A DNA stretch of 64,000 nt, taken from IMG/VR virus record IMGVR_UViG_2693429713_000009, one strand, 5' to 3'. A program made the position numbers and the translations under genes. The notes beneath the pieces were generated by a model. The model worked only from the letters and a program-made list of their open reading frames with translations. It did not search any database and was not told where the DNA came from. Origin of the DNA: a virus. Its lineage: Duplodnaviria; Heunggongvirae; Uroviricota; Caudoviricetes. Shown here one piece after another: positions 1-64,000 of this stretch; positions within the stretch are counted from its first letter, which is position 1, and every line of letters begins with the position of its first letter.

Positions 1-49
1 ATGTGTTAGCCGTGCTCAACAGGGGGATCTTTTCACCGCTTGTTCCGAG

Positions 50-75
50 TTCTCTTAAACCAAGGTTTAGGATTG
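50..75. promoter_or_regulatory. cix/gix-like inversion crossover site
   Basis: Imperfect dyad TTCTCTTAAACC-AA-GGTTTAGGATTG with AAACC-AA-GGTTT core typical of hix/gix/cix sites; overlaps 3' end of the invertase gene at the window edge. Confidence 0.45.
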
Positions 76-627
76 AAATGATGATGCCGGAAACTTCTTA
101 TAAAGCGTGGAAACAGCCACATCATAGATGATTGCAACCTGCTTACGAGGGATGCCCTTCTCCAGCAATCGCCGCATTTGCTGCCATGTTTCTTCTTGGT
201 ATTTAGGCCGACGCCCACCTATACGACCTTCTGCGCGAGCTGCATCAAGTCCAGCGCGTGTACGTTCAATGATAAGCTCACGTTCCATTTCTGCCAGCGC
301 ACCCATTACGTGAAAGAAAAAGCGCCCCATTGGTGTACTGGTGTCGATGGAGTCAGTGAGACTCCGGAAGTTAATGCCTCTGTCACGCAGCTCTTCCACC
401 AGCACAACCAAGTGACGCATGCTGCGCCCAAGGCGATCTAACTTCCATACGACCAGGGTGTCACCTCTGGAAAGAATACGCAGAACCTTTTTTAACCCTG
501 GGCGTTCAGCCTTTTTGCCGCTCGCCTTATCCTCAAAAATTAGCTCACATCCTGCGCTTTCAAGGGCGTTTCGTTGTAAAGCGGTGTTTTGGTCATTAGT
601 TGATACGCGAATGTATCCAATAAGCAT
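67..627 (-). CDS. cin: DNA invertase, Cin/Hin/Gin-family serine recombinase
   Basis: 186 aa; N-terminus MLIGYIRVSTNDQ with catalytic Ser, C-terminal HTH; strong resemblance to Hin/Gin/Cin/Pin. Confidence 0.9.
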   Translation of the reverse strand: MLIGYIRVSTNDQNTALQRNALESAGCELIFEDKASGKKAERPGLKKVLRILSRGDTLVVWKLDRLGRSMRHLVVLVEELRDRGINFRSLTDSIDTSTPMGRFFFHVMGALAEMERELIIERTRAGLDAARAEGRIGGRRPKYQEETWQQMRRLLEKGIPRKQVAIIYDVAVSTLYKKFPASSFQS

Positions 628-732
628 ATGTCCCCCCTTGTATGTTAAGGGGGGAGATTCTAGAAGATGTCCTGTAAGGAAATAACAAACTGACTAAGTT
701 AGTGGCGCATTAGATGTTATTTCTGGAGGGGT

Positions 733-1059
733 ATGTTTGCAGATTATGAAAATCTGGCTGTAGTAGTCATAACATCCCTACTAAGTGGAACCGGCGTATT
801 CCTTCTCGGAGTTAGAGACGGGCGCATTTCTGCGTCCCTGCTCAATCTTGCGAGTGAATTGTTTACTGCGGTAACAGCCGGGCTTGCGGGGTATGGGGTG
901 GCGGTTAGCCAAGAATGGCCTGAAGGTATCATTTTCTGCGTTGTTCTGATTGCCAGTAACAACGGTAGTGAAATTTTACAGGGCTTGAAGTCCAGAGCTA
1001 GTAACGTCTTGAATCTCTTAAGCGTAATAGCGAATGGGGGAAAAGGTGGAGAGAAATAA
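733..1059 (+). CDS. holin-like small membrane protein
   Basis: 108 aa with about three hydrophobic segments; first gene of the rightward Dar operon. Confidence 0.4.
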   Translation: MFADYENLAVVVITSLLSGTGVFLLGVRDGRISASLLNLASELFTAVTAGLAGYGVAVSQEWPEGIIFCVVLIASNNGSEILQGLKSRASNVLNLLSVIANGGKGGEK

Positions 1060-1505
1060 TGGGTAACTTTGGAAATTATTTCATTTTTATCATGGCATTT
1101 GTTGCCATCATTGACCGTTTCATTTTTCGTCGCAAGAGTGTTGAGATTTTGAGTATTGGTGACGCTGTAGTGAAAGAATCCGCTATAGCATTTCCTGTTT
1201 CGCTACGTGTTAAGCGAAGCTGGGTCAGCAATGCTCAAATCGAATATTGGTTGCAAGACCTGAAAAATCCATCTGTGGTTATTTCAGGGAAAACGCGACC
1301 AGTTGACGCCTCAAAACGCGGTGAGAGAGAAGAGTATTTGCTCATCGATACGAAATATCTTGAGCCAACGAAGTGGGATCTGAAAGTCACATTGACTAAC
1401 GGTAACTGTCGACTGAATCCGCTTTATCGCATTTTCCCTATCAATGACTGCATAGAGCGCCAGTTTACGATCGAAAAGCGTGAAGGAGACTGGGATGTCA
1501 AATAA
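1059..1505 (+). CDS. hypothetical protein with N-terminal membrane anchor
   Basis: 148 aa, hydrophobic N-terminus FIFIMAFVAII; start overlaps upstream stop. Confidence 0.4.
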   Translation: MGNFGNYFIFIMAFVAIIDRFIFRRKSVEILSIGDAVVKESAIAFPVSLRVKRSWVSNAQIEYWLQDLKNPSVVISGKTRPVDASKRGEREEYLLIDTKYLEPTKWDLKVTLTNGNCRLNPLYRIFPINDCIERQFTIEKREGDWDVK

Positions 1506-2115
1506 GAATAATTATGTTCTTCTTAATTATGATGAGTTAAACGAAAAGGGGCTGGCAAAACTCGTCAAAGAAATCAGCAAAGGTGGTTACAAGATAGCGA
1601 GGGTGATCCCTGCAAGTAATGGCAGGAAGAAAGATGGGATCATGACGCGCACGTTTACCCTTATTGGTATTGATGAACAGACAATGGAAGTTCAGGTTAA
1701 CGATACCGGTGATATATCTGGGATCAAACTGAATGGTAAAACAGTACCATTCAAGCCAGTAAAAACAATGTCGGCTTTGGGGCAATCTCTTGCGGCTTTA
1801 TTTAATCGCGGAGCAACTTCTTTCCAGAAGTCATTAGCTCGAAAACTTGCTCGTGCAGCAAAAAATATTGATGACGGAAATAAGAAGCGGCAGGGAGTTA
1901 AATCTAACGCTCAGAAATTAGCTGAAGCGAAAGAATCACGTGATGCACTCCGTGAAGATATCGCTAATGCTAACGACAAACTGTCTAAACTCCAGAGCAA
2001 GTCAGACAAAGTAATGCAAGATACGGGTAACGTTAAAGCTGCCTTGTCTCAGGAAGTAGCTAAGACACGTGCTCTTAAAGAAGAAATCGCGCGCCTGGAG
2101 GATGAGCATGATTAA
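1495..2115 (+). CDS. Hdf-like Dar-operon protein
   Basis: ATG at 1495 preceded by AAGGAG; Lys/Ala-rich coiled-coil C-terminus; position immediately upstream of DarA-like gene. Confidence 0.45.
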   Translation: MSNKNNYVLLNYDELNEKGLAKLVKEISKGGYKIARVIPASNGRKKDGIMTRTFTLIGIDEQTMEVQVNDTGDISGIKLNGKTVPFKPVKTMSALGQSLAALFNRGATSFQKSLARKLARAAKNIDDGNKKRQGVKSNAQKLAEAKESRDALREDIANANDKLSKLQSKSDKVMQDTGNVKAALSQEVAKTRALKEEIARLEDEHD

Positions 2116-4063
2116 CAATCCTTTACGAATTAATATTCAGTCTACTTTTGCTGATACGATCCCCGGCTATATGCCAAGTCGCTGGTCTTCAGAAGAATTA
2201 AGCGAAGATGACCTGATTTTTGAGGCGGCGACCTTAGAAGATATTGAGCTTGCCTATATGGGCAATGAAATTCTGGTTGTGTCTGACGAAGCTATGTTTG
2301 AGTCCATAACTACAACCAGAATTCGGTTAGCTCAAACAATGCGAGCTTTCGTCCGTGCGCTGAATCGTGGCCTGAATGGTACGAATATTATGGCAGGGAC
2401 TGATGAAGCTGGGACCGATGAAAATGGACGTAATTGTATTGGAGGTGCGATTATCGGTCGTGTACGTCGGGTAGCTAATATCCCTGTTTTGACCGCGCAG
2501 ATACCGCTTACTGACGGGCAGAGTACAAGCATAATTTTCCACTCTCCAACAGCTGACGGGGCAAAAATAAAGAGTAACGACGAGCTTGTTGCATTTCAGT
2601 TTTTACTTAATAAGCGTAACGTAACTCACGTTGTCGCCCCGATTGGTGGGAGAGATGTTTCTTTAAGCCAGGTATGCCAGGCGCTATCTAATTTGATTGA
2701 GCGTAACAGCGAAAAATTTAAGAAAGCAAAAGAGCGCCAGGACAAAATGAAGGCAGATATTGAGAGTTATCTCAATGAAGCAGATAAACTGGCAGAAGAA
2801 CGGTCAATAATGATTGATCAGGTGGACGTTGCGCAACGTGGGCTGACTGAAAAGCGTGCTGCTCTTACGGAGATGCAAAAAAAACTTGATGCCCAGAAAG
2901 CCATCAACGAGGAATTACAAGAAAAACGCGATAAATTGTTGTCTGCTAAAGGTGAAAAAACGAAGGAACGAGCGTTTAGTGACCAGCTGCGACATGTAAA
3001 ACATAATCTTGCCATTGACGGAAAAACAGTGCTGGATAATGGCGCTGAAGTTAATTATGTCACGTCCGGCAGTGACAATTTCGTTACGATAGTAGCACCT
3101 GAAGGTAAATTCAGTATTGATGCCAGTGCTGTCAAAGGAGGCAGTTTGGCAGATGCTGCAACCAAATTACTTAAAGCCTACCGAGAGCATAACGCAGATA
3201 AATATAAAGTTGATGTGTTACCAGGCCAGCAGGAAGACTCCGAACCACCACAGACAGACCCCGAGACGAACCCAGTATCACAATCAGAAAGCCAAGATGT
3301 AGGTAAATACCACTATGCACTTCAATCTCGCCCGGCTGGTGTTGGTGCTGTGCCGGATGGAAATAAAGCCGTGCTTGATCGTCCTGACCAGGCTGATCAG
3401 TATTACGAATATGCTCGTCACGGTATCATTACGTATGACCGTAAACTGACAGATGAAGAAGTCAGCCAGTACGAGTTGCTCTATCTTCCTGATGAAGATG
3501 AGCTGAAAGATTTTGCAGACCAATTGGTTGCGTCCAGCATGTCGAAACATATTGATGGCTATGTGGACCTGTTTGGCAGTGACCTGAAAACATTCAAGGC
3601 GCAAGTGAAAATTCTTTTCCGCAAAGCGTTTCCAAACGTGGCGTATCCACTTAGTGATGGGGAGAACCTTTTCATTATGGACGTGTATAACGCCCTTCAA
3701 AATCATTCAAGCGAAGTAAAAATAGAGCATATGGTTGAGCCAGAATCACAACCACAACCACAACCACAACCACAACCACAACCACAACTACAACCAGCAC
3801 CAGAACAGGAGCCAGAAGAAACGGGTGAATCAGCAAGTGAAGCTGATCAGGAGGCAGATAAAGCACTGGAGTACCTGAAATCCGTGCCGGAGCAGTTTAC
3901 ATCCCGCGATCTGACGGTCATCAGTGCTGAACTTGATCATGTGCAGGAAGCAGCAAACGCTCTAATCAGTGCAGGTCGATACGACGAGAACGAAGCCACT
4001 GTTGGTGAAGCAGTTGACTACCTGATCAACATTCTGGCTGAAATTCAGCAGGGAGGTGCTTAA
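2102..4063 (+). CDS. darA: DarA-like antirestriction / internal head protein
   Basis: About 650 aa, size and operon position as in P1 darA; internal PQ repeat; overlaps upstream gene. Confidence 0.45.
   Translation: MSMINNPLRINIQSTFADTIPGYMPSRWSSEELSEDDLIFEAATLEDIELAYMGNEILVVSDEAMFESITTTRIRLAQTMRAFVRALNRGLNGTNIMAGTDEAGTDENGRNCIGGAIIGRVRRVANIPVLTAQIPLTDGQSTSIIFHSPTADGAKIKSNDELVAFQFLLNKRNVTHVVAPIGGRDVSLSQVCQALSNLIERNSEKFKKAKERQDKMKADIESYLNEADKLAEERSIMIDQVDVAQRGLTEKRAALTEMQKKLDAQKAINEELQEKRDKLLSAKGEKTKERAFSDQLRHVKHNLAIDGKTVLDNGAEVNYVTSGSDNFVTIVAPEGKFSIDASAVKGGSLADAATKLLKAYREHNADKYKVDVLPGQQEDSEPPQTDPETNPVSQSESQDVGKYHYALQSRPAGVGAVPDGNKAVLDRPDQADQYYEYARHGIITYDRKLTDEEVSQYELLYLPDEDELKDFADQLVASSMSKHIDGYVDLFGSDLKTFKAQVKILFRKAFPNVAYPLSDGENLFIMDVYNALQNHSSEVKIEHMVEPESQPQPQPQPQPQPQLQPAPEQEPEETGESASEADQEADKALEYLKSVPEQFTSRDLTVISAELDHVQEAANALISAGRYDENEATVGEAVDYLINILAEIQQGGA
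3747..3792 (+). repeat. (CAACCA)n hexanucleotide microsatellite inside DarA-like CDS
   Basis: About seven tandem CAACCA units encoding QPQPQPQPQPQP. Confidence 0.7.
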
Positions 4064-4431
4064 TGACCATCTCTGTTTTAGACCGCCTGAAATTAGGTAA
4101 AGAGCTATCAGATCTAATGCAGGCGCAGAAAACTGCGCCAGTATTGCAACGCGTCACCATTGGTAAGCAGATTGTTGATGTGATGCTGAAATTGGGCCTG
4201 GGGACTGCCGCGCAACCGGCAGCGGAACCGCAACAACAGACTGATCCTGTTGTAGATGAAGTCCCTAAGATAGTGACTGACTTCTTGGGCGGTGTGTTCA
4301 CAAAGTCCACACAAATGGAATTTATTGATGCGCTGCGTGGGATCTCAAACTATGTTGGCGAGTTCCTTACGTTGGAGCAGGCTAAAGAGCAGACCATAAG
4401 CTGGGTGAAAGCTAACGGTTATGCCGGGTAA
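4063..4431 (+). CDS. small Dar-operon protein (DdrA-like)
   Basis: 122 aa, start overlaps DarA-like stop. Confidence 0.4.
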   Translation: MTISVLDRLKLGKELSDLMQAQKTAPVLQRVTIGKQIVDVMLKLGLGTAAQPAAEPQQQTDPVVDEVPKIVTDFLGGVFTKSTQMEFIDALRGISNYVGEFLTLEQAKEQTISWVKANGYAG

Positions 4432-4513
4432 TCAAAAGGGGCTGAAATGCCCCTTTCACTTATCTGTTCTCACATAAATCACACACTTTTTACACTCACA
4501 GCTTTCTCTATAG

Positions 4514-5911
4514 TTGGAGTGTATTTTGAACAAATCCGTTACTTCTGCGCTTTCCGGGGCCACAGATATTAACAGCGTCATTGCTCTGGTTTCTTCATTA
4601 GAGAGGAAAGAAACACGCCTGGGGCGAAGTAGCTACGTAGTCACCAGCAAAGGTGCAGAGGTAAAGACGGCTTTTAAGGTCGTTGATGCCAGCAGTCTGA
4701 TCATTTCGAACAACCTTGACGGTACGATTAACCCGGCCTTCCCGGAAGAACTCCAACCACGAGATCGTACCCGGCTATCCAGCAAACTCCAGGTTAACCG
4801 TATTGCCTCCAATTTACGCCCGGCACAATTAACGGATTCCGGTATGAGCAGCCACGGAGCGCCGATAGTTGGTCCGGACAACGTTGTTGAATCCGGCAAC
4901 GGAAGGAGTATGGGTATCTGGCGTGCCTATGAGCAAGGACAGGCGGATGAGTATCGCCAGTACCTGATCGACCATGCGAAAGAGTTTGGTCTGAATCCTG
5001 ACGAAATTTCGCAAATCTCTATGCCCGTACTGGTGCGAGAAAGACTCACAGATGTAGACCGCGCTCAATTTGCCCGCGATTCAAACATTAGCGATCTGCA
5101 AGAGATGGCAGCAAGTGAAAAAGCGTATGCGGATGCGCAATTTCTCACTGAGAGCGTCATGGCGCTATTTAATCCTTCAGATGATGGAAATCTGCTGGCG
5201 CGGTCCAATGATGCGTTTATTCGTGCGTTTTTGCGCGAAATTGGCGATACAGCGACGGCAGGCTTGCTTACTGCCGATGGGCGTCCCACGAAACAGCTTA
5301 TCGATCGCATCCAGAATGCAATTTTTGCCAAAGCGTACAAGGATGAAAGGCTTGTTCGGCTGGTGTCGGAAGAGCCAGATCCGGAAATGCGTAATATCCT
5401 GACCGCATTAAATACGGCAGCCAGCGATTTTGCGCAAATGCAGTCGCTGTCTGGCGACGCTCACCATGACGCAGTAACAGGCTTAGTGGACGGTATAGAG
5501 CAGGTTAATGGCCTGGATACACAGGCGATAGCAGCACTCCAGGAAGCAATTAATCTTGTACGTGAAGCCAAAGACAACGGTCAGGCCGTTGAAGAAGTGA
5601 TCGCCCAAAGGGGGTTATTCGGCGATAGTACACCGGAAGCTGAGGCATTGGCGTTATTCATCGTAGCAAATAATCGCAGTGCGAAGCGTATGGGGGCAGC
5701 ATTCAAAAAAATGGCGCAAAAAATCAACGACGAGCTGACTCATAAACAACAGGCATTGGGCGATATGTTCGGCGGTGGCGATGTTGATCTGCGTCGTATT
5801 TTGTCTGCTGTATCTGATGAAATTGAGGGTGAATTTGGCGAAGGGAAAGGTCTGAACTTTGCTATGTTTGAAAATTCTACAGGTCTAAATAATTGCCGTA
5901 CGGAAAACTAA
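4514..5911 (+). CDS. hypothetical protein, head/Dar module
   Basis: 465 aa ORF, same strand operon, no motif recognised. Confidence 0.35.
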   Translation: MECILNKSVTSALSGATDINSVIALVSSLERKETRLGRSSYVVTSKGAEVKTAFKVVDASSLIISNNLDGTINPAFPEELQPRDRTRLSSKLQVNRIASNLRPAQLTDSGMSSHGAPIVGPDNVVESGNGRSMGIWRAYEQGQADEYRQYLIDHAKEFGLNPDEISQISMPVLVRERLTDVDRAQFARDSNISDLQEMAASEKAYADAQFLTESVMALFNPSDDGNLLARSNDAFIRAFLREIGDTATAGLLTADGRPTKQLIDRIQNAIFAKAYKDERLVRLVSEEPDPEMRNILTALNTAASDFAQMQSLSGDAHHDAVTGLVDGIEQVNGLDTQAIAALQEAINLVREAKDNGQAVEEVIAQRGLFGDSTPEAEALALFIVANNRSAKRMGAAFKKMAQKINDELTHKQQALGDMFGGGDVDLRRILSAVSDEIEGEFGEGKGLNFAMFENSTGLNNCRTEN

Positions 5912-5975
5912 ACCAACCGCTGAAATCACATACTGATTATGCTGCCGCAAAACTGGAAACAATTTGCGGTGATTC

Positions 5976-7658
5976 ATGGCAACGAAAGACAAAAACAAAG
6001 GCTTTCTGTCAGCATTGAAGAAAGCCTTCAACGGTGGTGATGTTACGCCCGCCGATCCGGTCGTTTTTACGAGCGGACATAGTGTCGTTGCTCGTTCCGG
6101 CCTGTCTGCTTTACGTCCAGGCATCCTGGGGAGCAATAGCGATGGCATGACGAGTGAAGCAGATTCAATTTCTTTATCCGCTGAACTGCCCGGCGAGCGC
6201 CTGCAAAAGTACAACATCCTGGAAACGATGGCTAAAAGCCCGACTATCTCGACGGCTTTAAATATTCACATTGCACATGCGCTTGCGCCTTCAAAAAAAA
6301 CCGGACAAGCATTCATCCTTTCGCCAAAGGATGGTTCCGATGCCGAGGCAGTAAGTAGATGTGAAGAGTTAACCGCTGATTTGGGGGCGATGATTAATGA
6401 CGGACTTCCTTCATGGGCCATGATTATGGCGATCTTTGGGGTGTCTTATGTCCGCCCTTATGCTGAACAGGGCAGGGGGATAACAGGCATTGAGTCCAGT
6501 TATTACACTCTGCCACACTTCGTCCAAGAGTTTTATCGTGGTAGCCAGCTGGTAGGTTTCAGTGGTGATTACATCCTGGATACGCATAGTTTGCGCAGAG
6601 TAATAACCGAACCGTGGAATCTGGTTTCCATGAAAAATCCCTATTGGACGCCGCAGCATAAAGTTATTCCGGTTAGCTACGGCACGAAAGGGTACTCACT
6701 GTTAAGTGAGCAGGCTGATAAGCCGTTAATGGAGACGCAGAATTACGGTACTTCATTCCTTGAATACAGCTATGAACCTTACCTGAATTTATGTGCTGCG
6801 CTCGCCGCGCTGAAATCAACGCGAAATAATGCAGCCAAAATTGACCGCCTGATTGCTCTTACGACGAACACACTGGACCCGGTTAATGCGGCGAACTATA
6901 CGCGTGGCGTCAGCCAGGCATTGAAGCGTCATAGTGACCTGGTGGCGCAAAGGTCGATTAATGCCAACGCTATTCCGACTGTGCTTAACCATCTGATACC
7001 TGTTATGGGAGACGGGAAGAACGGCATCACCATTGATACGCAATCCATACCCGCAGATATCAGTGGTATCGAAGACGTTATGTTTCACCTCCGGCAGCTT
7101 GCTGCAAGCCTAGGCATTGACGCAACAATGCTTGGCTGGGCTGATCAGATGAGTGGTGGACTTGGGGAAGGAGGTTGGCAGCAAACAGCTATCCAGGCCG
7201 CATTACGTGCGAACTGGATCAGACAGGCCGCCCAGCGAACTATTTATCGGCTTCATGATATTCACCTCGCTTATAAATACGGGAAGGTTTACACCGAAAA
7301 AAACCGTCCTTATGACGTGCAATTCAACTCAATGAACACTGCTATCCAGGAAGAGGAAAACCGGGAACTGGATGCACGCGCCAACTTTGTTGCTGTCATC
7401 TCCCAAATTATGGACCAGATCCAGAACAACCCGAAACTGGCTGGTAGTGACGCGTTTATGCGTTATCTGTTCACCGAGCAGTTGCACATCGATGATGACA
7501 CTCTCAACACCATGATCAAAGAGTTTAAGGCGAATGAATCAGAGCAAAACAACGAGCATGGTATGTACGAATCCTCGCCGTTGTCGTCCGGTGACGATCC
7601 GGAAAACTGGACGCCAGAACAGTTAATAAACTTTGCAAAATTTGTGATGAGCAATTAA
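5976..7658 (+). CDS. hypothetical protein, possible portal or head morphogenesis protein
   Basis: 560 aa; size and position in head-associated operon only. Confidence 0.3.
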   Translation: MATKDKNKGFLSALKKAFNGGDVTPADPVVFTSGHSVVARSGLSALRPGILGSNSDGMTSEADSISLSAELPGERLQKYNILETMAKSPTISTALNIHIAHALAPSKKTGQAFILSPKDGSDAEAVSRCEELTADLGAMINDGLPSWAMIMAIFGVSYVRPYAEQGRGITGIESSYYTLPHFVQEFYRGSQLVGFSGDYILDTHSLRRVITEPWNLVSMKNPYWTPQHKVIPVSYGTKGYSLLSEQADKPLMETQNYGTSFLEYSYEPYLNLCAALAALKSTRNNAAKIDRLIALTTNTLDPVNAANYTRGVSQALKRHSDLVAQRSINANAIPTVLNHLIPVMGDGKNGITIDTQSIPADISGIEDVMFHLRQLAASLGIDATMLGWADQMSGGLGEGGWQQTAIQAALRANWIRQAAQRTIYRLHDIHLAYKYGKVYTEKNRPYDVQFNSMNTAIQEEENRELDARANFVAVISQIMDQIQNNPKLAGSDAFMRYLFTEQLHIDDDTLNTMIKEFKANESEQNNEHGMYESSPLSSGDDPENWTPEQLINFAKFVMSN

Positions 7659-7671
7659 CCGGAGGGAAATA

Positions 7672-8670
7672 ATGCAATCACTGAATACTGTTACGGATCG
7701 CTTCTCCCTGGTAGAGAAAATCCGCAAACACACACCGCAGAACAACCGAAATTACGTCATTCAGTCGGTACGAGACACATTCAACTCGCCAGAAACAAAA
7801 GAGCGTATCGCGCTGGGTGAGATGTATGGTTATTACGGTCATGGTCGCCGGGCGATGCACTATAACAAAACGAAAAGCCTGAACTTGCCGGAAGTCTCTG
7901 TTGTGATGGTAGATGGGAAGCCTGTTGTATTGGAGAACGTGCCGTCAAACAGGACTATCGACATTTCGATTGACGACAACGGCATTGTTACGCATACGCA
8001 GGAAATACTGGATACAGACACCGGGCGTATTGTTCAGGGCATGATTAATTCTGGTGCTGGTGGTTGGTCGTGGGCTACATCTGGTCCAGATTCATCGGTA
8101 TCCTTGGTAAAGTCTTTCCACGGCTTTGATTACGTAACTGTGCCTAACTATATCAGCCTCGACAAGAAAAGCCTGATGCTTGAATCAGCAGAAGAGCGCG
8201 ATGCGGCTATTCATGCAGCACTTATCGAACAAGGTTTTACCGATAACGCAGCTACGGATCTGGTTCACCACTTTTCAGCAATGAAAAATCAGCAAGCCAT
8301 GCTCGAATCTGCACATCGTGAAGCCCTGGAATCAGAATTGATGCTCCTTGAAGTGGAAAACATACAGCTTCGAGATAAGCTGCGCGCTCAAACAGCGATG
8401 ATGGAAAGCCAAGGGGAAAATGCAAAGCAATGCCGCCGGATTTTGCGTGACGCTATCCAGGAAATGCCTGTTTTTATCAGCGCAGAACAGCGCCGGGCGC
8501 TCTGCCGTATGCAGTCTGAAGATGATGCCCGCATAGTGGCTGCGATGCTTGAATCTCTTGGGGCAAATGCTACTTATGGCTTACCGGTATCAGGCAAGAA
8601 AGAACCAGAGTTATCACCGAAGGAGAACAAAAACACCACCCCGTTACTCTTCGTTTCTAGAAGGGGGTGA
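7672..8670 (+). CDS. hypothetical protein, possible prohead protease/scaffold
   Basis: 332 aa, 13 nt after upstream gene; helical acidic C-terminal half. Confidence 0.3.
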   Translation: MQSLNTVTDRFSLVEKIRKHTPQNNRNYVIQSVRDTFNSPETKERIALGEMYGYYGHGRRAMHYNKTKSLNLPEVSVVMVDGKPVVLENVPSNRTIDISIDDNGIVTHTQEILDTDTGRIVQGMINSGAGGWSWATSGPDSSVSLVKSFHGFDYVTVPNYISLDKKSLMLESAEERDAAIHAALIEQGFTDNAATDLVHHFSAMKNQQAMLESAHREALESELMLLEVENIQLRDKLRAQTAMMESQGENAKQCRRILRDAIQEMPVFISAEQRRALCRMQSEDDARIVAAMLESLGANATYGLPVSGKKEPELSPKENKNTTPLLFVSRRG

Positions 8671-8688
8671 TTGCCTTGTTAAGTTAAA

Positions 8689-8697
8689 TTTCTAACA
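8689..8697. promoter_or_regulatory. C1-type operator-like motif TTTCTAACA
   Basis: Member of recurring TGTTAGAAAA/TTTTCTAACA family; followed by AGTGTA-N6-TACACT dyad and a cluster of three GATC sites (8721-8750) upstream of RepL-like gene. Confidence 0.45.
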
Positions 8698-8785
8698 TAG
8701 TGTATTTATATACACTGTTGATCCTGGTGGATGGGATCGAGTAGGATCGCGGTCACTGCTCCGGTAGCGACTGCCAAAAAAGCAA

Positions 8786-8808
8786 AAGCCGCTGAGAAGC
8801 GGCTTTTT
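8786..8808 (+). terminator. intrinsic terminator
   Basis: AAGCCGC-TGAGAA-GCGGCTT followed by TTTTT. Confidence 0.6.
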
Positions 8809-8870
8809 GGGCGTATAAATCCACTGCCATAGATTTATACGGTAGATAGATTTTTTCACGGAACTATCTG

Positions 8871-9833
8871 GTGAGTATTTTAAATTCAGTTTCAGTAACT
8901 TTCAACACTTCTGAGTATAAAAACAACACTGAATACCACAAAAAAATCAAAGGTCATCAGTTGAGTTTTTTTGCTCGTCATAGCGGTCTTCTTTCCCCTT
9001 CACATAGCGCCATTATTGCCGAGTTCGCCAACCTGGCAGGGTCTACCGATGAATACATGATCCGTCGCTCATATGCTGATATGTCCGAGATTACAGGACG
9101 CAGTATTTCTACTGTGCGCCGGGCATTTGCTGAAGCGACGAAGTGCGGAATGCTTGTTAAGCAACATCAGGTAGCGAATAACAATGCCCAGGTGTGTAAC
9201 GTATATCGGTTTACGACACAATTTCTCCACTTCATTCATGTAGCAATGGAGATAGGGGGTAAGCAGGGCATCAAATTTGCCAACGCCACAAAACTGGTTA
9301 AGCAGTTGATTTCAAAGGTTCGTTATTTTTTTGAAACTGGGAACCCCCTGTTCAAATTGAACAAGTCCCCCCATGTTCAAATTGAACAGCCAATAGAAAA
9401 TAAGAGTCACTCTATAGCAAAAAGAAGAGAAAGATCATGCGCGGTTCAGCCAAAGGCTTCACCAGCAGATAGTTCTCAAGCGGATAATGGGGTACTGGAT
9501 AAAAAACCAGTAATCAGGGAAGAACATACCAACCACTGCCTGGCGGCGGCAAAAGCGAGAGCTGCAAAGCGTCGTTCAGACGAGGGGCACGCAAAACGGC
9601 AGGCTCTGTATCGTACCGCTGAAAAGCTGGCAAAAAAATTTGCATGGATACGTAGTGCCGCTACCGCAGTGAATAAGCCTAAACAATCCAGTGCCCTGGA
9701 TTTCTCAATGGATTATTCTGGCTCCCAGGGGTGTGCAACCATTGGTGAAGCCTTTGACCTGATGAAACAGCGTGGCTATCGGTCTGAATTTGACCGTGAG
9801 GATTGGTCAATCCCGGCGGGCTTTAGGGGATGA
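8871..9833 (+). CDS. RepL-like replication protein
   Basis: 320 aa with HTH-like ITGRSISTVRRAF; operator-controlled promoter; internal twin palindromes. Confidence 0.4.
   Translation: MSILNSVSVTFNTSEYKNNTEYHKKIKGHQLSFFARHSGLLSPSHSAIIAEFANLAGSTDEYMIRRSYADMSEITGRSISTVRRAFAEATKCGMLVKQHQVANNNAQVCNVYRFTTQFLHFIHVAMEIGGKQGIKFANATKLVKQLISKVRYFFETGNPLFKLNKSPHVQIEQPIENKSHSIAKRRERSCAVQPKASPADSSQADNGVLDKKPVIREEHTNHCLAAAKARAAKRRSDEGHAKRQALYRTAEKLAKKFAWIRSAATAVNKPKQSSALDFSMDYSGSQGCATIGEAFDLMKQRGYRSEFDREDWSIPAGFRG
9349..9388. repeat. two copies of 15-bp palindrome TGTTCAAATTGAACA inside RepL-like CDS
   Basis: Perfect dyads at about 9349-9363 and 9374-9388; candidate origin element. Confidence 0.5.
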
Positions 9834-9887
9834 CCTGTGTGTCTACAAAACATCCCAATGATCGGAAAATGCTCGCTCGATGATTTG

Positions 9888-9917
9888 TGTTAGAAAATTA
9901 ATTTGATGTTTCTAAAT
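9888..9917. promoter_or_regulatory. paired operator-like motifs TGTTAGAAAA-N11-TTTCTAAAT
   Basis: Inverted pair of the recurring motif upstream of the icd/antirepressor unit. Confidence 0.5.
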
Positions 9918-10019
9918 CGGAATGTATGATCTGCATCATCGACTGAAGTCATCCATTGCTGAAATTTTTAGTTGATCTTCCATGTTTTCAGGCTTATATT
10001 CATGCCGTCGTAGCAAATT

Positions 10020-10215
10020 CTGCGACCGGGTTTGACAGCCTGAATACTTACGCGGACAACCGCACATTTCCGATATTGCGGTATTTTTGTGTCCGTAAAA
10101 CCACGTTACGCCCGAATTATGGTGGGGCGTGATGGGGAGGCTTCGGCCTGCTGGTTTCGTAAGTGCCAGTCTGTCAACCCTGTCACGTCCTGCCACCTGT
10201 TTGACAGCGGGTCGC
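10020..10215 (+). ncRNA. candidate c4-like antisense RNA region
   Basis: Non-coding leader upstream of icd-like gene with direct repeats GTTTGACAGC (about 10029 and 10199) and complementary CTGTCAACCCTGTCAC (about 10172). Confidence 0.25.
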
Positions 10216-10246
10216 AGGTTGTTTATCAACTTACGAGGCCGTAACT

Positions 10247-10471
10247 ATGGTTAATGCCAATCCTTGCTCACGCCCAGAATTCATCTGGCGTTTCCACTCC
10301 CTGCAAAAACACTGCGATCACTTCGCAATTGCCGCAACCGAAAAAGAAGCCCGTTCTCTGATCCCTGATCAGTATGGTGTTCTTACTGGTCGTTTCTCTA
10401 CTTCCCCACAACCAAACACTAATCCCTGGTATCGCAATATTACCAATCCCGGAATTGCGGAGGCACACTGA
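10247..10471 (+). CDS. Icd-like small protein
   Basis: 74 aa ORF ending in TGATG overlap with antirepressor start, as P1 icd-ant. Confidence 0.35.
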   Translation: MVNANPCSRPEFIWRFHSLQKHCDHFAIAATEKEARSLIPDQYGVLTGRFSTSPQPNTNPWYRNITNPGIAEAH

Positions 10472-11178
10472 TGGAAATCTGCATTCTTGAAAAGCCATCA
10501 ATGACCAGCATTGAGATCGCGGAGCTGGTGGGAAGTCGCCCGGATAACGTTAAACGCACTATTGAACGCTTGAGTAAATCAGGTGTTATTCCACTTCCTC
10601 CAATGGAGGTTTCCGAAAATATCAATAACTTAGGATTTAAAGTTAAAAATTCACACTACGTCTTCGAAGGCGAGCAAGGCAAGCGTGACAGTATCATTGT
10701 CGTTGCGCAGCTTTCTCCCGAATTTACCGCCCGGCTGGTGGACCGCTGGCGCGAACTGGAAGAACAAGTACGCCAGCCGTTGACCGAAATAGAGATGATC
10801 GCCGCAATGGCTGCAAATGCAGTTCAGCAGCAAAAGCGGCTTCATGTTGTTGAGTCAAAGGTTAGCCAGGTGGTAGAAACCGTCGAGCAAATCAAGAAGG
10901 GCAACATGCCAGATGGTTACATTGGCTACCGCCAGCTGGCTGCGAAATGTGGCCTGACCGAAGCCAAATGCCGCAACCTTGTCAACGCTTACCGGATTCC
11001 CACCGATACACATGAGTTTTTAACTCCAGAGGGGGTATTGTCGCGTCGTTCCATCGTGGCCTTATCTCCCTTCATGAATGCTTTTAACCGGATGATGTCG
11101 GAGGCTGAACACCGAGGAAAACGCTGGTATCACCCCAAAATGGGGCAATTCCAGGTGATCGGTTGGGGAGGTGAGTGA
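10471..11178 (+). CDS. antirepressor, Rha/Ant family
   Basis: 235 aa; N-terminal Rha-like regulatory domain. Confidence 0.5.
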   Translation: MEICILEKPSMTSIEIAELVGSRPDNVKRTIERLSKSGVIPLPPMEVSENINNLGFKVKNSHYVFEGEQGKRDSIIVVAQLSPEFTARLVDRWRELEEQVRQPLTEIEMIAAMAANAVQQQKRLHVVESKVSQVVETVEQIKKGNMPDGYIGYRQLAAKCGLTEAKCRNLVNAYRIPTDTHEFLTPEGVLSRRSIVALSPFMNAFNRMMSEAEHRGKRWYHPKMGQFQVIGWGGE

Positions 11179-11375
11179 TGGACATCATGCAGGCGGTAAA
11201 AAAAATCAGGGAAGGACAGGCTGAAGTGTGCCGCCGTAAAGCATGGAGTGTTGGTGTATGGGCCTGGCCTGATAATTACTCTACTACCGGATGGTTTTGT
11301 ATTAATGGACTCCAGATCCGGGAAGTTGATTTATCGACGGCTGATATAGTCGGTAATGATTGGATCGTGACTTGA
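11175..11375 (+). CDS. DUF2829-like small protein
   Basis: 66 aa; REGQAEVCRRKAWSVGVWAW and C-terminal DWIV resemble DUF2829/Tad2 signature; ATGA overlap with upstream gene. Confidence 0.35.
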   Translation: MMDIMQAVKKIREGQAEVCRRKAWSVGVWAWPDNYSTTGWFCINGLQIREVDLSTADIVGNDWIVT

Positions 11376-11383
11376 AGCGTGAT

Positions 11384-11408
11384 GCCCCGGCCTGGCCGGG
11401 GCTTTTTT
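11384..11408 (+). terminator. intrinsic terminator
   Basis: GCCCCGGCC-T-GGCCGGGGC then TTTTTT. Confidence 0.6.
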
Positions 11409-11893
11409 CATGCCTCATTAGTTGAGGTTGCTGCGTCTCCGACTGGTAACAGAGCGGTATTGCGTGGTTCGCCAGCAGGCCAGCGATAGCCAGACACTCT
11501 TGATGTTGGGAATGCGCGAATATTAACCGCATCCCCCTGGTTCCCACCCAGGACAAGCAGATCGCCATTGGCGCGGCGTCCGACAACGAAGCCTACGTGC
11601 CCACCGCCTACGCGGGTAAATACAACGATACATCCGTATGCCGGTGTATCTAATTTCTCGCCCCAATCCAGATAGGATTTTGCCGACTCAAATCTTGTTG
11701 AGCGGATGCCTACACGTTCCAGCATTGCACCGACAAATGCTGCGCACCACGGCGTTTCATCGTCTTTAATTCCGCCGCGCTTGATGTCGCGCCAGAACTG
11801 AACGATTTCAGGGTTGTGTTTAGCGCCTTTTATTTCAGTCAGGCCAATGTGCTTACGGGCTTCAATTAGCCAGCGAGGTTCAATGTTTGCCAT
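11408..11893 (-). CDS. CHAP/NlpC-P60-like cell wall peptidase
   Basis: 161 aa; catalytic-like Cys in TPWCAAFVG and His in GGHVGFVVG. Confidence 0.5.
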   Translation of the reverse strand: MANIEPRWLIEARKHIGLTEIKGAKHNPEIVQFWRDIKRGGIKDDETPWCAAFVGAMLERVGIRSTRFESAKSYLDWGEKLDTPAYGCIVVFTRVGGGHVGFVVGRRANGDLLVLGGNQGDAVNIRAFPTSRVSGYRWPAGEPRNTALLPVGDAATSTNEA

Positions 11894-12044
11894 ATTTTTC
11901 TCCCGGTCATGGGTTAATAAGTAGGCAAACTATGGGGAGTATGTGATTTTGACGGTAGTATCGTCCCCCTGAAAATAACATTCTCCATACCCTCTCAACC
12001 GTACCGCATAGCGGAATTTTTTACGGTTTAGAGGGGGAAATCCT

Positions 12045-15000
12045 TTGGACAAACTACTTCATTCAATCAGTGAAGCCTCCAGCTTAGGCGAACTGATTGA
12101 AATTGTTAGTCGGTTGCATAAATTACGTGCTGTTGCGACCTTTGGCGTCAGGAAAGCCGATGGCGTCAGTATTCAGAAAACACGCCGGGCAGCAAACAAT
12201 GCCGCAGTAAATCTTCTTAATTCCCTTCCGCCCGGCTTCGATGGGGCGAAATTAACTGACGAACAACGTCAGATTCTTGCTGGGTATACCGGTGAAGGCG
12301 GCCTGACAGATGGTGAGGGCAGCCAATACGAATACTACACGCCACAGTTTATGGCTGAAGGTATATGGGATCTGTTTGCTGACTACGGTATTGATGGCGG
12401 GCACGTACTGGAACCATCAGCGGGCACAGGTATTTTCCAGGAGACAAAACGGCAGGGCATGATAATGACCAGCGCGGAACTGTCTCCGATTTCTGGTCGA
12501 ATAAACCAGCTTTTGCACCCGGAAGACGATGTGAATATCGGGGCGTTTGAGGCGCTGGCGGCGAAAGATGCAATGTATGACCACGCTGTTGGTAACGTAC
12601 CGTTTGGTGAAGGGCGTTCCGGCGTTGCCGGGCTTGATCCGGCATATGCAAACGAGAAGAACGTTGGCAATTACTTTGTGCTGCGCACGATCGACAAGGT
12701 TAAGCCTGGTGGGCTTATCGTATTGGTGGTGCCAAATGGCATGACCGATGGTACGAAATATAAAAAATTGCGCGATAAAGTCAGCCGTAAAGCGGAATTT
12801 TTGGGCGCACATCGTATGCCTTCCGGTACGTTCAGCGAATCCGGTACAGATACCGTGGTGGACGTATGGGTATTGCGTAAACACCCGGAAACCTTCCTGG
12901 AGATGATCCCCGACACGGATGATTCAACACTCAAATCGGCAAACGTCCTTTGGGATACCTTCCTCAAAGGAAAATGGTTTACAACCGAAGGGAAGCGATT
13001 TGTTTACGGCGACATGGAACGTACCAGCTTCCGCAATACCTTGGTGGTGAAAAAAGACGGTCGTGTATCCAATGAGTCGATGAAAACCGCGCTATCTCGT
13101 CGCTTTGATAGTCGCATCAATTGGGATTTGCTCGGCGTAACTACTCAGGCATGGCAGGGCGCGAAAGTGGGCGATAAACGCCTTGTAGGCGGTATCTGGC
13201 ATGAGTTTGATGGTCTGAAATGGGTTAAGGACACGACAACCAAATCCTCCGCGCTTGATGTAAGTCGATATGGTGTTTCGACGTTTGGCGATCTGCAGAT
13301 CGCGTTCCAGTCAACAAACGGGATTCTGGCTTTGTCATGGGACCAGATATCGGCGATCGCGTCCGACTATCCATCGGTTGTCAGTGATGAAGTGGCAGCA
13401 ATGATTCGCTTTGCTGGCAAGCAGCGAGAAAAAGACAGGGAGCGCGTTATGCGCGGTGCGCTGATAGGTCAGTTGATCAACAAGGCACTTGATTTGCGTA
13501 ACCTGGGTGTGAACGTTGATGACAAACTGGCAGATGCATCCCGCCTGGCGGCAGCAGAAGTTGCGAAGTATGGACCACCGCACGCCATTAAGCTGAATGG
13601 GCTTGCTGAAGCTGGCGCTAAAAACTGGATGACGTTCACTGGCAATGTGAAACAGGATGGTTCCACTTCTGACCTTCTGGCAGGGCGACTTGATGTAACG
13701 GATGGTGCTGCCGGTATTGACTTTACACGTCCTGAACAAGTGATAGCACATCTTTTCAGTGATGTAGCCCTTAATCCTATAACGCTGGGAGACTTTCGTG
13801 AGGCGTTTGCTGGTGAACTGCCAGAGGACGACGACGCGGCCCTTGAATACCTGGCGAAATTTGATGATATCGCTATTGATGGGTATGGCTGCCTGCTGCC
13901 GATGGACCGCGCCACCAGCGGCGATATTGCAACCAAAACAGCATTGCTGATGGGCTGGCGTGATGCGTCAACAGGTGAGCAGAAAGCGAACTTTGAGCGT
14001 CAGTTGGCGAAAATCGAAGAGAAACGTATTTTCACGCCACTAAATAAAGTCACCGTTAATCTGAATGCCCGCTGGCTGGATCGCCGCTTGATAAAAGAGT
14101 TCCTGGCAGAGCAGGGCTATGACGAGTTTAAGTACACTGAACCTGATCTGAAGGTCGTCGATGGCATTCTGGTATCTCCGGACGATTACGAAGGTAAGGA
14201 CGGGGTATTTACCGGCTATCAGCTACGAACCGTAAACGGCAAAAACGGGAATGAGTTCAAGAAGGCCAACAATAAAGACGGCTTCCTGAACCAGTTAGAA
14301 AACTACCTGAACGGTGTTAAACCGCGTGGGCAGAACGCTAACGAGTACCTGGATAAAATTGCTCAACTGGAAGTTAGTTTTAACGACTGGTTACGCACTC
14401 ACCCGCAGGCTGATCAGATAGCCCGCGAGTATAACGACGCATTCAATGGTTTCATTCCGTTCACGCATTCTGACGCACCGCTTGGCCTGGAAGGGCTTAG
14501 TGGAAAGCGCATTCCTCTTACTTATCAGAATGAAGAAGTTCGGCGCTTGTCAGAAGATGGGCGCGGCATCATGGGATTTGGTACCGGGCTGGGTAAAACC
14601 ACGACCGCGCTTGCGCTTGAGGCGTATAACTTCGAAACAGGTCGCACTAAACGCACGTGTATTGTTGTTCCGAAGGCGGTTTATCAGAACTGGTATCACG
14701 AGGCACAGAGTTTCTACAGTGCTGATGCCTTTGCCAATATGATGTTTATCGGTTTGGATGAAGTTCGTGATGACAGCGGAAATATTCTGACCGCGCCGGT
14801 GCTTGATGAAAATGGCGAACCACGCCTCGACAGTAACGGGCAGCCTCTTACCAGAAATGTTGTGAAAGAGTCCGCCAGCGCCGTTATCGTTCAGCGCATG
14901 AACATGATCCCGTCGTCAAATTGGCGAACGGTCATCATGACAAAAGAACAATTCGCGTCTATCCCGCTACGAGAAAAAACCATCGAGGAGAACTCACAGC

Positions 15001-18000
15001 AAGCTGTCTTTAATGCTGTGGAAATGGGGCGTCTTGACCTGGCGTCCGGTAAACACCGTGATGCGCAGAAGAAGAACAAGATTAAGGATCAGGCCGCGAA
15101 TACCGGTACAACGAAGAAGCAGAATATCCCGTACTTTGAGGATATGAACTTCGATAGCGTGATTGCCGACGAGGGGCATAACTACCGCAACTCCTTTAAT
15201 GCCGGGCGTGAAGCGGGACAACTGGCATATTTGCCTAACCCGGCAGTATCCAAGATGGCCCGCGACATGGCTGTAAAAGCTGCGTACATGATGAAACGCA
15301 ACAACGGGCGTGGTGTAGTCATGCTGACGGCAACTCCGCTGGTGAACAGTCCGATTGATGCCTTCAACATGCTGTCTACTGTCATTCCGCAGGAAGAGTG
15401 GATGCGCATGGGCATCATTACGCCTGATGATTTCGTTCGTGTGTTTGGCAAAACAGCCACAGTTCAGGTCCAGAAAATTTCCGGGGAAGTGGAAGAGAAG
15501 CAGGGGCTGGTGGGCTTCCAGAACCTTGACGGCCTGCGTGGTATTTTCCATCGTTGGACCACTCTGAAGACTGCTGCAGATGTCGGAGCGACGGTTAAAA
15601 TTCCCGACATCATTGAGAACACCTTGCAGATCCCGATGACAGGGGAGCAGGAGATTGCTTATGAAGAGCTTCGTAAGCGTGCTCAGGAGTTAAGTCGCAA
15701 TGATGAGCTGACAGTCGATGAAAACGGGCATATCACTAACGACAAACCGGATGATTTCATCTTCTCCATCATCCGTGACATGGACAAGGTTGCTATAGAC
15801 CCGGATCTGTATGCCAGTGCGATTACATTCCAGTTCCCCGTTGAGCTTGCAGACCAGGTAAAAGCTATTGCTGATGCCTTGCCAAAAGTAGCTGGCGGTA
15901 AAGTGGCAGATGATGTTGATGAGGCCGAGGAAGACGGCGCTGGCGGGCTGGTCAGTACGCGTACCAGCAAGGTAGTGAAGACCGCTTTTAGTGAACATCC
16001 GACGCATGTTGAAATACGTGCCAGCATTGAACTGGAAGCTGAAATACTTAAGGCTATTGCGGCTGCCGGTATTGATATGCAGCAGGTATCGCACCCCATC
16101 CCGCCGAAGTATGCCGCGCTGATCGAAAATCTTCGTGAAGGTCTGAAGAACGGTAAGCAGATCGTCTTTATTGATGAAAAAGCCCAGCACCAGAAGTTGC
16201 GCCGTATTATCGCCAGTGCACTGCAAATGCCGGAACAGGAGATTGGCATTATCAATGCGACGACAGTTAGCCAGGCTGGCGGCATCAAGCTGAAGAAGGT
16301 GAATAAGCCGACCGAACCTACTCCAAACAAAAACGGTGAATACAAAGAAGGGGCATGGGAAACCTACTACAGCAAACTTGCCCAATATGAGGATTATCTC
16401 TCAGCTAAAAATGATGCTGGCCTTGAGGGCATGGAAGGTATTGCCGCCGACTATAACGAAGGTCGCACGCGTATCATAATCTGTAACAAGAAGGCTGAAG
16501 TAGGTATTAACCTGCACATCGGGACAACCGATATCCACCACCTGACACTACCCTGGACACCAGCCAGTATCGACCAACGAAATGGGCGCGGTGCGCGCGT
16601 AGGTTCACCGCAAGAGAAGGTCAATGTTCACTACTATTGTGGCAAAGGCACATTCGACGACTTCCGTCTGGATACGCTGAAACGTAAGAAAGACTGGATC
16701 AAGATGGTGATGACCTCCGACATGTCAGAGATCGCCAATGGTGATGCGGATGATGCTGATGAACGCGCCATTATGCTGGCGGCAAACCCGGAAGAACGCC
16801 GCGCAATCATGGCTCGCCAGGCGCAAGAGCGTGAAGAACGTCTGAAACTGAAAGCACAGCGCGAGGCCAACAATGCTCTCGATATCTACCTGAAAGCGGC
16901 AAACGCCGCCGGAAAAGATATCGGCATGATGGAGACAGAACTGAAAAGCGCGATGGAACAGATAGAGTATTACCAGCGCAATCTTGACGACCTGATAAAA
17001 GCGGGTACGAACAGGAATGGGCAAAAATACGCGCTTGAGCAGTTGAGTAGCTACAGAAAACGTGCGCGGGTGCTGCGGTTTGCGATCACCAGGGCAAAAG
17101 ACGCGGATACCATAATGAAACGCTCTCGTGGTGATGTGGAGCGCGCTATTAAGTCTGGTGTGCTGGATATCAGTATCGATGTTATTCAGAACCCACAGGA
17201 ATATATGCGCACTGACAAGAATATCCTGTTGCATAAAGGTAGTTATTACCGTGCAGTCATTGATGATCGCGAAACAACAGCGATTGTCCGGGTGGAAAAA
17301 ATTGACGGTGAAAAAGCACAATACCTCTGCCGTATCGCCTGGCTGGATAGAGCAAGTCGTTACGCTCGAGCACCGGGGTCAATCGTTACATTGCCGTTTG
17401 ACTCTGTGATTGAAGCGGTAACTTTTGAAGAGGGGGTAGCTGAATCGCGCGCAACGGCTGCGCGTGGTGTTCAGTGCCACCAGCTATCAACAATACTTAC
17501 TCGCGATCAGTTCTATGATGCTATTCGCAATGGGGTAATGAATGTTATTGCTGGTAAACCTGGTAATGCATGGGGCGGTGGGTCAGCTATTAAATACTGG
17601 GCTTATCGCACAGATGATGGTCAGATCGCGCTGTCATCGACCTATGATGGCATGATAGGACAGAAAATCGGGCGTACATCGGATATTGCACCAGAGCAGT
17701 GGATTTACCCTGATATCAACAATGAGGCGCTGAAGCGTGAAGTGGCAAAAATACAAGCCAGTGATAATCCGCTGAATATCGTGGACGGAGAGGGATTCCT
17801 CCAGGCATTGTATGGGTATGATTACATCCAGGGAATGCAGGCATGGGGCGCACAAGCAACGATGGATGATGTTGCCCAGGAGTTCGAAAACTGGATGGCT
17901 GGGCGTGGTCTGTCAGGTCGTTCGCTTAATAAAGTCACTTCTGAAGATATTCTTAGCTTGTTCCGTAAACCGTCCGGAGAAGGTCTGGAATCATTCTGGA

Positions 18001-18881
18001 GGACCGTGCTGGCATACCGTTTATTCCAGGGCAGGATGAAAGCCTTTAGCAATATCGATGATATTGAACGGATGTTTAATCAGGTCAAGATCGCGAAAAT
18101 TAAGGCGAAGATCGAAAAAACACGTTCTGCGCTGGTGGCCTGGCGCGATGCATTGTTTGAGCAATATAAATCACTCAGTGATGCAGATGGATGGGCGGCA
18201 TTGGAACAGCTGGCGAATAATGGGGTAGATGGAGCGAAACTCGCCATTGTTCAGGCTGATAACCCCTTGGAATCACCGGCAGCACAGTGGATTAAGGTTG
18301 GGGCTGTCATCAATGCATTTGATGAAAAACACATTAGTAAGGACGATTTTGCTGATGCTGTTTCTGTTAATCGCCTGGTAGAAATGGCTACCCGTCGCGC
18401 CCGTGAGTTGAAAGACGGCGACTATGTGAATGAGTTGCCGGATGCGCTCAAATCGGCAACGTGGCAGGACTATGTATCGCTGAAAAACGGCGGGGCCACT
18501 GAATCAGAGATCGCGAAAAGGCTTGAGCAGGCTGAAAGCAAAAGAGAAGAGCAGGCGGCAGTGGCTGAAGCCAGAGCTGATGAAGCGGCGAATGATGACT
18601 ATATCATTGTGGTTAATGATAAGCCGATTCGCGCTAAGGCGCGTGTTCGCGGGCGCTGGTGGAGCGTCAGCGAAGACGTTGGCGCGGTTTATCTCATTGC
18701 CGACCAGCCAGGTTCCTCGACAATACGGAACGCCAAAGACGCGATTAAGAAGATTGGCGGGCGTTTCTGGAATTTTGAAGCAAACCCGGTTGCTGATGTG
18801 AACTTTGACCGTCCGGCGTGGATGGTATCTACGCGTTACTCGGTAGATGAACTGCGTAAAATAATCGCCGATGCGGCCTAA
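12045..18881 (+). CDS. darB: DarB-like antirestriction protein, N6-adenine methyltransferase plus helicase
   Basis: 2278 aa; TTG start after GAGGGGG; SAM motif VLEPSAGTGIF and NVPFG; helicase Walker A GFGTGLGKTT and DEGH box. Confidence 0.8.
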   Translation: MDKLLHSISEASSLGELIEIVSRLHKLRAVATFGVRKADGVSIQKTRRAANNAAVNLLNSLPPGFDGAKLTDEQRQILAGYTGEGGLTDGEGSQYEYYTPQFMAEGIWDLFADYGIDGGHVLEPSAGTGIFQETKRQGMIMTSAELSPISGRINQLLHPEDDVNIGAFEALAAKDAMYDHAVGNVPFGEGRSGVAGLDPAYANEKNVGNYFVLRTIDKVKPGGLIVLVVPNGMTDGTKYKKLRDKVSRKAEFLGAHRMPSGTFSESGTDTVVDVWVLRKHPETFLEMIPDTDDSTLKSANVLWDTFLKGKWFTTEGKRFVYGDMERTSFRNTLVVKKDGRVSNESMKTALSRRFDSRINWDLLGVTTQAWQGAKVGDKRLVGGIWHEFDGLKWVKDTTTKSSALDVSRYGVSTFGDLQIAFQSTNGILALSWDQISAIASDYPSVVSDEVAAMIRFAGKQREKDRERVMRGALIGQLINKALDLRNLGVNVDDKLADASRLAAAEVAKYGPPHAIKLNGLAEAGAKNWMTFTGNVKQDGSTSDLLAGRLDVTDGAAGIDFTRPEQVIAHLFSDVALNPITLGDFREAFAGELPEDDDAALEYLAKFDDIAIDGYGCLLPMDRATSGDIATKTALLMGWRDASTGEQKANFERQLAKIEEKRIFTPLNKVTVNLNARWLDRRLIKEFLAEQGYDEFKYTEPDLKVVDGILVSPDDYEGKDGVFTGYQLRTVNGKNGNEFKKANNKDGFLNQLENYLNGVKPRGQNANEYLDKIAQLEVSFNDWLRTHPQADQIAREYNDAFNGFIPFTHSDAPLGLEGLSGKRIPLTYQNEEVRRLSEDGRGIMGFGTGLGKTTTALALEAYNFETGRTKRTCIVVPKAVYQNWYHEAQSFYSADAFANMMFIGLDEVRDDSGNILTAPVLDENGEPRLDSNGQPLTRNVVKESASAVIVQRMNMIPSSNWRTVIMTKEQFASIPLREKTIEENSQQAVFNAVEMGRLDLASGKHRDAQKKNKIKDQAANTGTTKKQNIPYFEDMNFDSVIADEGHNYRNSFNAGREAGQLAYLPNPAVSKMARDMAVKAAYMMKRNNGRGVVMLTATPLVNSPIDAFNMLSTVIPQEEWMRMGIITPDDFVRVFGKTATVQVQKISGEVEEKQGLVGFQNLDGLRGIFHRWTTLKTAADVGATVKIPDIIENTLQIPMTGEQEIAYEELRKRAQELSRNDELTVDENGHITNDKPDDFIFSIIRDMDKVAIDPDLYASAITFQFPVELADQVKAIADALPKVAGGKVADDVDEAEEDGAGGLVSTRTSKVVKTAFSEHPTHVEIRASIELEAEILKAIAAAGIDMQQVSHPIPPKYAALIENLREGLKNGKQIVFIDEKAQHQKLRRIIASALQMPEQEIGIINATTVSQAGGIKLKKVNKPTEPTPNKNGEYKEGAWETYYSKLAQYEDYLSAKNDAGLEGMEGIAADYNEGRTRIIICNKKAEVGINLHIGTTDIHHLTLPWTPASIDQRNGRGARVGSPQEKVNVHYYCGKGTFDDFRLDTLKRKKDWIKMVMTSDMSEIANGDADDADERAIMLAANPEERRAIMARQAQEREERLKLKAQREANNALDIYLKAANAAGKDIGMMETELKSAMEQIEYYQRNLDDLIKAGTNRNGQKYALEQLSSYRKRARVLRFAITRAKDADTIMKRSRGDVERAIKSGVLDISIDVIQNPQEYMRTDKNILLHKGSYYRAVIDDRETTAIVRVEKIDGEKAQYLCRIAWLDRASRYARAPGSIVTLPFDSVIEAVTFEEGVAESRATAARGVQCHQLSTILTRDQFYDAIRNGVMNVIAGKPGNAWGGGSAIKYWAYRTDDGQIALSSTYDGMIGQKIGRTSDIAPEQWIYPDINNEALKREVAKIQASDNPLNIVDGEGFLQALYGYDYIQGMQAWGAQATMDDVAQEFENWMAGRGLSGRSLNKVTSEDILSLFRKPSGEGLESFWRTVLAYRLFQGRMKAFSNIDDIERMFNQVKIAKIKAKIEKTRSALVAWRDALFEQYKSLSDADGWAALEQLANNGVDGAKLAIVQADNPLESPAAQWIKVGAVINAFDEKHISKDDFADAVSVNRLVEMATRRARELKDGDYVNELPDALKSATWQDYVSLKNGGATESEIAKRLEQAESKREEQAAVAEARADEAANDDYIIVVNDKPIRAKARVRGRWWSVSEDVGAVYLIADQPGSSTIRNAKDAIKKIGGRFWNFEANPVADVNFDRPAWMVSTRYSVDELRKIIADAA

Positions 18882-18917
18882 CAGATAAGGAGCGGCCCCA
18901 ACCGGGGCCGAATTTGA

Positions 18918-19352
18918 ATGACGACACTAATTGACACTGTAAAACCGACGGAATCCTACCTTGAGGAAATCTTGCCGCAGGCGCTCAATGGCAGGAGTGA
19001 AGAAGAATACCTGACAGTTTATCTTGATGGCATGGTAGAAAGACTGAAGAAAAATCCACAGCTTTATCACCTTTATGGTCCGTGGTGGCCCGCGCTCAAA
19101 ACGATATTGCTGGAGCGCGGCGACATATCATTTGGACAAGTTGTAGATAGTGATGTGGCAGAGATCTACAAAATGAGTCGCCCGGCGCTTACGGTTTTGG
19201 CTGGGCATCTGTATTCGAGCGATCGCCTGGAAAATGACGCGGTATACAATCCCGTTCATGCTCTGGAAGTCGCACCTTATGCTGATGATACAGAGCCATA
19301 CGTGTACATAAGTTACGACGAGTCTATAGAGAAATATCGAATCATGGGGTAG
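18918..19352 (+). CDS. hypothetical protein
   Basis: 144 aa ORF immediately downstream of darB. Confidence 0.4.
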   Translation: MTTLIDTVKPTESYLEEILPQALNGRSEEEYLTVYLDGMVERLKKNPQLYHLYGPWWPALKTILLERGDISFGQVVDSDVAEIYKMSRPALTVLAGHLYSSDRLENDAVYNPVHALEVAPYADDTEPYVYISYDESIEKYRIMG

Positions 19353-19354
19353 CC

Positions 19355-19615
19355 ATGCGAAAGAATCGTAGGTTTACGGTCGAAGACCTAAAGGAATATT
19401 CCATATCGAAGGGGTATGTCCTTGAGTTCCACCGTTACAAGAAGGTTTTTACGCTGCGAAAAGCAGAAAACCCAGCGAGCTGGAGCTGGGTATACTTCCC
19501 TCATACAGAAGACAAACTGGTAGAGCTTGTTGATGATTTAACCTATGAAGGGTGGTTGATCGCAATCGACAAGACAATCACAGAAATATCCGAACAGGAT
19601 AAAATAACCCTTTAA
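19355..19615 (+). CDS. hypothetical protein
   Basis: 86 aa ORF 3 nt after upstream stop. Confidence 0.35.
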   Translation: MRKNRRFTVEDLKEYSISKGYVLEFHRYKKVFTLRKAENPASWSWVYFPHTEDKLVELVDDLTYEGWLIAIDKTITEISEQDKITL

Positions 19616-19751
19616 AAATAACAGGTTGGGTAAATGCCATGCGATTTACCCTCCTTGTTGATTAAGGTCACTCTTTACTCTAAAAGCAAATCCGACCTGT
19701 TGCATATAGACCATCCTTGAGTAGTATCTCTCTTGTTTTACAAATCTAACG

Positions 19752-20246
19752 TTGTTGTTATTATTTCGCATATTTACTATCAATGGGTGTGTTAGAAAAA
19801 TAGCGCGAAAGAGAAGGCGTCGCAGTGAATATTCTGAAACATCCCCACATGCCGCAGCTCTTAGAGAACTGGAGAAAAATCCAGATCTAATCAAAAGGAA
19901 CCATGAGCATTACGAGCAGGTTCGCGTCCTGGACTGGTTGTATCGCAATATGCGTTATGTGTATGAGCATACTCACGCCACTCCAAACGGTGGCCTGCGA
20001 GGCATAAGGACGGCAATAAAAATGGTGGCAGAGGGCCAAAAGAAGGGATATCCCGATCTTTCTATAGACCTTGCTTGTGGGGGATACCACGGAATGCGCA
20101 TTGAGATGAAACATGGGAGAAATCGCCTGACTCCCGAACAACTCGTCTGGATGACCCGCCTCACTGAAGCCGGTTACTACTGCTTTGAGGCGCGCAGTGC
20201 CGCTGAAGCCATAAAAGCTATCACGGAGTATGTTTGTCTTGATTAA
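19752..20246 (+). CDS. VRR-NUC domain nuclease
   Basis: 164 aa; GYPDL and E-x-K signature; start uncertain (TTG in track, operator-like motif at 19790-19799 lies inside predicted N-terminus). Confidence 0.5.
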   Translation: MLLLFRIFTINGCVRKIARKRRRRSEYSETSPHAAALRELEKNPDLIKRNHEHYEQVRVLDWLYRNMRYVYEHTHATPNGGLRGIRTAIKMVAEGQKKGYPDLSIDLACGGYHGMRIEMKHGRNRLTPEQLVWMTRLTEAGYYCFEARSAAEAIKAITEYVCLD

Positions 20247-20260
20247 ACGGAGAAATCGTT

Positions 20261-20461
20261 TTGCGTTTACTTAACGTGGCAGAACTTATCCCTGCAGGAA
20301 CTAATGCTATCGCTCGTCGTCGCTCATGGCAGCAGGCTCTATGTATTGAGATCTCGAAACGTATCAATGGAAGTTTTGAAGCTCACAATATTGTTACTGG
20401 CGATAAGGTTCACATAACCCCGGAAAGTGCAAGCGCTGATGATTGGGAGTTTGTACATTGA
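20261..20461 (+). CDS. hypothetical protein
   Basis: 66 aa ORF. Confidence 0.3.
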   Translation: MRLLNVAELIPAGTNAIARRRSWQQALCIEISKRINGSFEAHNIVTGDKVHITPESASADDWEFVH

Positions 20462-20757
20462 GCAAAAAATATTATGTGAGTCTGGCGTTCGCTGACGATG
20501 CGGGGAGGACGCGGAGTATCACGTTGAGCACACCGGTTAAGGCTGTGACAGCGCCGTTAATCCGTGAAGCTCTCAGAGAGCTGGAATTGGGGGAAAACTC
20601 GGCACTGTTGTCGGTTAGTTGGTTAGGGAAAATGTCAGAGAAACAATACGTGGATGGAGTTACCCCAATAACAGTAATGAGGCTACTTTCATTGCTGCAA
20701 TGGGCCATCGTACCTGTATTTATCGCGTATCTTATTTATCAGGCTGCAACACAGTAA
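20443..20757 (+). CDS. hypothetical protein with C-terminal transmembrane segment
   Basis: 104 aa, hydrophobic C-terminus; followed by terminator. Confidence 0.35.
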   Translation: MGVCTLSKKYYVSLAFADDAGRTRSITLSTPVKAVTAPLIREALRELELGENSALLSVSWLGKMSEKQYVDGVTPITVMRLLSLLQWAIVPVFIAYLIYQAATQ

Positions 20758-20766
20758 TTGCATAAA

Positions 20767-20790
20767 AACCCGCCAATTAGCGGGTTTTTT
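20767..20790 (+). terminator. intrinsic terminator
   Basis: AACCCGC-CAATTA-GCGGGTT then TTTTTT. Confidence 0.65.
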
Positions 20791-20832
20791 GTTTATTGCA
20801 TCTTCCGATACCGTCATCAAACTAATAAAATA

Positions 20833-20842
20833 TGTTAGAAAA
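20833..20842. promoter_or_regulatory. operator-like motif TGTTAGAAAA
   Basis: Upstream of 407-aa gene. Confidence 0.45.
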
Positions 20843-20855
20843 CTAATTTAACAAA

Positions 20856-22079
20856 GTGACGGGAACAGCAATGAGTCAACACACTGATACTTCTAATCTG
20901 GAAATTATCTCGACAGCAATTGAAACGCTGCGCACACAAATCGCTCTTATACAGAAACGGAATCCGGGTGATGACCTGTCAAAGCGACTGCACGAGAGTG
21001 TCATTGCCACTACAGATAACCTGGTGGCGGAAATCAACAAGCTGCTTGATGATGGGGCAGTTGATTACAATAAGCTGGTGGATCAGTTTGAGGAATACCA
21101 ACAAGCCGTTAATGATGGCTTGATCCGTTTTTCACAAGTCACAGGCGTATCAGCGACAGTTGAAAGCCTGGGCGATGCAGTTAATCAATTTGCCGCGAAT
21201 ATGCGTAATGAGATCGGCAATCTGGAAGCGCGTCTTGAACAGGCAAATACACTGCGTAAATCTGCCGAAGCTGATTTGAACCGTTACAAAAAAGACTATC
21301 CGCCCAGCCTGACAAAGCGGCTGGATGTTGCGGAGAAGGATAACCGCACGCTGAAAAGAGAGCGCCGGGAACTAAAAGAGCGTTTAACCAAGCTCAATCA
21401 GCAATGCATTGATTATCAAGGCGAAGGCGTCACACTGCGTAAAAAGTTGGCTACAGCGCAGAGCATTATCGAAACATTAAAGCGAGAGTGCTCACAGCTT
21501 GGTCACGATCTGAACCGTGCTTGTGGCATGGGACAAAGACCAGAGACATTTCCACTTATGTATGACGGAAGGGATGCCATTGCCTACATCCATGAGTATC
21601 CGCACGGCCTGGTTGCGGAAACTGGGCAGCGTGGCGAAGCACTGCTGACGGCTAATTACCATCAACAAATCAGAACCAATCGCCTGTTAACGATGGATGT
21701 GATCCCATCGGTATGGGGAACGCCGCTTTACTATCGCCTGCCGGGCTTCGAAAAGGACTGGAATACCGACATAGACGAATGTCTCGCAGATAAAATTATG
21801 GCGTACCTGGAGACGGATTTTCCGCGCTTATATCGCCGGATTATGGACTCTAAGGATGCGCCAATCGATGAATTAAAAATGCGTCCGGAGACGCTGGAGG
21901 CAATCAAGCAGACGGAGTTTGATACTGTATTCAGTGTGGCCTGCATTCCAAGCTGTTTCCATGAAAGCATTCCGTTCATGCAAGGAGATCGTCGTCAGGA
22001 AATCATTGACGCTTGCCGGGTATGGGCGAACGAATGGGATAAGAAGAATGGGGGTGTAGAAGATCTTTACGGGAAATAA
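20856..22079 (+). CDS. hypothetical coiled-coil protein
   Basis: 407 aa; GTG in track, alternative ATG at 20871. Confidence 0.45.
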   Translation: MTGTAMSQHTDTSNLEIISTAIETLRTQIALIQKRNPGDDLSKRLHESVIATTDNLVAEINKLLDDGAVDYNKLVDQFEEYQQAVNDGLIRFSQVTGVSATVESLGDAVNQFAANMRNEIGNLEARLEQANTLRKSAEADLNRYKKDYPPSLTKRLDVAEKDNRTLKRERRELKERLTKLNQQCIDYQGEGVTLRKKLATAQSIIETLKRECSQLGHDLNRACGMGQRPETFPLMYDGRDAIAYIHEYPHGLVAETGQRGEALLTANYHQQIRTNRLLTMDVIPSVWGTPLYYRLPGFEKDWNTDIDECLADKIMAYLETDFPRLYRRIMDSKDAPIDELKMRPETLEAIKQTEFDTVFSVACIPSCFHESIPFMQGDRRQEIIDACRVWANEWDKKNGGVEDLYGK

Positions 22080-22081
22080 TG

Positions 22082-22091
22082 TGTTAGAAAT
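22082..22091. promoter_or_regulatory. operator-like motif TGTTAGAAAT
   Basis: At start of the non-coding RNA locus. Confidence 0.4.
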
Positions 22092-22237
22092 CTAAAATCA
22101 CAATTCGAATGTATTGATTGTGAAGGTAACTTAACATAGAATTTTCCTTGCTGGTGGGCGGTACCCACGTTTCGCTTGCTGGGCTTGATAGTCACTTATT
22201 GGTTATTGTTCACCCACCAGCATTTAACAAATTAAAG

Positions 22238-22247
22238 TGTTAGAAAA
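22238..22247. promoter_or_regulatory. operator-like motif TGTTAGAAAA
   Basis: Second site upstream of the tRNA/hairpin locus. Confidence 0.4.
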
Positions 22248-22588
22248 GTATAGTAACGCAAGAGCACGCTTTGGCACCGTGCAGGCCAAAGTTCAGTAGG
22301 TTTAGTGCGGAAAGTGGTTTCAGAGAGAGCACTTTGCGAAGTAAACGACAATACATGTTGAGCCACGGAAGGTCTTTTTAAGGTGTTCATTGATGATGGT
22401 CCGGCAGAGAGTAACGGTACATGCTGCATCTAATCATCAATGCACATCTTCAACATTAAGGAGGCATAGGGATTTTTGTGGCGGTTACCTTTTGCCCTGA
22501 GTCTCCTTAATGTTGCAGTAATGCACCTATGCGGATGTGGCCTTGCATTGTGTCTTGAAAGAATGGGGTAAGGCCGGGGATATCCCCA

Positions 22589-22603
22589 GGGGGAGGCACC
22601 CCC
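22589..22603 (+). repeat. GGGGG-AGGCA-CCCCC hairpin (GGAGGCACC family)
   Basis: One of three hairpins with identical loop AGGCA and covarying stems. Confidence 0.5.
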
Positions 22604-22829
22604 GCTGCAACGAACAGCCACAGACGGCAGTCGAGTGATGGAAACGTGCAAAGACTTTAAACCTCGTTACGGCTGGCGTGGCAAACGCGACAACCGAGAC
22701 AGAGCGGTGACGGGCGGAGAGAGTGCCGCATCAAGAAAGAAGCCGACTTGTGATCCCTTTCAGCGGGCATTTGAAAGTGAATCCAGCTCAGGCAGTCGGC
22801 TTCTTTCTTGTGTGAGATGTAGCGTATTT

Positions 22830-22853
22830 GCCCATCTTCGGGTGGGCTTTTTT
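22830..22853 (+). terminator. intrinsic terminator
   Basis: GCCCA-N-TGGGC hairpin followed by TTTTTT. Confidence 0.5.
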
Positions 22854-23290
22854 AGGGTTTTCGTCATGGTTAGCGACTTTGCGGCGGTTTAGAAACCGAC
22901 CATTAAAGTAAATGCAAACGATGATCTGATGATGGTAGCGGCCTAAGAAGCCAGACGCCACGGGGTATGAGTCGTCCCCCGTCAAAAAATCGACCGCAGA
23001 GTGTCCCCGTCTGTGTATTAGGGAACGGGGAGGCATAACAGGCAAGGGCGCTGGTGTGATTAACCAGATGAATGAGAAGGGTCAGGTCTTTCTGGTCAGC
23101 GCCCTTACCTGTTACGTCCCTCCCGCGTAACAGCCATTGCTTAATGGCATCCTGGGGGAATTTCTTGTAACGGGTATATCCCGTCATGCTGAAGGCGCTA
23201 ATCACGCTGGAAGCCAGGGTTATGCATCCCCTGTTACTGAATTGCAGCCAGGGCGCGGTGCGCCGAAAAGCATACGGAGGTGGAAGCCCT

Positions 23291-23313
23291 CGCCGGAGAC
23301 GTACCCGGCACAG
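23291..23313 (+). other. tRNA leader motif, diverged copy
   Basis: CGCCGGAGACGTACCCGGCACA resembles the conserved leader found at 23754, 24149, 24471. Confidence 0.35.
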
Positions 23314-23314
23314 T

Positions 23315-23391
23315 GGTGGTGTAGCTCAGTAGGATAGAGCAGCAGCCTTCTAAGCTGTCGGTCGGTGGTTCGAATCCACCCACCATCGCCA
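23315..23391 (+). tRNA. tRNA-Arg (anticodon TCT)
   Basis: Cloverleaf by eye: acceptor GGTGGTG/CACCATC, D arm GCTC..GAGC, anticodon loop CTTCTAA, T arm GGTGG-TTCGAAT-CCACC, encoded CCA. Confidence 0.75.
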
Positions 23392-23396
23392 ATTTA

Positions 23397-23483
23397 GGGG
23401 AGTTAGTCCGTAGGGGTAGCGGGGTAGACTGTAAATCTACTGTCATTGCGACTCGGATGGTTCGACTCCATCACTCCCCACCA
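23397..23483 (+). tRNA. tRNA-Tyr (anticodon GTA), long variable arm
   Basis: Acceptor GGGGAGT/ACTCCCC, anticodon stem-loop GTAGA-CTGTAAA-TCTAC, variable arm TGTCATTGCGACTCG, T arm GATGG-TTCGACT-CCATC, CCA. Confidence 0.65.
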
Positions 23484-23487
23484 AATT

Positions 23488-23563
23488 GCCGGTTTTGCTC
23501 AGTTGGTAGAGCGCCTGCCTTGTAAGCAGGATGTCAGCGGTTCGAGTCCGTTAACCGGCACCA
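23488..23563 (+). tRNA. tRNA-Thr (anticodon TGT)
   Basis: Acceptor GCCGGTT/AACCGGC, D arm GCTCAGTTGGTAGAGC, anticodon loop CTTGTAA, T loop TTCGAGT, CCA. Confidence 0.8.
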
Positions 23564-23564
23564 A

Positions 23565-23673
23565 CACAACAGGTAAGGGTATTTTGCGACGTCGGAGATC
23601 GCCGAGCTTGGCAGAGGGTTCGAATCCCTACGAAGTACCCTTACCGTTGTGATGAATGCGCAGGCTGATGCGC
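23565..23673 (+). repeat. long-stem hairpin repeat unit A (tRNA trailer element)
   Basis: CACAAC(A)GGTAAGGGTA pairs with TACCCTTACCGTTGTG; encloses T-arm-like AGGG-TTCGAAT-CCCT; followed by GATGAATGC and GCGCA-GGCTGA-TGCGC hairpin. Confidence 0.6.
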
Positions 23674-23753
23674 GAAAGACATTGCAGCTATTGCGGAAAA
23701 GAGCTGTCCGGCGGGGCAATTAAACGCCCGTGAGAGTCTGAAATAACCGCAAG

Positions 23754-23778
23754 CCGGAGATCAGCACCGGTCATCACA
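23754..23778 (+). other. conserved leader motif CCGGAGATCAGCACCGGTCATCACA
   Basis: One of three near-identical 25-nt copies preceding tRNA or trailer elements. Confidence 0.45.
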
Positions 23779-23856
23779 ACACAACAGGTAAGGGCATTCT
23801 CCTTATGGGGCTTGGCTTAAATGCATCGAGTGCTCTTACCGTTGTGATGAAGTGCA
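23775..23856 (+). repeat. long-stem hairpin repeat unit B
   Basis: ACAACAGGTAAGGGCATTC pairs with GAGTGCTCTTACCGTTGTG, then GATGAAGTGC tail. Confidence 0.55.
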
Positions 23857-23984
23857 GCTCTTAGAAGCAACCAGAAGATAAGCATCTGGCTTCACAACAT
23901 AAACCGCAGGAACGACCAATAAACGGTAGTCCGTATGGAGAACACCCCGTTGAGGAAGAGGCCTGGCCGGAACCGTAACCGGCA

Positions 23985-24101
23985 CTACAACGTTGAGAAC
24001 ACTGGCGTAACGGGGTCATATCCCAATCTATGAATAAATGTTGCGTTGCCGCGTGACAACCAGTGTTCTCAACATTGTGGTGAATGCACAGGCTGATGTG
24101 C
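23985..24101 (+). repeat. long-stem hairpin repeat unit C
   Basis: CTACAACGTTGAGAACACTGG pairs with CCAGTGTTCTCAACATTGTGG; stem sequence differs from unit A but flanks ACAAC and GTGGTGAATGC plus GCACA-GGCTGA-TGTGC hairpin are conserved; preceded by a tRNA-Thr-like 3' remnant. Confidence 0.55.
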
Positions 24102-24148
24102 CGCAACTACAGTAGTGCGCGCTTTGCGGGGCTTGCTACAACCCTGTG

Positions 24149-24173
24149 TCGGAGTTCAGCACCGACCATCACA
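24149..24173 (+). other. conserved leader motif TCGGAGTTCAGCACCGACCATCACA
   Basis: Second copy of 25-nt leader. Confidence 0.45.
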
Positions 24174-24260
24174 GTTTGATTCTCTGGCATGAGCATAACG
24201 CTGAAATAAGTCCAGTCTGGTGCGGTCTGATCACCCGCCGTTAGCTCCACGAAACGGAGC

Positions 24261-24371
24261 GCACAACAGGTAAGAGTATTTGTAGAGTTCGACTCTCTAC
24301 CGTGGGCTTTTTCCCGCGATGCGAGCCATAAATGCTCTTTCCGTTGTGGTGAATGCGCGTTGCTGGCGCGC
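24261..24371 (+). repeat. long-stem hairpin repeat unit D
   Basis: GCACAACAGGTAAGAGTATTT pairs with AAATGCTCTTTCCGTTGTGG; encloses T-arm-like GTAGAG-TTCGACT-CTCTAC; GTGGTGAATGC plus GCGCG hairpin. Confidence 0.55.
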
Positions 24372-24470
24372 AAGTCCGCCCTATGGCAACGAGGCGGTGT
24401 AGTAAATATCGATGCCTCAGTCATCAAGCGTACTGACCGGCCTTATGGGCTATGAAAAAAAGAGGCGCAG

Positions 24471-24494
24471 TCGGCGATCAGCACCGACCATCAC
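24471..24494 (+). other. conserved leader motif TCGGCGATCAGCACCGACCATCACA
   Basis: Third copy, directly upstream of tRNA-Ser-like element. Confidence 0.45.
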
Positions 24495-24501
24495 AATCAC
24501 T

Positions 24502-24588
24502 GGAGAGTAGGGAGCATGGTGCTCAAGCGGCCTTGAAAACCGTCCCATTGCGCAAGCGATGATGGTTCGATTCCATTACTCTCCGCCA
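24502..24588 (+). tRNA. tRNA-Ser-like (anticodon TGA) element, possibly degenerate
   Basis: Acceptor GGAGAGT/ACTCTCC plus G-CCA, anticodon loop CTTGAAA as in bacterial tRNA-Ser(UGA), T arm GATGG-TTCGATT-CCATT, long variable region; D arm and anticodon stem imperfect. Confidence 0.4.
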
Positions 24589-24720
24589 GTGCAACGTTAA
24601 GAGTATTTGGCTAATTAAGCGAATGCCGGAAGCAGAACCGGATCACCAAATGCGTACAGGCGTCATCGCCGCCCAGCCAGCCAAGTGCTCTTACCATTGC
24701 GGTGAATGCGGCTAAGCGCA
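24589..24720 (+). repeat. long-stem hairpin repeat unit E
   Basis: CAACGTTAAGAGTATTTGGCT pairs with AGCCAAGTGCTCTTACCATTGCGG; GTGAATGC plus TGCG-GCTAAG-CGCA hairpin. Confidence 0.5.
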
Positions 24721-24796
24721 CGCGGAACAGTTAAAACAATTTTCCTTAATAGTTAAGTCAAACATCCCGGCGTTAATTGTTAACTGGTTAACGTCA

Positions 24797-24811
24797 CCTG
24801 GAGGCACCAGG
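24797..24811 (+). repeat. CCTGG-AGGCA-CCAGG hairpin (GGAGGCACC family)
   Basis: Same loop as 22589 and 25605 copies with compensatory stem changes. Confidence 0.5.
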
Positions 24812-25211
24812 CACCGCAATCTAATAAAGTTTCAAGCAATGGAGTTTTTGTTGTCAGACTTCAGATATAGATGGTTGTGGAAGGAGAGCCTGTGCATAGT
24901 GCAGTTATTTCTTCCGCTATTTGTCTGCTTTTTCATGCTTCCTGAGCTGAAATACGCAATTTCAGACACTTTAAGCACTATCGTTACTTTTGTGTTTTAT
25001 CTTTACTTTGATTACTTATTGAGCACTAAAATCAATGAATTATCCGAGGAAATGCAAGGTGGCTGTAAGTGATGAATTTTTGGGCGTTTGCCGATAAGAA
25101 CCCTGGTTGGACATTTTTATTTTTGCTGGTGGTTGCATATGGGGTCGAGCAAGCGGCAAAAGCCTTACGCGGTTCTGGCAAAAAGCGTAAGCGGAATTAA
25201 CAGTAATCTGG

Positions 25212-25287
25212 CCCTTTAGCTCAGTGGTTAGAGCAGGCGACTCATAATCGCACGGTCACCGGTTCAAATCCGGTAGGGGCCACCATA
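25212..25287 (+). tRNA. tRNA-Ile2 (anticodon CAT, lysidine type)
   Basis: Near-identical by recall to E. coli ileX: GGCCCTTTAGCTCAGTGGTTAGAGCAGGCGACTCATAATCGC...TTCAAATCC...GGGGCCACCA. Confidence 0.75.
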
Positions 25288-25467
25288 TTTGGTTGTAACA
25301 CGGCGTCTGGCACATGCGTCGTTAGCGGTCTGGTGTAGCTGTTAGGTACCTTACTAACACTGCATGGGCACATCAGGTAGCCGGAATGTGCAAGTCACCG
25401 CTGGAGGGATAGCGGACTCAGGGACTCACCATCCTGGCGATTCGGTGTGACAGCCGGAATAGCACGG

Positions 25468-25537
25468 CGCACAACAGGAAAAGGCGTTTAATTAACGCGA
25501 GCGCCGTTTCCGTTGTGGTAATTGCGGCTATGCGCTC
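25468..25537 (+). repeat. long-stem hairpin repeat unit F
   Basis: CACAACAGGAAAAGGCG pairs with CGCCGTTTCCGTTGTGG; GTGGTAATTGC tail. Confidence 0.45.
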
Positions 25538-25604
25538 GTGACGAAGCCATTTTCATTCACTACGTTCTGATAAGTGACGTCGCCGGGAGTGGCTAACCTG
25601 GCAG

Positions 25605-25619
25605 GTGGAGGCACCACCG
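25605..25619 (+). repeat. GGTGG-AGGCA-CCACC hairpin (GGAGGCACC family)
   Basis: Third copy of loop AGGCA hairpin. Confidence 0.5.
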
Positions 25620-25739
25620 CCACAACTCCTCTCAATTCATCATATAGCCGCTCAGGCTGTACCTCTTAATTAATACGAAGTTACGACATCACTACCGGTA
25701 CTTCCGGGGGATAGTCGCGCGTGTAAAAAAGGAGACGTT

Positions 25740-26315
25740 ATGTTAATGGCGAACGATAACGCATATGCAGAAGAAGATCTCATTTTGAGTGACTTCATAG
25801 GGAAGCGGGAACGCTGGACCCAAAAGCGAGAGGAACTTTACGCCTCATTAGTTCGCAAAGGCGTCAATATCGAAACCGCACAGAGCGGCGATATGACAGT
25901 GGTAAGCGTTGGATTGCACGGTGTAAGCGTGTCAGCAATCAATCATGAGCCATACGTTGCGTTATCCGAGTCAATGGTAAGGTTAGTTAAGTTCCTGAAG
26001 TACACAGAAGCGAATAATGTAATCATTGGCAAAAAGAATATCCCTTTTTCCTCGGCTTTTTACTGGATGATGAAAGGGCTTGATGCCCGGCGGACATCAT
26101 GGCCTAAAGGGAGCTATATATCGATGTTCCGTGGCAGCATTGGCAGCAAAGAAAAGCTCTTCGAATTCTTGCCGGAAGAGGCATTCGATATTGTGGAAGG
26201 GTGCGATGTGATGGTGATGCCTCGCCTGGTAATGATGAATGGGGATTTACAGGCGCAGACAGACTGGTTTGCAACTGGTGTGGATATTATCGCGACTGAC
26301 TGGGAGGCTTTCTGA
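25740..26315 (+). CDS. hypothetical protein with DUF2829-like region
   Basis: 191 aa; SSAFYWMMKGLDARRTSWPKGSYISMF and C-terminal ATDWEAF resemble DUF2829. Confidence 0.4.
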   Translation: MLMANDNAYAEEDLILSDFIGKRERWTQKREELYASLVRKGVNIETAQSGDMTVVSVGLHGVSVSAINHEPYVALSESMVRLVKFLKYTEANNVIIGKKNIPFSSAFYWMMKGLDARRTSWPKGSYISMFRGSIGSKEKLFEFLPEEAFDIVEGCDVMVMPRLVMMNGDLQAQTDWFATGVDIIATDWEAF

Positions 26316-26707
26316 TGTACGGGACTACCAAATTAAGTACTCAACAGGCCACCAATATGGAGTGGTCTATCGCTAACTGTAAGATCGTGTCATGCAATGC
26401 CACGCGTACTGATGTGGGCCATAAAAGCACTATAACAGGCTATCTAGTAATGACCACCAGGGGGATGAGGGTTAGATTTCGCTGGAAAGCAGAGCAAGTA
26501 ACGCCATTCAGAGAGCCATCAATGCCGCTGCAGGTTGAGCAGGATTATCTATGTTTACCAGAAATAGATGGAGGAATGCTGGTGGAGTCTGATGGTAGTA
26601 AGGCTGATTTTGAAGCCAATTTGAAGCTGGCACAGGCCGTAATCAATAGTTATCGCGGAAAGTGGATCGCAAAAGTGAAACATGTTGTTCGTTTGTCTCG
26701 CTGGTAG
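26315..26707 (+). CDS. hypothetical protein
   Basis: 130 aa, start overlaps upstream stop. Confidence 0.4.
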   Translation: MYGTTKLSTQQATNMEWSIANCKIVSCNATRTDVGHKSTITGYLVMTTRGMRVRFRWKAEQVTPFREPSMPLQVEQDYLCLPEIDGGMLVESDGSKADFEANLKLAQAVINSYRGKWIAKVKHVVRLSRW

Positions 26708-26727
26708 CGTTAGGTGTTTAATATTAA

Positions 26728-26737
26728 TTTTCTAATA
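26728..26737. promoter_or_regulatory. operator-like motif TTTTCTAATA overlapping TATAAT
   Basis: Variant of recurring motif fused to a -10-like hexamer upstream of Lpa-like gene. Confidence 0.45.
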
Positions 26738-26815
26738 TAATCATCTTTTTACCAGTCTATACAGTTTTAACATTCTCATTATCATCCCCTCGGTCATTTC
26801 CTGCCCGGGGGATTA

Positions 26816-27208
26816 ATGGAACAAATCAGCAGCGCAGAAATTGCGGATATCATGATCAGGGCTGACTGCTATCTGACAGTCACTGAAATTACCACTCTCG
26901 CCAAAGAAAAATACCCTCATCTCCATGTTTCACGAGTAAGTGTAACTAACATCATTCGTCATTTTGTTCGTTCAAGCAGGGCAATCTGTGAGCTGGATGA
27001 TCGTGTGTATCCACGAAAATACTGGCTACATGGTCTGAACGGATATCAGTTCAAGGTGCGCGGGCGCACGCCTGAATACGGTAGCTTACTGGTTAAAAAC
27101 TGTAGCAGGAAATCAGTCGAACAGGCGCGAAAAGAGCAACGAGAGCTGGTGGACATGGCGAATAAGCTGTGGAATGCCGCCGTTAAAAAGCGTGGTGTTG
27201 CTTTATGA
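26816..27208 (+). CDS. possible late promoter activator (Lpa-like)
   Basis: 130 aa immediately upstream of pacA with operator-controlled promoter, as lpa in P1; assignment by position. Confidence 0.3.
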   Translation: MEQISSAEIADIMIRADCYLTVTEITTLAKEKYPHLHVSRVSVTNIIRHFVRSSRAICELDDRVYPRKYWLHGLNGYQFKVRGRTPEYGSLLVKNCSRKSVEQARKEQRELVDMANKLWNAAVKKRGVAL

Positions 27209-28569
27209 GTCTGGTTAATTGGGAGGAGCACCGCGCCCGCTTTATAGCGTTGCGTGAAGAAAAAGGGATCACTGTAAAGGAATACTGTGAGGAGCATGGC
27301 CTTAGCTTCAATACAGCCAGAAAGCATCTCAATATGAAAAAAAATGAGGTGCGGTCGCAGGTAAAGACAACAAAAAAAAGCACCAAATCACCTGAAAAAA
27401 AACGGGCGGGAAGAGCAACAAAAAAGCTGGAAGAGGGTGCAGAAAAAACAAAATTTACAGAAATTGACAATTCGCAGGGCGCAGGTTCTTTCCGAAGTAT
27501 GCCGAGAAAGAAAACTTCGGATCATGAAAATAATGCAAATAATAACAATGAGATAAAAGAATCTGTCAGGAGATCATTGCGCGAAAAAATGGCGAAAATG
27601 ATCCCCGAAGAAGATAAAAGCGCCCCAAAAATTGAGGGATCTTCAGCAATGATCCCTGGCGGTGCTGTGCAGCGTGCCACATTGCCCACTACGAATGTGG
27701 CTCGCGATATGATGAAGAACGGCGCAGAAGAACACCTGCGGTTAGCAATTCAAATGGCGCAAGAGCGCGCACTTCAGTATCAAAGCATTGTTGATCAGGA
27801 GGCCGAACGTCTACAGGCGGAAATAGACGCCTTGGGCGATAAAGAGCCAGAAGGAATGCACCCTGGGCAGCGCCTTCTCGGTCTAATCAGTGACGCGGCC
27901 TACTACATGAATGATTTTATCAGTAGGTTGGCAGCTATATATCAGTCCGAACAAAAGCTGCGACAGGGGGATGAAAAGCTTCGTCAGAGCGCTCGCCAGC
28001 AAGCATTCAAAGAGGCTGAGGCCAGAGAAAAACTCGAATTAGCACGCCTACAGGCCGAACAGCGTGGCAAAGAGATTGAATATCGCATTGGCGCTGACGC
28101 ACGCGCTGCCAGAGTTATCGCCGCCGCTATACGTATGCGTGAGCGCGAGGAACTGGATGATATCGGTGTTGCTGAATACATCGAGCGCCAGGGGGTCAGC
28201 GTCCCGGCTATCCTCGCGGCGCGCGCGGCGAAAGCTATCACTCTTCTCGAACCACCTGTTTCTGACGTCAATGATGTTGATGATGAACAGCTGGACAAAG
28301 AGGCAAGGGAGTTTGCAACGCTTCAGGCTAACCATCCGCAATGGCTGGCAGAGCGCCGGGCGGATGTGGCAACCATTGTTGAAGAATTGGGGTGCGGAGA
28401 TTACGACCGCAATGGCGAGCGTAAAGCTGGAGAATTCGAGGCCAACGACGAAGAGCTGGATATTGACCCTTCGGCAACGGCTGAAATTTACGGTGATTAT
28501 GATGCATCTGATGCAGGGTATGACGCCGGAGATGATGATATCGCGATAGAACCGCCGGAGGATGATTAA
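27205..28569 (+). CDS. pacA: terminase small subunit PacA-like
   Basis: 454 aa, coupled to terminase large subunit; contains internal GATC-rich pac-like cluster. Confidence 0.65.
   Translation: MSLVNWEEHRARFIALREEKGITVKEYCEEHGLSFNTARKHLNMKKNEVRSQVKTTKKSTKSPEKKRAGRATKKLEEGAEKTKFTEIDNSQGAGSFRSMPRKKTSDHENNANNNNEIKESVRRSLREKMAKMIPEEDKSAPKIEGSSAMIPGGAVQRATLPTTNVARDMMKNGAEEHLRLAIQMAQERALQYQSIVDQEAERLQAEIDALGDKEPEGMHPGQRLLGLISDAAYYMNDFISRLAAIYQSEQKLRQGDEKLRQSARQQAFKEAEAREKLELARLQAEQRGKEIEYRIGADARAARVIAAAIRMREREELDDIGVAEYIERQGVSVPAILAARAAKAITLLEPPVSDVNDVDDEQLDKEAREFATLQANHPQWLAERRADVATIVEELGCGDYDRNGERKAGEFEANDEELDIDPSATAEIYGDYDASDAGYDAGDDDIAIEPPEDD
27520..27654. promoter_or_regulatory. candidate pac site (GATC hexamer cluster)
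   Basis: Five GATC-containing hexamers (GGATCA, AGATCA, TGATCC, GGATCT, TGATCC) within about 135 bp inside pacA, as in the P1 pac site. Confidence 0.45.
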
Positions 28570-30077
28570 TGGCTGGCGGGCGCAAGATTAAATGCGTCAC
28601 CAGCGATCCACGCTGGCGCGATATGGTAATCAAATACCGCTACAACTTTACCCAGGCTGTTGTCGATATTTTTGGGATGTTCCCCTCCCACCAGCAGCAG
28701 CAGATCATTCAGTCAGTGCAGGAAACGGGGAGTAGGACGACCGTCACGTCCGGACACGGAACGGGGAAGTCGTCCCTTACCGCGATGTTGCTGTTGATTT
28801 TTATGATCCTGTTCCCCGATGCCCGTGTCATCATTGTTGCTAACAAGATAGGCCAGGTAAAAACAGGCGTATTCAAATACGTTAAACAGTATTGGGCGAA
28901 TGCAGTTAAGCGTCATGGGTGGTTGCAGACCTATTTTGTCCTCTCTGACACCATGTTTTATGAGCGCTCCCGTAAGGGGATTTGGGAAGTTCTCTGCAAA
29001 GGTTATCGACTCGGCAACGAAGAAGCGCTGGCGGGGGAACATGCGGCACATTTGCTTCTAATTCTGGATGAAGCATCTGGTATATCTGATAAGGCGATCG
29101 GCGTAATGACCGGTGCTCTTACTGAAGAAGATAACCGGATGTTGATGCTATCCCAGCCAACAAGGCCAAGTGGTTATTTCTACGATTCGCACCATTCTCA
29201 AGCAAAAACCCCAGACAACCCGAAAGGGATCTGGACAGCAATTGTTCTTAACTCGGAAGAATCACCGTTCGTCACACCACAATTCATCAAGCAGAAGCTT
29301 CTGGAATATGGCGGGCGCGATTCTATTGAGTACATGGTCAAGGTGCTTGGTCAGTTCCCACGAGAAATTAACGGCTATTTGCTTGGTCGTGATGAATGCG
29401 ATCGCGCAGCTCGCCGCAAGGTGTTGTTGGAGAAAAACTGGGGATGGGTGGCAACGGCTGACGTTGGTAATGGGCGAGATAAGTCGGTCCTCAACATCTG
29501 CAAGGTATCTGGTCACAGGGATAAGCGGCGCGTTGTTAACTTTAAGGTAATGGAGATGCCTGGCACTATGGACCCATTGGCCTTTGCTGACTTCATATAT
29601 AACGAATGTACGCCGGAAAAATACCCGAATATAACAATCGCGGTTGATGCCGATGGTTTTGGTTCTGATACGTGTGCGCAGTTGGTGCGTCGTGGTGCGA
29701 ACCCGGTACGTATTCGGTGGGGAAAACCCATGTTTGCGAACAAAGACAGGGAGCGATTTGTTAATCAGCGTGCCTACGCAAATATTATGGCGCGTGATGC
29801 CATAAAGTCAGGGCGTATGCGGATAGACAGTGACCCTAAAACGGCAGAGCAAGCGTCAAAAATCCCCTTTTTACTGAATGAGGAAGGGAAAATGGCGATG
29901 ATGCGCAAAGAGCACATGCGGCAAAAGCTAAACATCAAATCGCCTGACCGATGGGATACCTACTGCTTCACTATGCTGGTGGACTATGTGCCTGCTAATG
30001 AAGATATTGGTGCCGAAATGGCAACTTTCCGAGATCAGGTTCTGGCGGATATCGAAATGCCAGATCTGGATATATAA
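28569..30077 (+). CDS. pacB: terminase large subunit PacB-like
   Basis: 502 aa; Walker A SGHGTGKSS, Walker B LLLILDEASG. Confidence 0.85.
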   Translation: MAGGRKIKCVTSDPRWRDMVIKYRYNFTQAVVDIFGMFPSHQQQQIIQSVQETGSRTTVTSGHGTGKSSLTAMLLLIFMILFPDARVIIVANKIGQVKTGVFKYVKQYWANAVKRHGWLQTYFVLSDTMFYERSRKGIWEVLCKGYRLGNEEALAGEHAAHLLLILDEASGISDKAIGVMTGALTEEDNRMLMLSQPTRPSGYFYDSHHSQAKTPDNPKGIWTAIVLNSEESPFVTPQFIKQKLLEYGGRDSIEYMVKVLGQFPREINGYLLGRDECDRAARRKVLLEKNWGWVATADVGNGRDKSVLNICKVSGHRDKRRVVNFKVMEMPGTMDPLAFADFIYNECTPEKYPNITIAVDADGFGSDTCAQLVRRGANPVRIRWGKPMFANKDRERFVNQRAYANIMARDAIKSGRMRIDSDPKTAEQASKIPFLLNEEGKMAMMRKEHMRQKLNIKSPDRWDTYCFTMLVDYVPANEDIGAEMATFRDQVLADIEMPDLDI

Positions 30078-30078
30078 A

Positions 30079-30095
30079 GCCCCGCGATGCGGGGC
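30079..30095. terminator. hairpin terminator between convergent pacB and repressor genes
   Basis: GCCCCGC-GAT-GCGGGGC. Confidence 0.45.
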
Positions 30096-30104
30096 CAGTT
30101 GTGA

Positions 30105-31142
30105 TTACCAGAGCTTCGCGGCGTACTGCGTTTGGGGGAATGTGTATCCGTAACGTTCTTCGATTGCTTTGCCGTATTTTTTACGAGCTTCATTCAGTTT
30201 AATGCCGGTCAGGTCGTCTCCAGAGGCCATCATTACGTCTAACAATTCCAGATCCATTTTATCCAGCCTTGCCATTGCTTCACGTGATGTACGTATCTTA
30301 CGCTCAATGATATGGCGAATAGCCGGATCGGCATCCTCCAGCATCTTAGCGGATTTCTGCTTAAGGCTTTCATTGCGAATATCGATGTTCCTTAAGATGT
30401 ACGACTTCGCAACGTAGCTTGGCTGGTGTTTTTCCAGGTCACGAACACGATATAAGTTAAAATCGCCGAGAAGGCTGCAAGGTACCGATTCGACGCCAGA
30501 ATAAATTGTAATGCTCCGGCGTTCACCAACATTATTGACAACGGGGATCGTTGTCTTCGGTAGTCTTGCGAAAACCAATGCGCCATGTGCGCCAACTCTA
30601 AAGCGAGAAAGGGCATTGCTGCCTTCGATGTTTGTTGTCAGCACAACATCTGTATATGCCTCTTTACGCGCCCGGTAGATCTCGCCTTCAGGCTCAGCTT
30701 CAAAGAAGCGCTGTTCTTCTTCAAGAGCACCTACGATTTGAGAAAAAACCCTATTTTTCAGGCTTTTCTTTATGATTTTGTCGTATTTTTTGAGCAATTG
30801 TTCACGTGTAAATGTACGTGTTGTTGTAGCGCTTTGCACAACAACATGCGTGCTTTGATTGGTGTCCTCAATGATGAATGGGATCGGAGAATATACAGAC
30901 TCAACAATGTTCGACGCTTTGCCGTCGGCATCGCGACACATGTCAACGAAGGCTTTCCATTCAGCAAGACATTTTTCAGCTTCTTCTAATATGTTTTGGT
31001 CATGCGTTAATGCAACATGGCGGAATTCCTCGCCAGCATAACTGGTATCATGGAAAACAGAGTTTGCGACCACCAGCTCTTTCCACCGTTCAGCGGTTTG
31101 CAGGAACCGTTTGTACTCTTTCTCGATCGACTTCTTACTCAT
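30105..31142 (-). CDS. C1-like primary repressor (by position)
   Basis: 345 aa, convergent with pacB and divergent from lox-cre as c1 in P1; operator-like motif in its own promoter. Confidence 0.4.
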   Translation of the reverse strand: MSKKSIEKEYKRFLQTAERWKELVVANSVFHDTSYAGEEFRHVALTHDQNILEEAEKCLAEWKAFVDMCRDADGKASNIVESVYSPIPFIIEDTNQSTHVVVQSATTTRTFTREQLLKKYDKIIKKSLKNRVFSQIVGALEEEQRFFEAEPEGEIYRARKEAYTDVVLTTNIEGSNALSRFRVGAHGALVFARLPKTTIPVVNNVGERRSITIYSGVESVPCSLLGDFNLYRVRDLEKHQPSYVAKSYILRNIDIRNESLKQKSAKMLEDADPAIRHIIERKIRTSREAMARLDKMDLELLDVMMASGDDLTGIKLNEARKKYGKAIEERYGYTFPQTQYAAKLW

Positions 31143-31160
31143 TATTCCTACTCGATTTAG

Positions 31161-31170
31161 TTTTCTAACA
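31161..31170. promoter_or_regulatory. operator-like motif TTTTCTAACA in repressor promoter
   Basis: 19 nt upstream of repressor start codon. Confidence 0.5.
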
Positions 31171-31351
31171 TAAAATTACTATGACAAATTTATGTCGAAT
31201 AACAGAGTGAGTAAAGGATCGAACTGTGATTTTTTGTCATCAATTTTAGAAAACCAACTGTATAAACCACACTTCGCAAATTAAAGACCATGAAGGCAAC
31301 GTGTTACTGGTCAGAATCAATCTGTGATGGATTAAAAAAAATCGCCATTTT

Positions 31352-31385
31352 ATAACTTTAAATAATTGGCATTATTTAAAGTTAG
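31352..31385. promoter_or_regulatory. lox-like recombination site
   Basis: ATAACTTTAAATA-ATTGGCAT-TATTTAAAGTTAG: 13-bp inverted arms (12/13) around 8-bp asymmetric spacer, arm ends ATAACTT as in loxP. Confidence 0.7.
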
Positions 31386-31536
31386 GCTATAATCATGTGT
31401 AGATGAACAGTGTTGACATCACTGAAAATACGTGCCTCGAATCAAAGGCTTGTATTTTGAAAATTAACTTATAGCTACCCTGTCATTTTTATATTTTTCG
31501 CGTAGCGTCATCTGTATATAGAGGTCAAATAGTTTC

Positions 31537-32565
31537 ATGAGTGAATTAATTATCTCTGGCAGTTCCGGTGGTTTTCTGCGCAACATTGGCAAAGAGTACC
31601 AGGAAGCCGCAGAAAACTTTATGCGGTTCATGAATGACCAGGGGGCTTATGCGCCGAATACTCTGCGCGACCTCCGTTTGGTGTTTCATTCCTGGGCGCG
31701 CTGGTGTCACGCTCGCCAGCTTGCCTGGTTTCCGATCTCACCAGAAATGGCCCGCGAGTATTTTCTTCAGCTGCATGATGCCGATCTGGCTTCGACCACC
31801 ATTGATAAGCACTACGCCATGCTGAACATGCTGCTTTCGCATTGTGGCCTTCCGCCACTTTCGGATGATAAAAGTGTTTCTCTGGCTATGCGGCGCATCC
31901 GGCGCGAAGCGGCAACTGAAAAAGGCGAACGAACAGGCCAGGCTATACCGCTGCGGTGGGACGATCTGAAACTGCTCGACGTCCTGTTGTCCAGGTCAGA
32001 ACGGCTGGTGGACCTGCGCAACCGGGCTTTTCTCTTTGTTGCATACAATACGCTGATGCGTATGTCGGAAATATCGCGTATTCGTGTAGGTGATCTGGAC
32101 CAAACAGGTGACACTGTCACGCTACATATTTCACACACGAAGACAATAACGACCGCCGCCGGGCTTGATAAGGTGCTTTCCCGTCGCACTACCGCTGTGC
32201 TGAATGACTGGCTGGATGTTTCCGGGCTTCGCGAACACCCTGACGCAGTGCTGTTCCCGCCGATACACCGTAGCAATAAGGCCAGGATCACGACAACGCC
32301 ACTTACTGCACCTGCAATGGAGAAAATATTCAGCGACGCCTGGGTGTTGCTGAATAAAAGAGATGCTACGCCAAACAAAGGAAGATACCGGACGTGGACC
32401 GGGCATAGTGCACGCGTCGGGGCCGCTATTGATATGGCTGAAAAGCAGGTGTCTATGGTGGAGATCATGCAGGAAGGAACCTGGAAGAAACCGGAAACAC
32501 TTATGCGGTATCTCCGCCGTGGCGGCGTGTCTGTGGGGGCTAATAGCCGCCTGATGGATTCGTAA
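31537..32565 (+). CDS. cre: Cre-like tyrosine recombinase
   Basis: 342 aa; SWARWCHARQLAWFP and C-terminal GHSARVGAA closely parallel P1 Cre. Confidence 0.9.
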   Translation: MSELIISGSSGGFLRNIGKEYQEAAENFMRFMNDQGAYAPNTLRDLRLVFHSWARWCHARQLAWFPISPEMAREYFLQLHDADLASTTIDKHYAMLNMLLSHCGLPPLSDDKSVSLAMRRIRREAATEKGERTGQAIPLRWDDLKLLDVLLSRSERLVDLRNRAFLFVAYNTLMRMSEISRIRVGDLDQTGDTVTLHISHTKTITTAAGLDKVLSRRTTAVLNDWLDVSGLREHPDAVLFPPIHRSNKARITTTPLTAPAMEKIFSDAWVLLNKRDATPNKGRYRTWTGHSARVGAAIDMAEKQVSMVEIMQEGTWKKPETLMRYLRRGGVSVGANSRLMDS

Positions 32566-32572
32566 ATTAAAT

Positions 32573-32581
32573 TTCTAACAC
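32573..32581. promoter_or_regulatory. operator-like motif TTTCTAACA
   Basis: Between cre and downstream gene. Confidence 0.4.
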
Positions 32582-32638
32582 ATCTTTTTAGATTAACATC
32601 TTTGCTGTAAAGTACCCTCGCCTACTTAGGAGGGTGCT

Positions 32639-32983
32639 TTGCAGAGTCAAATCACGGAATCAAGACGCTTCAAGGTGGATGGTTACACCGTAACCTTCGC
32701 CGCTGGTGTTAAGAACAGTCATGCTGTCGTTGTGTTCGGCATCATGACCGGGCTTGAGGCCGTCCCTGTGTTTACCCTCGAAAAAAACTGGCGAAATCTG
32801 GCGGAAGCAGAAAGCTACGTCCGGAAAGTAACCATCATTGCCGCCGAAAAACTCCTGGCCCACTATCAGGAAAATTATCGCACTATGGTCGAGAAGATTA
32901 ATCTCGCTTTCACTCGCCCCACTACCGGCTTTATTGCACCGGATACTAATGCAGGTCGATATCCTGCAAGGGGGCGTCGGTGA
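32639..32983 (+). CDS. hypothetical protein
   Basis: 114 aa ORF. Confidence 0.4.
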   Translation: MQSQITESRRFKVDGYTVTFAAGVKNSHAVVVFGIMTGLEAVPVFTLEKNWRNLAEAESYVRKVTIIAAEKLLAHYQENYRTMVEKINLAFTRPTTGFIAPDTNAGRYPARGRR

Positions 32984-33456
32984 AAACTTATTACCCATCT
33001 CTGAATTGTTACCCATCTTCCTATCCAGAATTATCCGGGAAGCTGTTAGCTCTATTAGCTAAAGCACCTACGGAATGGTTTAAGCCAGTCGTTATCAATC
33101 CACACTTCCTGGATTACGGAACTGTTCGCACTCGTAACGAACTCAAAAACCTACTGGCGCATGGATTCATTCGACACCGTGCCGGGAAAGGCTATCAGTT
33201 AGCGATTGCGCCAGAAGAGGCCGTGCGGCTATTCGCATATCGTGACAGCCAGACAAAAGCTCGGGTAATAGCTCAAATACTTCATAACGGCAGCACCTAT
33301 GCCCGCCAGTTTGGCGGCGACACGTCGCAGTTCTTGCGGGCGGTGCGATCGCTGGAGGAGCAAGGAGTTATTGAAAGTTCCTGTCTTCCTGTTCCTACCG
33401 TTCCACATATCAAACGTCGGGTTTACACCTTCACGCAGAGAGCTAAAAAACAATGA
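32980..33456 (+). CDS. hypothetical protein
   Basis: 158 aa ORF, coupled. Confidence 0.4.
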   Translation: MKTYYPSLNCYPSSYPELSGKLLALLAKAPTEWFKPVVINPHFLDYGTVRTRNELKNLLAHGFIRHRAGKGYQLAIAPEEAVRLFAYRDSQTKARVIAQILHNGSTYARQFGGDTSQFLRAVRSLEEQGVIESSCLPVPTVPHIKRRVYTFTQRAKKQ

Positions 33457-33947
33457 TTTACGTAAAAGTGAAACGCCTACATCCGGCAGCAAAACTTCCA
33501 GCTTATGCCACCTCCGGATCGGCGGCGATGGATTTTGAGGCTGTTGAAATAAAACCATGCGTCGATAGCAATGGTGCAATTTCCTCAAGCTGGTGGGTGT
33601 ACACCGGACTGGCTATGGAGATCCCGCCCGGCTGGTGTCTGAAACTCTATCCGCGCTCCGGATTGGGCTGCAAAAAACATACTCGCCTGGCTAACTGCGT
33701 AGGAATTATCGACTCCGATTATCGCGGTGAAATCATGGCAAAACTGATTACTGATCCAGGCGGGGAAGTCGTTCGTCTCAAGCCTGGAATGGCTGTCATG
33801 CAAGGCATTTTTGAGCGTGTTGAACAAGTCTCACTAGTCGAGGTTGAGGAACTCAACGAAACGGAACGTGGTGCTGGTGGCTTTGGTAGCACATCGGAAG
33901 ACCACTTTGAAATCAAGCGCACACCGCTTCAGTACGCAAAGTTTTAA
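33453..33947 (+). CDS. dut: dUTP diphosphatase
   Basis: 164 aa; GIIDSDYRGE and RGAGGFGST motifs. Confidence 0.8.
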   Translation: MIYVKVKRLHPAAKLPAYATSGSAAMDFEAVEIKPCVDSNGAISSSWWVYTGLAMEIPPGWCLKLYPRSGLGCKKHTRLANCVGIIDSDYRGEIMAKLITDPGGEVVRLKPGMAVMQGIFERVEQVSLVEVEELNETERGAGGFGSTSEDHFEIKRTPLQYAKF

Positions 33948-33961
33948 GCAGAGGAAAGGCT

Positions 33962-34612
33962 ATGAATTACATGGCAACGAAAGAGCTTTTTAAGTTCCTT
34001 CCCAAATACAAAGCTCACAAAAACGTTAGTGCATCGAAAATCAAAAATGTTGTTATTTTCGGAGTAACTGATGCCCCACTTTGGGGCTGCATTGAACTCG
34101 TTGAACCAAAAGGGGCAACAGTTTGTGTTGACGCAATATTTTTACAAAAACACCGACCAAAAACTGGCGGGTATCTGATCGTTTATGAAAACGGTTATCT
34201 GTTCTATGCCCCGGAGAAACCATTTGAGGAATGCTATGGCCTGGTTAACGACGCCTCCGAAAATGGAACCACGGTCATCATTACGGATGACAACGGCGTG
34301 ATGATTAATATTACCGGGAGCGTAACTATTTCTGCTGGTGGTACCACTACCCAGCAAGAGGAAATCGACCTTGAAGCAGCCGACTTTTCTGATGCGCTAA
34401 TGTGGCTGAAAGAAGGAAAAAATGTAGCTCGACGCGAGTGGAAAGGCGAAAAGCAATTCTGCTGGTTAGTTCTCGCTGGGAGCGTCAATTTACACGACAT
34501 TCAGGTTCCTTATGGTGACCATTTCGTATTGAAAGATGCACAAAATATGGACAGCGTTTGGTTGCCGTCTGTTGATGATTTACTGGCTTGTGACTGGTTT
34601 GTAGTGGAGTGA
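33962..34612 (+). CDS. two-domain protein with C-terminal DUF2829 (Tad2-like) domain
   Basis: 216 aa; C-terminal FSDALMWLKEGKNVARREWKGEKQFCWLV...ACDWFVVE. Confidence 0.5.
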   Translation: MNYMATKELFKFLPKYKAHKNVSASKIKNVVIFGVTDAPLWGCIELVEPKGATVCVDAIFLQKHRPKTGGYLIVYENGYLFYAPEKPFEECYGLVNDASENGTTVIITDDNGVMINITGSVTISAGGTTTQQEEIDLEAADFSDALMWLKEGKNVARREWKGEKQFCWLVLAGSVNLHDIQVPYGDHFVLKDAQNMDSVWLPSVDDLLACDWFVVE

Positions 34613-34618
34613 TTTGAC

Positions 34619-35386
34619 ATGGAAAGCACCAAAACAATTCAATACCGCTTGCGTAATGGCCTGCTGGTGGCTGTTAACGCCGACATGTCACTGCCGTTTG
34701 ACACGATTGAACGCACTATCATGACGTATCTCGGCTTTAATGAAGAGCTGAATGAAGAGCATGGCGTAGCTATATGGAGTGATGCAGACAGCGGCGTTCG
34801 TCGTTACATCACCGCCAGGGGCAAAGACTACTCTCTGGAAGAACTGTTTGCCCTTGCGCAGTCTTTCGAATGTGTAGCATTAGACCTGTTTAATGATCCT
34901 GCTATAGCGCAACGACTTATACGCGAGCTTGGGCTATCCGTTACACCAATTATCTTTAAAAATGGCAGCCTGACTGGCACATGGCGCGTAGAACGCATCT
35001 CAAACTACCTTCCATATAACCGACAGTTAAATGGAGTAATCTCCGGCGTTAATCAGCCCGTAGCGTGTGAAAATGTAAACCTGGTTGTCGCTGTTTTGGC
35101 AACCGCATGTCGTGTTATCGGTTTGGCTAAACAGGCATTTATTCATTTCCCAAATGGTGCAGAAGGTAGCGCAGAGATTATCGCGTGTGATTTCGAATTT
35201 ACCTGGATGCTACGCGAATATCTGGACCAAACAGTGTTCCGCGCCGAAGAACTGGATATGTATATCACGTCAACGATTCCTGATGATGTGCGTGCTGAAG
35301 CAATCGCTACAGCAAGGGCCAAATGCCGTGCGGCGATTGCAGAGCAGGCCAAAGAAGAAGTTAAGGAAGTGGCAGATGGCGACTAA
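34619..35386 (+). CDS. hypothetical protein coupled to terminase-like paralog
   Basis: 255 aa; stop overlaps start of downstream gene (ATGGCGACTAA). Confidence 0.4.
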   Translation: MESTKTIQYRLRNGLLVAVNADMSLPFDTIERTIMTYLGFNEELNEEHGVAIWSDADSGVRRYITARGKDYSLEELFALAQSFECVALDLFNDPAIAQRLIRELGLSVTPIIFKNGSLTGTWRVERISNYLPYNRQLNGVISGVNQPVACENVNLVVAVLATACRVIGLAKQAFIHFPNGAEGSAEIIACDFEFTWMLREYLDQTVFRAEELDMYITSTIPDDVRAEAIATARAKCRAAIAEQAKEEVKEVADGD

Positions 35387-36470
35387 GAGCAATATTTATA
35401 AAGATCCGCGCTGGCTGTCGCTGGTGGAGAAATATAAAGACAATTGGGTTCTGGCAGCAAAAGAATTGTTTGATATTGATTTAAGCCACCAGCAACAACA
35501 AATTGTTGAAGCTATACAGCCCAATAATGCAAAAGCTACTGTCACCACTCCGCATGGGATCGGACGACCGCAAGTGCTTGCTGTTATTAGTACCCTTTAT
35601 ACGATTATGTATCCTGATTCCCGGACAGTAATTGTTTATCCAAAATCAAATGCTTGCAAAAAAGGAATTGTTGCATATGTGTGGCAATGTTGGGAGGCAT
35701 TACTGAAAAAACAACCTTTTATCATTGAGTATTTTAAGGTCGGTGATAGCGGTCTGATGTTCAATGAATTTTGGGGAATGTGCTTTTGTAACTACCGCCT
35801 TAACTATGAAGATAGCATTGCAGGTCACTACGCCGACCATCTGTTATTCATTATTGTGGATTCCGCACATATAAGCGATCGGGCATACAGTATTGTGTGG
35901 GCAAGCATGACTAGTGGTGATTCACGCATATTGCTCACTTCAATTCCGTCACCAGAGGAAATAGGATTTTTTTATGATTCTCATCATGGGCGTGCTTTAG
36001 CTGAAGATAATCCGAGTGGTGTCTATAAAGCCATTAAGCTGAGTGCTGAGGATTCACCATTTATTACCCAAGAATATCTTGATCATTTTGCCGAAAGGTA
36101 TGGCGGGCGAAATAGTGATGACTACCGTCGTATGATTCTTGGTGAGTTCCCTGGTATTAGGGAGGCTGTTCTTGAATCAGATATGCCGAAAACAATGCGT
36201 TTTTCAATGCCTGATGGCAGTGAATGGACAATGCCATTACGAGTGATAGCCAAGCATCATGCACAGCACCACGCCAAAAAACATGGCGTTACAACATTAG
36301 AGTGGTTGAAATCGCACACCATTCCACTCTTCACTGCAGATCACAATGCTATCGTTGAGTGGGCAAAAACAATTCCGTGGGGGAATGTCGCTGAATACGC
36401 CCACATGCTAAAACCGCCGAAAGACAGGCAAGAAATTAGCTGGCTGACAGCAGAAAAAATCATTGAGTGA
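35376..36470 (+). CDS. degenerate terminase large subunit paralog (ATPase motifs inactivated, nuclease domain absent)
   Basis: 364 aa; aligns with PacB (DPRW, HQQQQI, FYDSHH, EDSPF) but Walker A is HGIGRPQ and Walker B is IIVDSAH. Confidence 0.6.
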   Translation: MATKSNIYKDPRWLSLVEKYKDNWVLAAKELFDIDLSHQQQQIVEAIQPNNAKATVTTPHGIGRPQVLAVISTLYTIMYPDSRTVIVYPKSNACKKGIVAYVWQCWEALLKKQPFIIEYFKVGDSGLMFNEFWGMCFCNYRLNYEDSIAGHYADHLLFIIVDSAHISDRAYSIVWASMTSGDSRILLTSIPSPEEIGFFYDSHHGRALAEDNPSGVYKAIKLSAEDSPFITQEYLDHFAERYGGRNSDDYRRMILGEFPGIREAVLESDMPKTMRFSMPDGSEWTMPLRVIAKHHAQHHAKKHGVTTLEWLKSHTIPLFTADHNAIVEWAKTIPWGNVAEYAHMLKPPKDRQEISWLTAEKIIE

Positions 36471-36478
36471 TAGTAGAA

Positions 36479-36507
36479 AGCCCGCCTGGTTGAGCGGGCT
36501 TCTTTTC
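36479..36507 (+). terminator. intrinsic terminator
   Basis: AGCCCGC-N8-GCGGGCT then TCTTTTC. Confidence 0.55.
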
Positions 36508-36886
36508 AAATATTGGAACCATATAGTTCACGTAGTTTTTCCGCTACTGAAGATACGGGGATTTCACCAGTTGCAGCCCCCACCGCAAGTTCCACCAGCA
36601 CGGGAGAATCATATACCTGTATACCGTTACGGCGTAGAAATAGCAGCGCACTGTTTAGCGCGGTACGCTTATTGGCATCATTGAATATATGCCCTCTCGC
36701 TGTAGCCACCAGGTAGGTGGCGGAGACTTCGAAAAGGTCGGTGATCTCTTCGTAGGCAACTCTGGCCTGAACTCTCCCGATAATGGCCTCTGCCCTACCC
36801 GGATCTGACATTCCCGGCAGGCCGCCGTAGCGGTTTATATTCGCATCATGAAGCGCAATAAGTTCTTCCGGTGATATATGCCTCAT
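36506..36886 (-). CDS. doc: Doc toxin (Fic family)
   Basis: 126 aa near-identical to P1 Doc as recalled. Confidence 0.9.
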
Positions 36887-37107
36887 TATCGGTTAACCAG
36901 TTCCTTGTTGGTGGAGTCCAGGGTGTCAAACAGGGATGCAAATTCAGCATCCAGCGCCGCTTTTTTGTAGGCTTCGAAAGTAGCCTTGCTGACAATTACT
37001 GCTGGCTCACGGCCTCTGCGGGTGATTTCAACCTCTTCCCCGGCTTCAACATTGTTGAGCACTTCAGAAAGGTTGCCGCGCGCGGTACGGAAGTTAATGG
37101 ATTGCAT
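36886..37107 (-). CDS. phd: Phd antitoxin
   Basis: 73 aa [16 protein letters not shown]..., overlaps doc start. Confidence 0.9.
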
Positions 37108-37179
37108 AAACACCTCGTGTACTCGTTATGTGTACACAATTATAAACCTCACAGGCATAAAGCACCAGACCTTTGCAGC

Positions 37180-37569
37180 TTAAATAACCGGACAATCATC
37201 AAACTCCCCACTTCGGGCATCATTGATGACATGAGTGATCACACCAAAAACAGCATTACTCCCCGTGCATCCATCGTCATCCACTGGTAACGCCTCTTTC
37301 TTCCCAGTGCTTAAATCCTCCAGGTGCTGGCGCGGATACTTCCGGTATCTCTTTATGCGATATTCACCCTCCATAGCGCAGACAAGTAGCGAACCATCAA
37401 CCGGAGTAAGTGAGGAATCGACCACCAGCAAAGCACCCTGCAATATTCCCTCACGGTGATGGCTATCAGCTGCCCGCATGAAGTAGGTTGCTGATGGATG
37501 CCTGATTAGTTGCTGATCAAGAGAAATTCGGCTTTCAACATAATCCGCCGCAGGAGAAGGGAAGCCCAT
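37180..37569 (-). CDS. humD: UmuD-like protein HumD
   Basis: 129 aa; S24 peptidase-like with conserved Ser (AADSH) and Lys (RIKRY). Confidence 0.75.
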   Translation of the reverse strand: MGFPSPAADYVESRISLDQQLIRHPSATYFMRAADSHHREGILQGALLVVDSSLTPVDGSLLVCAMEGEYRIKRYRKYPRQHLEDLSTGKKEALPVDDDGCTGSNAVFGVITHVINDARSGEFDDCPVI

Positions 37570-37588
37570 AGCGTTTTCACCTTAATGA

Positions 37589-37608
37589 TACTGTTCATTT
37601 ATACAGTA
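37589..37608. promoter_or_regulatory. LexA (SOS) box
   Basis: TACTGTTCATTTATACAGTA matches CTGT-N8-ACAG about 20 nt upstream of humD. Confidence 0.7.
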
Positions 37609-37834
37609 TACATTAAAGGGACACCTTTGGTGCAAACGCGTTACGTACATCAACCACCGCTGATGATTTTGTGCTCTTTGCTACTATTCATCACCAACGG
37701 ATCAGCGTAACCAAGCCCAGCATGAAGTAGTTCTGAACCGGATTAGAGAAATGCAAAACGATAATAGAGGCTAAATCGAGGTAGAAAACACATTGTTTAA
37801 GGCCACTAATTGTGGCCTCAAAGGGGAGAGATGC

Positions 37835-38359
37835 TTATTGGCTATGGCTAAAAATCAAATGAGACACTTCATGTGGTTGTAGCTCGTCAAGATCCGGGGC
37901 CACAAAACCTTTTCCGAAAGACTTCACAAGTAATTCACCAGCCGCATCATTGTCACCTATTACACGAAAGTCATACGGCAGCATCGCAAGTTGACGGCGT
38001 AATCCTGCGGAGAAAGTCGAACCTAACAGCGCCCACGAATTGCCGCCCGCGTTGTGTACAGCTGCGCTCTTAAAAATAGACTCAGTTATCCATATTGGGC
38101 CATCTTTTAAAGGAAGATAGGTTCCCCAAAGTAACTGTCTGCCGTGTGATCGCGTGAAATACCGGGCCATCTTCGGATTGCTATGCTGCTTAGGTGCACC
38201 TGGTCTATATGTCTGATACCCAGCCAACATCCCATCAAACCTGTAGAGAGGGAATGTAACTACTCCTTCGCTTTCATCGATCCACTGTCTATATGGGTGT
38301 ATATCATGGCGGTAGTTGCGAGTTAGCAAATGAGCTTCCAGCTTTCCAAATTTTGTCAT
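37835..38359 (-). CDS. hypothetical protein
   Basis: 183 aa in track; probable start at internal Met giving ATGA overlap with upstream gene. Confidence 0.4.
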   Translation of the reverse strand: MTKFGKLEAHLLTRNYRHDIHPYRQWIDESEGVVTFPLYRFDGMLAGYQTYRPGAPKQHSNPKMARYFTRSHGRQLLWGTYLPLKDGPIWITESIFKSAAVHNAGGNSWALLGSTFSAGLRRQLAMLPYDFRVIGDNDAAGELLVKSFGKGFVAPDLDELQPHEVSHLIFSHSQ

Positions 38360-38661
38360 ATTCCGTTCTTCCTGCATACTGGGCATGTGTTCTCTGTGAA
38401 ATATGGGAAACTATTATCCAGCTCATCTACCCACTGTTTATGGTCGAAGCAGAAAAATATCTCCCACGGCATTCCATATTCTTCCATCCATAGGCGGATC
38501 TGCATTTCTATTGGAATCGGCGGTATTGCAGACACCATATCAACAGGATAACAGTTCAGACGACGTTCCAGTTCTTCTACTCTCTTCTGGAGATGAAATA
38601 TCCGATCCAGATGCACACGCCGCTCCCGTGCCATTTTAAAATAAAGCTCGCCGGTCATCAT
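38356..38661 (-). CDS. hypothetical Cys-motif protein (paralog pair member)
   Basis: 101 aa; C-terminal W..F.C.DH..W.DELD.SFPYF...CP.CR shared with next gene. Confidence 0.4.
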   Translation of the reverse strand: MMTGELYFKMARERRVHLDRIFHLQKRVEELERRLNCYPVDMVSAIPPIPIEMQIRLWMEEYGMPWEIFFCFDHKQWVDELDNSFPYFTENTCPVCRKNGI

Positions 38662-38957
38662 TAACGCCTACATTCAGGGCAAGAGTTCCCTTCTGCAAAA
38701 TAGGGGAAACTGCTATCAAGCTCATCACACCATCCGCGATGGTCGTAGCACCAAAACGCCTCCCACGGCGCACGGAAATACTTCATCCACCAGGACACTC
38801 GATCTGGTATATCTGCTGGTGGCAGCTCTTCTGGCAATAATTTGCCTGATAATTCCCTTTCCGCCCGTGCCAGCATTCCTTTTAGACTCGCGTTTTCTTT
38901 TTCAAGAATCTCTACGCGAGCCTGTAACTCAGCTTTCGTTGGCATGGCCCGCCTCAT
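38661..38957 (-). CDS. hypothetical Cys-motif protein (paralog pair member)
   Basis: Shares C-terminal motif with 38356-38661; start trimmed to internal Met. Confidence 0.4.
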   Translation of the reverse strand: MRRAMPTKAELQARVEILEKENASLKGMLARAERELSGKLLPEELPPADIPDRVSWWMKYFRAPWEAFWCYDHRGWCDELDSSFPYFAEGNSCPECRR

Positions 38958-39693
38958 GTTTATCAGCCACCAGCGGCAATAAAGCCTTAGCCATTTCATG
39001 AACCAACATGGCATCAATAACGCCTAGCGTATGGCCTGGCTTAATCTTTAATGCGGCCTCAAGATAGCCTCTTTCCAGAGTGGTTTTTACGCTTTTCCTG
39101 GGCGCTTGTTGGGAACTATCCGGAAGAACCGGATGGTTCCCAGCCTCATAGGCTACCCGCAACCAGTGCATGAATGTTTCCGCAGACACACAGCCGCAGT
39201 CCACATCGATTTCCCCGCGTTGCTGCTCCAGCCATTGCTCAAAATCTAACTTGTAAGCCTTACTTTCAGGTTCATCACCATTGAACTCGACTTTCTGCGA
39301 CGCTATGAGAGCGGCTTCGTACTGTTCGCGAGTGACAACCGATGTAAACGCACTGCGATCAAGGTCACTGATATCGCAAATAATGCCATCAATGGAATAA
39401 TTCTTTGATGATTGGTAATTTTTATGGTGCGTACCAAAAAGAACCATAGCGCGACTACTACCTGGCATCGTAATGGATAGATGGCAAAAATCTTTTCCAT
39501 CAGGCCATCCACGCCCCTTAGATAATTCCTTCACTAACAAGTCAATCAGTGTCATAGCGTTACCATCCTTGCAAGGCGCTAAAGCTATTTTGGCAAGCTC
39601 CAATACTTCATCTGCTGCGTATCCAGCACTGTGACCATACATTTCGATGCTGGTGATAATCTCTGATATGCGTTTTTTAGTGATTCTTGTCAT
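38929..39693 (-). CDS. hypothetical protein
   Basis: About 254 aa. Confidence 0.4.
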   Translation of the reverse strand: MTRITKKRISEIITSIEMYGHSAGYAADEVLELAKIALAPCKDGNAMTLIDLLVKELSKGRGWPDGKDFCHLSITMPGSSRAMVLFGTHHKNYQSSKNYSIDGIICDISDLDRSAFTSVVTREQYEAALIASQKVEFNGDEPESKAYKLDFEQWLEQQRGEIDVDCGCVSAETFMHWLRVAYEAGNHPVLPDSSQQAPRKSVKTTLERGYLEAALKIKPGHTLGVIDAMLVHEMAKALLPLVADKHEAGHANES

Positions 39694-39899
39694 AGTTTTA
39701 TTTCCTTGCATGGTTCGCCTTTACGGCAAACAGCTACACGGTCATTTCTTACATTAACCACAGTCACCGTTCCGTCATCGCATTGAATAACGATGAAAGG
39801 GTGTTCATTCTCTTTTGTGCAATGTTGCTGTTCTCCAGCCATTGCAGCCGGAGGAGCAAATAGCGCCAGAACAAATGCCAGCCTTAAAAAATGCTTCAT
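39690..39899 (-). CDS. small exported protein
   Basis: 69 aa with signal peptide MKHFLRLAFVLALFAPPAAMA. Confidence 0.45.
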   Translation of the reverse strand: MKHFLRLAFVLALFAPPAAMAGEQQHCTKENEHPFIVIQCDDGTVTVVNVRNDRVAVCRKGEPCKEIKL

Positions 39900-39984
39900 T
39901 TGGCCTTATCCGTTATCAAAATTGGAATATCCGTTATCACGAGAGTGATATCCGTTATGAAGTGGGGAATAAGACCACTTATCA

Positions 39985-40158
39985 ATACCCTCCGCCTGAC
40001 TCAAAGTTGGCGATAAGCCAGGCTGCGAAAAGAGTAACCCCACTCCAAAAACCACACCCCACCGTACCCCATTTAACACCACCAGCTAATAAAACAAATA
40101 AACCGCAAAGGCATACAAACAAAAAAGTAATCCAAAATTTCTTTCTGTTTTTCATTAT
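39985..40158 (-). CDS. small membrane protein (not in ORF track)
   Basis: 57 aa MKNRKKFWITFLFVCLCGLFVLLAGGVKWG..., two hydrophobic segments, ATGA overlap with upstream gene. Confidence 0.4.
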
Positions 40159-40448
40159 GGTTGACTCCAGTTATCTTCAATAGCAATGCTCAATCTTTGT
40201 AACCATTCTGCTAATTTCAGCATTGCTTCTCTTTCGCTTAAACCACGCGGAAAATCATCAAGCGCTATTGTTGGCTTGAAGTTCCCAAAATTATCCATTT
40301 CAACGGTCAGATTTTGCTCCAGCACGGTATTTCTTACGCGACTATTGTGCCGAAGCAAATATACTGAACGTGATTTATTGGTTTTGTGGTCGAACGTATA
40401 TTCGGTAAGTATCATCTGACTTCCGCCATGATTATTACCGCGCCACAT
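40155..40448 (-). CDS. hypothetical protein
   Basis: 97 aa. Confidence 0.4.
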   Translation of the reverse strand: MWRGNNHGGSQMILTEYTFDHKTNKSRSVYLLRHNSRVRNTVLEQNLTVEMDNFGNFKPTIALDDFPRGLSEREAMLKLAEWLQRLSIAIEDNWSQP

Positions 40449-40471
40449 AATTACTCCGTGTTAATTGAAAT

Positions 40472-40774
40472 TTAGCTATTAATCTTCACTTTTATCGCGA
40501 ACACCTTTACCGGTTTATCACCGAAGTGTGGATGTGTGATTGTTTTTATTTCATATCCGTTATACGGGACGTCAATTCTGCGACTGAAGTCGTCGCGCTT
40601 CGGATATCCCTTTGTGATAATCAGGCGGTCATATTCCCGGAACATGATTCGCTTATTCCAGTAGTCATTACACAGGCGATACTCTTCCGTTTTATCTCCG
40701 CGAATCATGGCATCGAAGTATTCACCTTTGACGGCAAGTTGCAGGTTAGCCATTACCGCTCCTCCAGTCTCCAT
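40472..40774 (-). CDS. hypothetical protein
   Basis: About 95 aa; start probably internal Met. Confidence 0.4.
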   Translation of the reverse strand: METGGAVMANLQLAVKGEYFDAMIRGDKTEEYRLCNDYWNKRIMFREYDRLIITKGYPKRDDFSRRIDVPYNGYEIKTITHPHFGDKPVKVFAIKVKINS

Positions 40775-41013
40775 ACTGCCTGACCAATCCGGCTGGCATG
40801 TTTATCTTTAGATACTGTTCCGTCTTTAGCAATCTCCATAAGAATTTTGCGCAAATCTGCCGAACGCCATTCTTCATCAGGAAATTCCTTCTCCATTGCC
40901 AACCGCAGATTCCAGGTTGCTATCGTGAATGGATATTCCCCGCCGAGAGCTTTCTCTTGCAGGGCAGCACGGGAACGTATCACCTGCAATACCTTCTCTT
41001 TTACATCCATCAT
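40753..41013 (-). CDS. hypothetical protein
   Basis: 86 aa. Confidence 0.4.
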   Translation of the reverse strand: MMDVKEKVLQVIRSRAALQEKALGGEYPFTIATWNLRLAMEKEFPDEEWRSADLRKILMEIAKDGTVSKDKHASRIGQAVWRLEER

Positions 41014-41477
41014 TTTGTCTCCTGCGGCGGTTCTGGTAGCGGCATCCAGTGAGTTGCTTGCTCAATACCATTACCCGGCTTAATCGTTGCATCTCCGCGC
41101 CGAAAGGTGCTTCCGGTATAGCGTGCGGAGCATATTAGCGGTTCAACCAGAGAGCTATCGAAATTCACCGAAATAAGCACGTTCTGGCCCTTTTCAGGCA
41201 TTCGCTCACTACAGCTTATCCAACCATCCGGAGTTACCGAAACTGGCGACGCGGCATATAGTGGTTTAGGCGATATCTCCGCGCGTTTTGCGTATGCTTC
41301 AACTGTGTCAGGGTTAAACAGGATTATGTTTTCACCGCATTCCCACGCTATCGGTTCTGCTTCCAGCGAGGCTAACGCTATTTCATAAGCACGGCGCTCA
41401 ATATTGTCTCTCACGTCCAGGCTACCTATGCGCTCTTTGATTTCTTTAATCAGTTCTTTGTCGGTGAAAGTTGTCAT
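41010..41477 (-). CDS. hypothetical protein
   Basis: 155 aa. Confidence 0.4.
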   Translation of the reverse strand: MTTFTDKELIKEIKERIGSLDVRDNIERRAYEIALASLEAEPIAWECGENIILFNPDTVEAYAKRAEISPKPLYAASPVSVTPDGWISCSERMPEKGQNVLISVNFDSSLVEPLICSARYTGSTFRRGDATIKPGNGIEQATHWMPLPEPPQETK

Positions 41478-41480
41478 GTG

Positions 41481-41789
41481 TTAGTCCTCATCCACTTCAA
41501 CGCCATCTTTCAGCGTGATGCCGTGCCAATCATCAGCCCAACTGGTTAGCCCTGGCGCATCAATGCTAGGCATATAAACGCTTGCAGTGTGGTAGCCCTT
41601 ATCGTTATCAATGCTGGCAACGTGCTCGCCGTTGTATGCGCTCAGCGTGTCCAGGACGCTATAAAACTTTCCTCCGGCTGCCCTGAAATCCTTTACAGCC
41701 TTCACAAGGCGATTCCACGCTTTTTCCTGTTCTGGCGTCAGGTCGATTAATTCCTGCAAAGTTGCCATATCACTCTCCTTTGATGTCAA
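41481..41789 (-). CDS. hypothetical protein
   Basis: 102 aa. Confidence 0.4.
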   Translation of the reverse strand: MTSKESDMATLQELIDLTPEQEKAWNRLVKAVKDFRAAGGKFYSVLDTLSAYNGEHVASIDNDKGYHTASVYMPSIDAPGLTSWADDWHGITLKDGVEVDED

Positions 41790-42219
41790 TGTTTACAGCT
41801 TGGCAAGCCTCTTTGAGCACCCAGTCAACAGCGTCTTTCCATGCTCCGGTTTCGACTGGCGGATTTTCACGCTTAACCTGTTCATAGAAGCGCACTGCTT
41901 TAACCAGTCCTTCTGATGTCACCGGGACTGGCGGGGCAGTGAATAAGGCCTGAATCTCATAGCTCGGCCTGTCGTTGCAATCCTCTTTTGTCGGTACATA
42001 TTTCCAGTCACCAACCCACGAATCCCCCTGAGAGTCCGTAACACCTTTTTTCACGTAGCGATATCGCCACGCGACTGGCTCTGCTTCCAACGATGCCAGT
42101 GCGATACGAAACACATTGGCAAGCAGACTGCTTGAAGATTGGTTATCGTGCGCCGGGTCGCTCAGGAAACCAGTGATGAATGATTTAATTTCCGCGTTTT
42201 CTCTGGTAATAGTGGTCAT
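41770..42219 (-). CDS. hypothetical protein
   Basis: 149 aa. Confidence 0.4.
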   Translation of the reverse strand: MTTITRENAEIKSFITGFLSDPAHDNQSSSSLLANVFRIALASLEAEPVAWRYRYVKKGVTDSQGDSWVGDWKYVPTKEDCNDRPSYEIQALFTAPPVPVTSEGLVKAVRFYEQVKRENPPVETGAWKDAVDWVLKEACQAVNIDIKGE

Positions 42220-42476
42220 TTATTAATCCTCAAAACTTTATGCCCGGGCGCAAAAGCACGTGTTTTGTCTTTGCTTATTCGCCAGCCATCCTTGCGCGCC
42301 TCTTTTGCACAGCCAGCCCATGACGTACCGATATACTCACCGAAGTCTGGCGTTTGATATTTACCATTTGTACACTGGCGACAATCACAGTAGAGATGCA
42401 TGGTGTAACTTGCAGCGATAGCCACATCACTCTCCTTTAGTACGCAAGTGGTTTTTCCAGCGGTTTTGCGCCGCAC
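42216..42476 (-). CDS. hypothetical Cys-rich protein
   Basis: 86 aa with CDCRQC...C pattern. Confidence 0.35.
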   Translation of the reverse strand: MRRKTAGKTTCVLKESDVAIAASYTMHLYCDCRQCTNGKYQTPDFGEYIGTSWAGCAKEARKDGWRISKDKTRAFAPGHKVLRINK

Positions 42477-42619
42477 TGGGCTTTTTGCAACAACTGTGAC
42501 CCATCACCCCGCAACACCCCGCCAACCTCACTCGTCTGTTACTAATCCTCAACCAGCGCCAGATCCCAACACCGTTTCTGCGAGCTAACAGAATTTTTGC
42601 TTTACGGTTTTTCATCGCT

Positions 42620-43402
42620 TTACTCTTCTTCCTCACGCCCAAGATATGAAAGAGATGTGACTGCTGTTGCATGGAAACCACAAACCTTGCTAAGTGCGCT
42701 TTTAAACTCTTCAAGGTCGGATTGCGATTTGATTCTGAAAGGTGACTGCGCAATCCCGGACATGGTAATGCCACTAACATTGCTCACTGCGTTGTAGTGA
42801 TATACGTGCCTATTAGCTGATTGAGTCACGCGTTCCTGTTGGCTGTTTATATTGGCATCCTGCCCTGTGGTGGTCTTCTCCAACTCTTCGATACGTTCAG
42901 CCATCGCAGCACACTCTTCAAAATTGCTTAATGCTTTCCGCTCCCATTCAGCGCATTGTTTTTTCAGTTCTGCAATGCGCTTCTCTGCGGATTCCAGCGC
43001 CGCAACCAATTCGTCTACAGTTCCGGAAGCTTGCAGTGCGTAATCGGTAATAGCCATCTCATGATCAATTTCAGTACCGTTCTCATTCGTTGAGGTGATA
43101 GCAAAATAATCAGAGTCGATTTCGTTATCAGCTAAGTGGCGTAGCGTATCGGCAACAAGCCGGCCGTTTTCGATTAGCAGCTTCCCTACCGTTAGCGCAA
43201 TATCCTCGTTCTCCTGGTCACGGCGTTTGATGTATTGCTGGTTCCTTTCCCGTTCTTCCAGAAGCGCCAGCACAATATGTGGCGTTATCAAGGACTTAAA
43301 TTCGGCAACAGCTTGCTCGCCTCGCTTGTAATTCTTAATCCCACCTAAATTTTTCGCGTTCTGTGCCGCCTCACGCAGTGCCTGGTAATTAATTTCGCTC
43401 AC
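42620..43402 (-). CDS. Ea22-like coiled-coil protein
   Basis: 260 aa; N-terminus MSEINYQALREAA paralogous to next gene. Confidence 0.4.
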   Translation of the reverse strand: MSEINYQALREAAQNAKNLGGIKNYKRGEQAVAEFKSLITPHIVLALLEERERNQQYIKRRDQENEDIALTVGKLLIENGRLVADTLRHLADNEIDSDYFAITSTNENGTEIDHEMAITDYALQASGTVDELVAALESAEKRIAELKKQCAEWERKALSNFEECAAMAERIEELEKTTTGQDANINSQQERVTQSANRHVYHYNAVSNVSGITMSGIAQSPFRIKSQSDLEEFKSALSKVCGFHATAVTSLSYLGREEEE

Positions 43403-43847
43403 TGGTTGCCTCCTTATTAATCAGTTTATACAGGTGCACCACAGTCACAGAGAGTGCATCCATCGCTCGTTTATCCAGGCGCGGGGCCAGAGCAACCAGT
43501 TCATTTATTGCAATCTGAATACGCTGCTCCGCCGCCAGCGTCGCGCGATTGCTCTCCAGTTCTGCAATTCGGCACATGGCATCAATATTTGTGTCTTCCA
43601 GGCGCTTAATTTCGCCCAGGAGTGCCAGCGCAACTTTTGGTGGGATAGCCGCGATATAACGGGCATTAGCACCAGCATTCCTTTGTCCATCAATGCCAGG
43701 CCAGTCAATAAAGTATCCGCAATGCCTACCTTCAGACGTGCGCGCAGGATAAATGCCGTTATGACCCGGCAAAATATATGCTACCCATTCATCTTGCGTT
43801 GCCTGTTCCGCCGCCTCGCGCAGTTCTTGATAGTTAATTTTGCTCAC
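43389..43847 (-). CDS. Ea22-like protein (paralog)
   Basis: 152 aa; MSKINYQELREAA and LESNRATLAAEQ. Confidence 0.4.
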   Translation of the reverse strand: MSKINYQELREAAEQATQDEWVAYILPGHNGIYPARTSEGRHCGYFIDWPGIDGQRNAGANARYIAAIPPKVALALLGEIKRLEDTNIDAMCRIAELESNRATLAAEQRIQIAINELVALAPRLDKRAMDALSVTVVHLYKLINKEATSERN

Positions 43848-44133
43848 TGGTTGCCTCCGCTTCCCACGTTTTCAGACTTTCACCACAGAATGGGCAAAAT
43901 GAAACTCGAATAGGCGATTTAGAAAATTCACCAGACCGCAGCATGATCAGGTCCTGTGAATGAATTAATTCATGGTTATAGACTTTGTATTTCAGCAGGC
44001 CTTTTCGCGTCGTGTATTCAGCATCCTGCTCCAGAGATTGTGCCAGCGCCGCGCACGGTTCTATTTTTCTGCCATTAATCAAACAAGTGGAGATTCTGCA
44101 CTTTGCAGCTCCGTCACCGTTACCTTGACTCAT
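43834..44133 (-). CDS. hypothetical zinc-ribbon-like protein
   Basis: 99 aa; C..C ... CPFC. Confidence 0.35.
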   Translation of the reverse strand: MSQGNGDGAAKCRISTCLINGRKIEPCAALAQSLEQDAEYTTRKGLLKYKVYNHELIHSQDLIMLRSGEFSKSPIRVSFCPFCGESLKTWEAEATSEQN

Positions 44134-44146
44134 TGCGTTGTTCCCA

Positions 44147-45142
44147 TCAGTTATTGAACGTGATCACTCCGCGCTCGATGGCGAAGTCGAAAAGCTGGTT
44201 AGCGGCTACATAAAGGCGTATGCCATGTGCTTTTTCCCATGCCCGGACATCGTTTTCTGCGCTTCTGGCGCAGTCATCGCAAAGAGGAACAGCCCAGCGG
44301 TCGTGTTCGTTTAACGAGCGGGCACGGTACATGAACGGGTGATTAACCTTGCCACCGCAGCCTACACACGGACGAGACACCACAAACCGGAGATAAGCCT
44401 GGCTTTTTCCGAGTAAGGTTTTTGGACGGCGCATATATAGGAGGCCAGAATCCTCATCGACGGACAGATTGACGATCTGCTCTGCGGAAATATCCACCAG
44501 CTCGCGGGTACTATGCTCCCAGGTAATATCCGACTCTTTCAGAGTGCCGGTAGGGATTTCAGTTTTTGGCTGACAAAATGCAATGCGACCAGCTTCATCA
44601 GGCAGTTCGTCTTTAAGATTCCGGCGAATGGCCCAAAAGGTGAGTTCAACCATGCTCAGATCGCGATCTGGCGGAAGTTTTAACTCGCTGGCAGCCCAGT
44701 TCATAATCCAGTTGGCGCGATTCCGTGACAGTTGGTCTTCCAGCTTGCCGTATCCCTTCATCATGTATTCCGCATCATGCTTCCAGCACAGGCGAACGGC
44801 AGAACCGTTATAGAAATGGGTGGTTAGCTGGTGGCTGCAATCGCGCTTATCATGCGCCTGGCAATCGTGAATGTTGGTGCTAACCCAGTGAACGAGAGAA
44901 TCCTCACCACCTAACGCGTTAAATACGCGCTCACTTTGAAAAAAGGGTGCCAGTGACTGGTTGGCAACCAGTGAATAATTCAGGTCAACGACACCATCAG
45001 GGGTTTTTTCAGCCTGTTCACGCGGTAATGGGGATATAAGAAAACGGCGTCCTGCGCCGATGTAATTGCTGGTGGGCTTATCTACAGGAAAGACAGCCAC
45101 ACCAGTTTCATTTACGACATATGGGGTGATTATTGCACTCAT
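44147..45142 (-). CDS. hypothetical protein, DUF968-like
   Basis: 331 aa; C-terminal Cys cluster CVGCGG...CDDC; family assignment from memory. Confidence 0.35.
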   Translation of the reverse strand: MSAIITPYVVNETGVAVFPVDKPTSNYIGAGRRFLISPLPREQAEKTPDGVVDLNYSLVANQSLAPFFQSERVFNALGGEDSLVHWVSTNIHDCQAHDKRDCSHQLTTHFYNGSAVRLCWKHDAEYMMKGYGKLEDQLSRNRANWIMNWAASELKLPPDRDLSMVELTFWAIRRNLKDELPDEAGRIAFCQPKTEIPTGTLKESDITWEHSTRELVDISAEQIVNLSVDEDSGLLYMRRPKTLLGKSQAYLRFVVSRPCVGCGGKVNHPFMYRARSLNEHDRWAVPLCDDCARSAENDVRAWEKAHGIRLYVAANQLFDFAIERGVITFNN

Positions 45143-45184
45143 AATGCATACCGACTCTGTTTTGTTCCGATCGGTAAAATAATA

Positions 45185-45213
45185 TGTTAGAAAACTAAAA
45201 TCAATGTTCTAAC
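45185..45213. promoter_or_regulatory. paired operator-like motifs TGTTAGAAAA-N11-GTTCTAAC
   Basis: Intergenic between phosphatase gene and downstream gene. Confidence 0.45.
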
Positions 45214-45240
45214 GTGATTTTGAGTGCGTAAATGATTTGA

Positions 45241-45933
45241 TCAGACTTTAAGCTGCCCTCCCTTCACCTGCATTAGCGTCAGATTTCCGCAAAAAACCGC
45301 GCCCGTGTCTATGTAGTGCTGATTCCAGTATGCTTTTGGTCTTCGTACCGGTGTGTGCCCAAAGATAAAGCGATCTGCGCCTGTGATTTCTCCACCAATG
45401 CCATCTATCGAATCACCGACGCGACTGCGCGACCAGACAACATCAAAAAGCGACACATCCTTACCGAACTGGTACTCTCCACCTGGATAGTCGGCATGGG
45501 CTATAACGATAGTTTCATGCCCGGTGTTCAACTCAATGATATAGGGCAGACGTCTTACCAGCTCCACCAGCGCCCTGGCTAATATTTCCTGATCAGCGTC
45601 CAGCATGAAGAACCATTGTCCGCCATTCATTAGCCAGTTATTCACGTTGCCATCAGGACTTAACGCATCGATCATTAATCGCTCGTGGTTTCCCATAACC
45701 GACCGAAACCAGGGCATCTGCAATAGCTCCAGGCATTCAACATTTTCGGTGCCGCGATCGATAAGGTCGCCAACCGATATCAGTAAATCCTGCGCCGGGT
45801 CAAAATCCACACGATGGAGTTCGGACATCAGTCTGGTGTAGCAACCATGCAGATCACCAACAACCCATATGTTTCTGTAGCCAGAACCATCAATACGGCT
45901 ATATAAATTCACTTCATGCATAGCCTGGATCAT
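45241..45933 (-). CDS. ppp: Ser/Thr protein phosphatase (lambda PPase-like)
   Basis: GDLHG, GDLIDRG, GNHE metallophosphatase motifs; start trimmed to internal Met. Confidence 0.8.
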
Positions 45934-46241
45934 GCGGCAACCTTCTCCCGCAGCCAGATACAAACTGGACCATCTTCAGTGTCATGGATAGAGCCAACAA
46001 ACCAGCCTTCACCCTCTGGTCGCTCCGGTTCCCAGGCGGCAATATCGGGTCCAGCTGCGTCCAGATCAAAATCATCTTCATCCATACTGCGAATAGTCCA
46101 CTGAAGATTATTTTCCTTCATCCAGGCGTCAAATTCCTCAGTGGAAATATATTCACGACCTGCGCAAAACTTCTCATACTCCGGATGTGTCCAGCAGCCA
46201 TATTCATCACGTTCTACCGGCATTTCTTTAATGATGCTCAC
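45930..46241 (-). CDS. hypothetical protein
   Basis: 103 aa. Confidence 0.4.
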
Positions 46242-46462
46242 TCTTCATCCTCCAAGTCGGCAACGGCCTCCATCACATCAGAACCGCGAATAACCTCAAA
46301 AGCACGGCAGGCCATTTCAAACACCTGTTGTTCTTGCGGATGCGGTGACTCCCAATACTTAAAACCAGGTCGATGCTCGTAACCCATCATGGAATAAAAA
46401 TCGCCAGCAAGTTCAATCGCGGCATCAACAAGTTCGCGATTTGTCATCGTCTGTTCTGTCAT
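46238..46462 (-). CDS. hypothetical protein
   Basis: 74 aa. Confidence 0.35.
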   Translation of the reverse strand: MTEQTMTNRELVDAAIELAGDFYSMMGYEHRPGFKYWESPHPQEQQVFEMACRAFEVIRGSDVMEAVADLEDEE

Positions 46463-46734
46463 TTGGTTTTCTCCTGTCTGAACATCACTATCATCAGGTC
46501 GCCTTTTGTCGCTATTCTGGCTGTTGTGCCTGGTTCAATGCGGCTAAGCTCAAATGCGTCATAGAACGCTTCTAATGCCTTCTGGCGTAGTTCCTGTTTG
46601 CGCCGTTTTTTCCACTCTTTTAGGAAAATGGACCCCAGCCATCGCCAGGTACGGGACATGATGTAAAGCCAACCGAAAAGTGCCAGACCGGTATTTAGGG
46701 CCGTATCGATTGTTATCGTGGTGTCGATATTCAC
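46459..46734 (-). CDS. hypothetical membrane-anchored protein
   Basis: 91 aa with hydrophobic N-terminus. Confidence 0.35.
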   Translation of the reverse strand: MNIDTTITIDTALNTGLALFGWLYIMSRTWRWLGSIFLKEWKKRRKQELRQKALEAFYDAFELSRIEPGTTARIATKGDLMIVMFRQEKTK

Positions 46735-46979
46735 TGTGGTGGCTCCTGCTTTTCTGCCTTCAATACCATGCGAGAACCATCATCCAGCTCCCAATTAATT
46801 TCACCGCCTTCTGCCATGACCAGATGCCAGACGAGTTGAGCGGCCTCGTTGGTTACATCACGACCGCGATCATTGCCAACACGACGTTTTGTTCCATCCC
46901 CTAAGTCACGCATTTTTGCCAACACGATGGTTTTTGATAGCGGTGAAAAACCAAGCTGTAGTCGTGCGGTATTACTCAC
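46731..46979 (-). CDS. hypothetical protein
   Basis: 82 aa. Confidence 0.35.
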   Translation of the reverse strand: MSNTARLQLGFSPLSKTIVLAKMRDLGDGTKRRVGNDRGRDVTNEAAQLVWHLVMAEGGEINWELDDGSRMVLKAEKQEPPQ

Positions 46980-47773
46980 TGTTTACCTCCTTTTCGAAGC
47001 TGTTCGGCGATATCTTCGAGAACGCCATCAGAGAATGAACGGTCAAAATCGCCTTCCCGCGCATTAGCCATAAACTCAGTAGAGGTAAGAATCATCCGGG
47101 CAATATCCGCGGCGTTCTTCGCAGTATCATCAATAAAACCAGCTTCCCAAGCAGCCAGCATCCTGTTCGCCACAAAGTAAGCGCCCTCCTTGCGTGCTTC
47201 AGTCTTCACTTCATCCAGGAAAGTGTCGGTCGCAGGAGTGGTTTTTTGTGGTGATAGGGCGATACGAATTGTTTCAAGCGCTGGATCTATTTCCACTGTT
47301 GGCACCTTGATAAAACCAAGCTGCACGCCATTCATAATGAACGTGCGGCGATCCTCACATATCGCCTTCAGTCTCGCATTCTCCGCAGCCAGCGCCGCGC
47401 GATTACCCTCCAGCTCTGCAATGCGCTGTTTTGCGGTATCAAGTTCAATCGATAATTTTTCCAACTGCTCTTTATGCTTCTTGTATTCCTGATATGCGTG
47501 CCAGGACTGACCTTTGCGCACACTATCAGTAATATCAGTAATCTGTTCTGGTGTTAGCGTAGTCAGTGGCTGTGCTGGGAAAATCAGCACTTTCCCGGAA
47601 TCCCAATCAAAACCAGCGTGAATTGACTGAACCTCAACTGAGGGTGTTGAACCAATGCTGCCAGGCGAATGAACAACGATCGTTACATCCATATCGCGAC
47701 GATGGCTGTGGTTGTTGGACAAAATACGATTCACCAACTCAGAAAATTTGGAGAATTTCATGCGGAGCCTCAA
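46976..47773 (-). CDS. Ea22-like protein
   Basis: 265 aa; LEGNRAALAAENARLK and C-terminal block shared with 48177-48665. Confidence 0.4.
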   Translation of the reverse strand: MRLRMKFSKFSELVNRILSNNHSHRRDMDVTIVVHSPGSIGSTPSVEVQSIHAGFDWDSGKVLIFPAQPLTTLTPEQITDITDSVRKGQSWHAYQEYKKHKEQLEKLSIELDTAKQRIAELEGNRAALAAENARLKAICEDRRTFIMNGVQLGFIKVPTVEIDPALETIRIALSPQKTTPATDTFLDEVKTEARKEGAYFVANRMLAAWEAGFIDDTAKNAADIARMILTSTEFMANAREGDFDRSFSDGVLEDIAEQLRKGGKQ

Positions 47774-48171
47774 TATGCAAAATAGACCGTTGCCACGCCG
47801 TTATAGTGATCAAACGATACGGCGTTTACTTCATAGCTGGCAGGGAGCTTCGAGCCGAGAACATATCCGGGCCACGTTTTCCATGGAATTTCTCTACTCT
47901 CACTATCCCCATATACCGTACATCCAAGTGAACCTACAGCCTCGTCAGAACGTTTGCCGCATGTTATGAAACCTATATTTTTCTTGCCGGTCTTAATGGC
48001 GATTGGGTGAACACTGGCTGATGCATTGGCAGCACGCTGTGACTGTTGGTTTGCGATATTCGCAGAGTTCGCAGCAGCTACAGCAGCCGTGGTCGCGGCG
48101 GTAGATGCCACAATAACTGCTGAAGCCTGCGCCTGTTGGGTAATGGTCAGCAATGCCGCCACAAAAATCAT
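47770..48171 (-). CDS. exported protein with signal peptide
   Basis: MIFVAALLTITQQAQA signal-like N-terminus after trimming start. Confidence 0.4.
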   Translation of the reverse strand: MIFVAALLTITQQAQASAVIVASTAATTAAVAAANSANIANQQSQRAANASASVHPIAIKTGKKNIGFITCGKRSDEAVGSLGCTVYGDSESREIPWKTWPGYVLGSKLPASYEVNAVSFDHYNGVATVYFAY

Positions 48172-48176
48172 CCTCT

Positions 48177-48665
48177 TCACTTGCCAGCTCCTTTGCGAAT
48201 CTGTTCCGCCCATTCTTCAAGGGATTTCTCCGCATATTCACCAGACAGGCCATCAATCGGATGCGCTTCATTAGCCAACTCTTCTTTCGCTGACAAAATC
48301 ATGCGTGTAACGTCGAAAACTTCACGCAAAGACTTATTGATAAATCCGTGATTGAACGCAGCAGCAAGACGGCTGGCGGTATAGTTAATCCCCTCGTTGC
48401 GTGCTTCCGCACGTACTTCAGCCAGGAAAGCATCGGTGGCTGGAGTTTCGCTGTGGTGCAGGGCATCGTTGATAATCATTGCAGCAACTCCGGCCTGCCC
48501 TGCATCCGTGACCGACACATGCTCAAGAGTTACAGCCATTGCATGTTTCAGCCCAGCATTCTCCGCCGCTAGCGCAGCACACGCTTTCTCAAGTCGGGAA
48601 ATTTCCGTTACATACTCAGCGTTACGCTCTGCCAGTTGTGCGGGCGTTAAACCTTCAGACTTCAT
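48177..48665 (-). CDS. Ea22-like protein (paralog)
   Basis: 162 aa sharing ALAAENAGLK and C-terminal block with 46976-47773. Confidence 0.4.
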   Translation of the reverse strand: MKSEGLTPAQLAERNAEYVTEISRLEKACAALAAENAGLKHAMAVTLEHVSVTDAGQAGVAAMIINDALHHSETPATDAFLAEVRAEARNEGINYTASRLAAAFNHGFINKSLREVFDVTRMILSAKEELANEAHPIDGLSGEYAEKSLEEWAEQIRKGAGK

Positions 48666-48972
48666 ACACTCTCCTTTCGAAATAAACGTACTGATTAATC
48701 ATGCCCAGGGGCATTTCGAGTTTTTCCGCGATCTCACGGCGGGGAACACCACACTGATGAAGCTGCCGTGCCAGTTCTATATCGCTCTGCCGGTATTTGG
48801 CTGACGGATGAAAGTCTCCTTTCAGAATCATGCTGATCCCCAACTCCCGCGCTTTAGTCCTGACGGCATCACCGGTACGACCGATCAGCTTCCCAATACT
48901 CTCGACCGTCATAGTTCCGGCGCACTGGCGGAGTATCATGATTTCTGCCCTTCCCCATCCCCGCCAGCTCAC
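48655..48972 (-). CDS. small HTH DNA-binding protein
   Basis: 105 aa; two HTH-like segments. Confidence 0.4.
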   Translation of the reverse strand: MSWRGWGRAEIMILRQCAGTMTVESIGKLIGRTGDAVRTKARELGISMILKGDFHPSAKYRQSDIELARQLHQCGVPRREIAEKLEMPLGMINQYVYFERRVYEV

Positions 48973-49580
48973 GCAGAACTCCTTCTAACCAAAAGAACGC
49001 CATCTTCAGAAACAACGTTGCAGGACTTCAGGTAATTCATTGCCTCTTTCGGTAATGGATTCTTTGGATCGGCGTTTGCCAGGGATTTCGATAACCTCAT
49101 GATAAATTTGATCATTACCTTCTGGCGGAGCTTGTGCTCATGAGATAAAGAAAGGTAATAGGAAATGGTATGGGCTAAACGCTCACGAAGCTGTTCTGTG
49201 CCGTGATATACAGCAGCGATATCACGCAGTGCATTGACCAGTTCCCGGTAAATATGTGGAGCAACCTGGCATTCAATGTTGGTTGGTGACTCATAAATTA
49301 CAGTCAGCCCCAGCTTTTCAGCCAGCGCGTGCTCTGCACGAGCACCAACCGATTCTTCCCATCGATTGAGCAAATAGATCGCATCAGCAGAACGCACCAT
49401 TGCCAGGCAAATATCCATGTATTCACTCTGGCAAAGGCCACCAGGTAACACCGCTGGATTCAGAACGATATGCCCTTCAGCCATCAGCTCGATCGCTTTC
49501 GCATTAAACGCCGCACGGTTGTAATCTGGATAACCAGTCATCGGCCCCGCGATGTAAATTTTCAAAACACGTTTCACCAT
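48969..49580 (-). CDS. nucleoside 2-deoxyribosyltransferase-like / DUF4406-like protein
   Basis: N-terminal KIYIAGPMTG motif; start trimmed. Confidence 0.4.
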   Translation of the reverse strand: MVKRVLKIYIAGPMTGYPDYNRAAFNAKAIELMAEGHIVLNPAVLPGGLCQSEYMDICLAMVRSADAIYLLNRWEESVGARAEHALAEKLGLTVIYESPTNIECQVAPHIYRELVNALRDIAAVYHGTEQLRERLAHTISYYLSLSHEHKLRQKVMIKFIMRLSKSLANADPKNPLPKEAMNYLKSCNVVSEDGVLLVRRSSA

Positions 49581-49735
49581 CAAAATTTCCCCAAAATCGT
49601 GACGCAAAACATAAGCACTGCGAAAAGCTCAATACCAAGTTCAAGTAGCGCCAACGCCCCGAAAAACAACACATAGAACAGGCCAATCTCATTCACAGAT
49701 GGCTGGTGGATCGCACTTAAAGCTATAAGCATCAT
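49580..49735 (-). CDS. small hydrophobic membrane protein (not in ORF track frame)
   Basis: 51 aa MMLIALSAIHQPSVNEIGLFYVLFFGALALLELGIELFAVLMFCVTILGKF, preceded by GGAGGA; first gene of leftward operon. Confidence 0.4.
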   Translation of the reverse strand: MMLIALSAIHQPSVNEIGLFYVLFFGALALLELGIELFAVLMFCVTILGKF

Positions 49736-49774
49736 GTCCTCCAAACAGTTATCAGGAATGATATTAATGTTTTG

Positions 49775-49805
49775 TGTTAGAAAATCTATTTTGAATATCT
49801 AACCA
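49775..49805. promoter_or_regulatory. operator-like motifs in divergent promoter region
   Basis: TGTTAGAAAA at 49775 and ATCTAACCA at 49797 between leftward operon and ref. Confidence 0.45.
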
Positions 49806-49852
49806 TTTTGATCAATCATAGAAAAATCGCTGAAAAGTAAGAGGCTGCCATC

Positions 49853-50431
49853 ATGCAGAAACAGAGCTATTGGGAGAAACAGAGGCAAAAAGCCATGCAA
49901 AAATTGGCTGACCCGGCCTGGCGAGAGGAACAAAGGGCAAAGCGCCTTCAACAAGCTCAACGCCAGCAGCAGCGAGCGAGAGAAAAAGCCGCATCGCCTG
50001 AATATCGGCAAAAAAAAATTGAAAAAGCAAAGCAATATGACCAGCGGAGAAAAGAGAAAGCTGTATCCGCTCCGTCCAAAAAAACACGCACGTCACGCGG
50101 CCTGAAGGGCAGATCACTCACAGCCGATGAACGCCGGATACAGACCGCTATCGGTACTCTCCCCTGCATTGCCTGCCATATTCACGGGAAACATAGCCCA
50201 GTGGTATCCCTGCACCATATCTTCGGGAGAACGGCAGAGAACGCACATAAATATGTCCTCCCTTTGTGTAAATGGCACCACCAGTACGCAGCGCCAGCCG
50301 AGGTCCGAGAACAATATCCCTGGCTGGTCCCTGTTCATGCTGATGGAAAAATAGGCGGAAAAGCAGATTTCATACGGCACAATGCCGATGAAATGGCGTT
50401 GTATCAGATGGCGATTGAATTGATAAATTAG
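49853..50431 (+). CDS. ref: Ref HNH endonuclease
   Basis: 192 aa; LPCIACHIHG...SLHHI.GRT...LPLCKWHHQYAAPAEVREQYPWLVPVHADG matches P1 Ref as recalled. Confidence 0.8.
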   Translation: MQKQSYWEKQRQKAMQKLADPAWREEQRAKRLQQAQRQQQRAREKAASPEYRQKKIEKAKQYDQRRKEKAVSAPSKKTRTSRGLKGRSLTADERRIQTAIGTLPCIACHIHGKHSPVVSLHHIFGRTAENAHKYVLPLCKWHHQYAAPAEVREQYPWLVPVHADGKIGGKADFIRHNADEMALYQMAIELIN

Positions 50432-50440
50432 TTTTCTAAC
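50431..50440. promoter_or_regulatory. operator-like motif TTTTCTAACA
   Basis: Immediately after ref stop. Confidence 0.4.
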
Positions 50441-50763
50441 ATTTTAAGTTGAATTGTGAATTTCCCCGATGTACATTCACTACCGATTGGTACACCGGTC
50501 AACTTTTTGAGACAAACTGTTTAGTTTTTCGTATTATTGCCGCCGCCATACCTATGGCGGTGCAATATAGGTGGCTGAAAAGCCCCCGTTGACTCACGGT
50601 GTTCCAGCCTTTATTGCGCCGCCACCAGACCGTGGAACAGTCGATGGCGGCTCCGAAAGCAAGGAGTCACTACACTATGAACAACTACAGTCTTTTCCCA
50701 TCACTCGTCGTCCACCACTCACGCGATAATCTGCATTCTTTACTCGCGCCGGGGGTGTCAAAA

Positions 50764-50937
50764 TGACTGTTCGCTACCTCAACTTTCAAATCAAGAACAT
50801 TACTGGCGGTTGCTATGACTGGTTTGTCACTCTCGGAAAAGAAGTGATTACTGGTAAACTGGATGAAGTGAAAGCTAAAGCAATGGCCTACGCCTGCAAG
50901 CAAACCAGGAAGAAATCAACCAAGCATAAAGCCTGAA
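50764..50937 (+). CDS. small hypothetical protein (not in ORF track)
   Basis: 57 aa ORF with GGGGGTG upstream. Confidence 0.3.
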
Positions 50938-50998
50938 GGTGTAGGGTTACCCGGGGTCGTCGGGGCTTTAACTACTAAATAACCGGATTCTCCGCACG

Positions 50999-51310
50999 AT
51001 GAAGAAAATAGATTTCACTTACTCTGCTGCCACAATCCAGCGACGTTTCAGTCTCATAAGGGAAGTAGAACTATCAAAAAACTGTTATCAAATTCTACTG
51101 GATGAAGAGTTTTCGCTGATGATAATGGCAGAAAAATTGGCTATGCCGAATGACCGGCACAAAGTCATTGCCAGCCTGGATCTGGTGACAAATAGATACA
51201 GGGAAACAGAGGAACTACGTGAAGCGGGAGCAATGCGTGACCTGATGGATAATTCCGTTCCCCGTCGTTATCGTACGGGGAACGACATCTCCGTGATTAA
51301 AGGGGCTTAA
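50999..51310 (+). CDS. hypothetical protein
   Basis: 103 aa. Confidence 0.4.
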   Translation: MKKIDFTYSAATIQRRFSLIREVELSKNCYQILLDEEFSLMIMAEKLAMPNDRHKVIASLDLVTNRYRETEELREAGAMRDLMDNSVPRRYRTGNDISVIKGA

Positions 51311-51699
51311 AGCTCACCTGTGCGCTGTTTTTCAAGCACAGATTTAACATTTGGCGCTTTCCCTTTAAAAGAATGGAAAGTGCCACATTTTTCTGTTTTA
51401 ACCTCGCGCAGAGCTTCTCCATCGGCGTTCTGCCATTGATGGGATAATGTCATATCACCGCGAGAAGGAACATCCAGCGAGTACAGCGTATAAGTTCCCC
51501 CCATCTCCGCATACTCCTGGAACACATAGCTCATTACGTCAGATTCAGTTTTTCGGTGTGCGTTATCAACCTTATTCCCATTCAGAAATATGGCATCCGG
51601 ATAGATTTTTATATCAAACCGACCGCACTTAACTTGTAAATTTCCGGCGCTCGCGATCAAAGGGAAAGACGCCAGTAAAGCAATAGCCAATCTTTTCAA
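51307..51699 (-). CDS. exported protein
   Basis: 130 aa; signal peptide MKRLAIALLASFPLIASA. Confidence 0.5.
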   Translation of the reverse strand: MKRLAIALLASFPLIASAGNLQVKCGRFDIKIYPDAIFLNGNKVDNAHRKTESDVMSYVFQEYAEMGGTYTLYSLDVPSRGDMTLSHQWQNADGEALREVKTEKCGTFHSFKGKAPNVKSVLEKQRTGEL

Positions 51700-51719
51700 T
51701 TCTGCCTCCGCTGCGTAAC

Positions 51720-52343
51720 TTATTGCCCGTATTTTTTACACCATTGCTCTGCCATTTGTTTGGCTAAAGGCCCGGCTACTGCACTGTATTCTGCTGTTTT
51801 ACTTTGCACACATGAAGCAGATGGTTTTTTATTTCGCTGCTCGGTTAGTTTGCGCTCATAAGCCATCATGCTATCGAACCCGGCAATATCACTTTGGCGA
51901 AGCATTCCCTTTTTAACCAAAAATTGCTGCCCCTCGGGCACCAATGCAAGCATAAAAAGTGGTTGCAATAACTCACCTAATCCTTGCTGGCGATACACTT
52001 CGAATTGCTGCCATCCCTGACTTAATCTGGAAAGAGTATCTTTGGTTGAGTAACCTGTTTTTGTTATAGCTTTGTCCGTCAGATATGCTGTATATGCAAA
52101 AACGCAAAAGTCAGTTTTACCAATAAACTGAGTTCCAACAGGCCGTAATGGAATGCCCTCCCTCTTGCAAAAGTCCATAATGGCCGCTTGTGAATGATCC
52201 CCACCAGCGTTATTCATAACCTGCTGCCCTGCCCTGAATTGTGCAGGTAACGCAGTTGCATTGGCAGTATTAGCAGATACGCATCCCAACATAGCCGCGA
52301 GCGCGGCCCCTAAAACCCTTAACTTCACTACACCATCCTTCAT
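51720..52343 (-). CDS. putative lipoprotein
   Basis: 207 aa; signal peptide with lipobox-like MLGC. Confidence 0.5.
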   Translation of the reverse strand: MKDGVVKLRVLGAALAAMLGCVSANTANATALPAQFRAGQQVMNNAGGDHSQAAIMDFCKREGIPLRPVGTQFIGKTDFCVFAYTAYLTDKAITKTGYSTKDTLSRLSQGWQQFEVYRQQGLGELLQPLFMLALVPEGQQFLVKKGMLRQSDIAGFDSMMAYERKLTEQRNKKPSASCVQSKTAEYSAVAGPLAKQMAEQWCKKYGQ

Positions 52344-52438
52344 GTAAACAAAATGAAGTTTTATGTTATAAAAACAATTAACTACATCAACATGATTTAG
52401 GCCAAATTTCGGTCAAAAAATAAAATCCACAAAAAGTG

Positions 52439-52584
52439 GTTGACACTATTTTGGAAATCACAAACTGCACATAATCCATCGCGCTAACGGCTCCCGTTGA
52501 AGGTTCTTTTGACGATTAACTTTCAGCCGAAGCGCGGTAGGGAGTCATAACGCCAAAGCAGGCCGCCATGTGCGGCCTTTTTTT
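52439..52584 (+). ncRNA. candidate leader or small RNA (promoter-like TTGACA to terminator)
   Basis: TTGACA at about 52439, then about 110 nt ending in AGGCCGC-CATGT-GCGGCCT plus TTTTTTT directly upstream of the 52612 gene. Confidence 0.3.
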
Positions 52585-52611
52585 GTATCCGTCATCCGTG
52601 GAGGAAGGACA

Positions 52612-53265
52612 ATGGAAAAGATCGCAATATTCAGCCTGACCACCAGCAAGCCTCAAATGCTCACTGCAATACTGAAAGACGGTGCTCTCATTATTAACGA
52701 AGTAAAACCCCTTCCCGCGTCAGCATTGGAGCAAAAGCAAAAAATTCCTCCAGCTATAGCAGCCCTGCGGAAAAGCAAATTCAAGGTTCTAGTAGACGAA
52801 ATTACGCCAACGATCTCCGCTGGCACCGGAGCAAGCCAGGTGACTCTCAAGACCCGTCATGCCGATGGTAGAGCAGCAATCATCGTCGGGATGGAAAGAT
52901 ACAGAGAGTTAAAACTCCAGAAACTATTATCCCTGCCGCAAAATAACAAAGGTGCTTTCGAAATCCCCGACTCTATCGTTGATACCGAATACAACGGTAA
53001 CGGAGAAGAAGTCTACAGGGTGAACTGGCAGGATATCAGGCCGGAGCATATTCTGATGATCCTGTGTTGCTACGCGACCGTATACCACAACGTTGCCAGT
53101 GCAGATTACGTAGAGCAGATGACCGGTACAGTCGAGAAAGAGCAAAAAACAGGCATACTCGCTTCGTTCCTGTCCATTATTGGGCATGAAAAAGTTAAAG
53201 CAGGCACCTCCCAGCCAAAGTCACTGGCTGGGAAAGAAGTTGATGAAGATACCGTGATACTTTGA
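52612..53265 (+). CDS. hypothetical protein
   Basis: 217 aa from ATG with GGAGGAAGG upstream. Confidence 0.45.
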   Translation: MEKIAIFSLTTSKPQMLTAILKDGALIINEVKPLPASALEQKQKIPPAIAALRKSKFKVLVDEITPTISAGTGASQVTLKTRHADGRAAIIVGMERYRELKLQKLLSLPQNNKGAFEIPDSIVDTEYNGNGEEVYRVNWQDIRPEHILMILCCYATVYHNVASADYVEQMTGTVEKEQKTGILASFLSIIGHEKVKAGTSQPKSLAGKEVDEDTVIL

Positions 53266-53400
53266 TCACATTAGTAGCTTTGTTAACTCCCTCAATACCA
53301 GGTAGAAGAGTAACAAAAATATTGACGCGAGTATTTGAGTGGTCAATGAAGCGTTCATAAACAGATCAATTAGCATTAATAATTCGAAGATAACATCCAT
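53266..53400 (-). CDS. small hydrophobic peptide (candidate membrane toxin-like)
   Basis: 44 aa MDVIFELLMLIDLFMNASLTTQILASIFLLLFYLVLRELTKLLM with GGAG upstream; hairpins in its 5' region. Confidence 0.25.
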   Translation of the reverse strand: MDVIFELLMLIDLFMNASLTTQILASIFLLLFYLVLRELTKLLM

Positions 53401-53593
53401 GTCATTCACTCCGTTTAATTTTTAATCTAATGCCAGCAAATGAAGCTGGCCCCCGCATAAAGATTAATGAAAGTCACTTGTCACCAGTGAGGGGATTTAT
53501 GAACCACATCCCCCTGAACTGGTGGCCTGTCTGTTTCTCGCATTTCACACCCTGCATACAGTTTCCCCCAGGTTATGACTGAGAGGCTTTGTT

Positions 53594-53923
53594 ATGGGCT
53601 ATAGCAGACTCGACGATAGGTACATTGAAGACGATATTTTTCGTGCGCTGTTTCACCAGGAAATGATTAAGCGGGTATCGGAGTATCACTCTGATAATTT
53701 CCAGTACACGATAAAGATTGATGAAGTATATCGTTCAGACCTTGCAGCCTACAGGGCGTATGGCAATGCAGATTTGCGCTGGGTATTCCGGGTGCTGGTG
53801 GGCCATGAGTCAGAAATGGAAGAAATGCCCGCCGGGACCACGTTAACTCTTCCTGATGTGGCATGGCTGAGGAACAAGATCCGTGATTACGCGAGCGCGG
53901 AACCGGAGATAGAAAATGCCTGA
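53594..53923 (+). CDS. hypothetical protein
   Basis: 109 aa, overlaps start of SWIM gene. Confidence 0.4.
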   Translation: MGYSRLDDRYIEDDIFRALFHQEMIKRVSEYHSDNFQYTIKIDEVYRSDLAAYRAYGNADLRWVFRVLVGHESEMEEMPAGTTLTLPDVAWLRNKIRDYASAEPEIENA

Positions 53924-55112
53924 TTTCCTGAAAAACCAGGACGGGCGCTATATCACTGACGGCCTGTCCTCTAAGGACTTCACGCGTTTATTCGACCTTA
54001 TCAGGAAAGAACAAACCCGTAAGCGCCGACAAGCTCACCGGACGCTGACGCCAGGTAGACTGAGGAACAAATCCGCCGAAGATATTCTCAAGTTAGGGAA
54101 GAAAAAAGGCGGCACGTTCTTCACGCGAGACGACCTGAAAGGTTTCGAAAAGCTACGGAGTAAAACACGCGAAAAATATGACAGCAAGACGGCTGGCATC
54201 ACATACGCCCAGCTGGTGGCATCCAGCCAAGCAATCGATATTAAGCGTGCAAATAACGCCGTGGATGACGGATCTGGTATCAAAAGAGCTACACCCGTAT
54301 CTCTTCGCCACAACGTGATTAATATCCGCGTAGAAGCATCGGATATATCCGTCCACCAGCACCATATCGTCCGGATACGCTTTGAAGAATGGGATCAGAT
54401 GGTCGATGACATCGCAGAAGACGATAAATCAGCCCTGAAAATCACTAAATCACTGTGCGCCGGGCGGGTGTCTTTCGATTGTGACTGTGGTCGTCATCAA
54501 TACTGGTATCGTTACATCGCTACTGCGGGTAACTTTGCCCTGGCCCCGCCAAAAGAATACGCCTATCCAAAAGTTCGTAACCCTAAGCTACAAGGCGTCG
54601 CCTGTAAACACGTGATCCACTCAATGACGCGGTTACAGTCCGCTAGTTGGCAAATGAGTATTGCTCGTGCGTTACAAAAGGCCGCAACGCAAATTGCATT
54701 TGGTGACGATCGCCGCCGTACAACCAAACACTTCTCAAAAGAAGACGAGAGGGAGTTTAATCGCAATCGCAACAGTAAAACAAACGTTGACGTTGCCAAG
54801 CGCGAATGGAGGCTCTATCAGAAGCGCCAGGCCGCTTTAAGCACAAAACTGGCAAAGGACAACGGCAAAATTGACAAGCTACGTGACCAATTGACCAAAG
54901 CCAGAAAGTTGTCAGACGCACAGAAAAAACGGGCGGCAGCAAAAGAAGCGGCCTTGCAACGTGAGAAACAGAAAAACAAGGAGCTTCAGCAACGCCTTGC
55001 CGATCAGTTCGCACTGAAGAAGCAGGCGTTCATTGATGCGCTTGTCATGGCAGGAACGTCACCTGAGCAAGCTGAAAAAATGTTTATGGAGTATGTGAAG
55101 AAAGGTTCTTAA
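53916..55112 (+). CDS. SWIM zinc-finger protein with basic coiled-coil tail
   Basis: 398 aa; CDCGRH...CKH pattern; Lys/Arg-rich helical C-terminus. Confidence 0.45.
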   Translation: MPDFLKNQDGRYITDGLSSKDFTRLFDLIRKEQTRKRRQAHRTLTPGRLRNKSAEDILKLGKKKGGTFFTRDDLKGFEKLRSKTREKYDSKTAGITYAQLVASSQAIDIKRANNAVDDGSGIKRATPVSLRHNVINIRVEASDISVHQHHIVRIRFEEWDQMVDDIAEDDKSALKITKSLCAGRVSFDCDCGRHQYWYRYIATAGNFALAPPKEYAYPKVRNPKLQGVACKHVIHSMTRLQSASWQMSIARALQKAATQIAFGDDRRRTTKHFSKEDEREFNRNRNSKTNVDVAKREWRLYQKRQAALSTKLAKDNGKIDKLRDQLTKARKLSDAQKKRAAAKEAALQREKQKNKELQQRLADQFALKKQAFIDALVMAGTSPEQAEKMFMEYVKKGS

Positions 55113-55121
55113 TTTACAACA

Positions 55122-55146
55122 AAGGCGGTTATCCCGCCTTTTATAT
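55122..55146. terminator. hairpin terminator
   Basis: AAGGCGG-TTATC-CCGCCTT then TTTT. Confidence 0.5.
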
Positions 55147-55883
55147 TACTTGTCCTTTGATGTCGATTGAGACTCATATATTGTCTCCACGTCATCTATT
55201 AATTTATTAATACCCCACAATCCAGTGTCTTTATAAAAATCACTTTCTTCAATTGCTTTTAATAAATCGGCAAAATCTTCTTTGGTGGAAATCCTTTTAT
55301 CTTTTGCTTTATATATATCAACAATTACTTTTATACCGTGATACAGAGCCACTCTGGCACTCTCAATCTCTCTCTTCTTTTCTTCGATTGTATTCAGTAT
55401 TTTTTGTTGACCTTCTATTTGTTCCTCTAATTTTAAAAGCTCTTCCTCTTTTTTCTTTAGGTTTCTCAGTAACGCCTTTACTCTTGCTTTCTCTTCTGAG
55501 TCAAATTCATGGTCAATGTATCTTATTTGCGCATAATTTCTACCAGTTAGTTTTGATATACGCATAGTAATATAAGGCATTACTATGGACGCAATAGTGC
55601 CATATATAAACGGCATCACAAAGTGAGCTAAAAACGGAGATACAATGAAGGTTCCAAAATAAGGGATTTGATATTTATCCCCTACCCATACTATAGACAG
55701 TGTTGTGTATATATCATATTTAGATTTAAACAAAATTAGTATTTCTTGCCAATTAACGACAAAAAATGAAACCACCACATATGCAAATAATTTATTAAAT
55801 AATTTATCTTTTATGGCTTCATCCATTGTGCCCTTGATTGAGTCAATTGTAGATGTGTTTTCTGTTGATGAATTTTTGCTCAT
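55146..55883 (-). CDS. AT-rich membrane protein with cytoplasmic coiled coil
   Basis: About 245 aa; GC content by eye roughly one third, far below flanks; multiple TM segments then Lys/Glu-rich coiled coil. Confidence 0.5.
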   Translation of the reverse strand: MSKNSSTENTSTIDSIKGTMDEAIKDKLFNKLFAYVVVSFFVVNWQEILILFKSKYDIYTTLSIVWVGDKYQIPYFGTFIVSPFLAHFVMPFIYGTIASIVMPYITMRISKLTGRNYAQIRYIDHEFDSEEKARVKALLRNLKKKEEELLKLEEQIEGQQKILNTIEEKKREIESARVALYHGIKVIVDIYKAKDKRISTKEDFADLLKAIEESDFYKDTGLWGINKLIDDVETIYESQSTSKDK

Positions 55884-55945
55884 ACAAGCTATCAAACCTT
55901 CTAATTTTTATTTTAGATAAAAAGCGGTCCTCCAGACCGCCAAAC

Positions 55946-56305
55946 TTAAACACCAACCAGACTTTCCAGTGGAATACCAAACTGGGCATGTAAACGACGA
56001 ATCATAGGTAACGTCAAATTTCGTGTCCCATTAAGCACTTCGTAAACACGGTTTGACTTACCAATTGCCGGTTCCAGATCCTTCACGGTCAGCCCTTGCT
56101 GTTCCATACGGAATTTAATGGCCTCAATAGGTGATGGTGGCTCAATTGGGTAATGTTTTTTCTCGTACTCCTCAATGAGAAGACACATAACCTCAAAGAA
56201 ATCGCCTTCCGGTGTGTTCATTTCCGGTTCATTATCGAACATCGGTTCGACCGCACGCAGTGCGGCCTCATAATCTTGTTCTGTACGGATAGGTTTAATG
56301 TTCAT
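55946..56305 (-). CDS. higA: HigA-like antitoxin (HTH)
   Basis: 119 aa with C-terminal HTH; downstream of toxin. Confidence 0.65.
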   Translation of the reverse strand: MNIKPIRTEQDYEAALRAVEPMFDNEPEMNTPEGDFFEVMCLLIEEYEKKHYPIEPPSPIEAIKFRMEQQGLTVKDLEPAIGKSNRVYEVLNGTRNLTLPMIRRLHAQFGIPLESLVGV

Positions 56306-56308
56306 GAT

Positions 56309-56611
56309 TTACTCCAGTTCTATTGTATCCGCTTCAATGGCATCGTATTCCTTATGTGTTCCAATAAACTTAACGAACATCCATCCTCGCTGATAAGCAA
56401 TTGCGACAATTAACCTGTAATCATTTCCCTTAATATTGAACACCACGCGCCTGTTTTTAAGGATGCTGGCTGTCCGGTACTGTTCTTTGATCTCAGCCGG
56501 ATTTTTCCAGTCAGCCTTTGTTGCTTCATCAACCCATGCCTTTAATGGCTGTTCTGCATCGGGATTCTTCGCCCAGAAATCCCTTAGTGTTTTTACCGAA
56601 ATTATTTTCAT
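56309..56611 (-). CDS. higB: HigB-like toxin (RelE/ParE superfamily)
   Basis: 100 aa from MKIISVKTLRDFW; THKEYD motif; toxin precedes antitoxin. Confidence 0.65.
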   Translation of the reverse strand: MKIISVKTLRDFWAKNPDAEQPLKAWVDEATKADWKNPAEIKEQYRTASILKNRRVVFNIKGNDYRLIVAIAYQRGWMFVKFIGTHKEYDAIEADTIELE

Positions 56612-56638
56612 CACAGATTCCTTCTCTCTGAAAGTATA

Positions 56639-56688
56639 GTAGTCCCAATATGGGACAATGTAAAGCACTTTAGTCCCATGCTGGGATA
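56639..56688. promoter_or_regulatory. higBA operator-like dyads
   Basis: Two TAGTCCCA-N4-TGGGA palindromes upstream of higB. Confidence 0.5.
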
Positions 56689-56756
56689 TGAATTGAAATC
56701 ACAATCTCCAGACAATGCACCCTCGATACCTGATAAATCGACCTTTGAGGATGCTT

Positions 56757-57548
56757 ATGGGCCGTTTTGACGAATGGTTTGCTGACGATGCAAACCTGGC
56801 AAGTAAGAAGTCAGAACATGACAGCACGCAGAGAGAAACGCCAGCGCCGATTGAAGCGAATGCAGGAGGCACGCCGGAACATGGCAATACCGGTTCGGAT
56901 TCATTCAGCATTCTGGAAGAGCAACCCGCCGCCAAAGCTGATAGCCATGATAATTTTGCTGATAGCAACGGTGGCCTTACTCCGGATGCTGGCGAATCAG
57001 ATATAGCCATACTTCCACCTTCCCTGGCTGGCAGAGAACCAACTCCACAGCTAAAAGCACGCTATAACGGGCATAAAGCCTTTAACGACCAAATCCGCGC
57101 AGACTGGATGCTGATTATTGAATCCAGCCCAGACGCGTTTCAGGCTCTCTTATATCGACCAGATGTTGGCACATATGGGGTAGTCAGCGACGAAACAGGA
57201 GAAGAGTCATTCACTGAACTGGATAACAACCAACGCGAACTGACTTACCAGGAACCTGAAATCGTTTATGTGCTGGATAACCCGGACGGGCGTGACTCTT
57301 TCCATGCGATTGACGCAGACGGTGAGCAGGATGGTTTAACCGATGATGTTCTGATTCTGCGTATTGCAGCAAATAACGTCCCCGTCGGATCAATTCTTGA
57401 ATGGAATGAAGAGATGGTAAACGGCGTAGCCCGCCGCTGGTGGTACGTGCACCGTATTTTTAGCTACGGCACACAGCATGTTGGTTCGCTTTACTACTGC
57501 ATACCTGCCAGAAATTTTGATACGACTCAAAACGGAGTGATCGAATGA
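56757..57548 (+). CDS. hypothetical protein, possible tail/baseplate module
   Basis: ATG at 56757 after GAGGATG; acidic N-terminal half. Confidence 0.4.
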   Translation: MGRFDEWFADDANLASKKSEHDSTQRETPAPIEANAGGTPEHGNTGSDSFSILEEQPAAKADSHDNFADSNGGLTPDAGESDIAILPPSLAGREPTPQLKARYNGHKAFNDQIRADWMLIIESSPDAFQALLYRPDVGTYGVVSDETGEESFTELDNNQRELTYQEPEIVYVLDNPDGRDSFHAIDADGEQDGLTDDVLILRIAANNVPVGSILEWNEEMVNGVARRWWYVHRIFSYGTQHVGSLYYCIPARNFDTTQNGVIE

Positions 57549-58312
57549 CTTCAAATAAAACCCTCCTGGCGCGAACAGGTGAATGGCAAACATCACGCAC
57601 AGGAAAATTCCAGACCACGGGCTTTGAAAACGTGGATAACGCGTTTGCTACGCTAATCAGCAATATCTTTTCTGATATCTTACTGGTGGCCCCCGCGCCG
57701 GAAGAAAAACGCTTTGCGTCATTCCTGAATCGTCCACCAGCAGAGCGTGTCTATGTGGCCCGTTTTGACAATGCGATCGAGTTTCTTAAAGCAGTTCGTC
57801 GCGCAAATGCCGGGCAAGGGAGAAAACCTGAAAACCAGAACATTAACCGGGATGCTCTCCCCCTAGTCAATATCTCACGCACTATGGATATCAATTATAT
57901 CAACGATGATCAGCAGATTGACCGCAAAAAAGTAGCCAGTTTTTGCGAACCAGATACCGGAATGCCTTTAGCAGAACTGGAATACACCCAGGCCATTCTG
58001 ACGTATGACGTTACGTTAATGGCAACTGATAAAGCGACCATGAGTCTGATGTGTAATTCGCTGGGCGCACGGCTTCGCCTGATGACAGGTACACAATTTG
58101 AAGCAACCACTCACCTTGTTCGTGTCCCGGTCCCGCTGATTTGCTCGATACAGGATGCCAAAGAAGTCGGCTTTACGGATGTTTCAGCACCAATTGGAGA
58201 AGAGCGTATTTATGCCACACAAGCGCCGATAAGTGTGATTGCAGACGTGATCACAGCATGGGAGTTGGACGCAAAACGTATTATTACCGAAACCTCGATA
58301 TCTATGGGGTGA
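57545..58312 (+). CDS. hypothetical protein, possible baseplate module
   Basis: 255 aa, overlapping starts. Confidence 0.4.
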   Translation: MTSNKTLLARTGEWQTSRTGKFQTTGFENVDNAFATLISNIFSDILLVAPAPEEKRFASFLNRPPAERVYVARFDNAIEFLKAVRRANAGQGRKPENQNINRDALPLVNISRTMDINYINDDQQIDRKKVASFCEPDTGMPLAELEYTQAILTYDVTLMATDKATMSLMCNSLGARLRLMTGTQFEATTHLVRVPVPLICSIQDAKEVGFTDVSAPIGEERIYATQAPISVIADVITAWELDAKRIITETSISMG

Positions 58313-58315
58313 TAA

Positions 58316-59296
58316 GTGGCCCAGGAGTTACAACAATATTTTCTACAGTCAGTGCTCATTAACGATAACAAAGTGCCACGAGACTGGATTTTTACCGCAG
58401 TATATGTAGAAAAAACCAGCCTCAAAGCCCCTTTGCTAAAACTGGAAATTCATGACGCTACCGGCACCGTAATTGATGACTGGAAAGCCAAATACGGTGC
58501 ATCGCTGGTGGCTGAAATGGGCGATCCAAACGGTAATGCAGGCACTTTTAAAACAGATTTCTTTGTTACGTCTGCAATGCTGGCTGGTGATGTTGTTACC
58601 GTTATTGCTGTCAGTGAAGACGTGCGTAGGTTTAAGATCCCCTCCCCGCGCACAAATTTACATACCAACAAAACACCAGACGCTATATTCAAGGCATATT
58701 CCGGCAAGCTTAAAATTACCAGCAGCGTGCTAAAACGCGCAGTTACATATCATCTGAATGCCGGTGACAAACCGTCAAAAATGCTTTCGGAGATAGCGCG
58801 AGACAAAGGTGCATTATGTTGGGTATGCCGGGGGGAATTTAACTTTTACACCCTGGCTGATCTGATGAAGCAAACGCCATCATTTACCTACGAGGGGAAT
58901 AACCCTAAAGCAGAATACACTTTGTCCAAAATGCGCCTACTCCAACAGGAACATGCGACAACAGCAAAGAATCAATATCGTTTTGTTGGGTATTCCATGA
59001 CCGATGGCTACGTCGAATATGGCGATAGCTCACTCCCAGTGCGTTATATATCCGACTCTGATATGGAAACTCTTCGCAATATGCAGCTGTCTCTCGTCCC
59101 CAAAATGGATATAGAAGTCGCAGGCAATCCTGATATAAAACCGGGGATGGTGATAGAGATTATCGTATACCGCTATGACCAGGAAAACCGCATTGATGAA
59201 TCAATGCCCCGTAAGCTAATAGTAAAAAATGTTGCGCACTTTGAAGACCGCGTAGGCTACACAACACGAATGATATTGGGAGTGCCGAACAAATGA
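58316..59296 (+). CDS. hypothetical protein, possible baseplate module
   Basis: 326 aa. Confidence 0.4.
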   Translation: MAQELQQYFLQSVLINDNKVPRDWIFTAVYVEKTSLKAPLLKLEIHDATGTVIDDWKAKYGASLVAEMGDPNGNAGTFKTDFFVTSAMLAGDVVTVIAVSEDVRRFKIPSPRTNLHTNKTPDAIFKAYSGKLKITSSVLKRAVTYHLNAGDKPSKMLSEIARDKGALCWVCRGEFNFYTLADLMKQTPSFTYEGNNPKAEYTLSKMRLLQQEHATTAKNQYRFVGYSMTDGYVEYGDSSLPVRYISDSDMETLRNMQLSLVPKMDIEVAGNPDIKPGMVIEIIVYRYDQENRIDESMPRKLIVKNVAHFEDRVGYTTRMILGVPNK

Positions 59297-59946
59297 AGCG
59301 TAGAGCGCAAATTGTTGGAACTGTGCACCCGGCAGGGCTTATGCGTGCTCAAGTCCGTGTTTTACCTGACTGGAATGGCGTTCCTGATGACGATCTACCC
59401 TGGGCGGAATACCTGTTACCCATCGGTAACGCTTTTGTACCCACAGTCAAAGGTGACCTGGTCTGGGTAGAGTTTCCTTATTTAGATGTTAACGGTCGAA
59501 TAGACACCAGACGCCCAATGATAGTTGGTGCCGCTCAGGATGCACCGGGAGGAATTCCAAACGTTGCACCAGAAGCATCTGGCAAAGGCAACGGCTGGAC
59601 GCCGCCGGAAGTAGATGGAGCACCTCCCCGCCCCCAAATCTCAGCAACGAAAGACTTCGTTATTCACCGCAACAATATTCTTGAAGTACGAACTGCTGGT
59701 GGCGGCTATGAAATTGCCAATACGGCAGCAGGCTCAAGGATTGGCATGAATGAGTCCGGGCAGATATATATCATTGGTCCGGCTGATGTAATCGTGAATG
59801 CAGGAGGGAGTGTTAACGTCAAATCAGCCAACAACATCAATGTTAAAGGGGAAAATATTGCTGTCACCGCTAACGGAGACATAGCTTTCAAGGCAGGAGG
59901 AACCTTTCAGGCCACTGCTAGCAACTTCGATTTCAAGAAAGGATAG
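59293..59946 (+). CDS. possible baseplate spike / gpV-like protein
   Basis: 217 aa; N-terminal OB-like region then Gly/Asn-rich repetitive beta-strand-like tail. Confidence 0.4.
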   Translation: MKRRAQIVGTVHPAGLMRAQVRVLPDWNGVPDDDLPWAEYLLPIGNAFVPTVKGDLVWVEFPYLDVNGRIDTRRPMIVGAAQDAPGGIPNVAPEASGKGNGWTPPEVDGAPPRPQISATKDFVIHRNNILEVRTAGGGYEIANTAAGSRIGMNESGQIYIIGPADVIVNAGGSVNVKSANNINVKGENIAVTANGDIAFKAGGTFQATASNFDFKKG

Positions 59947-59962
59947 AAAATGCACCCATTTA

Positions 59963-59992
59963 TGTTAGATAATTAACATGCATTTTCTAACA
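59963..59992. promoter_or_regulatory. paired operator-like motifs TGTTAGATAA-N10-TTTTCTAACA
   Basis: Inverted pair upstream of rdgC. Confidence 0.5.
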
Positions 59993-60005
59993 CAAATGGT
60001 GAGAC

Positions 60006-60911
60006 ATGAGATCAGTCGCTTTCAAAAATATCTTCATCTATCGTCTTTCACGCGAAGTTAGCTGGGATACTGCAGAAGTAAATGCAGCCCTTAGCAAGTT
60101 TGTGTTTACCCCATGCGGTTCTCAGGATATGGCTAAAGCTGGTTGGACCCCCGTTCTTGGCGACAACCTCACCCATGAATACCAGGGTTTTCTTCTGATA
60201 CAGCATAAACGAGAGGAAAAAATCCTACCCTCTCAAGTGCTCAAAGAAGAGTTACAGAAAAAAATCCTGACACTTGAAGAAGAGCAAGACAGAAAGCTGA
60301 AGAAGACTGAAAAAGATTCGCTGAAGGATGAAGTGCTTCACTCTCTGCTTCCTCGTGCTTTCACGAGAAAATCAGTCGCTAAAATCCTGATAGACCGAAG
60401 CAATCATCTGGTTTTTGTCGAGGCCAGCAGTGCTAAAAAAGCAGAGGATCAGCTGGCTTTGTTACGGAAATCGCTTGGCAGCTTGCCCGTTGTCCCCTTC
60501 TCTCCGAAAGACCCATTAGAACTGACCATCACTGGCTGGATTAAAAATGGCTTCCCGAACGGTTTCCGTGCCGGTGAGGAAGCGACCTTAAAAGCATTGC
60601 TTGATGATGGCGGCGCGGTCCGCTGCAAAAAAGTGGACCTGCTATCCGACGAGATCATGAGTCATATAGAAGCTGGTAAGGTTGCAACCACAGTTGCGGT
60701 TAACTGGCAAGACCGTGCATTTTTCAGACTGAATGACGATATGAGTATCAAGGCTTTGTCGTTCAGCGACGAATTGTACGACCAGAACGACGATATTGAT
60801 CGAGAGGATGTTGCGCAACGATTTGACGCTGACTTTATCCTGTTTACTGCTGAATTATCCGCGATGTTCACTTCGCTGGTGGAGGCCGTTGGTGGTGAAG
60901 CAGAACGTTAA
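60006..60911 (+). CDS. rdgC: recombination-associated protein RdgC
   Basis: 301 aa; [29 protein letters not shown]-terminal [17 protein letters not shown] match RdgC. Confidence 0.8.
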
Positions 60912-60924
60912 CAATAGACCTCTG

Positions 60925-61575
60925 ATGGTGAGTCTTTGTGATTTCACGGGGAAAATGGTCGCCCCCTGGCTGGAGCATGGTATAGATGCTGTTATCGTCG
61001 ATCCACAACACGCAGAGACCAGAGATGAGCTGATGCAATCAGGCGCAGTTCTGACACGTATCAGTGCGATTATCGATAGTGATGAAGTTTATGCTTTTCT
61101 CCGAAATAATTTACAACGTATTGTGTTTTTAGCTGGTTTTCCGCCGTGCACGGACCTTGCTGTTTCCGGTGCGCGCTGGTTTGCGCATAAGGCTGACAAA
61201 GATCCGTTTTTCCAGTTCAAAGCGATGCAGGTCGTCTGGCAGTGTTACGATATTGCAAAGATGATTGGTTGCCCGTACATGATTGAAAACCCGGTCAGCC
61301 AAATATCGACATTCTGGCGTAAACCTGATCACATCTTCCATCCTTACCACTTCACTGCATATTGCAAGGAAGACAATTACACCAAAAAAACATGCCTCTG
61401 GAGCGGGCAAGGCTTTGTCATGCCTGATGCCCTAATGGACGAATCATTAGGCAAGCCAGATAACAGAATCCATACCGCGCCACCTGGACCTGAAAGGGCT
61501 AATTTTCGAAGTGCTACTCCGCATGGATTCGCAAAGGCAGTTTTCGAAGCGAATAAGGGGGTGCTCTATGAGTAA
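60925..61575 (+). CDS. short DNA methyltransferase-like protein (C5-cytosine MTase motifs)
   Basis: About 216 aa; GFPPCTDLAVSG (PC motif) and MIENPV (ENV motif). Confidence 0.4.
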   Translation: MVSLCDFTGKMVAPWLEHGIDAVIVDPQHAETRDELMQSGAVLTRISAIIDSDEVYAFLRNNLQRIVFLAGFPPCTDLAVSGARWFAHKADKDPFFQFKAMQVVWQCYDIAKMIGCPYMIENPVSQISTFWRKPDHIFHPYHFTAYCKEDNYTKKTCLWSGQGFVMPDALMDESLGKPDNRIHTAPPGPERANFRSATPHGFAKAVFEANKGVLYE

Positions 61576-62473
61576 ATCTATAGCAAGCATAGCCATAGAA
61601 AAACAGGATACGATGGCTGAAATTAGCTATATGCGCACCATTCGGACTCAGGATGAATATGAGCGCCCGATCTTCAAATGGGTAGGCGGTAAATTCTCAG
61701 AGTTGCCTACAGTGCTTGAGCATCTACCACACGGCAAGCGGTTAATAGAACCATTCGTTGGTGGCGGTTCCGTATTTACAAATGCAGGATTTCGCCACAA
61801 CCTGCTTAATGATATTAACGGTGACCTGATTAACTTCTATCAGACATTGCAGCGAGAAGGACATTCGCTCGTCACGCTGTCATATAGTTTTTTCCAAAAT
61901 TACAACAACGCTGACGCTTACCTAGAAGTGCGTGAGGCATTTAACAGAGGAAAGTATGACCAGCTACATCATGCTGCCGCCTTTTTGTACCTTAATCGGC
62001 ACTGTTTTAATGGCGTAACGCGGTACAACCAAAATGGCGAGTTCAACGTGGGGTATGGCAAATACAAAGCGCCCTACTTCCCACATGCAGAGATGGAGGC
62101 ATTTTTGGCTGATGACGTACTCAAAAACACGTCCTTTGTATCAGGTGACTTTGCTGGCGTCATCGAGGCGGCTGGTGAAGGCGATGTGATTTTTTGCGAT
62201 CCGCCGTATGAACCGCTGCCGGATACAGAAGGGTTTACCAGTTATTCAGGAAATAGCTTCCGTTTCGACGAACAGAAACGGCTGGTATCTCTATTGGTGG
62301 AAGCCCACCAGCGCGGCGCTAAGGTAGTGATAACAAATAGTGGTGCGCCAAACATCCGTGAACTATATGAAGGAAACGGGTTTAAAGTACATCATATGGC
62401 AGCCAGACGGTCGGTGTCCTGCAAGGCGTCAACACGTGTAGTTGCTAACGATATAATTGCAATAATGAAGTAA
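61568..62473 (+). CDS. dam: DNA adenine methyltransferase (Dam family)
   Basis: About 301 aa; FKWVGGK, PFVGGGS and DPPY motifs. Confidence 0.8.
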   Translation: MSKSIASIAIEKQDTMAEISYMRTIRTQDEYERPIFKWVGGKFSELPTVLEHLPHGKRLIEPFVGGGSVFTNAGFRHNLLNDINGDLINFYQTLQREGHSLVTLSYSFFQNYNNADAYLEVREAFNRGKYDQLHHAAAFLYLNRHCFNGVTRYNQNGEFNVGYGKYKAPYFPHAEMEAFLADDVLKNTSFVSGDFAGVIEAAGEGDVIFCDPPYEPLPDTEGFTSYSGNSFRFDEQKRLVSLLVEAHQRGAKVVITNSGAPNIRELYEGNGFKVHHMAARRSVSCKASTRVVANDIIAIMK

Positions 62474-62475
62474 AA

Positions 62476-62504
62476 AACGCCGCAGTAGCGGCGTTTACTT
62501 TTTT
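62476..62504. terminator. bidirectional intrinsic terminator shared by dam and glnS
   Basis: AACGCCGC-AGTA-GCGGCGTT flanked by A-run and T-run. Confidence 0.7.
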
Positions 62505-62521
62505 ATGTGGCGAAATACCTA

Positions 62522-64000
62522 TTAACCTAACTTCGCCCAGGTATCACGCAGCCCAACGGTGCGGTTAAATACCGGTTTTTCCGCCGTAGAATGGCGGCTG
62601 TCGAGGCAGAAATAACCTTCACGCTCAAACTGGAATGCTTTACCCGCTACCGCTTCTTTCAGCGACGGTTCAGCAAAACCCTGTTTGATCACCAGCGATT
62701 CCGGGTTAATCACCGACAGGAAATCATCCGCAGCACCTGGGTTCGGCACGCTGAACAGACGATCGTACAGGCGGATTTCAACCGGCAGCGCATGTGCCGC
62801 GCTCACCCAGTGAATAACGCCTTTCACTTTACGACCATCTGCCGGATCTTTGCTTAAGGTGTCGGCGTCATAAGTACAGAAGATGGTGGTGATATTGCCT
62901 TCGGCATCTTTCTCCACGCGTTCAGCCTTAATGACGTAAGCATTACGCAGACGCACTTCTTTACCCAGCACCAGACGTTTGTACTGCTTGTTAGCTTCTT
63001 CGCGGAAATCGGCGCGGTCGATCCAAATCTCACCGCTAAACGGCACCTGACGGCTACCCATTTCCGGTTTGTTTGGATGGTTCGGCATGGTGACCATTTC
63101 GCCTTCGCCCTGGTAGTTTTCGATAACCAGTTTCACCGGATCGATAACCGCCATTGCGCGCGGCGCATTTTCGTTGAGATCTTCACGGATGCAGGATTCC
63201 AGCGACGCCATCTCAATGGTGTTGTCCTGCTTGGTCACGCCGATGCGTTTGCAGAACTCACGAATAGAAGCCGCAGTGTAACCACGACGACGCAGACCGG
63301 AAATGGTCGGCATACGCGGGTCATCCCAGCCTTCAACGTGCTTGTCGGTCACCAGCAGGTTCAGCTTACGCTTGGACATCACAGTGTATTCCAGATTCAG
63401 GCGCGAGAATTCGTACTGGCGCGGGTGAACAGGAATGGTGATGTTGTCCAGTACCCAGTCATACAGACGACGGTTGTCCTGGAACTCAAGCGTACACAGA
63501 GAGTGCGTAATACCTTCCAGCGCATCGCTGATGCAGTGGGTGAAGTCGTACATCGGGTAGATGCACCACTTATTGCCAGTCTGGTGGTGTTCAGCAAACT
63601 TAATGCGGTACAGCACCGGGTCGCGCATCACGATAAACGGCGAAACCATGTCGATTTTCGCACGCAGGCAGGCTTTACCTTCTTCAAAACCACCGGCACG
63701 CATTTTTTCGAACAGCGCCAGGTTCTCTTCAACGCTGCGGTCGCGGTACGGGCTGTTTTTACCCGGCTGCGTCAGGGTGCCGCGGTATTCGCGGATCTGT
63801 TCCGGCGTCAGTTCGTCAACATACGCCAGGCCTTTGTTGATCAGTTCAACAGCATAGGCATGGAGTTTGTCAAAATAATCGGAGGAGTAACGGATGTTGC
63901 CAGACCAGTGAAAACCTAACCATTCAACGTCGTTTTTAATCGACTCGACGTACTCGATATCTTCTTTTACCGGGTTAGTGTCGTCGAAACGCAGGTTGCA
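62522..64000 (-). CDS. glnS: glutaminyl-tRNA synthetase, 3' portion (gene continues beyond window)
   Basis: C-terminal 490+ aa ending [29 protein letters not shown], very close to enterobacterial GlnRS; host-like codon usage. Confidence 0.9.

Follow-up and report, generated by a model that had tools for sequence, protein, structure and literature searches.

Two overlapping genes of the window, by which we mean the whole 64,000-nucleotide stretch of viral DNA analysed here, are almost certainly the orthologs of genes 26 and 25 of phage P1. The first product (gp26) corresponds to a solved baseplate protein. The second (gp25) contains an invariant set of three cysteines and one histidine, located in what is probably a divergent SWIM-like zinc module, with zinc binding putative and the fold taken from a structural model. 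The genes themselves were already known, as orthologs of P1 25 and 26. The SWIM-like module of gp25, its absolute conservation and the two- or three-gene cassette to which it belongs go unmentioned in the P1 record and in the P1 literature that we searched.

Layout of the gene pair

Both open reading frames (ORFs) were confirmed on the plus strand. The gene 26 ortholog (53594-53923) encodes an acidic protein of 109 amino acids with a pI of 4.8, the T4 gp53-like baseplate 'plug'. The gene 25 ortholog (53916-55112) encodes a protein of 398 amino acids with a pI of 10.06 and a net charge of +35, known as a 'tail stability' protein and carrying the SWIM-like zinc finger. By direct reading of the sequence, the start of gene 25 and the stop of gene 26 share 8 nt on the plus strand (53916-53923, ATGCCTGA): gene 26 ends with ...GAA AAT GCC TGA, while gene 25 starts with ATG CCT GAT. 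The initial annotation had described a 109-residue frame overlapping the start of a 398-residue one, and these coordinates agree with it. A GGAG sequence (53905-53908) is positioned 7 nt 5' of the gene 25 ATG. Downstream, a terminator-like hairpin (55121-55141, plus strand) with an 8-bp stem containing 5 GC pairs, followed by a T-rich tail, separates gene 25 from a convergent gene for a 249-residue protein; this hairpin was found in a consensus scan and is a pattern match only.

Identity of the pair as P1 late genes 26 and 25

Judged from its DNA matches, the window is a P1/D6-like phage-plasmid. A 4.2-kb region was 100% identical to a 92-kb Salmonella plasmid and was matched in 122 non-mobilizable plasmids of Escherichia, Salmonella and Shigella. 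The same region shares ~96% DNA identity with Escherichia phage D6, a P1-like phage-plasmid, in which the pair is annotated as 'similar to P1 gene 26' (baseplate) and 'similar to P1 gene 25' (tail). In BLASTP, the 398-residue protein was 56% identical to P1 gp25 (E 4e-137), and its residues 2-396 aligned with phrog_1722 (E 5e-196). The 109-residue protein shares 41% amino acid identity with P1 gp26 and matched both phrog_1269, 'baseplate wedge subunit' (E 2e-36), and the solved P1 Gp26 chain (PDB 9ay5_S, 9vzk; E 1e-16). With the Pfam family Phage_gp53 (PF11246) it scored 13.6 bits (E 0.053), below the cutoff of 21; the likeness of gp26 to T4 gp53 is drawn from the HHpred results of PMC9024508. 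All P1-like relatives examined carry the pair, with gp26 present in 79 of 80 P1-like loci, 122 plasmids and 23 phage records.

The surrounding genes are arranged in the order mat-26-25-islet-7-24-6-5. The P1 record shows a contiguous late operon, 26-25-7-24-6-5, with the late promoter LP26 and a C1 operator. In the window the P1-type tail operon continues on the plus strand with genes 7, 24, 6 and 5 at 56715-59946 (PHROGs 1906, 1767, 1390 and 430; D6 and P1 annotation). The only label that the P1 record gives to gene 25 is 'tail stability; ... similar to myosin II heavy chain'. Its first part is second-hand, taken from annotation and secondary literature, and is common to the contiguous P1 genes 7, 24 and 25.

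The intergenic gap between mat and gene 26 (53266-53593) is unusually long, at 328 nt, and the D6 annotation places two tiny minus-strand ORFs within it. The P1 LP26/O26 control region aligned poorly with this interval. In a late-promoter search of the window, a local candidate box and the P1 -22/-10 pattern recurred no more than expected by chance. Further upstream on the plus strand, three large ORFs resemble the Dar-type injected proteins of P1. One (2069-4063) matched phrog_1926, 'released from the phage upon host infection', the second (4514-5911) matched large methyltransferase-like PHROGs, and the third (12045-18881) encodes 2278 residues.

What is known of P1 gp26 and gp25

In the P1 virion, gp26 forms a six-fold 'plug' that joins the wedges to the central hub (PMC12810830; bioRxiv 2025.07.21.665459), and it has been likened to T4 gp53 (PMC9024508; bioRxiv 2025.07.21.665459). 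The wedge-hub junction parts during contraction (PMC12810830). gp25 is neither modelled nor mentioned in these two P1 cryo-EM studies (PMC12810830; bioRxiv 2025.07.21.665459). It was detected in the P1 virion proteome with 2 peptides (8.4% coverage); for P1 gp25, HHpred 'was unable to identify possible roles', and the authors raised the idea that it serves as a chaperone or cofactor (PMC9024508). Our Pfam, NCBIfam and PDB sequence and profile searches with the 398-residue protein returned nothing informative, and no PDB chain resembled gp25 in sequence or profile searches.

Amber mutants are known for P1 genes 25 and 26 (PMC10695390), and because they were isolated as such, both genes are counted as essential. 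However, CRISPRi of genes 25 and 26 reduced plating only ~10-fold (EOP about 0.1), so that they were scored as non-essential, and genes 7, 24, 6 and 5, which lie downstream and are essential, showed no polar effect (PMC10695390). The authors termed this outcome, set against the amber essentials, a 'double contradiction' (PMC10695390). Possible explanations are that few copies of the products are required or that gene 7 is preceded by an internal promoter.

The Cys/His motif of gp25 is invariant

The motif of gp25 reads FDC(189)DC(191)GRH, then AC(230)KH(232) beyond a spacer of 38 residues, that is C189-x-C191-x38-C230-x-H232. The CxCx(n)CxH finger noted in the initial annotation is thus present, with n = 38. 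Together with the invariant insert residues E214, P218, N222 and G227, the signature spans 54480-54611 (plus strand). It is contained in a conserved alpha/beta core domain that covers residues ~90-262 (54183-54701, plus strand).

A profile search of 1.84 billion representatives at E ≤ 1e-3 returned a gp25 family of 661 clusters (50% identity). Conservation of the Cys/His pattern in homologs had been suggested as the check on the finger, and upon alignment the ligands proved invariant. C189, C191, C230, K231 and H232 are retained in 27 of 27 close homologs, in 137 of 137 diverse representatives (clustered at 50% identity) and throughout a 148-sequence alignment in which identity falls to ~22%. 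Since it is invariant in all three sets, we judge the CxC...CxH pattern not to be a product of chance. The only other invariant residues of gp25 are G94 and the four spacer positions named above. Thus, the finger and its insert form the most constrained part of the protein.

Evidence for a SWIM-like fold

The Pfam SWIM model (gathering threshold 19.6 bits) matched neither whole gp25 nor the isolated region. An artificial version of gp25 with the insert deleted reached 12.6 bits, below the cutoff, and 4 of 60 distant members gave weak Pfam SWIM matches (best E 0.01). The spacer of 38 residues is outside the usual SWIM range of 6-16 (PMC5727457). In contrast, structure prediction argues moderately for a SWIM assignment. 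AlphaFold2 models were obtained for full-length gp25 from the 148-sequence alignment (mean pLDDT 95.3, pTM 0.82) and for residues 60-290 (pLDDT 94.8, pTM 0.91), and two solved SWIM proteins resemble the predicted fold. A Foldseek search of predicted viral structures (BFVD) returned small phage proteins, of which the named ones are SWIM-type (E 1.6e-4 and 2.3e-3). The SWIM label of the initial annotation therefore holds for the signature and the modelled fold, but not for the Pfam threshold or the typical spacer length.

Long SWIM inserts are known. In Shu2 the SWIM spacer comprises 59 residues, and the insert forms a protein-protein interface with Shu1 (PMC5727457). ZSWIM8 forms a dimeric multi-protein superdomain that has the SWIM domain as its 'central organizer' (PMC13083262). 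If Shu2 and ZSWIM8 are taken as models, the invariant insert of gp25 may likewise serve as a protein-interaction surface. A full-text search of a limited library found no report of a SWIM zinc finger in a bacteriophage virion context.

The C-terminal tail of gp25 is basic and predicted to be helical

The C-terminal ~135 residues of gp25 (residues 263-398; 54702-55109, plus strand) carry a net charge of +16 and are predicted to form long helices (H291-314, H318-378 and H383-397). The tail is net-positive in 98% of 137 representatives, with a median charge of +13. This agrees with the basic coiled-coil tail described initially, and the P1 record lists a myosin-like region in gp25. gp26 and gp25 are opposite in charge (pI 4.8 versus 10.06).

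In Xanthomonas phage Rb1 (PQ569993.1; locus L004, 4800-5879), a gp25 homolog is annotated as 'transcriptional regulator MvaT / nucleoid associated protein'. This homolog bears the invariant CxC...CKH module and adjoins the major capsid gene, and for these reasons we doubt the label, which probably arose spuriously from the basic helical tail.

Conserved pairing with a gp26-like gene in distant relatives

We surveyed 80 genome loci at the species level, most of which were prophages in the chromosomes of Gamma- and Betaproteobacteria. A single motif-bearing ORF was found in 65 of them. Upstream, the gp25-like ORF is abutted by an ORF of 90-120 residues, and 50 of 58 such neighbours belong to one family. 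This family is homologous to gp26 (hhalign probability 97%, E 3e-11), and an HMM built from it selects the gp26 ORF alone among all ORFs of the window. The junctions between gp26-like and gp25-like genes range from -44 to +12 nt in 50 of 50 distant pairs. This spacing, together with the 8-nt overlap in the window, supports translational coupling, as had been proposed for the two genes. The comparison indicates that the pairing is ancient.

In Acinetobacter phage ABMM1 the gp26-like and gp25-like genes are adjacent. The same is true of an Aeromonas locus, in which the pair is placed among phrog_1014, sheath, tube and gp6-like genes. No matches to the structural proteins of this locus were found among the window ORFs with phmmer; the window is without sheath and capsid genes. 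Xanthomonas phage Rb1 is an exception, a gp26-like ORF not being found immediately upstream of its gp25 homolog. No gp26-gp25 fusion was present among 269 family proteins.

In 53 of 55 distant loci, a third gene of ~160-185 residues (phrog_4597) is coupled to the 3' side of the gp25-like gene, for example at 2556-3062 of locus L211 and 9121-9669 of locus L166 (loci L166-L245). A homolog of this phrog_4597-like gene is absent among the window ORFs. Compared with P1 gp7 and gp24 it gave hhalign probabilities under 2%, and it has no PDB relative. Two hhalign runs of the third gene against gp7 aligned only a short 'hP.sF...lyR' stretch, which was not significant.

A proposed role for gp25 in baseplate and tail assembly

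We propose that gp25 is a very basic protein, stabilised by zinc, that makes protein contacts and cooperates with gp26 in assembling the baseplate or tail, and consider the chances of this about even. For an assembly role of gp25 together with gp26, our confidence remains somewhat below that. In this scheme, gp26 is the small acidic plug that fixes the baseplate wedges to the central hub. The core of gp25 would be a SWIM-type module whose three cysteines and single histidine presumably hold a structural zinc, with the 38-residue invariant insert between the two ligand pairs and basic helical arms on the flanks. Translational coupling would lead to the production of gp25 in a fixed ratio to gp26, its acidic partner at the wedge-hub junction. 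The SWIM insert would be the surface by which gp25 contacts other proteins during baseplate or tail assembly, and gp25 would be an assembly factor or else a non-symmetric component present in low copy. By locking the junction of plug, wedge and hub, it would keep the extended tail metastable. Loss of this lock would then account for 'tail stability' as the phenotype of mutants in P1 gene 25: the wedge-hub junction separates on contraction, and a defect there would therefore yield prematurely contracted, 'unstable' tails.

The low requirement for gp25, its weak signal in virions and its absence from the symmetric maps are compatible with both forms of this model, the assembly factor and the asymmetric low-copy component, and the two virion peptides may equally mean that gp25 is a true low-copy structural component. 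The strong, conserved positive charge of gp25 is accounted for no less well by DNA binding than by an acidic partner. We weighed a second reading, which we regard as rather unlikely and which is the closest surviving form of the earlier nucleic-acid idea. Here, gp25 would be a low-copy virion component that binds DNA, for example in the neck, in the tail lumen or at the leading DNA end, and leaves the particle together with the genome; DNA would be held by the basic arms, and the SWIM module would anchor gp25 to neck or tail proteins. The pI of 10.06, the net charge of +35 and the basic C-tail in 98% of 137 representatives are consistent with such a function, although Pfam, NCBIfam and PDB profile searches detected no DNA-binding domain. 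SWIM domains are predicted to bind DNA or proteins (PMC5727457). However, the solved SWIM neighbours of gp25 organise protein-protein assemblies, and the insert invariants E214, P218, N222 and G227 would be atypical as ligands of the DNA backbone. Recovery of 2 gp25 peptides from purified P1 virions (PMC9024508) would be expected of a virion component. Averaged cryo-EM maps routinely miss symmetry-mismatched or flexible internal proteins, and the tape measure protein Sit and UpfB are likewise not resolved in P1 (PMC12810830). Gene context points in both directions: the ABMM1 cassette is located near capsid-side genes (terminase...pair...'head vertex protein') and the Rb1 homolog adjoins the major capsid protein gene, but the tight, conserved coupling is with the gene of a baseplate protein. 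Moreover, the classical annotation records a tail phenotype, not one of the head or the DNA.

A role at the opposite end of the tail appears less probable still. gp25 could be a tail-completion factor that helps to load the terminator, gp24, or the stopper, gp7 (PMC12810830), in which case its adjacency to gp26 would be historical. Genes 7, 24 and 25 of P1 are contiguous and share the 'tail stability' label, yet the coupling to gp26 is equally conserved. The third gene of ~170 residues, coupled 3' of the gp25-like gene in 53 of 55 distant loci, might have provided a connection, but it does not significantly resemble either gp7 or gp24 (hhalign probability under 2%), and its link to tail completion is therefore speculative.

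The adjacent islet and the defence hypothesis

The cargo islet between genes 25 and 7 occupies 55146-56668 on the minus strand. It encodes the 249-residue protein, which has a transmembrane segment and a coiled coil (phrog_8191), a HigA-like HTH protein and a HigB-like toxin. In PADLOC, the HigA-like protein matched PD-Lambda-2_B (E 7e-43) over the first 119 of 402 positions, and the HigB-like toxin matched PD-Lambda-2_A (E 2e-41). Plasmid annotations name the islet genes HigB/HTH. D6 carries a different toxin-antitoxin set at this position. From these matches, the islet might represent a PD-Lambda-2-type module for defence or addiction, in reduced or variant form. The accessory element is this minus-strand islet, and not the 26/25 pair, for which PADLOC-DB gave no component match at E ≤ 0.01.

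The suggestion that the pair is itself accessory cargo, a defence or nucleic-acid-targeting module, had its appeal in the adjoining toxin-antitoxin/PD-Lambda-2-like islet and in a basic protein with a zinc finger, but it is effectively refuted by orthology and synteny, the pair corresponding to core P1 late tail genes of the LP26 operon, occurring in all P1-like relatives examined and being embedded in structural modules in distant prophages, with gp26 a solved virion protein of the baseplate. The idea of phage resistance likewise finds no PADLOC match in either protein, and the nucleic-acid-targeting function suggested earlier is unsupported, since in both solved SWIM proteins with a likeness to the model the domain organises protein-protein assemblies. 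We advise against following up the pair as defence cargo.

Significance

P1 is a workhorse phage, and gene 25 is among its few essential morphogenetic genes without an assigned mechanism. Its amber mutants are ~40 years old, and its product is missing from both recent near-complete virion structures. The SWIM-type module, the coupling to gp26 across Gamma- and Betaproteobacterial prophages and the third partner gene lead to specific experiments on gp25, and so make a minor but old gap in what is known of P1 accessible to tests. A bolder generalisation, which we consider doubtful, is that gp25-like proteins constitute an unrecognised viral class of SWIM proteins. As zinc-dependent latch or loader factors, universal to the contractile tails of the P1 supergroup (at least 661 clusters), they would set the metastable baseplate by installing the gp26 plug; alternatively, they would be carried on the DNA end as an ejected zinc-finger protein. 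Either, if true, would for the first time assign a SWIM domain a mechanistic part in virus assembly and would explain P1 gene 25.

Comparison with known systems

Genes 26 and 25 open the tail operon of P1 in the order and orientation seen for the pair in the window, and P1 gp25 has the same zinc-finger sequence. The two systems differ in their junctions: genes 26 and 25 are set 9 nt apart in P1, whereas the D6-type pair of the window overlaps by 8 nt, and the 3 nt that separate P1 genes 25 and 7 are replaced in the window by the minus-strand islet, which breaks the operon after gene 25. The C-terminal tail of gp25 has also diverged, the alignment of the two proteins being lost past residue ~356.

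With T4 the comparison is one of role only: gp26 and gp25 may be set beside T4 gp53 and the non-structural baseplate assembly factors of T4 (gp51 and the T4 gp26/gp28 type), no sequence or fold similarity of gp25 to T4 proteins having been found. Among predicted viral structures, the best named matches to gp25 are proteins of Achromobacter phage Motura (A0A514CSJ7) and Burkholderia phage BcepSauron (A0A482MLT0), with Foldseek E values of 1.6e-4 and 2.3e-3. These SWIM-type proteins are small (139-223 residues) and are without the N-terminal and basic coiled-coil arms of gp25.

Compared to the SWIM family (PF04434), as represented by ZSWIM8 (9rwz) and by Shu2 of the Shu complex, gp25 differs in its spacer, which comprises 38 residues instead of the usual 6-16 and is itself invariant. 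It also differs in setting: SWIM proteins are known from chromatin, recombination and ubiquitin ligation, whereas the context of gp25 is virion morphogenesis.

What the first reader, a model, noticed from the sequence alone, without database searches (positions are those of the whole stretch)
55146..55883. Strongly AT-rich membrane protein gene adjacent to higBA
Base composition drops sharply across this ORF compared with both flanks, indicating recent horizontal acquisition. The product has several transmembrane segments followed by a long charged coiled coil, an architecture common in abortive-infection and exclusion effectors. It is bracketed by hairpin terminators.
Basis: partly seen in the sequence, partly recalled or inferred. 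Interest (0 to 1): 0.65.

Follow-up and report, generated by a model that had tools for sequence, protein, structure and literature searches.

The report
Hypervariable AT-rich prophage membrane protein gene
This is a real, conserved but uncharacterised gene that D6-like phage-plasmids carry as an add-on between two tail genes; it encodes a two-pass membrane protein with a long coiled coil, exists as many ancient swapped variants, and is most likely a phage-exclusion or defence factor, though nobody has tested that.

Summary
The minus-strand ORF 55146-55883 (245 aa) has 31.7% GC, the lowest of any stretch in the 64-kb window (mean 47.7%). It lies between two stable terminator hairpins, just downstream of a genuine higBA pair.

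The window is a D6-like P1-family phage-plasmid, and the gene is D6 orf73 (phrog_8191, function unknown). The protein has two transmembrane segments, not several, followed by a roughly 90-residue coiled coil and a small helical end domain.

There is no significant match in Pfam, NCBIfam, PADLOC or PDB, by sequence or by fold. The family is tiny: 36 representatives among 1.84 billion proteins.

The gene is not a recent arrival:
- It occupies the same slot in nearly all D6-like plasmids.
- Every allele is AT-rich.
- dN/dS is about 0.2.
- At least seven old allele groups sit in nearly identical backbones. The membrane module is 50-68% identical between groups, the C-terminal half only 12-36%.

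It does not depend on higBA, because toxin-antitoxin pairs upstream are replaced, decayed or absent. Even so, it often lies downstream of some toxin-antitoxin pair, also on non-phage Klebsiella plasmids. Distant relatives sit in accessory-gene sites of P2-like prophages and in defence-type neighbourhoods.

Best reading: a moron-encoded inner-membrane exclusion or defence protein. The function is inferred, not shown.

The parts
55146..55883 (-). Target CDS, 245 aa. Equals D6 orf73 and belongs to phrog_8191. It is an AT-rich membrane and coiled-coil protein.
   Evidence: ORF list and translation. phrog_8191 at E 1e-112. 100% identical in Salmonella plasmid NZ_CP028198.1. dN/dS about 0.2.
55509..55823 (-). 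Conserved N-terminal membrane module, residues 21-125. It holds the KDKLFNK motif, TM1 (residues 32-52, nt 55728-55790) with invariant N44, a KSK-D-TLS loop helix, and TM2 (residues 76-107, nt 55563-55658) with invariant P91, G95 and P103.
   Evidence: Hydropathy. Alignments A1 and A3. 50-68% identity between allele groups. A profile of this module finds only 36 representatives.
55302..55562 (-). Long charged helix or coiled coil, residues 108-194, continuous with TM2. It is hypervariable between alleles.
   Evidence: AlphaFold models show a helix at 83-194 with pLDDT up to 97. C-terminal half is 12-36% identical between groups. Only generic coiled-coil matches in PDB.
55152..55283 (-). Small helical C-terminal domain, residues 201-244, with a loosely conserved pattern (Y191, D203-F204, ...F/Y).
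   Evidence: Alignment A3. AlphaFold. A sub-threshold DUF6947 hit at E 0.005, below the gathering score.
55121..55141 (.). Bidirectional intrinsic terminator between the stop of gene 25-like (55112) and the stop of the target (55146).
   Evidence: Scan. Folding gives -15.4 and -11.7 kcal/mol, z about -4.2.
55923..55941 (-). Terminator-like hairpin plus U-tract between the higA stop and the target start. A hairpin is present at this position in all TA-linked versions, but with unrelated sequences.
55946..56305 (-). higA antitoxin, 119 aa, HTH_3.
   Evidence: Pfam. It matches only positions 1-119 of the 402-position PADLOC PD-Lambda-2_B profile. It stays 94-100% identical next to target alleles that are only 37% identical.
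56309..56611 (-). higB toxin, 100 aa, PF09907.
   Evidence: Pfam at E 3e-34. PADLOC PD-Lambda-2_A at 1e-41.
56636..56664 (-). Promoter-like site of higBA (TTTACA-17-TACTAT). It overlaps a GTCCCA-N3-TGGGAC palindrome (56642-56656), a likely HigA operator.
   Evidence: The palindrome is not repeated upstream of the target.
56001..56029 (-). Weak promoter-like site (GGGACA-17-TATGAT) inside the 3' end of higA. It is a candidate promoter for the target; whether it functions is unknown.
   Evidence: The number of such sites does not exceed the shuffle expectation.
53916..55112 (+). P1 gene 25-like tail gene, the conserved left flank of the slot, convergent with the target.
56715..57548 (+). P1 gene 7-like tail gene, the conserved right flank of the slot.

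Best explanation
The ORF is a functional accessory gene (a 'moron') of D6-like P1-family phage-plasmids. It was inserted, on the opposite strand, between tail genes 25 and 7.

PROTEIN. It encodes an inner-membrane protein with a short N-terminal cytoplasmic segment, two transmembrane helices and a conserved polar and proline signature. TM2 continues into a long, probably oligomerising coiled coil, which ends in a small helical domain. This C-terminal part most likely lies in the cytoplasm.

MOST LIKELY FUNCTION. The plasmid prophage makes the protein, which protects the lysogen against incoming phages by superinfection exclusion at the inner membrane or by a membrane-acting abortive response. 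In this picture the conserved membrane module is the effector or contact part, and the hypervariable C-terminal half sets specificity.

RELATION TO HIGBA. The gene does not depend on higBA. The toxin-antitoxin pair upstream is a frequent but exchangeable neighbour. It probably supplies transcription by read-through of the intervening hairpin, and it may also stabilise the cassette.

SHOWN: the gene is real and under purifying selection; the insertion; the composition; the terminators; the two-transmembrane plus coiled-coil architecture; the ancient allele swapping; the independence from higBA; the absence of known homologues.

INFERRED: topology, oligomerisation, expression in the lysogen, and the exclusion or defence function itself.
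For: 1. MORON ANATOMY. P1 has genes 25 and 7 adjacent. Here a 1.6-kb opposite-strand block sits between them, bounded at 55105 and 56696 by 98% identity to D6. The ORF has the lowest GC of the window and terminators on both sides.

2. A REAL, SELECTED GENE. dN/dS is 0.17-0.34 in all pairs diverged enough to estimate. By halves it is 0.11-0.34, except the L005/L019 C-terminal half at 0.97. Intact ORFs occur in 154 plasmid records and in about 97 of 115 D6-like plasmids.

3. ANCIENT ALLELES IN YOUNG BACKBONES. There are at least 7 allele groups. The N-terminal module is 50-68% identical between groups and the C-terminal half 12-36%. Backbones with flank dS of 0.04-0.2 carry alleles that are only 37% identical. 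A mosaic allele (P0005) shows intragenic recombination. Deep sequence types at one locus are also described for the exclusion protein P22 SieA (PMC10883804).

4. INDEPENDENCE FROM HIGBA.
- An identical HigA sits next to 37%-identical alleles.
- higB is replaced in D6.
- higA is cut to 65 aa in L020-L029.
- No TA is present in L043/L044, in the same slot, in P2-like prophages or in the Klebsiella remnant.
- HigA operator palindromes are not repeated upstream of the gene.

5. DEFENCE-TYPE NEIGHBOURHOODS. Relatives lie at accessory-gene sites of P2-like prophages (between the S and V genes, and after ogr). They also lie next to HigBA, TacAT, HicAB, Cap4-nuclease/TIR genes, a WYL regulator, DUF4145, and an ATPase plus methyltransferase pair.

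6. PRECEDENT. The HK97 gp15 moron lies in the tail operon, has deviant GC and its own terminator, and encodes an inner-membrane exclusion protein (PMC3594210).

7. THE MEMBRANE PART IS MORE THAN AN ANCHOR. Conserved polar and helix-breaking residues sit inside the transmembrane helices: N44, S39, P91, G95, P103.
Against: - No convincing own promoter was found. The upstream hairpin looks like an efficient terminator, and only about 35 nt separate it from the start codon.
- Positive-inside bias is only modest, so the topology is not settled.
- dN/dS gives no sign of positive selection. The diversity could reflect old neutral lineages of a tolerant coiled coil, shuffled by recombination.
- Its near-core status in D6-like elements would also fit a function intrinsic to the phage.
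Confidence: 0.45

Rival explanations
1. The gene is the third component of a toxin-antitoxin-linked three-gene module (toxin, antitoxin, membrane protein). It is transcribed from the autoregulated TA promoter through an attenuating hairpin. When the antitoxin is lost or the promoter is de-repressed, for example during phage infection or plasmid loss, more of the membrane effector is made.
For: The same order (toxin, antitoxin, 55-70 nt with a hairpin, family member) recurs in five settings:
- With HigB/HigA-119 here.
- With HigB-103/HTH-139 in a D6-like slot (L035).
- With HigB/HTH-138 at a different slot of another P1-like lineage (L042).
- On non-phage Klebsiella IncFIB/HI1B plasmids flanked by IS elements (L052).
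- With TacAT plus a HigA relic (L034, L038-40, L046).

A hairpin is present at the junction in all trio types, with three unrelated sequences. No clear own promoter was found. Three-gene TA-derived defence systems do exist, such as PD-lambda-2 and CmdTAC (PMC9519451).
Against: - Family members occur with no TA in the same slot (L043/L044), in P2-like prophages, after umuDC and in other islands.
- TAs upstream are replaced or decayed while the gene stays intact.
- Conversely, on most Klebsiella plasmids the gene is cut by IS903B while HigBA stays intact.
- There is no co-variation between HigA and the hypervariable half.
- The HigA operator is absent upstream of the gene.
Confidence: 0.2
2. The gene serves the phage-plasmid's own life cycle rather than defence. 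Examples would be a lysis-timing or holin-modulating membrane protein, a factor acting at the membrane during the element's own DNA entry or lysogeny establishment, or a membrane tether for the plasmid prophage.
For: - Near-core presence in D6-like elements.
- A constant position inside tail or structural gene clusters of P1-like and P2-like elements.
- Two transmembrane helices plus a coiled coil would also suit lysis regulators.
Against: - The gene is absent from P1, P7 and all other sequenced phages except D6, so it is dispensable for this virion type.
- It lies on the opposite strand to the late operon, insulated by terminators.
- It also occurs on non-phage Klebsiella plasmids and in non-phage chromosomal islands.
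- No P1-type late promoter or C1 operator lies nearby.
- Extreme allelic diversity is unusual for a housekeeping phage function.
Confidence: 0.15
3. The gene is a lysogenic-conversion factor that changes host envelope physiology for reasons unrelated to phages, such as tolerance to colicins, bacteriocins, antibiotics or stress, or an effect on colonisation.
For: - It is an AT-rich membrane moron carried by plasmids of clinical and animal E. coli, Salmonella and Klebsiella.
- Morons with such roles are known, for example lambda Lom and Bor (PMC3594210).
Against: - There is no signal peptide or surface-exposed domain. Most of the protein is predicted to be a cytoplasmic coiled coil.
- The neighbourhoods are TA and defence-like rather than virulence-like.
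- There are no homologues with such roles.
Confidence: 0.12
4. The ORF is a spurious or decaying ORF in AT-rich spacer DNA.
For: It has low GC, no annotated function, and a few truncated copies (L013, L016 and the IS-cut Klebsiella copies).
Against: - dN/dS is about 0.2 over both halves.
- Full-length conservation extends to 20-40%-identical relatives with the same architecture.
- Motifs are invariant and the start codon is conserved.
Confidence: 0.02

Closest known systems
HK97 gp15 moron (inner-membrane superinfection exclusion protein; PMC3594210)
   Same: A foreign-composition insert inside a tail gene cluster with its own terminator. It encodes a small inner-membrane protein and is thought to be expressed from the prophage.
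   Different: No sequence or fold similarity was found. The protein here is larger, with a cytoplasmic coiled coil of about 140 residues. It lies on the opposite strand to the tail genes. Neither its expression nor any exclusion activity has been tested.
[quoted passage not shown]
   Same: A prophage-encoded multi-pass inner-membrane protein. It exists as several sequence types below 30% identity at one locus, which resembles the deep allele groups seen here.
   Different: SieA is 162-164 aa with three predicted transmembrane helices and no coiled coil. No homology was detected by Pfam, PHROG annotation or fold search.
PD-lambda-2 (HigB-like, HigA-peptidase fusion and P4-antitoxin-like protein; Vassallo et al. 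2022, PMC9519451)
   Same: The neighbouring HigB and HigA match the PADLOC profiles PD-Lambda-2_A (1e-41) and the first 119 positions of PD-Lambda-2_B (7e-43). It is also a three-gene layout with a third gene after a HigBA-like pair.
   Different: HigA here lacks the peptidase domain (119 aa against a 402-position profile). The third gene is a membrane coiled-coil protein with no match to any PADLOC model. The system is therefore not PD-lambda-2.
Membrane effectors of abortive-infection systems (RexB, CBASS, Pycsar and retron 2TM effectors, SLATT domains; from general knowledge)
   Same: Short N-terminal transmembrane module that could form a pore or depolarise the membrane, followed by a cytoplasmic extension. 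Defence-island and TA-type neighbourhoods.
   Different: No profile match: PADLOC 2TM and SAVED_TM hits appear only as isolated sub-threshold hits in single distant members. There is no partner sensor or signal-generating enzyme encoded next to it.
Two-TM pore-only cation channels (KcsA, NaK, NavSulP chimera with C-terminal helical bundle)
   Same: These are the top Foldseek hits. They share the order TM1, short helix, loop, TM2, long cytoplasmic helix.
   Different: The hits are not significant (E 1.7-9, probability at most 0.2, TM-score at most 0.26). No selectivity-filter motif is conserved across the family.
PHROG families 8191, 4780, 13369, 35327 and 22645 (all 'unknown function')
   Same: The protein is a member of phrog_8191 (E 1e-112). 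The wider family overlaps the other four PHROGs.
   Different: These are sequence clusters only and carry no functional knowledge.

Membership tests
Moron (independent accessory transcription unit in a prophage; Hendrix/Juhala definition as summarised in PMC3594210) | Extra DNA relative to related phages | tested here: met
   P1 genes 25 and 7 are 3 nt apart. In the window, 1.6 kb lies between their homologues. Identity to D6 breaks at 55105 and 56696.
Moron (independent accessory transcription unit in a prophage; Hendrix/Juhala definition as summarised in PMC3594210) | Base composition different from the surrounding genes | tested here: met
   31.7% GC against 44-49% in the flanks. It is the minimum of the whole window.
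Moron (independent accessory transcription unit in a prophage; Hendrix/Juhala definition as summarised in PMC3594210) | Own terminator and own promoter | tested here: inconclusive
   A terminator is present downstream (55121-55141), and a hairpin lies upstream. Only weak promoter-like sites were found, and their number does not exceed the shuffle expectation.
Moron (independent accessory transcription unit in a prophage; Hendrix/Juhala definition as summarised in PMC3594210) | Expressed from the repressed prophage | not testable with these tools
   This needs RNA-seq or a reporter in a lysogen.
PD-lambda-2 defence system | HigB-like component A | tested here: met
   PADLOC PD-Lambda-2_A at E 1e-41 for the neighbouring HigB.
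PD-lambda-2 defence system | Component B is a HigA-like HTH fused to a C-terminal peptidase | tested here: not met
   HigA is 119 aa and matches only positions 1-119 of the 402-position profile. The fusion is described in PMC9519451.
PD-lambda-2 defence system | Component C is related to a P4 phage antitoxin | tested here: not met
   The target has no PADLOC hit at E <= 1.
Type II HigBA toxin-antitoxin, with the target as an obligate third component | Strict co-occurrence and co-variation with the TA pair | tested here: not met
   Adjacency is frequent, but there are TA-less occurrences, TA swaps or decay with the gene intact, and gene loss with the TA intact. HigA does not co-vary with the gene.
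Known superinfection-exclusion proteins (SieA, SieB, HK97 gp15, T4 Imm/Sp) | Sequence or fold homology | tested here: not met
   No Pfam, NCBIfam or annotated PHROG match. No significant BFVD or PDB fold match.
Known superinfection-exclusion proteins (SieA, SieB, HK97 gp15, T4 Imm/Sp) | Inner-membrane location and block of incoming phage DNA | not testable with these tools
   Only predicted transmembrane helices are available. Fractionation and phage assays are needed.
Abortive-infection membrane effectors (2TM, SLATT, RexB-like) | Profile match to a known effector family | tested here: not met
   PADLOC gives none for the target. In the 26-member scan there are only scattered coiled-coil noise hits and single weak hits.
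Two-TM tetrameric cation channels (KcsA, NaK, Kcv) | Significant fold match and a conserved selectivity filter | tested here: not met
   Best Foldseek E is 1.7 with TM-score at most 0.26. The VG(D/E) stretch is not conserved in the wider family.
phrog_8191 (PHROGs, unknown function) | Full-length profile match | tested here: met
   E 1.3e-112 over residues 1-245 against profile positions 1-241 of 242.

The most novel reading that the evidence does not exclude
The family would be a previously unrecognised class of prophage- and plasmid-borne immunity proteins. A conserved two-helix membrane module would oligomerise through the coiled coil into a gated pore, or into a plug at the DNA-entry site. 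Interchangeable C-terminal 'allele cassettes' would recognise different phage components. In phage-plasmids and Klebsiella plasmids its dose would be set by read-through from an upstream, exchangeable toxin-antitoxin promoter, so that TA de-repression during infection arms the effector. That would be a new way of wiring TA modules to defence.
Probability: 0.15. Interest if true: 0.75.

Novelty: new variant of a known kind. Interest (0 to 1): 0.45.

Why it matters
D6-like and other P1-family phage-plasmids are common in clinical and farm E. coli, Salmonella and Klebsiella. This gene is one of their few near-universal accessory genes, and nobody knows what it does.

Several features are hallmarks of arms-race genes:
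- very old alleles swapped between almost identical backbones;
- a conserved membrane module;
- repeated placement at accessory-gene sites and beside toxin-antitoxin or defence genes.

This makes the gene a well-defined, cheap-to-test candidate for a new exclusion or defence family. The natural alleles would serve as ready-made specificity swaps.

There is also a practical annotation point. The neighbouring higBA will be flagged as a partial 'PD-lambda-2' by PADLOC-type tools, although it lacks two of that system's three defining features.

Tried and rejected
NOTHING INFORMATIVE FOUND
- Pfam, NCBIfam and PADLOC on the target and on 26 family members gave only coiled-coil noise (ZapB, LmuB, JetC). 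There was also a sub-threshold DUF6947 hit, and a PD-Lambda-1 hit confined to the coiled coil of one distant member.
- The PDB sequence profile gave coiled-coil noise.
- Rfam on the cassette gave nothing.
- A P1 C1-operator search gave 0 hits. A P1 late-promoter-like pattern gave 8 hits against 6.8 expected.
- A search for HigA operator repeats upstream of the target found none.
- Literature searches on accession numbers, phage-plasmid hotspots and P2 hotspots found no description of this family.

TECHNICAL FAILURES
- The genome-contig scan with the N-terminal profile found no relatives.
- Broader alignments were too diverse for pattern scans.

IDEAS REJECTED
- Membership of PD-lambda-2.
- Recent horizontal acquisition.
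- Positive selection as the cause of the diversity (dN/dS about 0.2).
- A K+-channel-like selectivity filter.
Full report
WHAT THE WINDOW IS

The region matches Escherichia phage D6 at 96% identity. It is 100% identical to Salmonella enterica plasmid NZ_CP028198.1. D6 is a P1-like plasmid prophage. The D6 annotation shows P1 gene 26- and 25-like tail genes on one side and gene 7-, 24-, 6- and 5-like genes on the other. The target corresponds to D6 orf73, annotated 'hypothetical protein'.

CHECK OF THE OBSERVATION

- The minus-strand ORF 55146-55883 (245 aa) has 31.7% GC and 28% GC3. The window mean is 47.7% and the sd is 3.3% for windows of the same length. It is the lowest-GC stretch of the 64 kb.
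- Both hairpins are real.
  - 55121-55141 is an 8-bp G+C-rich stem with U-tracts on both strands (-15.4 and -11.7 kcal/mol, z about -4.2). It serves as a bidirectional terminator for gene 25 and the target.
  - 55923-55941 on the minus strand (about -12 kcal/mol, followed by UUUUUAU) lies between the higA stop (55946) and the target ATG (55883).
- HigB (PF09907, E 3e-34) and HigA (HTH_3) are genuine.
- The protein has two hydrophobic segments (about residues 32-52 and 76-107), not several.
- The better AlphaFold model (26-sequence alignment, mean pLDDT 75.5) has these helices: 11-28; 31-53, kinked at N44; and 58-66. A small hairpin follows at 71-79. Then comes one continuous helix, 83-194, running from TM2 into a coiled coil (pLDDT up to 97), and a helical end domain at 201-244.
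- Positive-inside counts mildly favour an N-in/C-in topology. This is an inference.

NO KNOWN RELATIVES

- Pfam gives only a sub-threshold DUF6947 hit (E 0.005, 17 bits against a cut-off of 27). NCBIfam and PADLOC give nothing. PHROGs places the protein in phrog_8191, function unknown.
- The 5.8-billion-protein search found 20 proteins.
- A profile of the conserved N-terminal module, run against 1.84 billion representatives, found 36.
- These more distant proteins (199-358 aa full length; a few hits are shorter fragments) share the whole architecture and a few invariant residues (N44, P91, G95, P103). S39, S54 and Y191 are nearly invariant.
- All 26 aligned family members hit phrog_8191, and many also hit phrog_4780, 13369, 35327 and 22645. 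All five are unannotated.

WHERE THE GENE OCCURS

- In P1 itself, genes 25 and 7 are adjacent. The higB-higA-target block is therefore an opposite-strand insertion. Against D6, identity is about 98% up to 55104 and again from 56696, and it collapses in between.
- In every D6-like locus retrieved, the family member lies tail-to-tail with gene 25.
- In PLSDB the family is found in 154 plasmids. Of these, 97 are roughly 90-kb plasmids of Escherichia, Salmonella and Shigella. Gene 25 at 90% identity or more occurs in 115 plasmids. The gene is therefore close to core for this lineage.
- Among 5,426 complete E. coli genomes it was detected in 29, always on a plasmid.
- Among sequenced phages only D6 has it.

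ALLELES

- At least seven allele groups occupy the slot.
- Between groups the membrane module (residues 21-125) is 50-68% identical, while the C-terminal half is 12-36% identical.
- The flanking tail proteins are 96-100% identical in most backbones.
- Backbones whose flanking genes differ by dS 0.04-0.2 carry alleles that are only 37% identical. Between allele groups (D6/L001 against L020) synonymous sites are saturated, with dS above 1.
- One allele (P0005) is a mosaic of two groups.
- Overall dN/dS is 0.17-0.34 in all pairs diverged enough to estimate. By halves it is 0.11-0.34, with one exception: the L005/L019 C-terminal half at 0.97.
- The diversity is therefore old, maintained under purifying selection, and moved about by recombination. 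It is not recent or positively selected.
- All alleles are AT-rich at 28-34% GC. So are distant relatives inside GC-richer elements: 0.32-0.39 against 0.46-0.56, apart from L036 (0.44 against 0.55) and L049, which sits in a contig of only 37% GC.
- Low GC is thus a stable property of the family. This contradicts 'recent acquisition'.

RELATION TO HIGBA: EVIDENCE FOR INDEPENDENCE

- An identical or 94-100% identical HigA sits next to alleles that are 37% identical.
- In D6 and relatives the PF09907 HigB is replaced by a PF05015 HigB-like/HTH pair, which leaves HigA-119 as an orphan.
- In ten of the loci retrieved, HigA is reduced to a 65-aa relic.
- In a second P1-like lineage the family member sits alone between the gene 7 and gene 25 homologues (L043/L044).
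- In a decayed remnant in the Klebsiella grimontii chromosome it follows umuDC and is still convergent with gene 25/26 homologues.
- In P2-like prophages, relatives sit between the S-side genes and V, or after ogr at the prophage end, with no TA.
- The palindromes in the higB promoter (GTCCCA-N3-TGGGAC) do not recur upstream of the target.

RELATION TO HIGBA: EVIDENCE FOR A LINK

- The order 'toxin, antitoxin, 55-70 nt with a hairpin, family member' recurs in four settings:
  - with a different HigBA in a D6 slot (L035);
  - at another slot of another P1-like lineage (L042);
  - with TacAT plus a HigA relic;
  - on non-phage Klebsiella IncFIB/HI1B plasmids between IS elements and hut genes.
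- On most of those Klebsiella plasmids, IS903B has truncated the gene while HigBA stays intact.
- The junction hairpin is present in each trio type, with three unrelated sequences.
- No convincing own promoter was found.
- I therefore treat transcription by read-through from an exchangeable TA promoter as plausible, and obligate functional coupling as unlikely.

PD-LAMBDA-2

- The PADLOC hits of HigB and HigA to PD-Lambda-2_A and _B do not make this PD-lambda-2.
- That system needs a HigA-peptidase fusion and a P4-antitoxin-like third protein (PMC9519451).
- Here HigA covers only positions 1-119 of a 402-position profile, and the third gene matches nothing.

OTHER NEIGHBOURHOODS OF RELATIVES

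Relatives lie next to Cap4-nuclease and TIR genes and HicAB, a DUF4145 gene 11 nt upstream, a WYL regulator, and an ATPase plus DNA methyltransferase pair. This is the company usually kept by defence genes.

INTERPRETATION

- The anatomy matches a moron: extra DNA, deviant composition and terminators. HK97 gene 15 is the classic example. It also lies among tail genes and encodes an inner-membrane exclusion protein (PMC3594210).
- Deep sequence types at one locus are also reported for the exclusion protein P22 SieA (PMC10883804).
- Three further points support a prophage-expressed inner-membrane exclusion or defence protein, with the membrane module as the working part and the variable cytoplasmic half as the specificity part:
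  - the conserved polar and proline signature inside the transmembrane helices;
  - the variable cytoplasmic half;
  - the defence-type neighbourhoods.
- This is an analogy supported by context. It is not a demonstrated function, and I give it about 0.45.
- The rivals are:
  - a TA-coupled third component (0.2);
  - a function in the element's own life cycle (0.15);
  - a non-phage envelope function (0.12);
  - a spurious ORF (0.02, effectively excluded).

NOVELTY

- The gene is already present in databases as a hypothetical protein and as PHROG clusters. As far as the searchable literature shows, it has never been characterised.
- If it is an exclusion or defence protein, it is a new family within a known kind.
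- The unusual features are the ancient allele cassettes in near-identical backbones, and the recurrent but dispensable placement behind exchangeable toxin-antitoxin pairs.

Noticed in passing
window 55946-56611: The canonical higBA pair scores strongly against the PADLOC profiles PD-Lambda-2_A and PD-Lambda-2_B. It lacks the peptidase domain of component B and has no component C, so automated tools may mislabel it as a partial PD-lambda-2 system.
   Followed up: yes
L001 (D6) 5435-6562; L006-L008 4813-5940; L020-L029 about 4860-5952; L046 3755-4890: There is rapid turnover of toxin-antitoxin pairs upstream of the family gene. D6 carries a second HigB-like (PF05015)/HTH pair plus an orphan HigA-119. 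Other D6-like elements keep only a 65-aa HigA relic, which has its own PHROG (phrog_10398). Another P1-like lineage has TacAT plus a 68-aa HigA relic.
   Followed up: partly
L052 4162-5690 and L053 4162-5372 (Klebsiella pneumoniae IncFIB/HI1B plasmids): The HigB-HTH-family member trio also sits on large non-phage Klebsiella plasmids, between IS66/IS5 elements and hut genes. On most of these plasmids IS903B truncates the membrane-protein gene after about 137 codons.
   Followed up: partly
L002 6232-8804; L048/L050 about 3661-5633: Two different subfamilies of the protein lie directly downstream of umuDC-like (or umuC-like) genes in integrative elements. The repeated adjacency is unexplained.
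   Followed up: no
window 55105-56714: The insertion splits what is one late tail operon in P1 (26-25-7-24-6-5) and places a bidirectional terminator right after gene 25. Gene 7 and the genes downstream must therefore be transcribed from a new promoter in the 56612-56714 divergent region. This was not examined.
   Followed up: no
L056 4309-5732: A distant family member (P0050) is preceded, with an 11-nt gap, by a DUF4145 protein in an element with serine recombinases. This could be a two-gene unit.
   Followed up: no
window 12045-18881: There is a very long ORF of 2278 aa on the plus strand. It was not examined here.
   Followed up: no
protein P0005 (67% identical allele): The N-terminal 43 residues match the L005/L019 allele group, and the rest matches the window's group. 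This indicates intragenic recombination between alleles.
   Followed up: partly

Follow-up and report, generated by a model that had tools for sequence, protein, structure and literature searches.

The 64,000-nucleotide stretch of DNA analyzed here (the window) is very probably a 64-kb piece of a D6-like, P1-related plasmid prophage that exists as a free circular plasmid and carries a captured host glnS gene as cargo. Chromosomal homology is confined to ~1.75 kb (about 1,745 bp), with dam on one side and, in a close relative, partition genes on the other; since phage-plasmid DNA thus lies on both sides, we conclude that a host gene was captured by the replicon. The first-pass annotation had offered this explanation for a phage-like module abutting a core chromosomal gene, along with a second, in which a P1-like element was inserted into the chromosome by an unusual route. 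The second does not stand up to the collinearity of the window with phage D6 or to the presence of the same junction in D6 and in 111 plasmid records. The label "P1-like" was roughly right, although D6-like is more precise.

In a whole-window BLAST comparison, Escherichia phage D6 matched the window in 15 collinear blocks, all in one orientation, that covered 52.6 of the 64 kb at 86 to 98% identity. The alignment path begins with window position 1 at D6 position 32210 (the cin/cix region), passes through the D6 coordinate origin (rox) at window position ~31368, and ends at D6 position 60108, inside glnS. The nearest relative of the window is nevertheless a Salmonella Concord plasmid and not D6. 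This closest record, pGMI14-002_2, is a circular plasmid of 92,366 bp that was 99.9% identical over 98% of window positions 35000-59999 and showed 6 mismatches in the 6,602 bp of positions 57399-64000. All close relatives of the window were circular plasmid records of 87 to 97 kb; other named D6-like plasmid prophages are pYU39_89 and pYU07-18_89. The P1-type features found in the window were a C4 antisense RNA, Dre and its rox site, and homologues of DarB, pac, and C1, the last lying in a region collinear with D6_1. Three of these were located as follows.

9994-10200: C4 antisense RNA (Rfam, 69.6 bits) with its a1b1 target (55.9 bits), upstream of an anti-repressor-like open reading frame (ORF)
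31354-31385: rox site read from the sequence, a perfect inverted repeat with 14-bp arms and a 4-nt spacer, TAACTTTAAATAAT tggc ATTATTTAAAGTTA
31537-32565, plus strand: Dre (Cre-like) tyrosine recombinase (Pfam Phage_integrase, E=5e-17), homologue of D6_118, which is annotated as "similar to P1 cre"

Collinearity with D6, the match to pGMI14-002_2, the C4 RNA, and the rox site with its recombinase together place the window within a D6-like plasmid prophage. The genes repA (45.8 kb in D6) and parM, stbB, and parA-like (57 to 59 kb in D6) map outside the 64-kb window. In lifestyle and overall architecture, the plasmid prophages P1 and P7 are like the D6-like element, and the GenBank annotation of D6 (MF356679/NC_050154) refers throughout to P1 genes (c1, pacAB, darB, repL, cre, and phd/doc), with further P1 homologues in the c4 RNA, the cre/lox-type recombinase and its site, rdgC (hrdC), and dmt. 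They differ in that the recombination site is rox in the D6-like element and lox in P1, and in that the D6 adenine methylase is, by its annotation, similar only to the C-terminal half of P1 dmt. When a phage collection of 50,697 records was searched at megablast sensitivity with a 4-kb rdgC-dam-glnS query, D6 alone matched, and neither P1 nor P7 did. P1 is not known to carry glnS.

The Dre gene was the only integrase-family gene that Pfam searches found in the window. Its homologues in D6 and P1 are annotated as rox or lox recombinases and not as chromosomal integrases, and the rox site of the window falls at the coordinate origin of D6, where rox half-sites are annotated. Both Dre and rox sit at the place that corresponds to this origin, ~31 kb from the dam-glnS boundary. 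The earlier statement that no integrase or recombination-site repeat is visible at the boundary holds, with the correction that the window does contain this tyrosine recombinase and its site. Since D6-like prophages are extrachromosomal plasmids and are not integrated, neither an att site nor an integrase is to be expected beside glnS. Among E. coli plasmids, ~79 carried a D6-type Dre at an identity of at least 95%, as against 77 to 80 plasmid copies of glnS.

D6 and the window are identical in kind in gene order, convergent orientation, the 48-bp spacer, its hairpin, and the GlnS C terminus AKLG-stop. They differ in the glnS allele (D6 is ~2% off that of the window, chiefly in the 3′ third), in the tRNA set, and in several accessory segments. 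Window segments for which D6 gave no match of at least 300 bp were 35360-36515, 37618-38666, 39078-43815, 46737-48407, 50931-52285, and 55105-55710; these are accessory or mosaic and are present in the Salmonella Concord plasmid. Five tRNA genes lie between window positions 23315 and 25285 (Arg-TCT, Tyr-GTA, Thr-TGT, Ser-TGA, and Met-CAT), and the tRNAs annotated in D6 are Ser, Thr, and Asn. We regard the tRNA cassette as variable, because window positions 23394-24477 were unmatched in D6 and the tRNA sets differ.

The features at the junction are listed below; positions in the nearest relative are those of the piece compared.

60006-60911, plus strand: rdgC/hrdC homologue (Pfam RdgC, E=5e-102; D6_65), in a DNA-metabolism module upstream of the methylases
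60796-61575, plus strand: homologue of D6 orf64 ("putative DNA-cytosine methylase"), from the ORF list and the D6 annotation, overlapping the start of dam
61568-62473, plus strand: dam, N6-adenine DNA methyltransferase, ATG at 61568 and TAA at 62471-62473 (Pfam PF02086 MethyltransfD12, E=2e-56)
62474-62521: convergent intergenic spacer of 48 bp between dam and glnS, read directly from the sequence, equal to D6 61587-61634 and present in other D6-like plasmids
62475-62496: bidirectional terminator-like hairpin, AAACGCCGC-AGTA-GCGGCGTTT, with a 9-bp stem (6 GC pairs) and a 4-nt loop
62522-64000, minus strand: glnS, plasmid-type allele, stop codon at 62522-62524; the 3′ 1,479 nt of a 1,662-nt gene, or 493 codons with the stop counted
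62526-64000, minus strand: stretch homologous to chromosomal E. coli glnS, the captured host segment, which runs ~270 bp past the window
Nearest relative, 6824-6852: glnS promoter, ~250 bp past the window end

The longest ORF containing dam starts with a GTG at 61511. Read from the ATG at 61568, Dam was identical to D6_63 (gp63) at 300 of 301 residues and contained a DPPY motif; the gene is the homologue of D6 orf63 and is related to the C-terminal half of P1 dmt. A Pfam search with the orf64-like ORF at 60796-61575 returned no match. The methylase module has a mosaic makeup, with the orf64-like ORF followed by a 301-residue Dam in the window and in D6 and with a single Dam-family protein of 718 residues in pAR0119. 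Compared with piece 4018-6174 of pAR0119, window positions 60796-61643 included a segment, 60913-61643, without a counterpart in that plasmid.

The 48 bp that the first-pass annotation placed between dam and the 3′ end of glnS are exact, with dam ending at 62473 and the glnS stop codon starting at 62522. Its bidirectional terminator was also recovered, as a hairpin that a terminator scan detected on both strands and that has U-tracts on both sides. A T-run at 62499-62504 serves the plus strand and an A-run at 62472-62477 serves the minus strand, and the U-tract of the glnS strand overlaps the dam stop codon. The hairpin begins 1 nt past the stop codon of dam and leaves 25 nt to that of glnS. 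Its folding energy was −19.8 kcal/mol for each strand (z about −3.6), a stability reached by 0 of 200 shuffled sequences. By its structure and its placement between convergent genes, it fits a predicted bidirectional intrinsic (Rho-independent) terminator. An Rfam scan found no RNA family near the dam-glnS junction. When the junctions of the nearest relative were searched for repeats, only short, low-identity pairs at chance level were returned, and no insertion sequence end, att-like repeat, or target duplication was found flanking the captured piece. One pair from that search, a 13-nt near-repeat (ATTGCAATAATGA/ATTTCAATAATGA) at window positions 62456-62468 and positions 6886-6898 of the nearest-relative piece, is set 58 and 14 bp away from the breakpoints, outside the captured segment, and is probably due to chance.

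The junction that had appeared puzzling is an already known arrangement and is not new. In the D6 annotation, orf62 ("glutaminyl-tRNA synthetase, similar to E. coli GlnS") is convergent on the orf63 adenine methylase at a distance of 48 bp, and the 4-kb junction region of the window was 93.6% identical to that of D6. The 4-kb rdgC-methylase-glnS query was covered over at least 80% of its length in 71 plasmids from complete E. coli genomes, and glnS with both flanks was covered over at least 80% in 111 of the 117 matching PLSDB records, with Escherichia (90), Salmonella (16), and Shigella (2) among the genera of the covered records. That all D6-like genomes carry glnS was stated in a paper of 2019 (PMC6799933). 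The dam/terminator/glnS arrangement is thus already annotated in D6, published, and known for the whole D6-like family.

The frame of the plasmid glnS is open for 493 codons to the end of the window; the start of the gene (61 codons) and its promoter fall past position 64000. The translation matched Pfam families PF00749 (tRNA-synt_1c, E=6e-106) and, for the two anticodon-binding domains, PF03950 (5e-34) and PF20974 (7e-26), and the protein, whose N-terminal 61 residues are outside the window, was 99% identical to the E. coli-type glutaminyl-tRNA synthetase (GlnRS). The VMSKR motif is present in the window translation; in a full-length allele that is 99.7% identical, HIGH is at residue 41, a position past the window end, and VMSKR is at residue 268. 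Only three conservative substitutions and the C-terminal change are fixed in D6-type alleles, and the window adds a private change of A to V. The ratio of nonsynonymous to synonymous divergence (dN/dS) between plasmid and chromosomal glnS was 0.02 to 0.05 at a dS of 0.12 to 0.27, equal to the values among chromosomal orthologues.

A plasmid copy might be a nonfunctional hitchhiker in decay, a pseudogene in the making, given that each host retains its own glnS and that the FWSEC0003 record annotates the gene as frameshifted. We consider this very unlikely. The FWSEC0003 frameshift points to sequencing error, because many neighboring genes in that record are also annotated as frameshifted, and in the other six of the seven plasmid alleles read the ORF was intact. 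Furthermore, glnS was annotated as a coding sequence in 46 of the 48 full-length D6-like records among the matches listed, the catalytic motifs are intact, and the promoter is retained. The dN/dS was 0.02 to 0.05, and dS reached 0.24 between plasmid lineages. Two records were left out of the allele analysis, namely, FWSEC0003, with frameshifts annotated in many genes, and pSa1423-160k, which has 91% identity and no annotated glnS coding sequence and looks like a low-quality assembly. As judged from these codon and allele comparisons, plasmid glnS is intact and under strong purifying selection. No tRNA-Gln gene was found among the window tRNAs, so that the plasmid enzyme would charge host tRNA-Gln, and we infer that it is active as a second GlnRS. 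Chromosomal glnS was present in 5,425 of 5,426 E. coli genomes; since hosts kept their own copy, there is no sign at the level of gene presence that they depend on the plasmid gene. These 5,425 genomes held 5,428 chromosomal glnS places, such that a few chromosomes have an extra glnS-like copy, and these extra copies could include rare integrated phage-plasmids.

The plasmid alleles are mosaics. Across the 5′ third of the gene, they form a single plasmid-specific haplotype that lies ~4.3 to 5% from every E. coli chromosome (for the 5′ 600 bp, at most 95.7% identity to any complete E. coli chromosome), whereas the 3′ 600 bp reach 98.5 to 98.8% identity to E. coli chromosomes. In this 3′ third the plasmids resemble different E. 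coli haplotypes, with D6 and pYU07-18_89 being K-12-like and the window and pAR0119 being KEC180-like. Maximum chi-square tests gave P values of 0.001 to 0.018 for plasmid-plasmid and plasmid-chromosome pairs, compared with 0.08 to 0.40 for chromosome-chromosome controls. The differing 3′ haplotypes might be taken to mean that D6-like plasmids acquired glnS repeatedly and independently from their current hosts, and unrelated plasmids of Citrobacter and Enterobacter did take up glnS independently. We give this reading very little credence. Both junctions are common to all D6-like members examined, including a divergent D6-like plasmid of Escherichia fergusonii in which both junction sequences are recognizably kept, and the 5′ third is of one plasmid-specific type. 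Copies on Salmonella plasmids are of the E. coli and not the Salmonella type, with 98 to 99.7% identity to E. coli-borne copies and ~84 to 85% to Salmonella glnS. The pattern, including the chi-square results, fits one capture followed by patchy gene conversion, and the E. fergusonii plasmid, whose glnS is 5% different, points to a single old capture because it keeps both junction flanks. The simplest reading of the mosaic, which these comparisons suggest, would be gene conversion with the resident chromosomal glnS after that single capture.

The borders of the captured piece were compared with the chromosomal neighborhood of glnS. The window allele matched that of plasmid pAR0119 at 99.7% identity and K-12 glnS at 96.1%. 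With window positions 62300-64000 as the query, chromosomal matches began at query positions 227 to 233. Piece 6227-7971 of pAR0119 shared 1,745 bp of homology (95.9%) with the K-12 nagE-glnS-chiP region, and the homology stopped at the gene borders. Its start lies ~87 bp before the ATG, ~10 nt ahead of the −35 hexamer, and it ends within the last few codons or the stop codon region, which places the 3′ breakpoint to within ~25 nt. At the C terminus, plasmids have AKLG-stop and chromosomes have AKVGE-stop. The native chromosomal glnS terminator hairpin is absent from the plasmid, and the hairpin of the dam/glnS spacer stands in its place; upstream of the homology is the plasmids' own sequence, including a hairpin after orf61. 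The window ends 183 nt before the glnS start, and the promoter and far flank were inferred from relatives that are 99.7 to 99.9% identical. In pGMI14-002_2, the sequence directly beyond glnS holds orf61 and genes for a ParA-like ATPase, StbB, and ParM.

These borders leave little room for the alternative in which a P1/D6-like prophage is integrated beside a resident chromosomal glnS by an integrase-independent route. It has in its favor that glnS is a core chromosomal gene, that the plasmid copy is 96 to 97% identical to the chromosomal one, that 1.7 kb of homology could in principle support RecA-mediated cointegration, and that the window ends inside glnS, with the far flank outside its view. 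However, chromosomal homology stops at the stop codon, the native terminator is missing, and no chromosomal homology was found outside the 1.75-kb glnS unit. The plasmid-specific haplotype extends to position 64000 and includes the AKLG-stop terminus, at 99.7% identity to plasmid alleles, and no chromosome exceeded 97.1% overall. Furthermore, a relative showing 6 mismatches over 6.6 kb carries plasmid partition genes on the far side of glnS, and the junction is common to 111 circular plasmids and the D6 virion genome. We consider such an integration extremely improbable. That the junction is an assembly chimera of a phage-plasmid contig and a chromosomal glnS contig, for which nothing speaks except that a housekeeping gene looks odd a priori beside phage genes, has virtually no chance of being correct, because the junction recurs, base for base, in more than 100 independently sequenced records (two of D6, 71 of complete E. 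coli plasmids, and 111 of PLSDB plasmids that span several genera and countries) and because the glnS allele of the window is unlike every chromosomal allele.

Capture of a host gene by the replicon can be outlined as follows. A minimal host transcription unit of ~1.75 kb, consisting of the glnS promoter, 5′ untranslated region, and ORF, was probably taken up once, from an Escherichia-type chromosome, by a forerunner of the D6-like elements. The captured piece most likely arose by illegitimate recombination. Escherichia ruysiae, the sole non-coli Escherichia compared in the donor search, was no closer to plasmid glnS. The unit came to lie between the DNA-methylase genes of the phage and the partition genes of the plasmid, with loss of the native glnS terminator, such that glnS and the convergent dam gene would now share one hairpin as their terminator. 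After capture, homologous recombination may have swapped patches of sequence between this gene and the resident chromosomal copy.

The captured unit kept the promoter TTGTCA-17-GATCAT, which has a GATC in its −10 hexamer and from which plasmid glnS would be transcribed. Chromosomal glnS is repressed by Dam and derepressed in dam mutants (Plumbridge and Soll 1987, as cited and reconfirmed in PMC11741368). The captured unit, with its promoter of the Dam-sensitive type, has a phage dam gene next door. The retained Dam-sensitive promoter and the mosaicism of the alleles are small additions of the present work. Lysogen fitness, translation capacity during lytic growth, and plasmid retention of the kind proposed for cysS of plasmid pBT1 are all possible benefits of a second glnS. 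We put forward, as a tentative and rather doubtful proposal, that glnS is a working module in which the Dam-sensitive promoter would be derepressed on unmethylated or hemimethylated phage DNA, freshly injected or replicating, and which would either raise the charging of tRNA-Gln during phage development or make the host dependent on the plasmid (as proposed for pBT1 cysS). Through repeated exchange of patches with the resident glnS, such a phage-plasmid would also move variants of an essential core gene from strain to strain and from genus to genus.

Other plasmids offer comparisons. PMC6799933 raises the idea that glnS aids host fitness or plasmid maintenance and, citing Canals et al. (2019), compares it with cysS on pBT1 of Salmonella Typhimurium ST313 strain D23580, a proposed maintenance device whose chromosomal counterpart is downregulated. 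The two cases are alike in that the gene of an essential class I aminoacyl-tRNA synthetase was duplicated onto a plasmid and differ in the synthetase and the replicon type. Independent captures of full-length glnS were found on Citrobacter cronae plasmid p.S175-1.4 and Enterobacter ludwigii CM-TZ4 plasmid unnamed2, with homology confined to about the same gene-sized segment (query positions 133-1859). Their alleles are ~86% identical to the D6 type and resemble Citrobacter and Enterobacter genes, and their replicons are unrelated to the D6-like one. On p.S175-1.4, a conjugative (MPF_I) plasmid, glnS and cysS lie close together near a HigB toxin gene (piece 6985-10809). On the E. ludwigii plasmid, the flanks of glnS hold a dinQ type I toxin gene and two genes for site-specific integrases (piece 6728-11942).

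A housekeeping gene that abuts phage genes with no att site or integrase therefore represents, in this case, a plasmid prophage with a captured host gene and not a new route of integration. The retained Dam-repressed promoter and the mosaic exchange with chromosomal alleles leave the classification unchanged and make the question of why the gene is kept slightly more tractable. A whole phage-plasmid lineage, with members in E. coli, Shigella, and Salmonella, retains an additional glutaminyl-tRNA synthetase gene that is under strong purifying selection, for reasons that the literature has already begun to ask about.
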